Source: Macrostomum lignano (lineage: Eukaryota). Taken from it: 64,000 nucleotides of DNA. Shown in pieces: positions 1 through 64,000 of this stretch. The notes below the pieces were generated by a model that saw only the letters and a program-made list of their open reading frames with translations, ran no database searches and was not told the DNA's origin. The translations under genes and the position numbers were made by a program. Each line of letters opens with the position of its first letter. Position 1 is the first letter of the stretch. The stretch spans positions 88,175 to 152,174 of the forward strand of contig NIVC01002657.1 in NCBI GenBank assembly GCA_002269645.1, in the 5' to 3' direction.

Positions 1-871
1 GAGTGAGAGATAAGGATCTGTCTTTTTACGCCTCCCTGCCTGGGATTCCCCTGTGTCCACTTGGGATCCCTTGACTCGTGGGGATGATAATGGTTTTACG
101 CTCGCACTGTACTTAGGGGTCCTTACTCATTTGACACCTTTACCCTCCTGTACATTGACCCTTTTTAACCTTCAAGTGTTAAAACTCCCATTTGACACCT
201 ATTCCTTCGGGGCGGTTTGTGGCCCAGCGGTCCGCCTCTTGGAGTAGAACTCCTGCAAGACGTACATGAACTTGCTGCGCTGATTAGCGTCCTGATAGCG
301 CAATCTAAATACGTTGTCCATTTTTCTAGCCCTCTTATGGGTACAATTAGGTTGAAAGTATTTCAAGTCAATAGCGTTGTGATAATAAAAAGTCTCTACA
401 TCATAGGGCGGCAAAACCTCCCTTTTGCTCATCTATTTTACATAATAACGAGACTAAAGTCCCCTGGGTTTAATTGTGTTGAAAGTATATCGGGTCATTA
501 GGCCGTGAACCTCCCTTTTGGGATTTCCCCGAACCGCTTTTGTTTAATATTTTGCGCTATGATATTTATGCACCTGCGGGTTAGCCATGCCAATATTTAC
601 TCTTTAGTCGGTGCGCCATTATTTATGCGTCTGTTGAAATTGCACCTGGGCGTTTGCCTGCTTTAATAATCTGATTATACATGCGCGCCTGTATTATACA
701 ACTACACCTTCTGATATTTGCATGCCTTGTAAACCCGCTTTATACATTAATCCGATATGTATCGAAAGTACACTTTGTAAACCTGCTTTATACTGTGTAT
801 TTCCACCTATGTTTTATTAGTGCTTACGGTACCTGCTTTGTCTATTTCTGTCAATATAATATGCACCTACA

Positions 872-1426
872 TTGTGTGTTTTTGCTGCTCATATGCTCCA
901 ATATGTACATTTTATTATGCCGAGCGCCGATATCGATACGGGTATCGATCACCTAGTGATCGGAGCGCCAGCCAATGAGAGGCGAGGGTTGACACCCACC
1001 CCACCTCCAAAATCAACACAAACGGGGTTGCTTAGTAGTGTGAATGTTCGCCATCTGTGGCAGCACGGTTCACTGGCGGCTCGTCATTTCGTTGCCTCAA
1101 CGTTACAGAGCGGCAGATTTGGACCAACGGAAATATACGAGCAATCAGTCGCCAAGTACCGTGAGAAGTCCTGCTCTTTAGCAGCGATTCGAAAATTGTA
1201 TGAACGCGCTCAGGCTTCTCCAGCCCATGTAAAAAATGATCTACGTAACTTAAATAATTCACGTCGACTACTTGAAGTTTCTATGCCAGGAGCAGCAATT
1301 AACGGCTTTATTCAAAAGACTTACGCTGCACTACTCGGTGTAATGTTGTATTGCCATGAGCAGTTTAATCTGCTGCAAAACGTTCTGCGGAATGATCGAG
1401 AAAGACTGTCCCAAAGCGTCTGCTAA
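872..1426 (+). CDS. Unidentified 184-aa ORF, possibly TE-derived
   Basis: Open frame with non-repetitive composition; no recognisable motif or splice partners found. Confidence 0.2.
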   Translation: MCVFAAHMLQYVHFIMPSADIDTGIDHLVIGAPANERRGLTPTPPPKSTQTGLLSSVNVRHLWQHGSLAARHFVASTLQSGRFGPTEIYEQSVAKYREKSCSLAAIRKLYERAQASPAHVKNDLRNLNNSRRLLEVSMPGAAINGFIQKTYAALLGVMLYCHEQFNLLQNVLRNDRERLSQSVC

Positions 1427-1818
1427 AGCTGGCCAGCAGGACTTCTGGGTGAGTTCCTTGCCCTTCAACTAAAATTTAAACTAAACCTTTAGATTTAATT
1501 TCTAATTTACAAAAAAGAATTATGCACTAACTGCGACGTGCAATATAATGATGCGACACCATTTACTACATGTACATTTCATTACAGATCTTCTGCGACT
1601 CTTGCCGTCTATGGGCGCATATCCAGTGCTTAACGAACAATCCCCGAGTCGATGAGCTCGAGCACCCTGTTTGGTTCTGCGACTTTTGCACAAGGGCATC
1701 GTAAGTACTAAAATTAAATTCATTTATTACGTCTTGTTGTTATGTTTGAGTGTAGACGAGCTCATTGAAATTAATCACTGGCAGAGTTCGAGCGTATTTC
1801 TATATGGCAAAATCCGAA

Positions 1819-1985
1819 AAAAACTAGCGCAAATTCAATTCAGACAATTCAGACTGACGACAATTTTGTCTGTGTCTAAACCTTGCTTCTGTGACAGATT
1901 GTTTTGAACGGTGGTTTGTTTGTATTGATTTTCCGTAAGGGTTGCTTCAATCTGAATTGTCTTAATTGAATTTGCGCTAGTTTTT
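1819..1985. mobile_element. MITE-like foldback element (167 bp)
   Basis: Arms AAAAACTAGCGCAAATTCAATTCAGACAATTCAGA (1819-1853) and its reverse complement (1951-1985) match at 34/35; no clear TSD. Confidence 0.6.
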
Positions 1986-3018
1986 AGAACTGGACTTTAA
2001 TGAAAATTGAACGTGAAAAGGTGTAGCACGAGGGAAGGCTAGCTTTTTATGTAATTTTATGTGGTACCATAGCGTTTTTAATTTTATTTAAATAGTCTAA
2101 CATTCTGTTTACTACATACGCAGCCAACCATATGTTACCCCTGCTTCGAAGATTGTCTATGGCCAAAACTGGGTATGGGGAAAGCATGGAATTTAAGACA
2201 TCGAGTAGTTAAACAAGTTAAAGCTGCATAACTATAACTAAACTGTCAGACCACGCGTGTTCAATCAGATGTTTCACGGGCCAAGCAGAAAAGCAGGAAG
2301 CGCAGTGTGCGAGCTAACCAGGGTGCACTCTTGGCAACCATGATGATATCCACGCCTGACTCCACGATTCTCTGCAGTTCCATGGGAACGCCAATCCTGT
2401 AGATTGATTTCGTCTGGTGGACTCTCCGGCTCTATTTGCACTTCGGGCTCATCAAGATTTATCTAAATTTGACTGTCTTAACATTCAATGCTCTGCGCCT
2501 GTGCCTATGCCAATCAAATGCTATTTGATCAATCACAGATTTATTTGATGATTAAATTTTACTGTATGGATTATCTTAGGGGTGAATATGCATGAGATAC
2601 GCAGTCTATCAATGCTCGACCAGCGCTCTTAGAAAAGTACTGTCAGAAATATACCTAGTTTATCGTTTTACTTTCGAGTTTCTATTTAGCATGGAGTCAA
2701 TACATTAGTCCTATTACATTTTTTCAGCGAGATCAGGGAGAATATCGTCTCCATCACAACGGCAGGAAACTAACTGCAGTGAAAGACATGGCGGCCTTAG
2801 TGAGAACTACAGATTTGATTCCGGGCCGGGCCACAAAATAGCAACACCCAGTTCAATCAACATGCAGCAGCAGGCTGGGCGAACAAGCTAGACAGACCCA
2901 CGATTGTCAGGTCCAAGTCTCCGTTGCCTCGCTGAAGCTGCAGTTGCTGCGGATTCACCAAGGTCACCACGTTGTTGCCAAGCTGATTGAACAGCTCGCC
3001 AATATTTGCTACCACCTA

Positions 3019-3510
3019 TTGGGCTTAATAATTGAAATTAATTAAATGTCGGGATATCCCGCATCGAATCCCGCATCAATTACCGCATCGATTGGGCTTA
3101 ATAAATCAAATTGAATTAATGTCGGGAAATCCCGCATCGAATCCCGCATTAATTACCGCATCGATAGGGCTTAATAAATCAAATTAAATTAATGTCGGGA
3201 AATCCCGCGTTGAATCCCGCATCAATTACTGCATCGATTGGGCTTAATAAATCAAATTAAATTAATGTCAGGAAATCCCACATCGAATCCCGCATCAATT
3301 ACCGCATCGATGGGGCTTAATAAATCAAATTAAATTAATGTCGGGAAATCCCGCATCGAATCCCGTATCAACTACTGCATCAATGGGGCTTAATAAATCA
3401 AATTAAATTAATGTCAGGAAATCCTGCATCGAATCCCGCATCAATTACCGCATCAATGGGGCTTAATAAATCAAATTAAAATAATGTCAGGAAATCCTGC
3501 ATTGAATCCG
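3019..3510. repeat. 73-bp tandem repeat, ~6.7 copies
   Basis: GGGCTTAATAAATCAAATTAAATTAATGTCGGGAAATCCCGCATCGAATCCCGCATC... recurs every 73 bp and runs into the GGCGCACA motifs of the hAT left end. Confidence 0.9.
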
Positions 3511-4636
3511 GCGCACACGGCGTACAAGGAAAAATTGGAAATGCTCTGGCGGCGCACATGGCGCATAGCGCACAAAAAATTGGAAACACTCTAGCGGCGC
3601 ACATGGCACATGGCGCTGAAAAAATATATAGTTACACTTCGTTATAGTTATACTCGTTATTATACTATCAAAGAGTACTAAAATTATGTAAATCACGATA
3701 TAAAATACGTAAATTAAATTCAAATTTGTCAACCGTAAATTCAAATTTGTTTACCAGTGAATTATTAATTAACGGGTAAAAAATAAATAATTAATTGATT
3801 AATTGGAACCTTATTTGACATTGACATTAACATTGTATTAATTGATCATTGACATCAATTCATCAAATACTGAAATACATTGTCATCAATAGGAGATGGA
3901 GTCAAACCCTGAGTCTGAGTTGGAGTCAGAGTCAGACCCTCAGTCAGTCCAGGTTCAGGCTGAGCCTGCTAATTATAGTGCTATCCAACCTGCTAATTCT
4001 ACTTCTACTGGATCAACAAATACAAAAGGTAAGAGCTATGCTATCTAGAGCAGTTTCTCTTCTTAAGTTTATTCACTTATTATCCGTTGTTTGTGTGTCA
4101 GTAAAACTTATAAACTTATAAACTAATAAAAACTTAAAGAAAATAAAAAAAGATAATTCCATTCAATAGCTAGTTGATAATGATAGGTTAGATTGGCATA
4201 GTTAACTTATAGCCAATAGGCAAGACATTAGACATATACTAGACCTAGCACATAAGCACATAGCATTAGCACCTAGTCTAGTCCTAGCATTAATATAGGC
4301 ATTATAGTACGCTTGTAGACCCTATAATAGGCCTAATATGATATTATATTGGTATACTCAGATTGATTGAATTGAGTGATTGCTAATTATTACTACCTAT
4401 AGGCCTACTATATATATAGTAGAATCTAAATGGATATTGGATATATATATATATAGATTCTTATATATACTAATACCTTTAGGTATACACGCAGGCCTAC
4501 TATACCTATAAGCCTACTATATATAATACAATATATATAAAGTAGATCCAATATATATTGGATTAAATTAATTAAATTAAATTAAAATAAAATAAATGAA
4601 ATAAGTGAAATAAGTTTGTTTTTTTTTATTTATTAA

Positions 4637-5460
4637 TCTCTACATATAAAAATCAAAACTCTGTCTGTCGGTCTGTCTGTCTGTGTGTGGACAATTTTGA
4701 TCGCTATGGACTCCCAAACCGCTCAACAAAATGACACCAAACTTTACACCCACCCTAAACTTACTACGGAGAATGTCTTAGGCTACCTTTTAATTTCCTA
4801 GACTCAAGTCTTCCTACCTAAAAGTACAAAAAACTGCTCAAAATACGCGATTTTTTCACTAAATCCTCCATAGCGCCGCTCCACTTCTACCGATTCTCTT
4901 CAAATTTGACACAGGTAATTTTCAACTATTTTGGCACAATCGTGTAAAGTTTCGAATCTCAAAGTTAATCCTGAACGGCGCTGTGCACTTTTAAAGTTAG
5001 GCTGTTTTTTTCAGCGTAGCAACCACCCCAACCTCCGCCCGCCTGCCTCTTTCCCGATACCGATCTGGGCCCAGATGTGTAAAAGGGGTTTCAAAATTGA
5101 CTAACTTTCAGCTGCCATAAGTTTGTTCCACGTAAAGCGATTGACTTTAAACTTGACACAATTCTTCACTGACTCATTCTCTGTCTAAATGTAAAGTTTC
5201 AACTCTGTATCTCAATCAGGACGGAAACTGTAAGCATGTGAAGTTTGTCTGCTTTTTCTGTTGTTTGCCGCTCATCCAACTCATTCCCCCAGACGAAGGA
5301 TCAGGCGATAGGGCTCAATGTACACAGCGAATGTAGTGTTGTGAAATAACTTTTTAATAGCCTTCTCTGTACCCCCGCGAGTGGAGAGGCGTGGAGAGGA
5401 GAGAGTTTAGCGAGAGATTCAATTTCAAACCATCAAACCACTGTCCTCTGAATAGACAAG
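4637..5460 (+). mobile_element. Non-autonomous Helitron-like fragment in transposase intron 1
   Basis: Starts A|TCTCTACATATAAAAATC followed by CTGTCTGTCGGTCTGTCTGTCTG, a typical Helitron-N 5' pattern; no 3' hairpin/CTAG found, so the end is approximate. Confidence 0.45.
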
Positions 5461-5859
5461 TCGCAGCATGCAGTTAAACAAGGATGGCAAATCAAGGCGA
5501 TACGGGATGGTTTATAAAAATATCTAAAAATTAATGAATAACTGATTACAATGCAATCCTACTAAATTGGTTACACCATGAAAATTTTAACATTAAGATT
5601 CGCATAAGGTACTTTAAAATTTAAATGGCCTCCTAAGAAATGCGTATTTCCATGGTTGTTAGACTGCTGCAGACTGTGGTGGTGGAGCTGGAGATATACA
5701 AATTTCTCTCAGGGCTGCTAATTGGCCAGAAAGATGAAGTGATTAAAGCGTGAGAAATGATAACAACCATGATAGTACTACGTCCCACAAACTGGCTTTC
5801 CAAGCAGGGATGGGCAGATTTTTATCTCAAAGGCCAGATAAAGAATCCAGCTCATAGCT

Positions 5860-7260
<1,401 letters not shown>

Positions 7261-10200
7261 GAGACCAGAGTTTAGCAATATATGTTTTAGAGTCAGACAG
7301 ACATTGCCTGACATTCTGCGCAGTACCCCAGCCAACAATGTCTCAAACCTTAATTTTACACGAATGTGCTCCATTTTATGTCTACCTCTATCCTACTAAC
7401 TATTAACAAGTTTTTGTTTGTGTATGGCCTTAGATTTCAGAATACATGCAAAAGTAGTTCCGGGGATTGAAATTCCCCGGGTTCAAAATCCGCGGGTTTT
7501 AACAGCTTGTTTGTTAATAAATTTTAATTGATAGATATATATATCTATTCATTTTTCCTTTTTTGTCAGCTATTCAGGATTGGTCATTTCTGACTAAATC
7601 AAAAGGCATTGGAAAGAGTCATGGCTGTAAACGTCTAGCAACATCATCAAGTGCATCTGAGCAACCTCCATCAAAGCAACAGTGCCATTCCATTGATGAA
7701 CACTATTGTTTATCTTGTCTTGAAGAAGGCAAAGCCATTGCGAATTGCAAGATTTACCGAGGAAATCTTTCTTCCCAACAGCGACATGCCAAAAATCACC
7801 ATGCTCAGAGCAAAAAGCCTACTAAGTTTGCTCGACCTGACAATCCTATTGTTCAGCAGCTTCTGAAGACTAGGCAGGCAGGAGCAGATGTATTGACAGA
7901 GCAATTAGCCACTGCTGCTGTTGCTTCTACTGTTGGTGCTACTAGTGCTATGGCTACTGCTACTGATATTCCTGGTGCTACCACCATTCTTCTATCAAGT
8001 GGGACTAGAGAAGATACTGAAGATAGCCCTGGTATCAGCAGTGTTTCATTGGCAACTACCTCAGCCAGGACTACATTGCTCTGTCAAGTAAGTTATACTG
8101 TATGAAGTGTATTCTATAGGATATTAGAGTTTTATACTCAATATGTTATTTAATTCATAGAACCTTATTTGGCAATAGCAGTATGCATACACTTTATGGG
8201 GGAAAATTCAGGAGTTAATAAAAGCTATATATTACTATCATACATTATAAGTTTATATTTTTGATGTTGAAGCACAGTTTTTATGTAAAGTTTATGTATT
8301 CCCAATTCCCATACAGCCACTAGGTGCATCAGCATCATCTACTGGTCTGCTTGCTACTAGTTGTGCATCAGCTTCTCCCTTGGTCATTCAGCTGTCAGAT
8401 GCAGAAGTGTCATGTAAGTCATTAACTATAGTGGCACCATAATGCAAGGAGCCAGAAGTATTATCAGACTTCTTAAAGTTGCCTTTTATATAACATGCAG
8501 GTGCAGCTGCCATGCAGTCTACACCCGCCATCTCAGCACGACCTGTGATTCCACCTGCCTGTTGTCAAGCCGTTGCACCTCTGGCTGCCATTACTCAACA
8601 GCTAACGAGCCATTCAGATCAGCTCTGTACTATCGTAAAAGCTTTACAAGGTCTGAAGCTAGCTTCATCCGGCCATACCCCTACAGAGCAAACGAAGTCA
8701 CAGCTACCAACTGATAATCTTCACGATGCTATGTCTAAGGCCAGATCTGTGCCTGAGCTCCTGGAATCGCCACTCTTGGCTATAGCACCGTGTGGTGAAG
8801 ATCACATAGTCTATTGTGTCCCATGTTTCGAGCGCACAAAAAAGATTCGTCTCTTGCCTTCGAGTTATTCTGTGGCCGATATCTTTCGTCATCTGTGAGC
8901 TTCAATTGTACTATTATATTTATTAGCATATGGTATGCTTTGAACTAACCTAAATAAGTTCTTTATGTAACGAGACGTCTTGTATTCCCACATATTTGAA
9001 GACAGCCAACAGCAACTGTTACTGAAGAGTCCACAATGGCCAAGAGCAAATCCAGCAGGAAAGGGTCACTTGCCACTGGCCTATTGGTAACTGCCAAAAC
9101 AATGCAGAAATACTACGACAACCATGCGGAGTTCTGCAAATTTCGCTATACTGTTACCACTGGTCATCTTTCTGGAGCATCTGGTGTAGAACACCAGAAG
9201 GCTATTGCTGAAAAGCAAGTGGACCAGAAGCGCCAGTGTCGTAACGAGAAGGTTGTAAAAAATCTGCTTCGATCTGCTGCCTTTGTCATCGAGGCGGCCG
9301 CCGCTGGTGTCCATTACGAGAATTTAATGGCCTTTCTAAGCGAATGTGACACCAACATTGGCAACATTGGTCATGGCGAGTGAGTTCCTATTTACTATAA
9401 TATTGAACTTAGTCATGTGGTAACATACTGCTATATAGGTACCTAGATTTGCTTAACATAACTGTAATATAACTTAACATCACCCATCACTTAGGCATTT
9501 CGGAAAGGAGCTTTGGCAGCTTCTGCAATTCTGCATCGACAGCGATGCACGAAAATTCTTTCGGCAGCCTCTTCCATCAACTGGTTTGCCACCACTTTTG
9601 ACCATCACTTGCGACAAAAGTACGCCTTCGCGTACGACCAACCAGGCGACTCTCATTCTGGCCAGAGATGAGTCGGGAGTAGCCTTGGCAATCCCTGCAG
9701 GTGCTCCGCCAGTCTACGACAACCGCATGGATGCTGGTGGCGAGGCATTGGCAAGCCTTGTTCTGACGACACTGCGAAACTTGGACCCACCAACACGAAA
9801 CATTGTTGGCTTCGTTGCAGATGGGCAATACGCACAAAATGAGCCGTTTATTTGGGGCATCCGGCAGGAGCTCAGCATCGCACCCAACGATGACGAACTC
9901 TTGCCAGTTTGCTGGGATGCGGCACATTTTCTGAATTTGACTGTCGAAGATGTACGCAATTGGCAGGAGCTGAAATTTTTTGCTCGTTTCATCAAGCGGG
10001 CAAACAGATTCCCGAAGCTTTTCAGCCGCGGCAAAGGCTTCGCCATTTTGGACACTGCAATGAAGGAACAGGGTGGCGCAAGATCAATTTCGGCATTCGC
10101 GTCGCAGCGCTTCCTTAGCTTTGCCATGCTAATGTGGGATGCGATTGAATCTGTGTACGGGGTAAGAAAGAAATTTCGCATACATGTATTCAGAACCATG

Positions 10201-11438
10201 TTGGCACCCAACCCAATAGTTCTTATCAAACTCTAACATCCTTAAATAGGAGCTTCACAGTGCATTTCGAGAGACGCATTCAGACTGCACAAGCAATGAG
10301 ACATTGCAGTATGAGCTTTTCGGCTGCGACTTCTTCTTTGACCTGCTAGCCCTACTTGATCTTCTTGGGCCCATCCGACAGTTGATGGAAGTTGTGCAGG
10401 ACCTCCAACAGCCACACTGGAAGCTTCATCTGCTTTGGGCTAAAGTCGCTGACTTCCTGAACCGCCGTGCGACCGAATTCAATGTGAAGGACTACCCACG
10501 TCTGAAGGACTGTTATGAATCCATTGTTCCAGGCGGCTCATACCGAGGTGCGCGTCTGCTAGATGGATGGCTTGTGGACGACGAAGACGCAGCTAGTGAC
10601 AAGGTTCGATGGATTGCTCGGGACCGCTCAGACATCCAAGCAGACTTCATACGACTTGCAGCAGCACTCCATGATAGTCTCGCTGCCCGAGTTGCTAAGG
10701 CCACTGGACGCTCAGCTATTGCTGCTGGTGACGCGGCAGTCATGGATGTTGCTTCCATCATTTCTCTTCTGGCAGATGACGATGTTGAAGTCAGCATTGA
10801 GCGTTGGACCAACTCTAATGCAGTGCATGCGTTTGTGGCTCAAGCATCGCGGCACAAGTTCTTTGGTGTCAATGCATTGTTGGCACGAAAGTATTTAGCG
10901 GACTATGTTGCTGCAATTCGTTGTGCTTTCATGACAGGCGAGGGTCGCGAAACTTGGCTGTCGCCTAGTGTTACTGGGCCAATCGTGCAATTTGCTGTAG
11001 CTGCTGAGACTGAATCCACCAGATGCAACTTTTGTCTTCAACTTGACATCACTACTGAATCAGGCAATCACGTCAAGACATGCCTCAACGACGTCGCTAT
11101 CTATACAGCGTTCTACAATGACCCACGGTTGTATCGAGTTGCCGGCCAGGAAGTGTGTCGGCTGCTGGATTTCGCTCTACACTGTGGCAGTACAGGTAAT
11201 TACTTTGCACCTTGTGACCTTCATATATTTGATTTTGGATAGATTTATCTAGTGACTAGTGTAGAATTTTGGTGAATACACTTAATGCAGAAATGCTACC
11301 TCATTATTCTAGTTGTTATTAAAATTATTAACATTCAACTTTCAGAGGCTGTTGTAGAAAGCTTCTATGCCATAATGCATTCTCAACAGCAGCATGGAGG
11401 CCAGAGCAATTCGACCTTGGAGCTTCAGTCCAGGCTAC

Positions 11439-11609
11439 ATGCTTGGACGCAACCTTGGGATTCACTCGGCCATTTCTATTGGCAACACACACATGTATGT
11501 CGCTATTGGACAGAAAAGTAGTCACGTGACTGCTCTCAGCCAATAGCGACTTACATGTGTGTGTTGCCAATAGAAATGGCCGGGTGATTCCCAAGGTTGC
11601 GCACGTATA
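11439..11609. mobile_element. 171-bp MITE with 9-bp TSD (Mutator-like) in the transposase last exon
   Basis: CCAGGCTAC duplicated at 11430-11438 and 11610-11618; ~60-bp near-perfect inverted arms starting CGCAACCTTGGGA; removing the element plus one TSD restores the frame TLELQSRLRWMMP. Confidence 0.85.
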
Positions 11610-12843
11610 CCAGGCTACGATGGATGATGCCTCTAATCAGCTCACCGCAGTGTCGAAATCTTCTCTCGCAAGCCACGCCTCTTTTCTTCAAGGGCAATGC
11701 CAAGCACAAGATCAGGCCTCACCGTGGCCCTTTCTTTTATGATCTGAGAAAAAGGGCAGCCAAAAAATATGGCGTCGGAAAGGTAGTCGACTGACTCACA
11801 TCAAAGGCCCTACGACTGCCATTTATCGGTCGCTATATGGGCCATGTGGCAGAGCAGGAGCCCGAGGTCAACTACGATGATGCTTGTTCTGATGACAGCT
11901 CCGATGCCAGTGAAGAGTCCAGCGATTCGGACATTGACTAATGAGTATTACTCATCCATTGTGTATGACTTATGTAATGCCACTTTTACCTTACCTTACC
12001 TTACCTTACCTTAGACTTACCTTAACATGGCACGCTGTGGCGCACAAAATCTTTTCTTCATGGCGCACAGCGCACAGTGCTCAAAAGCCATCAAAATAGT
12101 TCCGGCGCACACTGTGCAACCTTCCCGACTATGGATTGGGATCGCATCCGACCCCTATAATACACTATAAAATTTAAGTTAAAATGTGGTTACTATGTAT
12201 GTAATTTAAACACTGGGTGGACAGCTGCCCTGCACATAAGCTCTCAGTTAAATTTTAGCTTAAGAAAGATTATAAATAATAAATAAAGCTAAGTAAGAGT
12301 AAGACTAAGATAAGTCTATACTACTCTCAATAATTTTGAGTGCACAAAGGAATTTATCCTAGAACTAAATGTATACAATGCATGCTAAACCAAATGCATT
12401 TCAGAAAAATTTGCATTGGTATAAACCCCATGACCCATGTTATGAATGATAGGCTAGGCCTATGCATAATTTATTTTCATTGATATCTTTTTTGTCTCTA
12501 TAATTAGTAATTCTAATACAAACAAAGAAATATAAAGATAAAAAACTTGCTCTAGCAGGTACAAGTAGTTAAGTTAGGCTAGGCCTAGTATAGTATAGAT
12601 AGTAAGTCTAATAAAGGAGTTAATGACATTAGAAAAATAAAAACAAATTTATACTGTACACTATAGGGAAAGGCATATGCATAGAAAACTTATGCACCTA
12701 AGGCTATATTACATGTATTAGGCCTATTACATGCATTTTTTAATTATTTTTCAATTTTTCATGGGCGTATAAGTAATAGCAAAAAATAGCTATAACTAGG
12801 GCCTAACTACAAATATAAGTATAACTAGGCCTATGTAACTTAA

Positions 12844-14275
12844 TATTAGGACTTCTTCAAGTTTATGTTGATAAAATAGTTTCAATTTGGATAGGATCAT
12901 AATTTTGTCTCCATAAGGGTTTTTGATGGTGCTGATTTCAAATTTGAGCTCCATTTTTAGGTAGCTTTAACCCAATTATATGTAGCTTAAAACCAACCAC
13001 CGGGGCATGGGGAATGGGGGGTTTTAGGGTGGGGAGATTCTTCATGGGGATTGATTTTATCAACATAAACTTGAATAGAGGCATAGAGACCTATTCAAGA
13101 TTGTGCTGATAAATTCCAATTCTAATAGGGGGGGGGGGGGCCGGGGGTTGTAGCTTAAAACCAACCACCGGGGCATAGGGAATGGGGGTTTTAGGGTGGG
13201 GAGATTCTTCATGGGGATTGATTTTATCAACATAAACTTGAATAGAGGCATAGAGACCTATTCAAGATTGTGTTGATAAATTCCAATTCTAATAGGGGGG
13301 GGGGGGGTTGTAGCTTAAAACCAACCACCGGGCATGGGGAATGGGGGGTTTTAGGATGGGGAGATTCTTCATGGGGATTGATTTTATCAACATAAACTTG
13401 AATAGAGGCATTGAGACCTATTCAAGATTGTGTTGATAAATTCCAATTCTAATAGGGGGGGGGGGGGGGGGTAGCTTAAAACCAACCACCGGGCATGGGG
13501 AATGGGGGGTTTTAGGGTGGAGATTCTTCATGGGGATTGATTTTATCAACATAAACTTGAATAGAGGCATAGAGACCTATTCAAGATTGTGTTGATAAAT
13601 TCCAATTCTAATAGGGGGGGGGGGGGGGGGGTTGAAACAAGTTGGAATTTATTTGACAATGAATCTCTGTTTAATTATATCAACATTAACTTGAATCAAT
13701 ATAACTTTATCTAAATGAATTTGCTTACCGAAATTAAGTGCTGTTACTGCCTTAATACAATAATTAGTAATCTAGCCTTGTATAGTAGTTGGTTTTGAGG
13801 TGCGAAATACAAGTGCGAGTTTTGAATGTTGCTTTGGCTCGGTGCAATGAAAGTGCAAGTGCAAAGATTGTGCACGTTGTGACGTGGCAGTTTTTAAAAA
13901 AAAGCACACAGTGACGTGGCACTGTCTATGCATTATAACTAAATTGAAAAACTATAATCCCATTTGCATATTAATTTGTAGATATTAGTATTCATCTTTA
14001 ATTGGCCTAATGAAGTTTTAGCACATGTGCCATAAAATTAAAAGTCAAGTGGATACACTTTCAAAAATGTATTTGTAGAAACTTTTTCTCACCGAACCTC
14101 ATTAAGAGAATAGGGAATCAAGTAAATTGTCATTGCATCAACCGTACAGGTAACTTCCTACACTTTTTTTTGCATTTTTGTAATTTTGGATCCCCCATAA
14201 GTCTCCACCACAAGTTTCAGAAAAATCGAAAAATCGGAAGTATTTTATCAACATAAACTTGAAGAAGTCCTAATA
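12844..14275. mobile_element. 1.43-kb non-autonomous TIR element
   Basis: Perfect 39-bp inverted match TTAATATTAGGACTTCTTCAAGTTTATGTTGATAAAATA at 12840-12878 versus 14241-14279; TSD could be TTAA, TA or ATAT because the flanks are palindromic. Confidence 0.85.
12982..13631. repeat. ~160-167-bp tandem repeat, 4 copies, inside the TIR element
   Basis: GTAGCTTAAAACCAACCACC starts at 12982, 13150, 13310 and 13471; each unit ends in a poly-G run. Confidence 0.9.
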
Positions 14276-14943
14276 TTAAAATGAGTCAAACAGCTCGAAA
14301 CTATTTGACACAATAAATAAGCAAACACGGGCACTCACAGTCATAAGAGCTGCAGGCTGCCGAGGGGGTGGCAGAAAAATTCAGCATTGGAAGATCTTGT
14401 TGTCCGGTCGATCTGATTTCATCGCGAGCTCTGAATCGAGCGCGTAGCTTTTCGGCCGTTCAAAACAGTGCCGTTCCTGACGATTTAAACAAACTCAGGC
14501 GAAGATCTAGGATGCCGATAAAAGGGGAGCTCCGTCTGCTGAGTTCCTCAGGCTCAGGGGGAGGGTAGCTGTGGTCGCGGCTGAGCGGTCTAGTTTTTCC
14601 GTCAATCTGGCACCGATGAAATCGGGTGAAAAGGTACAACTTTCTTACGATAAGATCGGACAGTATAGCATGTCGACTGCCATCACGACATGATTTTCTC
14701 TAGATTAAAAGTGGAATATATAGCTTCCTATAGGCCCTCTGAATGCAAAAATCGTCGCCGATACGGGGAGACAAAATAAACTAATTTATCGAATTTTTTA
14801 CTGTGAATAGTAGTTTGCTGAAACCGTAACCCAGTAAAAAAGGGTTTTTGAATTCTTCAATTTTTCAATTTGAATTGAAGTTAGAATTGAATTCGATTGG
14901 AATCTGATCGGAATTTAATCGGCAGTCGTTGCGACCCGGCGGA

Positions 14944-15413
14944 ACGGTAACCGGTCGTTTCGCCCAAAAACTGTTTCGGCCATGGACATTTCGCCCCCAG
15001 ACCATTTCGCCCACAGACGTTTCGCCCACAGACCGTTTTCGGCCATGGACCGTTTCGCCTCCAATTCGGACCATGCAGGGTTGAAATGAACAAGTCATGA
15101 GCTGATCGAGTATGTGAAATGAGACGAAAGTGCCAAGAGCACTGACAACCAACGATAAGATTTATTATAAGCGAGGTTCAATAAGTAGCCACCCCCACTT
15201 CCAGGGCTAAAACACCAACAATCTGCATGACCTATACTCAATATTACAAATTAAAACTAAAAATTAGCATTGAAAAAAATAAAGATATATGCATTTCTGT
15301 GTCTCTAAAATACATAATGACCATTTTGGCCGAAACGCCTGCATTGCCGAACTGGTTTATGGGCGAAACAGATTATGGGCGAAATGGTCTGGGGGCGAAA
15401 CAAACGGAATTCG
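14944..15413. mobile_element. MITE-like element with inverted subterminal TTTCGCCC/GGGCGAAA repeats
   Basis: Several TTTCGCCC/TTTCGGCC copies at 14955-15060 face GGGCGAAA/GGCCGAAA copies at 15328-15402; termini degenerate. Confidence 0.55.
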
Positions 15414-17099
15414 GCGGAGATTCGACAGTGCGATTTTCCGGTTTAAGCGAGCAAACTCAACCCAGGCAGCAATTCCAAAGTTTCAAAACCGCTTCCACAT
15501 TGGTGTCAGCAACCGACGACAAAATCGTGTGTCCCAAATTGCCCCCACCTTCGATCATTCCGTTATCTTGGTGAAAGCGTTAGCGTTAAAACAAAAAATC
15601 GTAAGCTATTTTTAACTCTTAATTTTGTTAAGTTGATTAAAAATTAATTGATACATGTAATTGTTAATAAGCCTTAATTAGTCAGCGTTGACACAGAAAA
15701 TACAGGAATTTTTGCCTTTCTCAGAAAACAGACTTCAAAATAATGCAGGTCTTTAAGGCTTTTCTATCTTTTCAGCCGACAAAGATCAGGGTCATTCTAA
15801 GCCATTCAGCGATAAAAGAGTGAAAAATAATAAGTAAAAACTTGTATGCAAAAATTACTAACTGAATGTAAGCATAAGGTAAAAAAAATAAGTAACTTAT
15901 TTATTTGAAACTTGAAATAATGAATTAAAATACGACAGAAAGGTAAATGTACGTTGTTTCAAATCAGCAGAAAGTTACGAGAGATTAGAAAGAAGTGAAC
16001 CAAAAGCGATGCTCACGTGGGAGCAATATTTAAAATTTATAATTTTATTAATAAGTAAGAAGTTGTTACATGTACACTTGTACGTATCATACATGTATTT
16101 ATGATCTATCATTGTAAACAAAAAGATTAATCAGGTACTTTATACATATACATAATGCAGGTAAGTAACTTTATTCAGACTAAATATGTATTTTTCCCTT
16201 TCTTTTGATGGACTTTTTGGTCTCTCGTTGGCAGTCATTCTCGTAACGATTGTTTTTCGATAACCGACAAAATTGTTAAAGCAAATTTGTTAATCTTCCT
16301 TAAGCAAAAAAATCTTAATAACGACAGTCACGATCCGTTCACGTTGATGAAAAATCTTAACGCTATATGATTTCTGGATATGATTATTACTGTAATTAAC
16401 GGATCACGCTGGTACCCAACAGGCCAACACTGCACGCATTATATCTATGAATTAACAATGGGGGCATCTGGTACATCGACGGGAATACAAAAATTTCTAT
16501 ACCCTCTCCAAACGTCTGTTTGAAATTGAACTGGGGTTTAAAATTCAGAAATGCATGTAATGGAGCATGCATGTAAATCAAGAACACATGATGCACAATA
16601 AGAATTTAATTCCTGCGAGTCTTTTTACATTTTTTTATATTTTCCTGAGCTTCTGTACCTGCTGATTCGCCAGTGCTCCGGCTGCTCCACTACAGCATTG
16701 TCCGTCCATCAGATACTCTGTCCTTGAGCTCATATCTCATGTCTGTCTGTCCGTCGCAGGAGCTGCGTGACGGAGCCCCGTGACAGGCTGTGCACTCGAC
16801 GCTTGCATGTGTAATGGGCCTCAATAATTTCTACAAAGTAAAGTAATTGCATTTTAAAAATACTACTGTTGTTATATTACGCGAATAATAAATTTCTGAT
16901 ATTCAATATATTCTGTATATTATGTATTTTCGTGTTTTGTTTTAAATAGTAGGAAAAATTTTACTATAAAAGGAAGTCAGTTGAAGGCCAGGAAAAAACC
17001 TTGTTTGAAACTTGTTCTAGTAGTTCAGCTTTTCAAAACTGAAAGATTGGGAGAATTCAATCCGTGTTTAGAGAACGAGATATTCAGATTTAGAATCGG

Positions 17100-17900
17100 A
17101 AGAAATCGCCTTAGAAGGCAGAAATCCTACCACAGGGTAGAATGGCCCAGACTCAGGAGTCTGAGAAACCCACCTCAGGGCAGAATACTCAGCAAGTAAG
17201 CTGTTACCCCTCTGATCCCGGGAACGCCCAGGACTGAGAGAAAAAAAATTAAATTTCTTAGAGGAGTCTAGGGATAGAGTACACAGTGCCATCGGACCGC
17301 TCAGGCCATGCAGAAGTATAGTAGTACATACATACACGCTACCAGTAGATAAATTCATGCTCTACCAGTAACATATGCATATAGGAAATAATCAATAAAA
17401 GTAACAGCATGATAGGAACCATAGAAACAACTTTGGTGGCTAAACGGTGGGATTAAATAGAGAGAAGTTTAGCCCTCCAACAACTTAGTGGCAGCTTTAG
17501 GAAATTTACAGAGTAGGAATTAGAAAAAGTAGCCCTACAACCCATGCCTTGAGGTCCCCTGCCCTGCTGCCTCCACGTGGACCAGAAGGTCTTCAGGCTC
17601 ATCAGGTTGCAGCTGGCGCGGAGACTTGAAAAAATCAGAGGAGACCAAGCGCATTTTCGCCGAAATACAGAGCAGAGCCACCCCTCCGCCTCCTCCTAGC
17701 GTCCTTGGGTCTTTACCCTCCAGAATCCACACCCCCTCAACAAATGTCTGGTTGCGCGACTGATTTTATAACCAGCATGAACAGTGTGCATTTCACTAAA
17801 TTACAAATGATCATTACATATATTCGACCTACACCTATGAGCAACATCAGAAACACAAACTTTATCCACGGGTCTGTTATTACCCTTCTCCTTTATTCCC
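17100..17900 (-). mobile_element. Possible decayed LINE APE-endonuclease remnant
   Basis: Minus frame reads DKVCVSD...AGYKISR...GGGGGVALL, resembling the APE motif order (DIxxxxE, GY, GGGVA), with stops. Confidence 0.3.
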
Positions 17901-17959
17901 TCACATCTCCTTTCTCCTATCTCCCTTCCTGTCTTCTCTATACTCTCTCCGGGGTCGCC

Positions 17960-18510
17960 ATCACAAACCCGAAAAATCATAACTCCGAAAAACAAAATAG
18001 CAACGCCAATCATAAACCAGAAATATCACAAATCATCATAACCTTATGATATCATCATAACTCTGAAATCGATAGCAACGCACATCATCAACCCGAAATA
18101 TCATAACTCCGAAATCGATAGCAACGCACATCATCAACCCGAAATACCACAAACCCGAAATATCACAAACCCGAAATATCACAGACCCGAAATATCATAA
18201 CTCCGAAATCGATAGCAACGCACATCATCAACCCGAAATACCACAAACCCGAAATATCACAAACCCGAAATATCACAGACCCGAAATATCACAAACCCGA
18301 AATATCACAGACCCGAAATATCATAACTCCGAAATCGATAGCAACGCACATCATCAACCCGAAATATCACAAACCCGAAGTATCACAAGCCCAAAATATC
18401 ATAACTCCGAAAACCAAAATAGTGTTGGACATTGCTAGCAATTACGGAGTTATGATATTTCGGGTTTATGATAGAGAGCGCTTTTTGGAGTTGTGATTAT
18501 TCGGGTTTGG
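17960..18510. repeat. ~16-bp AACCCGAAATATCAC(A) repeat array with an inverted copy at 18445-18510
   Basis: Direct repeats of CCCGAAATATCA/ATAACTCCGAAA followed by CGGAGTTATGATATTTCGGG. Confidence 0.8.
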
Positions 18511-18678
18511 ATACATCATTTGGAACTATAGCTACTGCCGTACACATATACTTGGCATCTGCATCTGGACCTAACAAGGTGCTAGTGTAATATCTCTGGT
18601 ATATACATACAGGTACATATTATAGTCCCCCATTCCTCCTTTATATAATGCCTCGATACGTTTTGAAATAGAAACAAT

Positions 18679-18872
18679 GGGCCTTATGCAGAAAGCTCAG
18701 TCCAGACTAGCTAGTCCGGGCTTGGGTAGTTCAGTCTATAGTATATGGTCTAGCTACCCTAGTTCTGTCTATAGTAGATCGGTCTGACTTTGCGTTTCTG
18801 CATACCAAATCCAAGTCCAGACTAGCTTTTCAAGACCGGACTACCCTAGACAGAGCTTTCTGCATACGGCCC
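18679..18872. mobile_element. 194-bp PIF/Harbinger-type MITE
   Basis: TIR GGGCC(T/G)TATGCAGAAAGCTC, 19/20 identical at the two ends; 3-bp TSD AAT at 18676-18678 and 18873-18875. Confidence 0.75.
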
Positions 18873-19298
18873 AATATATTTCGCACAAACATTTTTATAG
18901 TTTGAGTGCCACTGCTTCATTCTGGAAATCTGGGGGGTGGGGGCAGGCTAGACTTAGAGTATCCGCTTCCTAGAAGCCGAGCAAACAAAGAGACTTCTCA
19001 ATGATGATTTCTACGGCATATACAGCGTATGCGCCTAAGAAAGCTTTCTGTCGCATGCTGGGGCACGAAAATGAATTCAAAGAAACACGCACAGAGAAAG
19101 CAGAAAGAGTGGAGAGGCTACACGAAGGAGAGATGTTAGCCAATTGGAACAAATCCTTGTTGCTAAAGTGAAATGCTATGAAGGATCTCCTGCACTGCAT
19201 AAAAATGAGAATTTTATAAAAATTATACTAATTCATACCGCTATGGTATTTCTCTGCTAGAGATATTGATAGTTTAAAACCAGGAAACCGCCATACAA

Positions 19299-22190
<2,892 letters not shown>

Positions 22191-22499
22191 CTTTGCACTA
22201 TTCTACTCAATATAATTCAAGCCGATAGTAGCCAGTTTAGCAAATTGTTTTCTTTTTCTGGTTGTACTTATGAGAAGCATTAAAAATGCAAAATATTTAC
22301 ATATTTATATTTGCCATTAATTTTGCTTTCCGATAAACAAATAAAATATTACCAGATATAAACAAACGGCTATACAATTAACGTAGCAATGCTGAGAAAT
22401 TATTTAAACGGTTGAAAATGCAGTAAAGATTTGGCTTAATAAAATTCTAGCTAATAGTGCAGAGATTTTAAACAGCAGACGGGAGCCACACCTCTGAAG

Positions 22500-23272
22500 T
22501 GTCATGGTTCAGGGAGGGTGTAGAGAACACACACCTGAAGGAGCAATGGCTCAGGGAGGGTGTAGAGAACACACACCTGAAGGAGCAATGGCTCAGGGAG
22601 GGTGTAGAGAACACACACCTGAAGGAGCAATGGCTCAGGGAGGGTGTAGAGAACACACACCTGAAGGAGCAATGGCTCAGGGAGGGTGTAGAAGACACAA
22701 CTGAAGGAGCAATGGCTCAGGGAGGGTGTAGAAGACACACAACTGAATGAGCAATGGCTCAGGGAGGGTGTAGAAGACACACACCTGAATGAGCAATGGC
22801 TCAGGGAGGGTGTAGAAGACACAACTGAATAAGCAATGGCTCAGGGAGGGTGTAGAGGACACACAACTGAATAAGCAATGGCTCAGGGAGGGTGTAGAAG
22901 ACACACCTGAACAACTGAATGAGCAATGGCTCAGGGAGGGTGTAGAAGACACACACCTGAATGAGCAATGGCTCAGGGAGGGTGTAGAAGACACAACTGA
23001 ATAAGCAATGGTTCAGGGAGGGTGTAGAGGACACACAACTGAATAAGCAATGGTTCAGGGAGGGTGTAGAAGACACACCTGAACAACTGAATGAGCAATG
23101 GCTCAGGGAGGGTGTAGAAGACACAACTGAATGAGCAATGGCTCAGGGAGGGTGTAGAAGACACAACTGAATGAGCAATGGCTCAGGGAGGGTGTAGAAG
23201 ACACACAACTGAATGAGCAATGGCTCAGGGAGGGTGTAGAAGACACAACTGAATGAGCAATGGCTCAGGGAG
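22500..23272. repeat. ~42-bp minisatellite immediately 3' of RMI2
   Basis: GCAATGGCTCAGGGAGGGTGTAGA(A/G)(G/A)ACACAC... about 18 copies with length variants. Confidence 0.95.
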
Positions 23273-23295
23273 GGCGGTCAGATGGGCTGACCTGA

Positions 23296-23730
23296 TCACA
23301 AAATCGAGCAACTCTCTTCAACTTCTGAATTCCACATATCTTCCAATAGTTCGCCGCCAAAGTCATTCAACACGGCCAATTTTACAACGTCAACTACAGC
23401 ACTGTCGGGATTGGCTGGGTCGGACAGAGAGTTGAAATCTCTAGGCAAAGAGGCCACAACTTGTACATAGTCGCCAGTCTGCAACGCTCGCTTATAGTGC
23501 AGCACATTGGGCAGCAGGGGCACTCTCAGCCTGCCAGTGCCATCGTCCAGTACGAACAGATCGTCAGCCAGCATAGCTGAAACCCGGCCCTGCAGCCAGG
23601 CCATGCTGAACTGCAACTCTCGGCCTTCGTGTCTGACGCACCAAGTCGATTCAGAGGCTCCATTGGATAGAGTGCAACCAGACAGCAGATGGGAAATCCA
23701 CAGTTTACGGACTGGCAGCATTAGCGGCAT
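23296..23730 (-). CDS. RMI2: RecQ-mediated genome instability protein 2-like (OB fold), single exon, 144 aa
   Basis: LPVRKL, AWLQGRV, LDDGTG, GDYVQVV, VKLAVL and MWNSEVEE align with the RMI2 motifs PPVKVL, VWMQGRV, LRDPSG, GKYVMV, AVKMTDL, MWELEVED. First ATG at 23730. Confidence 0.85.
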   Translation of the reverse strand: MPLMLPVRKLWISHLLSGCTLSNGASESTWCVRHEGRELQFSMAWLQGRVSAMLADDLFVLDDGTGRLRVPLLPNVLHYKRALQTGDYVQVVASLPRDFNSLSDPANPDSAVVDVVKLAVLNDFGGELLEDMWNSEVEESCSIL

Positions 23731-23844
23731 GATGCGGATTGTTTTGGTTGAAGACGCCAATTATTTAGTATGAGAGAATCTGTAAAGTATAAATTGAAAG
23801 TATCTTTGAAAAGGCTGAGTAGCTTAACTAAAACGGCTAGGATT

Positions 23845-24600
23845 AACTTTTAATAAACCTTAGCGCTTCTAAAAATAAAACGGATATGTTTTCCTTTTAA
23901 TAAACCTCGGCGCTTCTAAAAATAAAACCGATAGGTTTCCCTTTTAATAAACCTCGGCGCTGCTAAAAAATAAAACGGGTGGGATTTCCTTCTAATAAAC
24001 CTCGGCGCAGCTAAAAATAGAACGGATGGGATTCCCTTTTAATAAACCACGGCGAAGCTAAAAATAGAACGGATGGGATTCCCTTTGAGTAAACCTCGAC
24101 GAAGCTAAAAATAAAACGGATGGGATTTCCTTTGAGTAAACCTCGACGAAGCTAAAAATAGAACGGATGGGATTCCCTTTGAGTAAACCTCGACGAAGCT
24201 AAAAATAGAACGGATGGGATTTCCATCTTACAAACTTTGGAGCTAAAAATAGAGCGGATAGGGTTTCCATCTAGGAAAACTTGGCGCTGATAAAAATATA
24301 ACGGATGGGATTCCCTTCTATACTAATAAACCTCGAGGGAGCTAAAATTAAAACGGATAGGACTTCCTTCTATTAAACCTCGGCGCAATAAAAATAGAAC
24401 GGATGAAATTTTCTTCTAATAAACCTCAGTGAAGCCTAAAATAGAACGAATGGGATTCCCTTCTAAAACACCTCGATGCAGCTAAAAATAGAATGGATGG
24501 GATTTCATTAAAAAAAACCGTGATGGAGCTAAAAGTTGAACGGATAGGATTTCCCTTCTTTTACACACCACAGAGCTAAAATAGAAAAAGTTGAACTGAG
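23845..24600. repeat. ~48-bp tandem repeat in the EXD2-RMI2 spacer
   Basis: AATAAACCTCGGCG...CTAAAAATAGAACGGATGGGATTCCCTTT, ~15 copies decaying rightwards. Confidence 0.9.
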
Positions 24601-25189
24601 CGAAGTTCCCACTAAAAACTCACGCCAGGCTAAAATAGAGAGGATGTAAATTTTAACTCGATTAACATTCTGCGAAGCCAGATTACTGATTTAAATTCCC
24701 CTCCATTACACTGCATTCCGTAAAGCAAAAAATAGAATCTAAGGGAAATTCTCCTTTCAAGCATTCAAGACTTTTGAAACAGAAATAAAAATGATTTCTC
24801 AAAATATCTTTACATTAAAAGTCCAAAAAAGTATAAAAGAGTCCAAAAGTCAACTAGACAAAACCAGCCAAATTTTAACTAATTTAAAATATCTTGTTGA
24901 CCCTAACAGTATTAATAAAAAACGTTTTTTTCAACTGAATATAATTTTTGTACATAAGCAAATAGTACAAAGTGAAACTTACATGTACTTTGAAGAAAAG
25001 TCACGATTATAAATAGAACTTTGCAGTCACTTTTTAAACAGATCTTTGCAGACCTAAAAAATTACAAATATAAAGACAGACACGCACACAAATTTGCTAG
25101 CGCTTAACTATACTGAATGTTTTTTAAACAAAAAATTAAAAAGTAAATAATTGTGAGAATGCCTTAGCAAAAAAAATATTTGGACAGCA

Positions 25190-25625
25190 CTAAATTGGCG
25201 CCTCAATATAATCTTGGCGCCTCAATAATAATCTTGGCGCCTTATTAATTACCTTGGCACCTCAATAATAATCTTGGCGCCTCAATAATAATCTTGGCGC
25301 CTTATTAATTACCTTGGCACCTCTATAATAATCTTGGCGCCTCAATAATAATCATGGCGCCTCATTAATTACCTTGGCGCCTCAAAAATAATCTTGGCAC
25401 CTCAATAATAATCTTGGCGCCTCAATAATAATCATGGCGCCTCATTAATTACCTTGGCGCCTCAAAAATAATCTTGGCGTCTCAATAATAACATCGGCGC
25501 TTCAATAACTAATCTTGGCGCCTCAATAACAATTCTGGCGCCTCATTAACAATTCTGGCGCCTCATTAACAATTCTGGCGCCTCATTAACAATATTAGCG
25601 CCTCATTAATAATCTATTGGCGCCT
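25190..25625. repeat. 19-20-bp repeat (CTTGGCGCCTCAATAATAAT) just 3' of EXD2
   Basis: About 22 copies. Confidence 0.9.
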
Positions 25626-25665
25626 CAACTCCATTTTGACGCTTCAAAACAGCCAATTTGACAGC

Positions 25666-28600
25666 TCAGTCATCGGGCTCGCCATTAACCAGCTGCTCCA
25701 GTTTGGGCCGCAGCAGCTCATGTTGATGTTCAACCGACCAACCCTCCGGCAGGTACTTCGGTTTCATGCTAGTCAAAAAATGGTCTCTCCATCGCCGCTC
25801 CAGCTCCAACAGGCGACCGCTGTCCAGGCACTTCTGTACAACAATCCGAGCTAACTGGCTGGACTGTTGGGCAGGAGTTTTGGCTGCCGATGCCACTATA
25901 GCTTGCAGCTTTTCTATAGGGATCGAATTGATGGAATCCTCGTCTTCATCGTCAGAATCTTCTGCATCGGTGGTTAAGTCCGTAGCAATTATTTGTTTTA
26001 GCTCGCTGGAAATCTCTGTTAGTCTGGCCTCGGGAATATTGGCCTTGCCGCTAGCGTGGGCCAGCAATGCTTTGGCCAGGCTTTTGGCTCTCTGGTCTGC
26101 CGCCACCGTGTGCGATGCCTGGCGGTCAAGTGCGAGTTTAATGGGAATATACTGACATGATCCTCACTGTGACATGATCCTCACTGTGACATGATCCTCA
26201 CTGTGACATGATCCTCACTGTGACATGATCCTCACTGTGACATGATCCTCACTGTGACATGATCCTCACTGTGACATGATCCTCACTGTGACATGATCCT
26301 CACTGTGACATGATCCTCACTGTGACATGATCCTCACTGTGACATGATCCTCACTGTGACATGATCCTCACTGTGACATGATCCTCACTGTGACATGATC
26401 CTCACTGTGACATGATCCTCACTGTGACATGATCCTCACTGTGACATGATCCTCACTGTGACATTATCCTCCCTGTGACATGATCCTCACTGTGACATGA
26501 TCATCACTGTGACATGATCCTCAGTGCCATGATCCTCATTGTGACATGATCCTCATTGTGACATGATCCTCAGTGCCATGATCCTCACTGTGACATGATC
26601 CTCACTGTGACATGATCCTCAGTGCCATGATCCTCATTGTGACATGATCCTCAGTGCCATGATCATCAGTGACATGATCCTCACTGTAACATAATCCTCA
26701 CTGTGACATGATCCTCACTGTGACGTGATCCTCACTGTGACATGATCGTCACTGTGACATGATCCTCACTGTGACATGATCCTCACTGTGGCATGATCCT
26801 CAGTGACATGATCCTCACTGTGACATGATCCTCACTGTGACATTATCCTCCCTGTGACATGATCCTCACTGTGACATGATCCTCATTGTGACATGATCCT
26901 CAGTGCCATGATCCTCACTGTGACATGATCCTCACTGTGACATGATCCTCACTGTGACATGATCCTCACTGTAACATGATCCTCACTGTGGCATGATCCT
27001 CAGTGCCATGATCCTCATTGTGACATGATCCTCATTGTGACATGATCCTCAGTGCCATGATCCTCACTGTGACATGATCCTCACTGTGACATGATCCTCA
27101 CTGTGACATGATCCTCACTGTGACATGATCCTCACTGTGACATGATCCTCACTGTAACATGATCCTCACTGTGGCATGATCCTCAGTGCCATGATCCTCA
27201 TTGTGACATGATCCTCATTGTGACATGATCCTCAGTGCCATGACCCTCACTGTGACATGATCCTCACTGTGACATGATCCTCACTGTGACATGATCCTCA
27301 GTGCCATGATCCTCATTGTGACATGATCCTCAGTGCCATGATCCGCATTGTGACATGATCCTCACTGTAACATAATCCTCACTGTGACATGATCCTCACT
27401 GTGGCATGATCCTCAGTGACATGATCCTCACTGTGACATGATCCTCACTGTGACATGATCCTCACTGTGGCATGATCCTCAGTGACATGATCCTCACTGT
27501 GACATGATCCTCACTGTGACATTATCCTCCCTGTGACATGATCCTCACTGTGACATGATCGTCACTGTGACATGATCCTCAGTGCCATGATCCTCATTGT
27601 GACATGATCCTCAGTGCCATGATCCTCATTGTGACATGATCCTCACTGTGACATGATCCTCACTGTAACATGACCCTCACTGTGACATGATCCTCACTGT
27701 GACATGATCCTCCCTGTGACATGATCCTCAGTGCCATGATCCTCACTGTGACATGATCCTCACTGTGGCATGATCCTCACTGTGACATGATCCTCAGTGA
27801 CTTGATCCTCACCGTGACATGATCCTCAGTGCCATGATCATCAGTGACATGATCCTCACTGTGACATGATCCTCACTGTGACGTGATCCTCACTGTGACA
27901 TGATCGTCACTGTGACATGATCCTCACTGTGACATGATCCTCACTGTGGAATGATCTTCAGTGACATGATCCTCACTGTGACATTATCCTCCCTGTGACA
28001 TGATCCTCACTGTGGCATGATCCTCAGTGACATGATCCTCACTGTGACATTATCCTCCCTGTGACATGATCCTCACTGTGACATGATCGTCACTGTGACA
28101 TGATCCTCAGTGCCATGATCCTCATTGTGACATGATCCTCAGTGCCATGATCCTCATTGTGACATGATCCTCACTGTGATATGATCCTCACTGTAACATG
28201 ACCCTCACTGTGACATGATCCTCACTGTGACATGATCCTCACTGTGACATGATCCTCAGTGACATGATCCTCACTGTGACATGATACTCACTGTGACATG
28301 ATCCTTACTGTGACATGATCCTCACTGAGACATGATCCTTGCTGTGACATGATTCTTACTGTGATATGATCCTCACTGTGACACTGAGGGCGATTCTCAT
28401 TTGTGACACTAAGGGCGATTCTAAGAGTGATTCGAATGCAGTTCAAAAACCGCAGAACCACGCGACCCTACCATCTCCAGCCCGAACTCGTGGATCAGCT
28501 CCTTCTTAAAGGCCTCAGTATGCCTCTCGCTAATCGCATGGCAGCGGCCGCATAGCAACAAAATATCGTGCGACTTGTGCGACTTCAACAGCTCAGGAAA

Positions 28601-31600
28601 GTGCCGCCTAAACTCCTCGGGAACAATTTTCTTTCGCTGAAGTCCCTGGATAGAGCCGCACACAACGCAACGGTTGTCGCGTTCGGCCAGGTAATAAGCT
28701 TGATCGCCTCGAGGCCGTCCGCTCGGTTCGAAATTTAACCGAATGATTAGTATCGGGTCTGTGGACACCACAGTTGCCAGGCCGCGCTCCGTGTACCAAT
28801 CCGCTTTGCGTCTGAAGTTCGAAGTTGTGAGGGCGATTTTAGAGGCTGTTTGGGGGCGATTTCTCAAGGTGGTGAGGGCGATTTTAGAGGCGGTTTGGGG
28901 GCGATTTCTCAAGGTTGTGAGGGCGATTTTAGAGGCGGTTTGGGGGCGATTTCTCAAGGTGGTGAGGGCGATGTTAGAGGCTGTTTGGGGGCGATTTCTC
29001 AAGGTGGTAAGGGCGATTTTAGAGACTGTTTGGGGGCGATTTCTCAAGGTTGTGAGGGCGATTTCTCAAGGTTGTGAGGACGATTTCTAGACCTATTGAG
29101 ACCGATTTTAACACGAATTCAAGGATAAACTGAGATCAATAACTCACTTATCCAGAGTGCACATCAATTCATCGTCTGGCGCCAACATTTGGCAATTATG
29201 ATAGAGCGGATTCTGTCTGGCAAATTTTGGCAATTTTTTATTCAACTGTGTCACAGTTGGGCCGGGAAAGTCTGTTTGACGTTGCTGTTGACCAGCTGGT
29301 CCAGTCGTGTGCTTGACGTCGATAAACTGTGTGCACAGATTCTCAACACTTTCCCCAATCAGTATGGACATTTCAACAGCCAGCATAGCGCCAGTGATAG
29401 CGTCTAGCGCAGAGTAGAGAACTTGTTGCTTAGTTAGGCAAGGCAACTCCCAGTCTGTTCGAGCGACCCACTGCAGTTTGAAATAGTCTACGCTTAACAT
29501 GTGGTTGGCTAGGGGCTTCAGGCCGCGACGGTGGCAGACCAAATCTGGCGGCAGACGGTCGGCCAGGTGACGGAGGTCCACCCAGCCGGAGAGGTCGCAG
29601 CCAAGATCGAAGGCCTGCGGGGCGGTAGGGGATCAGAGGGGTGTGTGAGGCCATTGTAAGGGCTGGTGTCTGAGGCAATTACAAGGACTGGTGTCTGAGG
29701 CGATTCTAAGGTGTCTGAGGGGATTGTAAGGTGTCTGAGGCGATTGTAAGGTGTCTGAGGCGATTGTAATGTGTCTGAGACGATTGTAAGGTGTCTGAGG
29801 CGATTGTAAGGTGTCTGAGGCGATTGTAAGGTGTCTGAGGCGATTGCAAGGTGTCTGAGGGGATTGTAAGGTGTCTGAGGCGATTGTAAGGTGTCTGAGA
29901 CGATTGTAAGGTGTCTGAGGCGATTGTAAGGTGTCTGAGGCGATTGTAAGGTGTCTGAGGCGATTGTAAGGTGTCTGAGGGGATTGTAAGGTGTCTGAGG
30001 CGATTGTAAGGTGTCTGAGGCGATTTTAAGGTGTCTGAGGCGATTACAAGGACTGGTGTCTGAGGCGATTCTAAGGTGTCTGAGGCGATTTTAAGGTGTC
30101 TGAGACGATTGTAAGGTGTCTGAGGGAATTGTAAGATGTCTGAGGGGATTGTAAGGTGTCTGAGGCGATTGTAAGGTGCCTGAGGGGATTTTAAGGTGTC
30201 TGAGGCGATTGTAAGGTGTCTGAGGCGATTGTAAGGTGTCTGAGGCGATTGTAAGGTGCCTGAGGGGATTGTAAGATGTCTGAGGGGATTGTAAGGTGTC
30301 TGAGGCGATTGTAAGGTGCCTGAGGGAATTGTAAGATGTCTGAGGGGATTGTAAGGTGTCTGAGGCGATTGTAAGGTGCCTGAGGGAATTGTAAGGTGCC
30401 TGAGGGGATTGTAAGGTGTCTGAGGCGATTGTAAGGGCTGGTGTCTGAGGCGATTGTAAGGTGTCTAAGGCGATTGTAAGGTGTCTGAGGGAATTGTAAG
30501 ATGTCTGAGGGGATTGTAAGGTGTCTGAGGCGATTGTAAGGTGCCTGAGGGGATTTTAAGGTGTCTGAGGCGATTGTAAGGTGTCTGAGGCGATTGTAAG
30601 GTGTCTGAGGCGATTGTAAGGTGCCTGAGGGGATTGTAAGATGTCTGAGGGGATTGTAAGGTGTCTGAGGCGATTGTAAGGTGCCTGAGGGAATTGTAAG
30701 ATGTCTGAGGGGATTGTAAGGTGTCTGAGGCGATTGTAAGGTGCCTGAGGGAATTGTAAGGTGCCTGAGGGGATTGTAAGGTGTCTGAGGCGATTGTAAG
30801 GGCTGGTGTCTGAGGCGATTGTAAGGTGTCTAAGGCGATTGTAAGGTGTCTGAGGGAATTGTAAGATGTCTGAGGGGATTGTAAGGTGTCTGAGAAAATA
30901 GTAAGGTGTCTGAGGAGACTGTAAGGTGCCTGAGGGGATTTTAAGGTGTCTGAGGCGATTGTAAGGTGTCTGAGGCGATTGTAAGGTGTCTGAGGCGATT
31001 GTAAGGTGCCTGAGGGAATTGTAAGATGTCTGAGGGGATTGTAAGGTGTCTGAGAAAATAGTAAGGTGTCTGAGGAGACTGTAAGGTGCCTGAGGGATTG
31101 TAAGGTGTCTGAGGCGATTGTAAGGTGTCTGAGGCGATTGTAAGGTGCCTGAGGGAATTGTAAGATGTCTGAGGGGATTGTAAGGTGTCTTAGAAAATAG
31201 TAAGGTGTCTGAGGAGACTGTAAGGTGCCTGAGGGGATTTTAAGGTGTCTGAGGCGATTGTAAGGTGTCTGAGGCGATTGTAAGGTGTCTGAGGCGATTG
31301 TAAGGTGCCTGAGGGAATTGTAAGATGTCTGAGGGAATTGTAAGATGTCTGAGGGGATTGTAAGGTGTCTGAGGAGACTGTAAGGTGCCTGAGGGGATTG
31401 TAAGGTGTCTGAGGCGATTGTAAGGGCTGGTGTCTGAGGCGATTGTAAGGTGTCTAAGGCGATTGTAAGGGCTGGTGTCTGAGGCGATTGTAAGGTGTCT
31501 GAGGGGATTGTAAGGTGTCTGAGGCGATTGTAAGGTGTCTGAGACGATTGTAAGGTGTCTGAGGCGATTGTAAGGTGTCTGAGGCGATTGTAAGGTGTCT

Positions 31601-34600
31601 GAGGCGATTGTAAGGTGTCTGAGGGGATTGTAAGGTGTCTAAGGCGATTGTAAGGTGTCTGAGGCGATTTTAAGGTGTCTGAGGCGATTACAAGGACTGG
31701 TGTCTGAGGCGATTCTAAGGTGTCTGAGGCGATTTTAAGGTGTCTGAGACGATTGTAAGGTGTCTGAGGGAATTGTAAGATGTCTGAGGGGATTGTAAGG
31801 TGTCTGAGGCGATTGTAAGGTGCCTGAGGGGATTTTAAGGTGTCTGAGGCGATTGTAAGGTGTCTGAGGCGATTGTAAGGTGTCTGAGAAAATAGTAAGG
31901 TGTCTGAGGAGACTGTAAGGTGCCTGAGGGGATTGTAAGGTGTCTGAGGCGATTGTAAGGGCTGGTGTCTGAGGCGATTGTAAGGTGTCTAAGGCGATTG
32001 TAAGGTGTCTGAGGGAATTGTAAGATGTCTGAGGGGATTGTAAGGTGTCTGAGAAAATAGTAAGGTGTCTGAGGAGACTGTAAGGTGCCTGAGGGGATTG
32101 TAAGGTGTCTGAGGCGATTGTAAGGTGTCTGAGGCGATTGTAAGGTGTCTGAGGCGATTGTAAGGTGCCTGAGAAAATAGTAAGGTGTCTGAGGAGACTG
32201 TAAGGTGCCTGAGGGGATTGTAAGGTGTCTGAGGCGATTGTAAGGTGTCTGAGGCGATTTTAAGGTGTCTGAGACGATTGTAAGGTGTCTGAGGGAATTG
32301 TAAGATGTCTGAGGGGATTGTAAGGTGTCTGAGGCGATTGTAAGGTGCCTGAGGGGATTTTAAGGTGTCTGAGGCGATTGTAAGGTGTCTGAGGCGATTG
32401 TAAGGTGTCTGAGGCGATTGTAAGGTGCCTGAGGGGATTGTAAGATGTCTGAGGGGATTGTAAGGTGTCTGAGGCGATTGTAAGGTGCCTGAGGGAATTG
32501 TAAGATGTCTGAGGGGATTGTAAGGTGTCTGAGGCGATTGTAAGGTGCCTGAGGGAATTGTAAGATGTCTGAGGGGATTGTAAGGTGTCTGAGGCGATTG
32601 TAAGGTGCCTGAGGGAATTGTAAGGTGCCTGAGGGGATTGTAAGGTGTCTGAGGCGATTGTAAGGGCTGGTGTCTGAGGCGATTGTAAGGTGTCTAAGGC
32701 GATTGTAAGGTGTCTGAGGGAATTGTAAGATGTCTGAGGGGATTGTAAGGTGTCTGAGGCGATTGTAAGGTGCCTGAGGGAATTGTAAGGTGCCTGAGGG
32801 GATTGTAAGGTGTCTGAGGCGATTGTAAGGGCTGGTGTCTGAGGCGATTGTAAGGTGTCTAAGGCGATTGTAAGGTGTCTGAGGGAATTGTAAGATGTCT
32901 GAGGGGATTGTAAGGTGTCTGAGAAAATAGTAAGGTGTCTGAGGAGACTGTAAGGTGCCTGAGGGGATTTTAAGGTGTCTGAGGCGATTGTAAGGTGTCT
33001 GAGGCGATTGTAAGGTGTCTGAGGCGATTGTAAGGTGCCTGAGGGAATTGTAAGATGTCTGAGGGGATTGTAAGGTGTCTGAGAAAATAGTAAGGTGTCT
33101 GAGGAGACTGTAAGGTGCCTGAGGGGATTGTAAGGTGTCTGAGGCGATTGTAAGGTGTCTGAGGCGATTGTAAGGTGCCTGAGGGAATTGTAAGATGTCT
33201 GAGGGGATTGTAAGGTGTCTGAGAAAATAGTAAGGTGTCTGAGGAGACTGTAAGGTGCCTGAGGGGATTTTAAGGTGTCTGAGGCGATTGTAAGGTGTCT
33301 GAGGCGATTGTAAGGTGTCTGAGGCGATTGTAAGGTGCCTGAGGGAATTGTAAGATGTCTGAGGGAATTGTAAGATGTCTGAGGGGATTGTAAGGTGTCT
33401 GAGGAGACTGTAAGGTGCCTGAGGGGATTGTAAGGGCTGGTGTCTGAGGCGATTGTAAGGTGTCTGAGGGGATTGTAAGGTGTCTGAGGCGATTGTAAGG
33501 TGTCTGAGACGATTGTAAGGTGTCTGAGGCGATTGTAAGGTGTCTGAGGCGATTGTAAGGTGTCTGAGGCGATTGTAAGGTGTCTGAGGGGATTGTAAGG
33601 TGTCTGAGGCGATTGTAAGGTGTCTGAGGCGATTTTAAGGTGTCTGAGGCGATTACAAGGACTGGTGTCTGAGGCGATTCTAAGGTGTCTGAGGCGATTT
33701 TAAGGTGTCTGAGACGATTGTAAGGTGTCTGAGGGAATTGTAAGATGTCTGAGGGGATTGTAAGGTGTCTGAGGCGATTGTAAGGTGCCTGAGGGGATTT
33801 TAAGGTGTCTGAGGCGATTGTAAGGTGTCTGAGGCGATTGTAAGGTGTCTGAGAAAATAGTAAGGTGTCTGAGGAGACTGTAAGGTGCCTGAGGGGATTG
33901 TAAGGTGTCTGAGGCGATTGTAAGGGCTGGTGTCTGAGGCGATTGTAAGGTGTCTAAGGCGATTGTAAGGTGTCTGAGGGAATTGTAAGATGTCTGAGGG
34001 GATTGTAAGGTGTCTGAGAAAATAGTAAGGTGTCTGAGGAGACTGTAAGGTGCCTGAGGGGATTGTAAGGTGTCTGAGGCGATTTTAAGGTGTCTGAGGC
34101 GATTGTAAGGTGTCTGAGGCGATTGTAAGGTGCCTGAGAAAATAGTAAGGTGTCTGAGGAGACTGTAAGGTGCCTGAGGGGATTGTAAGGTGTCTGAGGC
34201 GATTGTAAGGTGTCTGAGGCGACTTTAAGGTGTCTGAGACGATTGTAAGGTGTCTGAGGGAATTGTAAGATGTCTGAGGGGATTGTAAGGTGTCTGAGGC
34301 GATTGTAAGGTGCCTGAGGGGATTTTAAGGTGTCTGAGGCGATTGTAAGGTGTCTGAGGCGATTGTAAGGTGTCTGAGGCGATTGTAAGGTGCCTGAGGG
34401 GATTGTAAGATGTCTGAGGGGATTGTAAGGTGTCTGAGGCGATTGTAAGGTGCCTGAGGGAATTGTAAGATGTCTGAGGGGATTGTAAGGTGTCTGAGAA
34501 AATAGTAAGGTGTCTGAGGAGACTGTAAGGTGCCTGAGGGGATTGTAAGGTGTCTGAGGCGATTGTAAGGGCTGGTGTCTGAGGCGATTGTAAGGTGTCT

Positions 34601-36435
34601 AAGGCGATTGTAAGGTGTCTGAGGGAATTGTAAGATGTCTGAGGGGATTGTAAGGTGTCTGAGAAAATAGTAAGGTGTCTGAGGAGACTGTAAGGTGCCT
34701 GAGGGGATTTTAAGGTGTCTGAGGCGATTGTAAGGTGTCTGAGGCGATTGTAAGGTGTCTGAGGCGATTGTAAGGTGCCTGAGGGAATTGTAAGATGTCT
34801 GAGGGGATTGTAAGGTGTCTGAGGGGATTGTAAGGTGTCTGAGAAAATAGTAAGGTGTCTGAGGAGACTGTAAGGTGCCTGAGGGGATTTTAAGGTGTCT
34901 GAGGCGATTGTAAGGTGTCTGAGGCGATTGTAAGGTGTCTGAGGCGATTGTAAGGTGCCTGAGGGAATTGTAAGATGTCTGAGGGAATTGTAAGATGTCT
35001 GAGGGGATTGTAAGGTGTCTGAGGAGACTGTAAGGTGCCTGAGGGGATTGTAAGGTGTCTGAGGCGATTGTAAGGGCTGGTGTCTGAGGCGATTGTAAGG
35101 TGTCTAAGGCGATTGTAAGGGCTGGTGTCTGAGGCGATTGTAAGGTGTCTGAGGGAATTGTAAGGTGTCTGAGGAGACTGTAAGGTGCCTGAGGGGATTG
35201 TAAGGTGTCTGAGGCGATTGAAAGGTGTCTGAGGAGACTGTAAGGTGTCTGAGGGGATTTTAAGGTGTCTGAAGAGATTGGAAGGTGTCTGAGACGACTG
35301 AAGCGATTGAGGAGAATGCCTCACCAGCTTATTAGCATCCCCATCGATTCCAACGCCAAACTTGAACACAGTGCGATCCGCCAAGAAGGCCTCCAGCTGA
35401 GGCGGCACAACGGTGAGCCGCTGCACCCGAATGAGCAGAGCGCGCCCGTCATCAGTGGCCAGCTGCAGCAGTGCCAGCTGACCAACTTCCCCAAATTCAT
35501 TTTGCCAGCGCCATTCGCAGTCGAGGCCGCAGTAGCCTAATTGACGAGCGCGCGATTCGAACTCCGGCCAATGCTCCGCTAAGCTGGCATCGGAATCGAT
35601 AATGGTAGCACAGGGAGCCGACTGATCGGCAACTTTCTGCGGTTATTATTATTAAGCTTGATTTTATTCCATTTTTACTATAAGTAGTGCAGTTGATACA
35701 ATACAAAAATTGTTTATTCAAAATTTTCTATTTTACACTTCACAGTTCTCAATGAGCTTCTTAGAAATCGATTTTTCAATTTTATGTCGCTAGCCGTACG
35801 GGCCAATTGTAATGCGTAAGCGCTGCAAATGCACTGCATATTTCTATTTGTAGATTGCATTGTCTACTTGGGGTGGAGTAGTTGAAGAATATCAATCATA
35901 AAAAACTGACGCGTTGTTTGTGTGTATGCATATGTATGCAATGTAACTTCTCCCAGGCTACTTGCAACTCAGCGTTGAAATCAATCATAAAAATTACCTA
36001 AACAGCCAAATTTTCATGCATGTACTTCAAAACTATAAATCTTCCATCTGACACTACGAGCCAAAATTCAATTAATGGTTCTTTTTAGCGATTTGAGGAT
36101 TTCAGATCCCAGCCCTCGGATTCCGCTCATTCCCTGCCTTCAAATCCATGGACAGAGCTGTGTTGTGTCATCATTTCGAGGGCGCCACCACTCATAAACC
36201 ATAGTGGCCCGCAAAATCATAGAATAGCAGGTATGGATTTGAAGCGCCATCGTACCTTGTACTTGTGCTTTCGCAGCTCGACATTGCGGCTCAGCAGTGT
36301 CTCATTAGTCACCCGCTGTTGACGTTTTCGACGAAGCAGAGCGAAGCAGACAAGCAGAGTCGCAGCCGTTGCTAAGGGCACAGCTAATCTTACAGCATTG
36401 CGCAGTGTTGCGTAAGAAGCCAGCCTTTCGGACAT
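25666..36435 (-). CDS. EXD2: Exonuclease 3'-5' domain-containing protein 2, 5 exons, 594 aa
   Basis: Exons 36435-36256, 35636-35325, 29614-29148, 28811-28472, 26151-25666 join in frame. N-terminal TM anchor; DEDDy motifs GLDCEW, GDANKL, YSALDA; PLYHNCQMLAPD..RKADWY, CVVCG, SHDILLLCGRCH, LERRWRDHFLTSMKPKYLP..WSVEH match EXD2. Confidence 0.95.
26152..28385. repeat. 17-bp minisatellite (CTCACTGTGACATGATC) filling EXD2 intron 4
   Basis: About 130 copies; near-perfect at 26160-26460, with variant units further right. Confidence 0.97.
28826..29095. repeat. 45-bp repeat of two GGGCGATT subunits in EXD2 intron 3
   Basis: GTGAGGGCGATTTTAGAGGCGGTTTGGGGGCGATTTCTCAAGGT, ~5 copies. Confidence 0.9.
29680..35310. 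repeat. 20-bp minisatellite (GAGGCGATTGTAAGGTGTCT), ~5.6 kb, filling EXD2 intron 2
   Basis: About 280 copies, with variant units recurring in fixed order. Confidence 0.98.
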
Positions 36436-37044
36436 GGTCCGGCATGAATCGATGCAACGGATAGAGGATGAACTTCTTAAATCAGCAAAGTGAAGTTATG
36501 GACAACTAAACAGGGACCATTTCCATTTCCTGGAAAAAACTCTGCAATGATTGCATTTGATCTGGGGCAGTGAAGATTACCATTTGTTGAAGGTTGAAAT
36601 TACTCACAGGGGAAGTTTTGCAGGAAACTGGCCTTCAAAAATTACACATTCTTCGAGTTTTACATCCTATTATACTATAGTAATCCTTAGAGTAAACTAA
36701 GTGATTCATGACTGTAAGCTTCTTTAACTTAATTTTGAATGAATTTTAGTGACTTGCTATATATTTATAATTTTATTTACACAAGAAGAATGTATTGAAT
36801 ACGTATATACCAGTATTTGAAGAACAATTAACAGGCGTATACCTTGCTGGGTTAGCAAAAATCTACAGTAAGTTTTAAAGAATATGATGTGCATATTTTA
36901 CGAATAGATATACATTTAAATAATTAATATGAAATTGCAAAGCGATACTACAAGCGGTTAGTAGTAGATTAGTCTTTTAAGCTAATTTTATTCATTTGTC
37001 ATTATTTTTAAACAACAAATTCAATGATTTTCTATTATAAACTT

Positions 37045-37662
37045 AATGCAACAAAGGCTCACTAGATCAGCAACAAAGAGTCACTGGTTCAGCAACAAAG
37101 AGTCACTGGATCAACAACAAAGAGCCACTGGATGAGCAACAAAGAGACATTGGTTCAGCAACAAAGAGTCACTGGTTCAGCAACAAAGAGCCACTGGATC
37201 AGCAACAAAGAGCAACTGGATCAGCAACAAAGAGCAACTGGATCAGCAACAAAGAGCTACTGGATCAGCAACAAAGAGCAACTGGATCAGCAACAAAGAG
37301 CAACTGGATCAGCAACAAAGAGCAACTGGATCAGCAACAAAGAGCAACTGGATCAGCAACAAAGAGCAACTGGATCAGCAACAAAGAGCTACTGGATCAG
37401 CAACAAAGAGTCACTGAATCAGCAACAAAGAGCAACTGGATCAGCAACAAAGAGTCACTGGTTCAGCAACAAAGAGCAACTGGATCAGCAACAAAGAGCT
37501 ACTGGATCAGCAACAAAGTGTCACTGAATCAGCAACAAAGAGCAACTGGATCAGCAACAAAGAGCTACTGGATCAGCAACAAAGTGTCACTGAATCAGCA
37601 ACAAAGAGCAACTGGATCAGCAACAAAGAGCTACTGGATCAGCAACAAAGAGTCACTGGATC
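37045..37662. repeat. 22-bp minisatellite (CAGCAACAAAGAGCAACTGGAT) in the FAM50-EXD2 spacer
   Basis: About 28 copies starting ~100 bp beyond the FAM50 stop. Confidence 0.95.
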
Positions 37663-37758
37663 AATGACTCAATGCAACAAAGAGCCAAGTAACGCATATT
37701 TATGAATATTAAAATTTTTACAATACACAACGAGCGACAAAACGACAAATCTCTCACA

Positions 37759-39349
37759 CTATTTAACATTAATAACATTGGCAGTCTTGAGCGAAGCGGG
37801 CAAACTATCCCAATTTTTAGTTGGATCAAAGGGCTCCCATCGGCAGGCCGGGAAGATGTGCTTATTCCTATCGTACCAGCTCCGCATGCACACCTTGCCA
37901 GCGTGGGTCTCCTGGCTAGGCTTGGCCGTGTCAACTGTTAGCCGAACGTCCTGCTTAACGTCGAACAGGTACAGCGGGCCGCTCTTGCCCCTGGCCTGAC
38001 TGGTGATGAGGTCTAGAAAGGCGACGTGATGCGGCAATATCGTATCCTCTTTAATAAACATCAATTGATCTTCGCTGATGCTGCGCAACTCTTGAAATTC
38101 TTTGCGCAATTGTTCCAATACTTTGCGCAGAAACTGCCCGATAGTGTTGCCCTTGGTAACGGTGACGCTGCGCCTGTGACCGGAGCCGTCCCAATAGCTG
38201 TACACCACTTCCATCTCTTCGGCTCGGAGACGGGCCTGGCTCTCTTGCCACTCCTGTTCGAGCTGTTGGCGGAGTCGACGCTCCTCGGCCTCGCGGTCAA
38301 TGTCCGGCAGGAACCAGGTGTCCACCTGCGGGTCCTTGCCGAACCGTCGCCTGCGCTTCTCCTCTTTTCTCTGCTCCTCGGCGACTTCATCCTGTGAGTC
38401 TTTGTCTTGGCGCGAATCTGAGTTGTCGCATTCTGATTGGCTATCGGATTTCTCGGCGCGTTTGTCTGAGTCTTTGTTTAACTTGGGCTTCTGAAATGGG
38501 AAGTCAGACAGTGGGGGGATTAAATTTTGCTTTATCACTGGGAGAATGGGGATAGATGGGCAGCTTCATCACTGGGAGAATGGGGATAATGAAGCAGTTT
38601 TATTATTGAGAGAATGGGATTAAATTAGCAGCTTCATCACTGGGAGAATGGGATTAAATAAGCAGCTTCATCATTGGGAGAATGGGATTAAATGAGCAGC
38701 TTCATCATTGCGAGAATGGGAATAAATAAGCATCTTCATCAATGGGAGAATGCAGGAATAAATGAGCAGCTTCATCACTGAGAGAATGGGGTAAATAAGC
38801 ATCTTCATCAATGGGAGAATGCAGGAATAAATGAGCAGCTTTATCACTGGGAGAATGGGATTAAATAAGCAGCTTCAACACTGGGAGAATGGGACAGCGG
38901 AGCGCACTTACATATTGCCGATCCTCAGGTGCCTGGTTGGATTCCTCTTCATCATCCTCCTCAGCATCTTCATCTCCATCGAAATCAAACGACAGAGCCC
39001 CAGTTTTCCTTTGCGATTGCTCTTTAGCGGCCAACTCCTCCGTTCGAGACTTCTTACCGCCAGCCTGACTACTAGATGCGGCAGCCTCAGCTTCTCGAGC
39101 CCGTTTCAATCGGTCCTGATGCCGCTTCATCTCGTCCAGGGTCACCAAGCCGACAGTGGATTCTCCAAGCGACTGATCGGCAAAGGAAGCTCCCGTATGA
39201 GTAGAAAATTTGTTTTTAATTTCGCCAATTCGCATCTCGGATTCCAAGCGCAGTTTGGCCAAGTCTAATTCGCGACGGTCTTTTTCGCGTTGCCGCTGCA
39301 GCTGCATGGCTCGCTGGGCTTCTTGGGCGGCGCCTTTGAAGAATGCCAT
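37759..39349 (-). CDS. FAM50A: FAM50/XAP5 family nuclear protein, 2 exons, 389 aa
   Basis: Exons 39349-38912 and 38490-37759 (phase 0). [74 protein letters not shown] are diagnostic. The symbol denotes the family; A/B orthology is not resolvable. Confidence 0.95.
38535..38895. repeat. ~34-bp repeat in the FAM50 intron
   Basis: GCAGCTTCATCACTGGGAGAATGGGATTAAAT(G)A, ~10 copies. Confidence 0.9.
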
Positions 39350-39469
39350 GCTGATTGGCTGCCGGTTAGCTGTTCAGTGCTGCAATGTACGAAGGTTGGG
39401 GAGATCTTTGACATTTCTTAGGAGCTCTACTCAGGATAGTCAAGGGGCGATTCTTGGAAATGTATAAGG

Positions 39470-40335
39470 GCTATTCTTGGGAATGTCTAGGGGCGATTTT
39501 CGGGAATGTCTATGGAGATTCTCGGGAATGTCTAGGGGCGATTCTCGGAAATGTCTAGGGGAGATTCTCGGGAATGTCTAGGGGCGATTCTCGGAAATGT
39601 CTAGGGGAGATTCTCGGGAATGTCTAGGGGCGATTCTCGGAAATGTCTAGGGACGATTGTCGGGAATGTCTAGGGGCGATTCTCGGAAATGTCTAGGGGA
39701 GATTCTCGGGAATGTCTAGGGGCGATTCTCGGAAATGTCTAGGGACGATTCTCGGGAATGTCTAGGGGCGATTCTCGGAAATGTCTAGGGACGATTCTCG
39801 GAAATGTCTAGGGACGATTGTCGGGAATATCTAGGGGCGATTCTCGGAAATGTCTAGGGGAGATTCTCGGGAATGTCTAGGGGCGATTCTCGGAAATGTC
39901 TAGGGACGATTGTCGGGAATGTCTAGGGGCGATTCTCGGAAATGTCTAGGGGAGATTCTCGGGAATGTCTAGGGGCGATTCTCGGAAATGTCTAGGGACG
40001 ATTGTCGGGAATGTATAGGAGCGATTGTCGGGAATGTATAGGGGCGATTCTACGCAATGACTAGGGGCGATTCTCGGGAATGTCTAGGGGAGATTCTCGG
40101 GAATGTCTAGGGGCGATTCTCGGAAATGTCTAGGGACGATTGTCGGGAATGTCTAGGGGCGATTCTCGGAAATGTCTAGGGGAGATTCTCGGGAATGTCT
40201 AGGGGCGATTCTCGGAAATGTCTAGGGACGATTGTCGGGAATGTATAGGAGCGATTGTCGGGAATGTATAGGGGCGATTCTACGCAATGACTAGGGGCGA
40301 TTCTCGGGAATGTCTAGGGGCGATTCTTGGGAATA
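39470..40335. repeat. 23-bp minisatellite (TCTAGGGGCGATTCTCGGGAATG) upstream of FAM50
   Basis: About 37 copies; same family as 41845-42540. Confidence 0.95.
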
Positions 40336-41561
40336 TCCAGGTGTGGTTTTCAAAAATGCTGAGGGGTGATTCTCACACTCTTGATACTGTCTAGGAATAA
40401 GTTAATCTGATGTCTAGGAGCGATTTATTAGTACTACCTCAGATCGATTTTATATGTTTCTTTTATACAAAACTACGAAAAAAAGCAAAAAGGCAAAGAC
40501 GAAACGAATTTCAAAACGTGCTGATGGGATTGCAAAGAAGAAAAACACAAGAAGAAAAACGCGCAGCAAACGTAGGTAGCGCTTATTTTTTAAATTTAAT
40601 CTTGCATCAATACCGATATCAGCGATTGAAACTTGATCCAATTAACTTAGTTAACAGCCGAAACCAATAAAAATTGAATATTGCTTTTTTTGCTACACAA
40701 AGTTAATCAAAAATCAAAAACCAGACCAATGATTTATTGCCAGATAGACTAGAATCTACGAGTATTATATAAAAAATACAATTTAACGATGCTTTAAGCG
40801 CCAGTACTTTCTTTTAAATTCGATTGTATAAAGATAACAACCTCACAGTTCAGAACTCACCTGTTGATATTGAATATAAACAAGCTGTGATTAAATCAAG
40901 CTCAAAATAAATGACACAAAACACTAAGTGACCGCGGTTCTAAATAATTCTTACACAGAAAGGAAATATAGATATAAATAATAAAAAACTGTTTTGATCT
41001 AAATTGCCGATTGTATAAATATTACTAATAGTAATAGGTGAATTTATTAATTATTGATTTGTCAATTGCAAATCATTGAAATCAATCGCTGGCATGCCGA
41101 CACTGCAAACGCATGCAGTAAACCGCTAAATAAATGACTAAAGCGGAACTGATAATCAACACTTTGATTTAACAAAAAAAACGATTAAACAAATTAAAAC
41201 AAATCAAAGGTACAAAGTTTCTTGTGACGATTGAATTAATCAAAGACACTTAGCACAACAGTTGGGTCTTTCGAATGAGACAAGAGAGAGTAATAAAGAG
41301 ACAAACTGAAAAAAACTTGAACAATGAGTAAACACACAGATTTCATTTATAATTCTGTTAATATCAAAGTGAAATTGTTTGAGGAAGCAAAAAAAGCATT
41401 TAGCGCAACAGGGAAAACAACGAATTATAATGTTCGTTTATCGGTAAAGGTTAAATAAGCTTAGAAGAGAAAACACAATGTGAAGACCATGCGCTAACTG
41501 CTCTACTAGTAAGTGGCAGTAGTAGCATTTTGTTGGATTTTTATGCTGTAAAACAAACTTT

Positions 41562-44500
41562 TTAAAGTTCCTCGTGCCTGCCCAGAGCTTCGCCAAAGTC
41601 GGTGGCCTGGCTGCCAACAAACACATCGTATTTGTCCATGATCTCCTGGCGGCTGAGCCGGCCGTCTTTGTCCGTGTCGGCCTGGCTCATCAGGTGGCGA
41701 GTCTCCGCTTCAACGTGATTGTAGTCTTCTGGCACAATCCAACTGGCGATCTGGTTAAGTTACGGCTTTTATATTGGTCATTTACTGCATCCAATCTGGG
41801 TCTTCGTTCGGCTGGTTTTTAAGAGTTTCAAAAGTTTATTGGTAATGTCTAGGGGCGATTCTTGAGAATGTCTAGGGGCGATTCTTGAGAATGTCTAGGG
41901 GCGATTCTTGTGAATGTCTACGGGCGATTCGTAGGAATGTCTGGGGGCAATTCTTGGGAATGTCTAGGGCGATTTTTGGGAATGCCTAGGGGCGATTATT
42001 GAGAATGTCTAGGGGCGATTGTTGAGAATGTCTAGGGGCGATTCTTGGGAATGTCTAGGGGCGATTCTTGAGAATGTCTAGGGGCGATTCTTGTGAATGT
42101 CTACGGGCGATTCGTAGGAATGTCTGGGGGCAATTCTTGGGAATGTCTAGGGCGATTTTTGGGAATGCCTAGGGGCGATTATTGAGAATGTCTAGGGGCG
42201 ATTGTTGAGAATGTCTAGGGGCGATTCTTGGGAATGTCTAGGGGCGATTCTTGAAAAATCTAGGGGGGATTCTTGAAAATGTCTACGGGCGATTCTGGGG
42301 AATGTCTAGGGGCGATTCTTGGAAATGTCTAGGGGCGATTCTTGAGAATGTTTAGGGGGCAATTTTTGAAAATGTCTACGAGCGATTTTTGGGAATGTCT
42401 AGAGGCGATTTTTAAAAATGTCTAGGGGCGATTCTTGACGATGTCTAGGGGCGATTCTTGACGATGTCTAGGGGCGATTCTTGGGAATGTCTAGGGGCGA
42501 TTCTTGAGAATATCTAGGGGCCGATTCTTAGGAATGTCTAGGGCACTACACAGTCGATATTTTACAATGATAAAAGAACAAAGACTGTGACGATCCTTTA
42601 CCTCAGCCTGATCCAATCTACCATCTTTATTCTTATCGCGAACGTTGCTAAACGTTTCCCGCTCAGTCTTGACCCAGTCGGGCTCCTGCTCCCCAGCGCT
42701 GGGCGTCCACATATCGGCAATGTATTCGTTGATATCGACTCCGCCGTCTTTGTCTTTGTCCATGTCTTCAAGGGTCTCTAGGCCAACTAGTTCGCGCATG
42801 TGCGGCGCCTCCTCCGGATGGGTGAAGTCGGTGAACTCGGCTAGGCTGAGCATGCCGTCACCGTCGCGGTCGGCGCGTTGCCAACGACGCTGGTCTCTGC
42901 GCGATAAATTTGTTTGTGTAAATAATTAACATATTTGATTCTACTTGTCAACGGGCAGATGTGCAACCGACAGCTCAACCGCAGATAATGCTGGCACCCA
43001 TTTTTATAGAATTTTAAAATTAAGCGTCTTGCTTAAGGACACAAATTGTTCCGACGAGTGGATCGAGAATCGAACCCCCGACTTGTCAGTCGTAGGTCCG
43101 AGTCGAGTCTCGGTGCTCGCGTTGTAGTTGTCACGACGGACGACAAACAGCGCGGAACGCGATATGAGGCTTACATTTGAATCGAAAGGGTCCGTCTATA
43201 CCAGTCGTATGCTGAGGCCAAGCGAAATGAGCGCACATGTGCTCATTTACCCACGGTACCGACGCCTAAACCGTGTCCGCAATGTGCGTCTTTACGTTGT
43301 CGCCCTGGCTAAGCGAGATGGTGCCTACAAAACTCTAGAAGAAGAACTTCGAAAGAGTAAGCACGAGCGAGAGGAGCTTGCGTTGCGACTTGAAAGTGCC
43401 CGTGATCAACGGCGTCAATTGACGCAGCAGAGCGCATTAACGCTGTAACGCAAGCGACTGGACTACAGACTTCGGCGACGGAAGCGTGCGCTGCGCCTAC
43501 ACCCGGTGCAACTTGCACTGAGGCTGCGACGTCAGTAGCTTCGATTTCGGAAGATGACCGGCAGGTTTTCATTGACAACTCATTGATGAGCTCGTGGACC
43601 CAGCCGTCACTATTGACGACATTCTGGCCGACAATAACGAAGCACTTAGATGCTACGGTAAGCTAGTAATAGCCCTTCGTTTATGATCGCGCACATAATC
43701 TATTGATAATCAAATGCTCTCCAATCCTTAAATAAGACACCTCTGCAGCCAGTCGGTTTCGCCTTTACGTCCAACCTCGCCCGGACCAGGGTCACTGCCC
43801 GAGTAAATATCTATAAAGATTCGAGGACTCCGGCCGACCTCAGTGCTCTTCTCTGCGAGATGGTGCGAGGGTGCTTTAGCGACAACGAGCTGTTAGTAAA
43901 GTCGTTGCGTGGTCGCGCTACTGAGCCTGGTCGGCCGCGCCTGCCAGTGGACACGCGGCGTTTACAGGCCATTATCGACTACCTTGCTAGAGTCGACATC
44001 GCAACCAGCCTGAAAGCTGTTGAAAAGGCCTACGTCCGCTGCACCATTACCGTCAGTCGACGTGAAAAGCGGTCCGGACGTTTGCCTGTCAAGAAGCCTT
44101 GACAAGGTGCGTCTGTCGGTGTCACTGACACTGTACAGTCGGAGGCGACCAGTGCATCTCGCGAGGACTGACCGGTATCTGTTGCTTCCAGCATAACAAT
44201 TGGCCTATACGGGACTGATCTTGGCATGTTTTTCCTATGCCTATAGGGTTTTCACCTGCAAATCTGCTCCTTCACACAAAAAGCAACCAACTACACCATT
44301 ATGGATCGTAAAAGACTAGCACCATGAATCAGGCCTGGTGTCTTGCAGGCACACTGGCATCTCACCTGATTGCTGACGTCAATAACGTCATGCAATAAAA
44401 AAAGTAATAGGGGTTTTGCTCTACGTTCTGCTTCTGCATGTTTTTTCACATGCTTACTTTTTAATTGTTTGTTAATTACCTGTTTATATCCCTTTCGGTT

Positions 44501-46633
44501 GGTTTCACATTTAGTTCTGCATTTTCTTCTCATTTCGCAGCCTCCACTTTTCATGGTTTCTAATTGTTTTTCTGTCATATTTACTGTATTCTATTTACCT
44601 CATTTTCCATCAAATATATATATATATATACAGACAGCATCCGTTTTTTTCCAAACTGTTTTAATTTGTATGTTTGCCCTCTACATTATTTACAAGTTCA
44701 ATTTACACTGGCAACTTGTCTCTCCTCCTTTAAACATGTACTTTTTTTATAAAATGTTAGCTAATTCATACACTTTACCGCGTCAACTATAACAGCATCA
44801 AATGGCAAATTTATGCATCTATTATAACTGCTTAAAACTGCACATTTACTTGTCAATTTCATATACCCCAAATGGCACATCTATGGCACAGTTGCCAAAC
44901 TGTGCCACTAATTGTCGTTAGAGGCGGAGAGCCCACTTTCTAGTCGTTTCGACAGTTATTTCGCGCTTCGATCTAATTCAATTATTTCCGAACAGGCCTT
45001 TAAAACACAAGTAGAAAATGGTTTAAACTAATCTGGCATTTGTACTTAAATGCGCAGCGCGTTACACTGCCCTGACGATGGGAAAGTCAGGGCCGCTGAA
45101 CACCTTGTCAATCAGTCATAAGTCTTATAAACCTTGAACAAAGGTGGAATAAGTTCTCACCTGCTCATACTCTTAGAAGTAGCTTCGTCGGTATCTTTGC
45201 CAAAATTGCGCGCCTTATAGGTGTCCCAGGACAGCTTGTCGGCTGGTGAGGATGCGTAGTCTAAGAACTGCTTGCGACTGTCCTCGGTGACGTAGCGCTT
45301 AGAGATGTAGTCGATCCAGTCGCTGAGCTCTTTCTCTGTCACCTGGAGTATTGCGGATGTACAATTTAGTGCACTGTTCAAAGGTACCCCACTCAGCAAC
45401 TGAGGATCTGGGAGGCTGGCCCAGCGACTGAGGATCTGGGAGGCTGGCCCAGCAACTGACACTCTGGGAGGCTGGCACAGCAACTGACACTCTAGGAGGC
45501 TGGCACAGCAACTGACACTCTGGGAGGCAAGCCCAGTAACTAAGGATCTGGGAGGCTGGCCCAGCAACTGACACTCTGGGAGGCTGGCACAGCAACTGAC
45601 ACTCTGGGAGGCTGGCACAGCAACTGACACTCTGGGAGGCTGGCCCAGCAACTGACACTCTGGGAGGCAAGCCCAGTAACTAAGGATCTGGGAGGCTGGC
45701 CCAGCGACTGAGGATCTGGGAGGCTGGCACAGCAACTAACACTCTGGGAGGCAAGCCCAGTAACTAAGGATCTGGGAGGCTGGCCCAGCAACTGACACTC
45801 TGGGAGGCTGGCACAGCAACTGACACTCTGGGAGGCTGGCACAGCAACTGACACTCTGGGAGGCTGGCACAGCAACTGACACTCTGGGAGGCTGGCACAG
45901 CAACTGACACTCTGGGAGGCAAGCCCAGTAACTAAGGATCTGGGAGGCTGGCCCAGCGACTGAGGATCTGGGAGGCTGGCACAGCAACTGACACTCTGGG
46001 AGGCTGGCACAGCAACTGACACTCTGGGAGGCAAGCCCAGTAACTAAGGATCTGGGAGGCTGGCCCAGCAACTGAGGATCTGGGAGGCTGGCCCAGCAAC
46101 TGACACTCTGGGAGGCTGGCACAGCAACTGACACTCTGGGAGGCAAGCCCAGTAACTAAGGATCTGGGAGGCAAGCCCAGCAACTGAGAATCAGTGACCA
46201 GTGAGGCTGGTGGCCCAGCAACTGAGGATCTAGGGAATTCTAGTACTGGATTGCTTGTCTAATACTGAGATCACAGAACAGTTCAACCAATGTCCCAGAA
46301 TCTCACCATTCCATCATTGTCTTTGTCAATTTTGTCAACAATTTTTCCCAAATTCGCTTTACTCTCTTCTGGCGACATCTTATCGAACTTGCTGGAATCC
46401 TCCTTCCCCAGGAAGGCCTCGTGATCGTACTTGTGATCGTCTTCATCCTCGTCCTCGTCATGGTCCAAGTCGCTCAGATCGTGCTGATAGACGCGGTCGC
46501 CGCTGTCCTTGTGCGAGGAATCGGCTTTGACAACGGCTGGACTGGCCTGAGCGGATGGCAAACTGACAGCCAAGGTTATGGCAATAACAGCCAGGGTCAT
46601 TAGTGGCAGTACAGACGAATGGCAGTTGGACAT
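41562..46633 (-). CDS. Calumenin/reticulocalbin (CREC family) multi-EF-hand ER protein, 4 exons, 330 aa
   Basis: Exons 46633-46307, 45342-45161, 42896-42602, 41750-41562 in frame. Signal peptide; [66 protein letters not shown]; C-terminal HEEL retention signal. Confidence 0.95.
41845..42540. repeat. 23-bp minisatellite (TCTAGGGGCGATTCTTG(A/G)GAATG) in calumenin intron 3
   Basis: About 30 copies. Confidence 0.95.
42945..43120 (-). mobile_element. tRNA-derived SINE remnant in calumenin intron 2
   Basis: Minus strand has the B-box GGGGGTTCGATTC followed by TGTGTCCTTAAGCAAGACGCTT, a conserved SINE core motif. Confidence 0.55.
43120..44102 (+). pseudogene. Decayed CxxC + coiled-coil + BEN-like domain gene nested antisense in calumenin intron 2
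   Basis: [11 protein letters not shown], then heptad [26 protein letters not shown], an intron (43658-43748, GTAAG..CTGCAG, phase 0), then [40 protein letters not shown]; several frameshifts and stops upstream. Confidence 0.5.
45390..46235. repeat. 28-bp minisatellite in calumenin intron 1 (pre-mRNA strand GATCCTCAGTTGCTGGGCCAGCCTCCCA)
   Basis: About 30 copies; same family as the arrays in the thioredoxin reductase intron. Confidence 0.95.
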
Positions 46634-47519
46634 GATGGCAGAATTAATCTAACTGTATTAATTAATTAATAGCATGCATTGTAACCAGGGTGTGATTTTA
46701 AATAGAAAAATACAACACTTTTCTGATGACTTCATTATAAAATTACAGGCAATATGTTTGCTATAGTGTTATTGAATTGAAACTGGAATTGAAAACTTGA
46801 GGTAATGTAACACGTTTGATTGAATTGGTTTCACTTTAAAGCTTGTGATAACTTTGGCTATCACAATAATGACACTGCATAGCACATGCAATGACTGGCA
46901 TTATCATATAATTATAAACCAAAAAAATGATTGTCACCATTGGGGTGGCCTAGTCTAGCTCTATAGGCCTTAGATGGCTGCTAGCAGGGTTGAGATAATG
47001 GTTGAACTACTAGGCAAGCAACTACTAGCTCGGAAAATTGGTACACAGTTTGGCCCCATCAGCTTTATCATTGCGCTAGGGGTAGACAACACTACCATGC
47101 TAGGCCAAGGCATGCCGCTGGCAGTCTTCGAATTGTGTCACCAAGGCTGCATTGCCAGTTCTGCCCTGCTGGCTAGCAACACCCGAGGTGCCTACTTTGC
47201 CAACTACAAAAGCTAGATGCCTACCACCCAAAGCTGCTACCTGTGACGTTTGCATCCTCGCACCTGTGGTAAGATAGGCTACTACAATGTGACTTTTCCT
47301 TTGCCCCCCTTTTTTGATAACGATATGTGTTGTCATTGCCCATTTCCATGCCTGACCCTTTTGGTAGTCTTCCCCTAACCCAATTACTATCTTAACCATT
47401 GGTCTCTTTTTTGTTTTGTATTATTTTTTGTTGTTGTTTAACAAAACTATATAAATAAAGCACTTAAACCAAGAGAAAGTCAGAATAGAACTTAGAAAAA
47501 TTAAGACTAGAACTGCAGA

Positions 47520-49105
47520 TAGCTCAGTGCATCATGGATGAATTAGATATCTTTGCCAACTTTGATGATTCGTTAGAACAATTCACCATTTCAATTAACA
47601 CTCCTGAGGCGATAATTGCCAATGATGAAGTCCAAGAGGCAGTACTTGCCTACAAGGACACCCTTGAGGCTCAAGAGAAGGCACTTGCCCAAAATGATGC
47701 ATCAAAGACAACCAACAGAGGCTACCTCAGAGGCAGTATTTGCCTATAAAGAGGTGGCAAACAAAAGGGTGCATGAGGCTTCAAGCACTCAAAAATCAAT
47801 TGGCACTGCTTATGGCAATATAGCCACACATTTGAAGTTATTAGTTATTAGACCAACGGCTAAGAAGGTACCAATGCCCCATGACCCCAACACCCAGTTT
47901 ACCTTGCTACACCAACAAGCTAAGAAACTGGTCCCCATCAAAGCTGCAATAATCAAGTGTCAGCCACTAGGCTCAAGTCCAATATAATTCATGGCCACTA
48001 AATAGCCAAAGCTAATAATCCCTATAGGAAAAAGTGGACAGTGTCTGGCGCACTTTTGGAATTTTTCTAAAGCCCTTTCTTACTAGCTGCTGCTTTAGCA
48101 AATACATATATATGGAAATGGGTATAATACCTCTGTGGAAGGGGCTTATACACTCATAATTTATTAAGCTTAGAGATGTTCCAAAAATTCAATTTCAATT
48201 TTCCAAAATTTGAAATTTTTTAGAGCAAATTTCAATTTTGAAAAAAATTTAAAAGTGAAAATTTTGGTAGTGTCTAAAAATTTGCTAAAAATAAACTAAT
48301 TTCTATGACATATAAATGTATTACTTTTTGCTTAAGCAGTAAATTGAAAGTGAAAAAGTGAGTGTTGATCATATTAAACTTTATTTTTCTGAATTATGAT
48401 TTCGGGAAATTTCAATTTTGATTTTGGAAAGTTAGCGAATTTTGATTTCGATGAAACTGCAGATCTTTCGGAACATCTCTAATAATCCTAAAGCATGGTA
48501 ACATAGTTTGACTCTTTTCTAAAGCGCGCATCCGCGGGTTTTCAACATTTATTCCAATAGGGCTAATAATGCCTCAAACTGAGCCTTGGTGACAACAACA
48601 ATGGCTACTATCAATACTGCAATTGCCTCTACCACAAGTGCTAAAAAATTACATACCAAATCAACAGCCTATACCAAGGCCACCAATGGCAATAACTGTG
48701 GCTGTAGCTACTAGCAGTCAATCTAAATGGTCAGTGCCACTACAAAATTGGCAAGTGCAGAACCCAATGGTGCTAGGCACCAATTCTTCCACTGTTTTAG
48801 CCAGAATAGTGCCACAGTGTCATGAAATGTATAAGATATTAATGGCAGATTAAAGTGTACCTTTGATGGCAAAAGTACCATGCCATAGCAAAAAGATGCA
48901 AAGGCAATCATTGATAGACTAAAGGAAAATTTCACCCATGAGCAGAACATTGCAGCCTAGAGAAGGGCCATGTTATATACTCTGCATTACATGACCATGT
49001 CAGTATAAGCCTATCAACAAGTGCAACTATGCTATGAGGTTTGCTGCATGGCCACTAAGCTAGGATAGCCAGTCCAAATGAGTCTACTACATAAGTTCAT
49101 TGTAA
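47520..49105 (+). pseudogene. Heavily decayed coding remnant, probably TE-derived
   Basis: Long coding-like frames (e.g. ...WQKYHAIAKDAKAIIDRLKENFTHEQNIAA*RRAMLYTLHY...) broken by TAG/TGA/TAA stops and ending at a GTAAG donor; family not recognised. Confidence 0.3.
48171..48481. mobile_element. Old hAT-type MITE (311 bp)
   Basis: TIR TAGAGATGTTCC(A/G)AAA at both ends; putative 8-bp TSD matches only 5/8. Confidence 0.5.
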
Positions 49106-49229
49106 GTTAAGTAAATAATTTCAAAACAATTAAGAACTATAATTTCATAAGTGTTTGATTTATTTTTATAATTTGCTTATATTTTGAGCATGGTACTATA
49201 AAATTTATACATTGCTTACATGATACCAC

Positions 49230-49595
49230 CACAGGGGGGCCGTAGCCCAGCGGTAGCGCAGCTGCTCTGGTATGCCAGCGACCCAGGCTCAATTCCAAGT
49301 GCAGTCACATTAATTTGGGGCTGAATTGGAATTTCGGCTTGGCTTTGCTCGTGCAATTAATGGCCTTGAGAGCCAACCCCCAAGGCACAGTGAAGTGTAC
49401 ATGCCTAACAATAAAATAAGGTTAGGGCCGCTGTACACTCCTATGTGAGTGTGTGCCTGCGTATGTATCCGCGCGCTTGTATGCCTGTTCAGGGGAGTCA
49501 GCGGAATGGACAGTAATGCCTCTCGCCGGTTGTGTGCATATGTTGCTTAAAGTGCGCCAGGGTGCACACAACTCCCCTGCCTCTAATAAAAAAAA
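49230..49595 (+). mobile_element. Full-length tRNA-derived SINE
   Basis: A box TAGCCCAGCGGTAG, B box GGCTCAATTCC, A-rich tail, 13-bp TSD TACATGATACCAC (49217-49229 and 49596-49608); homologous copies at 63315-63545 and ~45070-45110. Confidence 0.9.
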
Positions 49596-51296
49596 TACAT
49601 GATACCACTATAACCTATAATTATAACCATTACCTTTTTTATTATATTTATACTCTATTAAAATCATTATCTATGTGCATATTTACATAAATTTACATAT
49701 TTACATATATTTACACAAAAAATGTAGTGCACACCCATTCACAAAAATATGCTCGTGTTGCAACAATAAATGACCTTTTTTACATTGTGACAATAAAAGA
49801 CCTTTTTTAAATTGTGTAATAAAATTTTATTACCAAATAATTTGGTTGCTTTTTAAGCTTTTTTTCAGCGATACTAGGCCCTATTTACAGTGAAAAGTTT
49901 ATATATGCAAAGATTTGTTTAAGTTCTTTTTTACGAGCTTAAAAAACCCAAAAGCTTGAAATTTGCACTTAAAAATGAACTTTTTTATCTTCTTTCTACT
50001 TCACAATAACTCTTACACGTGATTCTATAAAGTGCACATAAGGTATGCACGCATACTATTTTCTTAGGAATGAGTGATACATGCCAATTGTGCCAGGCCA
50101 ATGCACGCCCAAATTTTTGGGTGTATACTACATGATCTGGAGTGTGGCTATAGTCTAGATAATGCTAGGTACATGCCTGAAATGTGCATGCTCATTCTCA
50201 AAATTATGCTAATGTTGCAACAATCAATGACCTTTTTACATTAAGACAATAAATGACTTATAATTGCATAATGGACCCTATTTGGCAAGTTATTTGGTTG
50301 ATTTTTATGCTTTTTTGTTGATACTATTTATAGTTGCAAATCAGTAAATGCAAACATCAGTTTAAATGCTTTATAAGATTAGATGTTAGATATTAGGCAT
50401 AAAGAACAAAAAAGGAACAGACAAATATTAGGTAGGGCCTATTAAGGCTCGCTGCTAGACACCCTTGATCCTGGGAAATGGTAGGCCTATAATTTCAAAT
50501 TTAACTTAGGAATTTAGAACAGTGTCTTAGGCCTACTGCTTGGGCACTTATTGCTACCACGAGATTTCCAAGAAATCGAGTGAATTAGGGCAATCTTAGA
50601 AACAGGAAGCTTTAGGGTCGAACAATTTATCAGTACCAGTAGGATATAATGGCAGAAATTTCCACGAGAACAATAAAATATTCTAAAAGTTTCATCACGA
50701 AACATTGTTATACTTATAGACCGACCTATATAACCAAATTTTATACAAAAAAATAAACGATATATAAACCCAAAATTAATAGGGCCATGGCATAGGCCTA
50801 GCCCTAGGTCTAGGCGTCTAGCGACATGGAGTCCCTAGGGCCCATAGCCATAGGAAATGGCTTTGGCATTTGCCTGAGTTAGTATATAAAAACTAAAATA
50901 CTATTAATTTAAAACTAAAATTTTACAACAAAAAAATCCTAATTAAGGAATTTATTGGATACTACCATGGTGACATGCAAACCACTGAAATCCTGAATAG
51001 AATAGGCCTATCTGAATCGGAATCTTTTAAAAAGCTTGACTTGTCTTGCGTTGCACAATGTTAAAAAATAAAAAACAGAATGCATTTTTTGCTAGCTTTT
51101 ACACACAATTTTACCTAAAATGTGAAAGAAAAAATAAAAAAGCCTTTTATTTTTTTAAACTGGCAGAATTACTTGTTTAACAGAAATATATTTGTTGTGT
51201 TAGTTTCACTAAGACGATTATTTTAAAATTAAACACCGTGCCCGTTGAATCATTACTCGACCTCCTCGACCTCTACCGCCACTGCACCGCTGTTGC

Positions 51297-51605
51297 CAGG
51301 GTTTTTTCTGCCAAAAATGTGGATGCAAGCTTGCTCTCAAGCTTAAAAATGGATGCAAATATGGAAACCAGAATGCAACTTGCATCTACGTCTAAATTTA
51401 GGGAAAGTATTAATGAAGATTCAAGAAAGTATTGAAACAATATATTTATGCATGATGTTTTGTTTGTAACTTTTGCTAAAAAATGACTTGCATGCATCTT
51501 GATCTCAAAAAATGCAAATGCGCGATTTGCATCCAGTGACAAAAAAGTGGGTGCAAATCCAAATTTCAGGGTGTAAATTACACCCTATTTGCATAAAAAA
51601 ACCTG
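51297..51605. mobile_element. 309-bp hAT-type MITE
   Basis: Termini CAGGGTTTTTTCTGC and GCATAAAAAAACCTG; 8-bp TSD GCTGTTGC/GCTGTTTC (7/8). Confidence 0.7.
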
Positions 51606-52416
51606 GCTGTTTCATCTTTCATATTGTATGTATAAACATTAAACTACAAATATCACTGTATCTGTATAGTAAGTAAGTAATGTAATGTAATACACATCAT
51701 CAACACATGTATGGTAATTGCTTGATTGGTTGGTTCTTTATAGGCATGCTATCTAGTATCTTGTCAACTTGGTCCCATCTAGCTGCCCTAAACCTTACTA
51801 GTCTATTACTTAGCAGGCTTGCTGTGTCTCAAAGACTGCGTCTAGGACAAGTCAACAAAAAGATTACCCAGTCACCTTTCCTAGGTTTAGCTAGAACTAT
51901 CCCTAGGCTCTAGCACTAGGAAGTGCAGGTACTAATAGGGCCTACTACTAAATAGGCCCAAGCATAGGCCTAGGCTAGCCACCAGCCCACAGGCCACAGG
52001 GCATAGCTGCATAGGCTAGGCCCTATAGGTAGGTAGCCATAGGCATACTACTACTAGCATATGCAAGATAATCTAATTAACTTATTTTTTTGTTTCTGAC
52101 TCTACTTTAGTATAAAAATGACTAAAATTTTGTTTTGATATTGACTAGCCTAGGCTATAGCCCCCCTCCCTATTAGGCATATTTTTACTGTTTTATTAAA
52201 ATAGAAAATTAGGCTAAGTAGGTCTAGTGACATGGTCAGCAATCAGTTGGCTAGCAATGTATTGTTTAATTCAAAACCAATGCCACTACAATGCTTATCT
52301 AGTTTATGTCTAGTGATAGCATCATTTGCTTTCAGTAAGTGATTGATATAGCTTTTTCCTTGTAATCCTAGATATGGCTTCTCCTAGGATTACAATGATT
52401 GTTAGTTTTAGGTTTT

Positions 52417-53541
52417 GGCATTCTTTCATTTTATGATCCCCTTACATTTGTCCTAGGCCTATAGAACATGGCACTTTTGACTTTTGTTATACAATCCCCT
52501 ATGTAAAAGATAGGAGTCTTGTTTACATATCAGTTGAGTATATTTCAAGCAGGATTACCCTAATTAATTGTAAGCCATAATTCTTGGCAAGAGTAGAGAC
52601 ATGTTTATATTCACTTTCATACAATCATTCAAATAGAAGAAATGTATGGAAAAGGATTGGATAACAAAACTTGGGCTTTTCATCAACTTTGTAATATGAT
52701 GCCCCAGGTTTAAAATTTGTTTGAAAAATCTAAACCCTTGTCTAGGCTACCTGATGGAGATTCCACAAAAGTAAGTTGTGATTTTTTTGGTATCCCTCCT
52801 TTCTCTTTTTTAAACCCCCCTCACTTTTGATATACAATCCCCAACAATGTGAAACAATGTTGTCCATACTGTAAAGGGATCATAAAATGAAAGTCAGAGG
52901 GGGTTAGGCGTGGAATTATTAGATAGTATATGAACTATCTTTACTTCATCTATAAGTGCAATACCTTGATTTCATTTTTGATATTGAAACCGCTGCAAAC
53001 AAATTTTTGACTTGGGGCATCATATCAATGCTCATCAATGCTCAAGTTTCATTATTCAATCCCTTTCCATACATTTCCTCCATTTGAATGATCGTAAAAT
53101 GAAAGTGAATATAGAGTGGCTCTTTAAAAAAGAAACTTATTAGGTTTTTCAACACATTCTACTCACTAAATCCATTAAACTTACACAATCCCCACCTAAT
53201 AAATTTCTAACTTGGGGGATCGTATTACAAAATTGATGAAAAGCCCAAGTTTTGTTATCCAATCCCTTTGTATACATTTACTCCATTAAAATAACCATAT
53301 AATGAAAGTGAATATAGAGATGTCCTTATATTCTTGCCAAGAATCTTGTCGAGGCTTTGTTTGATTGCCCCATTTTGGTTGAACTCCACTTCAAATAGAC
53401 ATCAATTGAAACTGCCTTAACGCAGTGCCTTTGACTCATGGGTACTGTTTCGTCTAGTTTCTATTCTTTGATTACATCTTTTACACGGGGATTATATAAC
53501 AAAAGTGCCTAGGAATGGGGATTGTAAAATGAAAGAATGCC
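52417..53541. mobile_element. ~1.1-kb foldback element with long imperfect inverted arms
   Basis: GGCATTCTTTCATTTTATGATCCCC (52417) pairs with 53517-53541; 52573-52705 pairs with 53214-53348; further internal modules. Confidence 0.7.
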
Positions 53542-54594
53542 CAGGTTTTAATCTTTAAAGATTCATTTTTAGGCCTCAAAGCTCAGCCTGGTGTAGCTAG
53601 TCCAGCTCATCTACTAGTAGTTAATTAAGATAAAGCAAGGAGAAGCTGCTTAGGCCTAATAAGTCTAGATAGATGAGCCCACACACTTGTTGATTGATAT
53701 AATTTCATTTGGGACATCTCTGCTTAGGTACTCATTGACTATCTAATTGAACTGACAGGCCCTAGTCATTACCCTTGAATGGATATAAATGCAAGTGATT
53801 ATCTATTAAAGTTATTTGGTTAGGCTTAGCTCAACTCAAACTCAACTTTTAGTTCATAGTTTATTAGTTTGTTTCCAGTTATGTAAGAAAAAGACTGGTG
53901 TATTAGAAATGAATTTTTGCATGAATTCAAGTTTAGCTAACAATTCTTAAAGATTCCCCTAGCATGATATAGATCTATATAGTCAGAATCATTATATACA
54001 TGCCATAATATTCAAGACCAAAAATTTCTATCATGATACTTCTATTTCTATAAACTTAAACTTAAACTCAAATTCTGCTCCAATGCTTAAAAAGAGAAGT
54101 AAAGTAGTCCCAATATATGTAGTCTAATCCTCCTACTTGTAGCCCATATTCAAGAACTTGGTCTATCTACTAGAACTTTCATCCAAATAACTATAGAAAT
54201 AGTATATAGTTAAAATAACCAGTATCCAGAAAATTCATCTAGGGCCCATATAGCAAGGAGGAAGTATTTGGTAATAGAAGAATTGGTTATCTAGTGAATT
54301 TTAGACCTATTGCAATAAAGTCCTTGCATAGCCAATGCATTATACAATATAATATGATCCAATATATGTAGCTAATGTATTATTTAAATCAATTAAAACT
54401 TTCAACATATATAGGCCTATTAGCTCAACAAAATATTAAATACTTTTTTGGAAAAAGGTTTTATAAATACAAGTTATAAAAATGTTATGAAATTATTAGA
54501 TTATTTTAACTTAGATTTCCACCTTATAATAAACTTACTGATTTTATAAAACTTTTATTTCAGTCTTTTGAGCAAATCTTGGTATCTTATAGGC

Positions 54595-57500
54595 ATGCCT
54601 TATGAAGGAACAGTGTGTCCTTTTTGCTCAAAGCCATATACTTTGAGTCAGGTAGGACAGTATATGTGTCATTTAAAATCTCATGGTTTTAACTTGCATC
54701 ATTTGAAAGTCCCAAGTTCAAGGTCAAAGAGTGCAAATATCAGGCAGCGCCTTTTAGACAATAGGAGGAACAGAAAGGTAAGACATTAAATTGAGTTTAA
54801 TAATTATGCAGAATGTTTCCAATACTACTCATCAGTAATGCAGTAACAATATACGGTTGCTAAACAGCACCCTAAAGAACTCCATTTTGAACCCTAATTC
54901 AGAGGCTACGGATTTTACATGGCAGTCCATCAGCTAGACTTCCTGCTGTGCCAGAAGAAGATCCGCAAATTGTTGATGACAATCTAGCACAGCCAATTAT
55001 TGAGTCTGTAAGCTTTGTTTGCATTTTGCTGTATTGGTTAAACCTAACAGTGCTATAAACTGAAGGACCATTGTCTGGCATTATAAAGTGATGGAAACTA
55101 CATGATAACTACTAAACCTATTTACATATTTAAAAATACTTAGATTGATGCCGAATCGAATCTGGAGTCAGCTGCGAGTAGTAGCCGTCGAGTGCAACAA
55201 CAGCATAGCGAAGAGCAGCCTTCAAGTGCTCAGACTCAATCAAGTGACTTAATTTCAAACGTGTCTCGCGATTTAGTGATTAATTTAACTCGCTGCGATG
55301 CTAGCCAGGTAATTATGTGCTGTTTATCGAGTAATATTTCAGATTTTCTTGCCTTATTGAAGTATCAGTAGTTTCGAAAACATGGAGTGTGCAGAATTTT
55401 GCAACATCTGTAGTGTCAAGGGTAAGGGTTGTGATGTTGATATTCCATTTGATTTTCAACTTTTTTTACTTATGTCTCGAATTTACTAAGGTTTTGAATG
55501 AGGAAGCTGCTGACGGCGTAGAGACTGCTCAACCGGAAGTACCGCAGGAGCCCAGTTATTACATTGCGAATCGCTATTTTCCAATAGTTAGACTCGCACG
55601 TCTGGAGTATTTGCCTACTGATAAGGTGAGTAGTAAATATTGTATTTACTGTTTGTAGTAAAATAAGTTACTAAGTATGTTATAATTAGCTAAATAGCCA
55701 TCTATAATTTTACCTTTAGTTGTCGGCATCTGCGTCTTCATTACTGCGTATTCCTCTAGAGCGTAACGATAATGAGAGTGAAACTGAAACTTCTGCTTCT
55801 TCTGCTGCTTCTGTTGCTGCTGCTTCTGCACCTGCGGCGACTGAAGCAGAAGAGATGGCCACATTGCCAGAGCAGATTTGCCGGCAACGCATTGCCGTGG
55901 TTAGACTGACTCGCTTGGATAGTTTCACGTCAATGGTTTCGTTAGATAAATCGGTAAGTTACTTCGGTTTCTCGTCATTTCTCCAGTTGTCTACTTAACG
56001 TGTGTATGCTTGAGCTTTGATACGTTATTGTTAATAATGCGTTTATTGTTGTTACTTTAAATCCTGCCTCGCTCTCATTAGGTGGCGCAATCCCGGTCGA
56101 CCAGATCTCAGACCCTAGACACAACGGTTGAGCGAAAGAGGTTTGTGGAAACTGGAGAGCAACAGAAAACCAGGTCATCTTGCTTGGGGCCCAGAACCCG
56201 ACATCAGGATGCTGAAGATGAAGAGCCGAGCAGGCCCAGAACCCGACATCAGGATGCTGAAGATGAAGAGCCGAGCAGGCCCAGAACCCGACATCAGGAT
56301 GCTGAAGATGAAGAGCCGAGCAGGCCTAGAACCCGACATCAGGATGCTGAAGATGAAGAGTCAGGCAGACCAAGAACCCGGAAACGGGATACTAGAGATG
56401 GAGAGCTGAGCAGACCCAGAACCCGACATCAGGATGCTGAAGATGAAGAGTCAGGCAGACCAAGAACCCGGAAACGGGATACTAGAGATGGAGAGCTGAG
56501 CAGACCCAGAACCCGACATCAGGATGCTGAAGATGAAGAGTCCGGCAGACCAAGAACCCGGAATCGGGATACTAGAGATGGAGAGCTGAGCAGACCCAGA
56601 ACCCGACATCAGGATGCTGAAGATGAAGAGCCGAGCAGGCCCAGAACCCGACATCAGGATGCTGAAGATGAAGTGCCAAGCAGGCCCAGAACCCGACATC
56701 AGGATGCTGAAGATGAAGAGCCGAGCAGGCCCAGAACCCGACATCAGGATGCTGAAGATGAGGAGTCAAGCAGTCCCAGAACCCGACACCAGGATGCTGA
56801 AGATGAAGAGCTGAGCAGGCCCAGAACCCGACATCAGGATGCTGAAGATGAGGAGTCAAGCAGTCCCAGAACCCGACACCAGGATGCTGAAGATGAAGTG
56901 CCAAGCAGGCCAAGAACCCGACATCAGGATGCTGAAGATGAGGAGTCAAGCAGTCCCAGAACCCGACACCAGGATGCTGAAGATGAAGTGCCAAGCAGAC
57001 CCAGAACCCGACATCAGGATGCTGAAGATGAAGAGTCAGGCAGACCAAGAACCCGGAATCGGGATACTAGAGATGGAGAGCTGAGCAGACCCAGAACCCG
57101 ACATCAGGATGCTGAAGATGAAATGCCAAGCAGGCCCACAACCCGACATCAGGATGCTGAAGATGAGGAGTCAAGCAGTCCCAGAACCCGACACCAGGAT
57201 GCTGAAGATGAAGAGCTGAGCAGGCCCAGAACCCGACATCAGGATGCTGAAGATGAGGAGTCAAACAGTCCCAGAACCCGACACCAGGATGCTGAAGATG
57301 AAGTGCCAAGCAGGCCCAGAACCCGACATCAGGATGCTGAAGATGAAGAGTCAGGCAGACCAAGAACCCGGAAACGGGATACTAGAGATGGAGAGCTGAG
57401 CAGACCCAGAACCCGACATCAGGATGCTGAAGATGAAGTGCCAAGCAGGCCAAGAACCCGACATCAGGATGCTGAAGATGAGGAGTCAAGCAGTCCCAGA

Positions 57501-58550
57501 ACCCGACACCAGGATGCTGAAGATGAAGTGCCAAGCAGACCCAGAACCCGACATCAGGATGCTAAAGATAAAAGGCCGAGAAGATCTAGAACCCAAGATC
57601 GGGATGCTGAAGATGAAGAGCCAAGAAGATCCAGAAACCGACATCAGGATGCTGGAGATGAAGAGCTGAGTAGACCCCGAACTCGACACCAGGATGTGGC
57701 AAATAAAAGGTTAAAAAGGTCCAGAACCCGGGAATGGGACATAGGAAATGAAAAGCTAAGATCCAGAACCCGACATCAGGATGCTGAAGATATAGACCGG
57801 AGCAGACCTCGGACACGACACCATCTTGCTGAAAATCTAGAGTCGAAAAGGTCTAGAACCCGACATCAGACTGAGCATGAAGAGCCGAGAAGGTCCAGAA
57901 CCCGACATCAGCAGGAGACTGGGCATGAAGAGCCGAGAAGGTCCAAAACTCGACACAATAGCCTTCATCGACATAGTTCAGCCTCGTCGTTCCAAGAAGC
58001 CCGGCAGCAGAGCAACAGTCCATTAGGCAGCAGTCATAGAAGCTTCCGCTGTCGCCTCTGTCGCGCCCGCTTCATTCGGAACGGCGACTTGAAGGCGCAC
58101 GCGCGAGTGCACAGCGGCGCAAAGCCGTTCCGTTGCGCTCAGTGCGCGAGACGCTACGCACTGGCTGGCGATCTGCAGCGGCACGTCCGCTCAGCGCACC
58201 GGCTGGACCGGCCGCACAAGTGCAATCGTTGCGGCAAATGTTTTGCTAGAGAATTCGACCTGAGCTGTCATGCGAGAACGCACACAGGTGATAAGCCTTT
58301 CAAATGCGACCTGTGCGGCATCAGCTTTGGTCATTCCAGCACCTTGGCTAAGCACAGACGCGTGCACACTGGCGAAAAGCCGTATCGTTGCTCACAGTGT
58401 AGCATGCGGTTTTCCCTAGCGTCCAGTCTCACCAATCACTTGCGAATTCACAGCGGTGAGAAACCGTTTAAATTTCGATTTTGCGGCAGCAAGTTCTCTC
58501 AGGTTAGCACGCTGTCTAAGCATTATCGAATGCACGCAGAGGGTAGATGA
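54595..58550 (+). CDS. C2H2 zinc-finger protein with large charged repeat, 6 exons, ~1096 aa
   Basis: Exons 54595-54777, 54903-55007, 55144-55308, 55491-55625, 55720-55953, 56082-58550, all GT-AG phase 0. N-terminal finger CPFC..HLKSH; five intact C-terminal fingers with TGEKP-type linkers plus one degenerate finger. Confidence 0.85.
56185..57950 (+). repeat. 45-bp coding minisatellite (RTRHQDAEDEExSRP)
   Basis: Roughly 35-40 in-frame 15-aa units, degenerating at the 3' end. Confidence 0.95.
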
Positions 58551-59229
58551 TCAAAAACGTGATTCAAATTGAAATCTCCGTTTTCATCTGGTTGCAAATT
58601 CTGTCACCAGTTTTGTTCGACTGAAAGTTGTGTTGTTAGTTCTTTTTTGTATTTTTCTAATTAAAATTTGAAATTAAATCAATGCGTTTTGCATTTTTCC
58701 GGCATTAACTTGCATTATTTAAACAATGCCTTTGTTAGGGAGGGGGGTGTTTGAAAAGCCTACGAGAATAGGTCTGCAATTACTACATGTAAGCCTGTGC
58801 GTAGCTATCTCATAGTGTTCCTGCCTTCTAATTTTAGTTTGGATCATTATCATTAGTCTGGGTGAGATATTATTTGAGAAGTTAATTGCTTTTCCTGTCT
58901 CTGGGGGAGTTATAAGTGGTATTCAGATTGATTTTGTCAAGATCGGGATTATAATTCTTCCGAGTCATATTGGAGTAGGAAGGTTCGTACAAAAGGGTAT
59001 AGAAAGAATCTTTTTCAGGAGTACAAGACTCCCATATCCCATTCCTTATAGGCCATGATTGTTTCGAATTTCTGAAGCAGAGTCCTTCATCTCCTTAGAA
59101 CAGGGGTCCGCAAACTCCGGCCTGAAAAGCCTCTGTATCTGGCCATCGGGTCCTTTTGAAACTTCACAATGGCAATCCGGCCCGCTGAAGTTTTGTTTCT
59201 TATCTCAGGTTTTCTCAGGTTCTTTTCTC

Positions 59230-59545
59230 TCTAATCTCTTGTCTCTTGTTCTCTCATCTCCTCTCTCCTATCCCTCCCTTCTCTTCTCTCATCTCCTCTC
59301 TCCTATCCCCTCCCTTCTCTTCTCTCATCTCCTCTCTCCTATCCCTCCCTTCTCTTCTCTCATCTCCTCTCTCCTATCCCTCCCTTCTCTTCTCTCATCT
59401 CCTCTCTCCTATCCCCTCCCTTCTCTTCTCTCATCTCCTCTCTCCTATCCCCTCCCTTCTCTTCTCTCATCTCCTCTCTCCTATCCCCTTCCTTCTCTTC
59501 TCTCCCCTCCCTTCTCCTCTCCACTCCTCTCTCCTCTCCTCTCAT
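59230..59545. repeat. ~35-bp polypyrimidine repeat between the zinc-finger gene and thioredoxin reductase
   Basis: CCCTCCCTTCTCTTCTCTCATCTCCTCTCTCCTAT, ~8 copies. Confidence 0.9.
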
Positions 59546-59724
59546 ATTTTATCTACCCTCACCTATATTATCCGTAATTTAACAAAACAGAAAGTGGTTC
59601 TGTCGTATTAGATTAGATCCTACGGTACGATAACCTGCGTTACTTTGTAGAAGTTTCTATTTGCATCCACATGCTAAATTTATTTTACAATATTTCCTGC
59701 TTTTTAATGCAATTTAATCAGTAA

Positions 59725-64000
<4,276 letters not shown>

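What the first reader, a model, noticed from the sequence alone, without database searches (positions are those of the whole stretch)
54595..58550. Zinc-finger protein with three TRIM28-like HP1-box motifs: a possible KRAB-free, one-protein silencer
Seen: once spliced, three consecutive small exons each end in a related motif: DLVINLTRCD (~55270), FPIVRLARLE (~55578, exact PxVxL) and IAVVRLTRLD (~55891). Known: PxVxL binds the HP1 chromoshadow dimer, and TRIM28/KAP1 uses VPRVSLERLD, with the same trailing RL[DE]. Inference: a sequence-specific finger array wired directly to HP1, doing the job of KRAB-ZFP plus TRIM28 in a lineage without KRAB. The exon-per-motif layout suggests modular duplication.
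Basis: partly seen in the sequence, partly recalled or inferred. Interest (0 to 1): 0.72.

Follow-up and report, generated by a model that had tools for sequence, protein, structure and literature searches.

The report
Orphan zinc-finger gene with HP1-box-like motifs
A compact six-exon zinc-finger gene from an unidentified non-tetrapod animal carries four (not three) short motifs that fit the published signature for docking heterochromatin protein HP1, so it may bind HP1 directly, as a few known zinc-finger proteins already do; binding, expression and conservation are all untested.

Summary
A six-exon model (54595-58550, + strand) with canonical GT..AG sites and only phase-0 introns gives a 1096-aa protein. 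It has an N-terminal C2H2-like finger, a ~270-aa region modelled only at low confidence, a 15-aa coding minisatellite of about 38 units, and six C2H2 fingers (five intact). I found a fourth, LLRIPLERND, at the start of exon 5.

All four fit hydrophobic-x-[V/I]-x-L-x-R-x-[D/E]. This is the core of the extended HP1a-binding signature published in 2025, whose +4 basic residue is nearly invariant. Four core matches occur in the first 310 aa against 0.31 expected (P about 1e-4), and none in the other 786 aa. Only one copy passes every auxiliary rule.

HP1 docking is the best-fitting known mechanism, but it is inference. No homologue of the N-terminus exists in 1.84 billion representative proteins, so conservation cannot be tested. 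No transcript evidence exists. The exons share no DNA similarity, so recent exon duplication is not supported.

Zinc-finger proteins wired directly to HP1 are already known (LIN-13, Oddjob, ADNP/ADNP2). This is a candidate new member of a known kind.

The parts
54462..54467 (+). TATAAA about 130 nt upstream of the ATG; possible core promoter element
   Evidence: The flank is AT-rich, so chance occurrence is likely. No upstream exon candidate was found in 47-54.6 kb, and an in-frame stop precedes the ATG.
54595..54777 (+). Exon 1 (61 codons): start codon, an isolated C2H2-like finger (C8-x2-C11-x13-H25-x3-H29, 54616-54681) and the start of a basic helix or NLS-like stretch
   Evidence: AF2 gives its best, still modest, confidence here (pLDDT about 63; helices at residues 20-29 and 43-64).
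54903..55007 (+). Exon 2 (35 codons), phase 0-0
55144..55308 (+). Exon 3 (55 codons), phase 0-0; carries motif A
55270..55299 (+). Motif A, DLVINLTRCD (register L-2, I0, L+2, R+4, C+5, D+6)
   Evidence: It fits the HAC core but has Asp at -3 and only 2 basic residues in -4..+4. Low-confidence AF2 strand.
55491..55625 (+). Exon 4 (45 codons), phase 0-0; carries motif B
55578..55607 (+). Motif B, FPIVRLARLE (P-2, V0, L+2, R+4, L+5, E+6); the only exact PxVxL
   Evidence: It fits the HAC core but has Tyr at -4 and only 2 basic residues in -4..+4.
55720..55953 (+). Exon 5 (78 codons), phase 0-0; carries motifs D and C
55744..55770 (+).
55891..55920 (+). Motif C, IAVVRLTRLD (A-2, V0, L+2, R+4, L+5, D+6; R at -4, -6 and +1); the only copy that passes all rules of the extended HP1a signature
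   Evidence: Low-confidence AF2 strand.
56082..58550 (+). Exon 6 (822 codons plus stop TGA at 58548-58550): linker, coding minisatellite and finger array
56190..57944 (+). Coding minisatellite: about 30 near-identical 45-bp units (PRTRHQDAEDEEPSR and variants) followed by about 8 degenerate units of 42/45/48 bp that keep the frame. About 585 aa, half of the residues charged, net charge about -25
58044..58535 (+). Six tandem C2H2 fingers with TGEKP-type linkers. Finger 6 has Phe (TTT, 58473-58475) in place of the first Cys
   Evidence: Pfam zf-C2H2 6.3e-21 and zf-H2C2_2 6.5e-33; finger list
58660..58678 (+). Two ATTAAA polyadenylation-like signals about 110-125 nt after the stop

Best explanation
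This is a lineage-restricted (orphan) C2H2 zinc-finger gene of a non-tetrapod animal. Its protein has five or six DNA-reading fingers at the C-terminus. At the N-terminus, a region modelled only at low confidence (likely disordered) carries four copies of a short strand-forming motif, hydrophobic-x-[V/I]-x-L-x-R-x-[D/E].

The most likely role of these copies is to dock into the groove of the HP1 chromoshadow-domain dimer, one dimer per copy, as the TRIM28 HP1 box and the Drosophila 'HP1a access codes' do. The protein would then be physically coupled to HP1 with a valency of up to four. Either it seeds HP1-rich repressive chromatin at the DNA sites its fingers read, as LIN-13 does, or HP1 holds it in existing heterochromatin, as with ADNP2 and Oddjob.

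Shown here: the gene structure as a sequence-level model, the motifs, their non-random clustering, and their fit to the published signature.

Inferred: expression, HP1 binding, the direction of recruitment, and any silencing or transposon targeting.
For: - Gene model: in-frame, canonical splice sites, all introns phase 0, and a GC step between exons and introns. The finger exon has no start of its own.
- Motif core: the core of the signature from PMC12526061 matches four times in residues 140-261 and nowhere in the other 786 aa. Shuffles give a mean of 0.31, P about 1e-4. The background rate is 1.34 per 1000 aa in the six-frame translation and 0.41 per 1000 aa in 135 unrelated proteins, none of which has 3 or more hits within 130 aa.
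- Position +4 is Arg in 4 of 4 copies; +5 is hydrophobic in 3 of 4 (L, L, C); +1 is Arg in 2 of 4; -1 is hydrophobic in 3 of 4.
- Motif C passes every published rule.
- The TRIM28 box has the same P/V/L/E/R register.
- The four copies use different codons. For example, Leu at +2 is TTA, CTC, CTA or CTG. The similarity is therefore at the peptide level.
- The region is modelled only at low confidence (AF2 pLDDT about 40, consistent with disorder), with strand propensity at two motifs. Published HACs lie in disordered regions and bind as a strand.
- Several redundant HP1 boxes per protein are documented (HP4 has three, HP5 has two).
- Finger proteins that bind HP1 directly are documented.
Against: - No binding, expression or conservation data exist.
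- The N-terminus has no detectable homologue, so the conservation filter that the HAC authors recommend cannot be applied.
- PxVxL-like pentamers predict HP1 binding poorly: 10 of 20 candidates in proven HP1a partners failed.
- Three of the four copies have only 2 basic residues in -4..+4, where the signature asks for 3-6. Motif A has an excluded Asp at -3 and motif B an excluded Tyr at -4.
- The surrounding region is net acidic (-12 over exons 3-5), whereas Drosophila HACs sit in basic clusters.
- The signature was derived for Drosophila HP1a, not for this unknown species.
- The less biased repeat test is only moderately significant (8 of 1000 shuffles).
- I wrote the core regex from the paper's text after I had seen the motifs.
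Confidence: 0.4

Rival explanations
1. The motifs are real functional short linear motifs, but for another strand-addition partner. The most obvious is SUMO (SUMO-interacting motifs of the psi-psi-x-psi kind, as clustered in RNF4). Other candidates are a calcineurin- or CtBP-like docking groove, or an unknown lineage-specific cofactor.
For: Three of the four copies contain the [VI][VI]x[VIL] SIM core (VINL, IVRL, VVRL). That is 3 hits against 0.60 expected, P = 0.016. Two read V-x-L-T, reminiscent of the psi-psi-D-L-T SIM subtype (my own knowledge, not tested). Clustered SIMs occur in chromatin repressors. AF2 gives strand propensity.
Against: The SIM core is less enriched than the HP1 core (P 0.016 against 1e-4) and does not cover motif D. 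The invariant Arg at +4 and the frequent Arg at +1 have no role in SIMs, which favour acidic or phospho-serine neighbours because the SUMO groove is basic (established knowledge). No copy matches the CtBP, eh1 or WRPW patterns.
Confidence: 0.13
2. The repeated strands are structural or historical rather than a docking code. One option is that they pair with each other, or between two molecules, to form a small self-association element, the role ZAD, BTB or SCAN domains play in other finger proteins. The other is that they are relics of an old internal duplication with no present partner.
For: Both AF2 runs place strands at motifs A and C (residues about 139-148 and 249-258). Many finger-protein N-termini are dimerisation modules (established knowledge). 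Internal similarity is confined to about 9 residues and its unbiased significance is modest.
Against: AF2 confidence is very low (pLDDT 40, pTM 0.17-0.23). No Pfam domain matches. With no DNA similarity left between the exons, relics of an old duplication should have decayed at the peptide level too unless selected. The exact match to an independently defined HP1 code would then be coincidence.
Confidence: 0.2
3. The gene model is wrong or the locus is not a working gene. The small upstream exons may not be spliced to the finger exon, or the locus may be a decaying or young, untranslated finger gene in a minisatellite-ridden region.
For: There is no transcript or protein evidence. No identical or similar protein is on record. 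Finger 6 has lost a zinc ligand. A crude codon-usage score does not favour the predicted frame for exons 1 and 2. The window is full of expanding minisatellites, and one occupies half of the coding sequence.
Against: Five consecutive canonical introns of 94-182 nt all keep the frame, each with a GC step. The finger ORF starts exactly at an acceptor and lacks its own ATG. The degenerate minisatellite units differ in length only by multiples of 3. Five fingers are intact with canonical linkers. The motif copies are similar as peptides, not as DNA. The codon test was underpowered: about 520 training codons, and even the finger region scored near 0.
Confidence: 0.15
4. It is a pure chance resemblance in a compositionally ordinary disordered region.
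For: PxVxL-like pentamers occur in more than half of all proteins. The best pair of 9-mers is not significant on its own. Tandem repeats elsewhere in the window produce regex clusters trivially.
Against: Four core hits against 0.31 expected (P about 1e-4). The best triple is reached by only 8 of 1000 shuffles. Four of the five window-wide hits of the stricter pattern lie in this gene's reading frames. All four copies share exact Leu at +2, Arg at +4 and an acidic residue at +6. The copies are not part of a DNA tandem repeat.
Confidence: 0.05

Closest known systems
TRIM28/KAP1 HP1 box (R483-K484-x-P486-R487-V488-S489-L490-E491-R492)
   Same: Same register of buried residues (-2, 0, +2) followed by x-Arg at +4. 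Motif D even shares Glu at +3 and Arg at +4. Motif B shares Pro at -2, Val at 0, Leu at +2 and Arg at +4. In TRIM28 the box binds as a strand sandwiched by the two tails of the chromoshadow dimer, and V488E abolishes binding (PMC12126490).
   Different: TRIM28 has one box and no DNA-reading fingers; it is brought to DNA by KRAB finger proteins. Here four boxes sit on the finger protein itself. There is no RBCC, PHD or bromodomain and no KRAB domain, so there is no homology, only a motif-level resemblance. The Leu-Asp after R492 in TRIM28 is from my memory and was not checked here.
Drosophila 'HP1a access codes' (HACs; Colmenares et al. 2025, PMC12526061), including those of the ZAD finger protein Oddjob and of HP4 and HP5
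   Same: Core: hydrophobic -2, V/I 0, aliphatic +2, basic +4. Hydrophobic residues are favoured at -1 and +5, and basic residues at +1, -4 and -6. HACs lie in disordered regions and come in several redundant copies per protein. Oddjob's functional motif lies in the linker before its fingers.
   Different: Only motif C meets all auxiliary rules. The local context is acidic rather than basic. No ZAD domain is present. Conservation among homologues, a hallmark of HACs, cannot be shown. The species is unknown.
C. elegans LIN-13 (multi-finger protein that binds the HPL-2 chromoshadow domain)
   Same: A C2H2 finger protein in a KRAB-free animal that binds HP1 directly through the chromoshadow domain and determines where HP1 concentrates and represses.
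   Different: LIN-13 has about 24 fingers. No sequence similarity to this protein was detected. For this gene, motif number, gene structure and function are untested.
Vertebrate ADNP/ADNP2 (ChAHP and ChAHP2 complexes)
   Same: Finger proteins with a conserved PxVxL that binds HP1 beta/gamma and acts on retrotransposons (PMC11293393).
   Different: They have a single C-terminal motif, also a homeobox and a CHD4-binding region, and are well conserved.
Lineage-specific finger-gene families with novel N-terminal effector modules (KRAB in tetrapods, FiNZ in cyprinid fish, ZAD in insects)
   Same: The architecture is a short N-terminal effector region plus a C-terminal finger array. The open question is how non-KRAB families recruit silencing machinery (PMC10547256).
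   Different: Those are large families defined by a conserved domain. Here a single gene has no detectable relatives and a linear-motif cluster rather than a domain.

Membership tests
HP1 chromoshadow-domain ligands (PxVxL / HAC motif class) | Hydrophobic residue at -2, Val or Ile at 0, aliphatic residue at +2 | tested here: met
   LVINL, PIVRL, LRIPL and AVVRL. Only PIVRL is a literal PxVxL.
HP1 chromoshadow-domain ligands (PxVxL / HAC motif class) | Basic residue at +4, nearly invariant in 173 Drosophila HAC sequences | tested here: met
   Arg at +4 in 4 of 4 copies; rule from PMC12526061.
HP1 chromoshadow-domain ligands (PxVxL / HAC motif class) | 3-6 basic residues between -4 and +4; no acidic residue at -6, -3, -1, +1 or +5; no aromatic residue at -4 or +6 | tested here: inconclusive
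   Motif C meets all of these. A, B and D have only 2 basic residues; A has Asp at -3 and B has Tyr at -4. The rules come from Drosophila HP1a only.
HP1 chromoshadow-domain ligands (PxVxL / HAC motif class) | Lies in an intrinsically disordered region | tested here: met
   AF2 single-sequence pLDDT is about 40 across residues 63-310, and no Pfam domain matches. This is weak evidence, because no alignment was available.
HP1 chromoshadow-domain ligands (PxVxL / HAC motif class) | Motif conserved among orthologues or paralogues | tested here: inconclusive
   No homologue of the N-terminus was found by word-index search, by exhaustive HMMER on 1.84 billion representatives, or by two metagenome scans. 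No paralogue exists in the window.
HP1 chromoshadow-domain ligands (PxVxL / HAC motif class) | Physical binding to the chromoshadow dimer, lost when position 0 is mutated | not testable with these tools
   This needs a complex prediction or a bench assay. Chimeric or foreign sequences could not be submitted to the structure tool.
Tandem C2H2 (Kruppel-type) zinc-finger proteins | Repeated C-x2-C-x12-H-x3-5-H units joined by TGEKP-type linkers | tested here: met
   Pfam zf-C2H2 6.3e-21 and zf-H2C2_2 6.5e-33. Six units, five with all four ligands.
KRAB zinc-finger / TRIM28 system | KRAB domain on the finger protein (or RBCC-PHD-bromodomain for TRIM28 itself) | tested here: not met
   No Pfam hit to KRAB or any TRIM domain in residues 1-310 at E up to 1.
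ZAD zinc-finger proteins (Oddjob type) | N-terminal C4 zinc-finger-associated domain | tested here: not met
   No ZAD hit. Exon 1 has a C2H2-like unit instead, C-x2-C-x13-H-x3-H.
SUMO-interacting motifs | Hydrophobic core [VI][VI]x[VIL] or [VI]x[VI][VI], flanked by acidic or phospho-serine residues | tested here: inconclusive
   The core is present in 3 of 4 copies (P = 0.016). However, Arg lies inside and just after the core, there is only one acidic residue at +6, and motif D does not fit.

The most novel reading that the evidence does not exclude
A non-tetrapod animal has evolved, on a young orphan finger gene, a multivalent TRIM28-like HP1 docking array: four boxes spread over three in-frame cassette exons. 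A single polypeptide would then read DNA and nucleate HP1 chromatin without KRAB, TRIM28 or ZAD. Because every intron is phase 0, alternative splicing could tune the HP1 valency from 0 to 4. A fast-expanding charged 15-aa minisatellite separates the effector region from the fingers.
Probability: 0.2. Interest if true: 0.55.

Novelty: new member of a known kind. Interest (0 to 1): 0.36.

Why it matters
How the very large, fast-evolving finger-gene families outside tetrapods recruit repressive chromatin is still open. For example, the cofactor of the fish FiNZ domain is unknown (PMC10547256).

A finger protein carrying several HP1 boxes would be one more independent solution, alongside LIN-13, Oddjob and ADNP. 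It would also be a compact natural example of multivalent HP1 scaffolding, which current work links to heterochromatin foci.

As it stands, this is one unannotated gene without relatives, transcripts or binding data. It is a testable lead, not a discovery. The practical value of this check is that it replaces a remembered resemblance (the trailing RL[DE]) with a published, experimentally derived rule (basic at +4, hydrophobic at +5), adds a fourth copy, and shows which copy (motif C) should be tested first.

Tried and rejected
- Homologues of the N-terminus: the word-index search found nothing at E up to 10. Exhaustive HMMER found two hits that are artefacts of repetitive giant proteins. The full-length search returned only generic finger proteins such as ZNF236. 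The PDB gave nothing.
- Metagenome scans with the exon 4-5 peptide and with exact exon 5 DNA gave nothing.
- Exact-product look-ups were meant to identify the source. Three contiguous ORFs are not on record.
- Rfam and tRNA scans for lineage markers found none. The organism stays unidentified beyond 'animal, not tetrapod'.
- Exon duplication: pairwise local DNA alignment of exons 2-5 against codon shuffles gave P from 0.46 to 1.0, so recent duplication is rejected.
- Paralogues in the window: none.
- A codon-usage frame test trained on the FAM50 and TrxR exons was underpowered and uninformative.
- AF2 without an alignment, run twice, gave low confidence. It suggests a region without a confidently modelled fold and strand propensity, and says nothing about binding.
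- The CtBP, eh1 and WRPW patterns and a strict HP1 regex written from memory gave no hits. The strict HP1 regex fails because of Arg at +1, which the 2025 HAC study in fact finds favoured.
- A nuclear-export-signal reading was considered by eye and dropped, because no NES class fits more than one copy.
- Upstream exons: none are evident in 47-54.6 kb.


Full report
**What is in the sequence**

Reading 54000-59500 and translating all frames shows short open segments upstream of one long ORF (56082-58550). Joining them at canonical GT..AG sites gives six exons: 54595-54777, 54903-55007, 55144-55308, 55491-55625, 55720-55953 and 56082-58550.

- Every intron is phase 0 and 94-182 nt long.
- The product is 1096 aa with one terminal stop.
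- Exon GC is 0.39-0.54 against 0.23-0.37 for introns and 0.29-0.35 for the flanks.
- The long ORF begins exactly at an acceptor and has no ATG near its start, so it must be spliced to upstream exons.
- An in-frame stop precedes the ATG. A TATAAA lies about 130 nt upstream and two ATTAAA signals about 110-125 nt downstream of the stop. No further upstream exon is evident.
- The model is well supported at the sequence level but has no transcript support. A crude codon-usage test was uninformative.

**Anatomy of the protein**

- Exon 1 encodes an isolated C2H2-like unit (C-x2-C-x13-H-x3-H), followed by a basic helix.
- Residues about 63-310 have no Pfam domain and are modelled by AF2 only at pLDDT about 40, which fits a disordered region.
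- Exon 6 carries a 45-bp coding minisatellite: about 30 nearly identical units (PRTRHQDAEDEEPSR and variants) and about 8 degenerate units of 42/45/48 bp that keep the frame. It spans about 585 aa, half of them charged.
- The C-terminus has six C2H2 fingers with TGEKP-type linkers (Pfam 6e-21 and 6e-33). The last finger has Phe in place of its first Cys.

**The motifs**

A pattern scan found a fourth copy, LRIPLERND, at 55744 near the start of exon 5. In HP1-box numbering all four read hydrophobic(-2)-x-[V/I](0)-x-L(+2)-x-R(+4)-x-[D/E](+6).

Three tests show that they are not chance:
- An unbiased search for the best triple of 9-mers in the first 310 aa returns these three motifs, a score reached in only 8 of 1000 shuffles.
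- The stricter pattern occurs five times in all six frames of the 64-kb window. Four are these motifs; the fifth spans a stop codon.
- A core pattern taken from the literature gives four hits against 0.31 expected (P about 1e-4), none in the remaining 786 aa, and background rates of 0.4-1.3 per 1000 aa.

The layout is not strictly one motif per exon, because exon 5 holds two. The exons share no DNA similarity, and the copies use different codons. Recent modular duplication is therefore not supported. If the copies share an origin it is old, and only the peptide motif has been kept.

**What the motifs most likely do**

PMC12126490 names P486, R487, V488, S489, L490, E491 and R492. It shows the box as a strand sandwiched by the two chromoshadow tails with P/V/L buried, and V488E abolishing binding.

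A 2025 study of Drosophila HP1a (PMC12526061) is more telling. It derived an extended signature from 173 functional sequences:
- about 80% hydrophobic at +5;
- basic residues favoured at +1, +3, -3, -4 and -6;
- 3-6 basic residues in -4..+4;
- no acidic residue at -6, -3, -1, +1 or +5, and no aromatic at -4 or +6;
- location in disordered regions, often in several redundant copies per protein.

All four copies meet the core. Motif C (AVVRLTR, with Arg at -4, -6 and +1) meets every rule. The other three each miss one or two auxiliary rules. The neighbourhood is acidic rather than basic.

The same paper warns that bare PxVxL-like pentamers predict binding poorly (10 of 20 failed) and recommends conservation as a filter. 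That filter cannot be applied here. HP1 docking is the best-fitting known mechanism and I put it at about 0.4. It remains inference.

**Rivals**

- A SUMO-interacting reading covers three copies (P = 0.016). It does not explain motif D or the invariant Arg, and basic residues are atypical for such motifs.
- A self-pairing or relic reading draws on the weak AF2 strands at motifs A and C.
- A wrong or non-functional gene model cannot be excluded without transcripts.
- Pure chance is disfavoured by the statistics above.

**Relatives and source**

- No homologue of the N-terminus exists in the word-indexed 5.8-billion-protein set or in an exhaustive HMMER scan of 1.84 billion representatives. The two hits from that scan are artefacts of repetitive giant proteins.
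- The full-length query finds only generic finger proteins.
- Two metagenome scans and three exact look-ups found nothing.
- There is no paralogue in the window.
- The neighbouring FAM50/XAP5 gene is at most 63-64% identical to any animal FAM50, whether flatworm, mite, mollusc or vertebrate. A mitochondrial-type thioredoxin reductase gene lies downstream.
- The source is therefore an animal without close relatives in the databases and not a tetrapod.

**Comparison with what is known**

Finger proteins that bind HP1 directly are established:
- C. elegans LIN-13 binds the HPL-2 chromoshadow domain and determines HPL-2 foci and repression.
- Drosophila Oddjob has a conserved PxVxL in its linker that is needed for its broad heterochromatin localisation.
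- ADNP and ADNP2 use a conserved PxVxL. For ADNP2 the motif brings the protein to H3K9me3 chromatin.

The principle is therefore not new, and the direction of recruitment is open. What would be distinctive here is four TRIM28-like boxes on in-frame cassette exons of an orphan gene. I file it as a candidate new member of a known kind. It is not a member of the KRAB/TRIM28 or ZAD families, whose defining domains are absent.

**Verdict**

- Observation: confirmed and extended with a fourth copy.
- Interpretation: partly supported.
- Novelty: modest.
- Interest: 0.36.

The lead is cheap to test. The order I suggest is spliced reads, then a chromoshadow-peptide complex prediction, then a peptide binding or foci assay, starting with motif C.

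Noticed in passing
window 56190-57944: A 45-bp (15-aa) coding minisatellite fills half of the protein. About 30 near-identical units are arranged in higher-order blocks (unit types EEPSR, EESGR, KRDTRDGELSR, EVPSR, EESSS), followed by older degenerate units whose lengths differ only by multiples of 3. It is likely recently expanded and copy-number polymorphic. Its function is unknown.
   Followed up: partly
window 56197-57650, reading frame +1 relative to the gene: In the neighbouring, stop-interrupted frame the same repeat unit reads PEPDIRMLKMK. This also satisfies the HP1 core regex (PDIRMLK) dozens of times. It is almost certainly meaningless (Asp at -1, stops in that frame). It shows how easily regex clusters arise in tandem repeats.
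   Followed up: partly
window 58473-58475: The sixth finger has TTT (Phe) where the first zinc-binding Cys (TGT/TGC) is expected. This could be a degenerate finger, a polymorphism or a sequencing error.
   Followed up: no
window 29690-35297; 26153-28383; 39439-40341; 41844-42543; 22504-23274; 37048-37663: The window is packed with kilobase-size minisatellite arrays. Examples are a 20-bp unit x 277 with very strong GC skew, a 17-bp unit x 134, and 23-bp units x 30-39. Several units share a GGGGCGATT-like core.
   Followed up: no
window 45000-46200 versus 60000-60900 and 62000-62500: Arrays of one 28-31-bp minisatellite family occur in inverted orientation on both sides of the AT-rich, roughly 14-kb segment that holds the finger gene. 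The right-hand arrays lie in introns of the thioredoxin reductase gene. Nothing inside the finger gene is repeated elsewhere in the window.
   Followed up: partly
window 59806-63157 (+): A mitochondrial-type thioredoxin reductase gene with a presequence-like N-terminus. Its best solved relatives are mammalian TrxR2 (E = 4e-38). Only two exon-bearing ORFs were examined.
   Followed up: partly
window 37762-39307 (-): A FAM50/XAP5 gene with at least two exons. The intron contains a 34-bp tandem array. The protein is only 59-64% identical to any animal FAM50 in the database, so the source lineage is poorly sampled.
   Followed up: partly
window 9586-11242 (+) and 28421-29047 (-): There are long ORFs without any Pfam match. 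The minus-strand ORF begins with a 15-aa tandem repeat (RNRPQTASKIALTTL, 45-bp unit), a second possible coding minisatellite.
   Followed up: no
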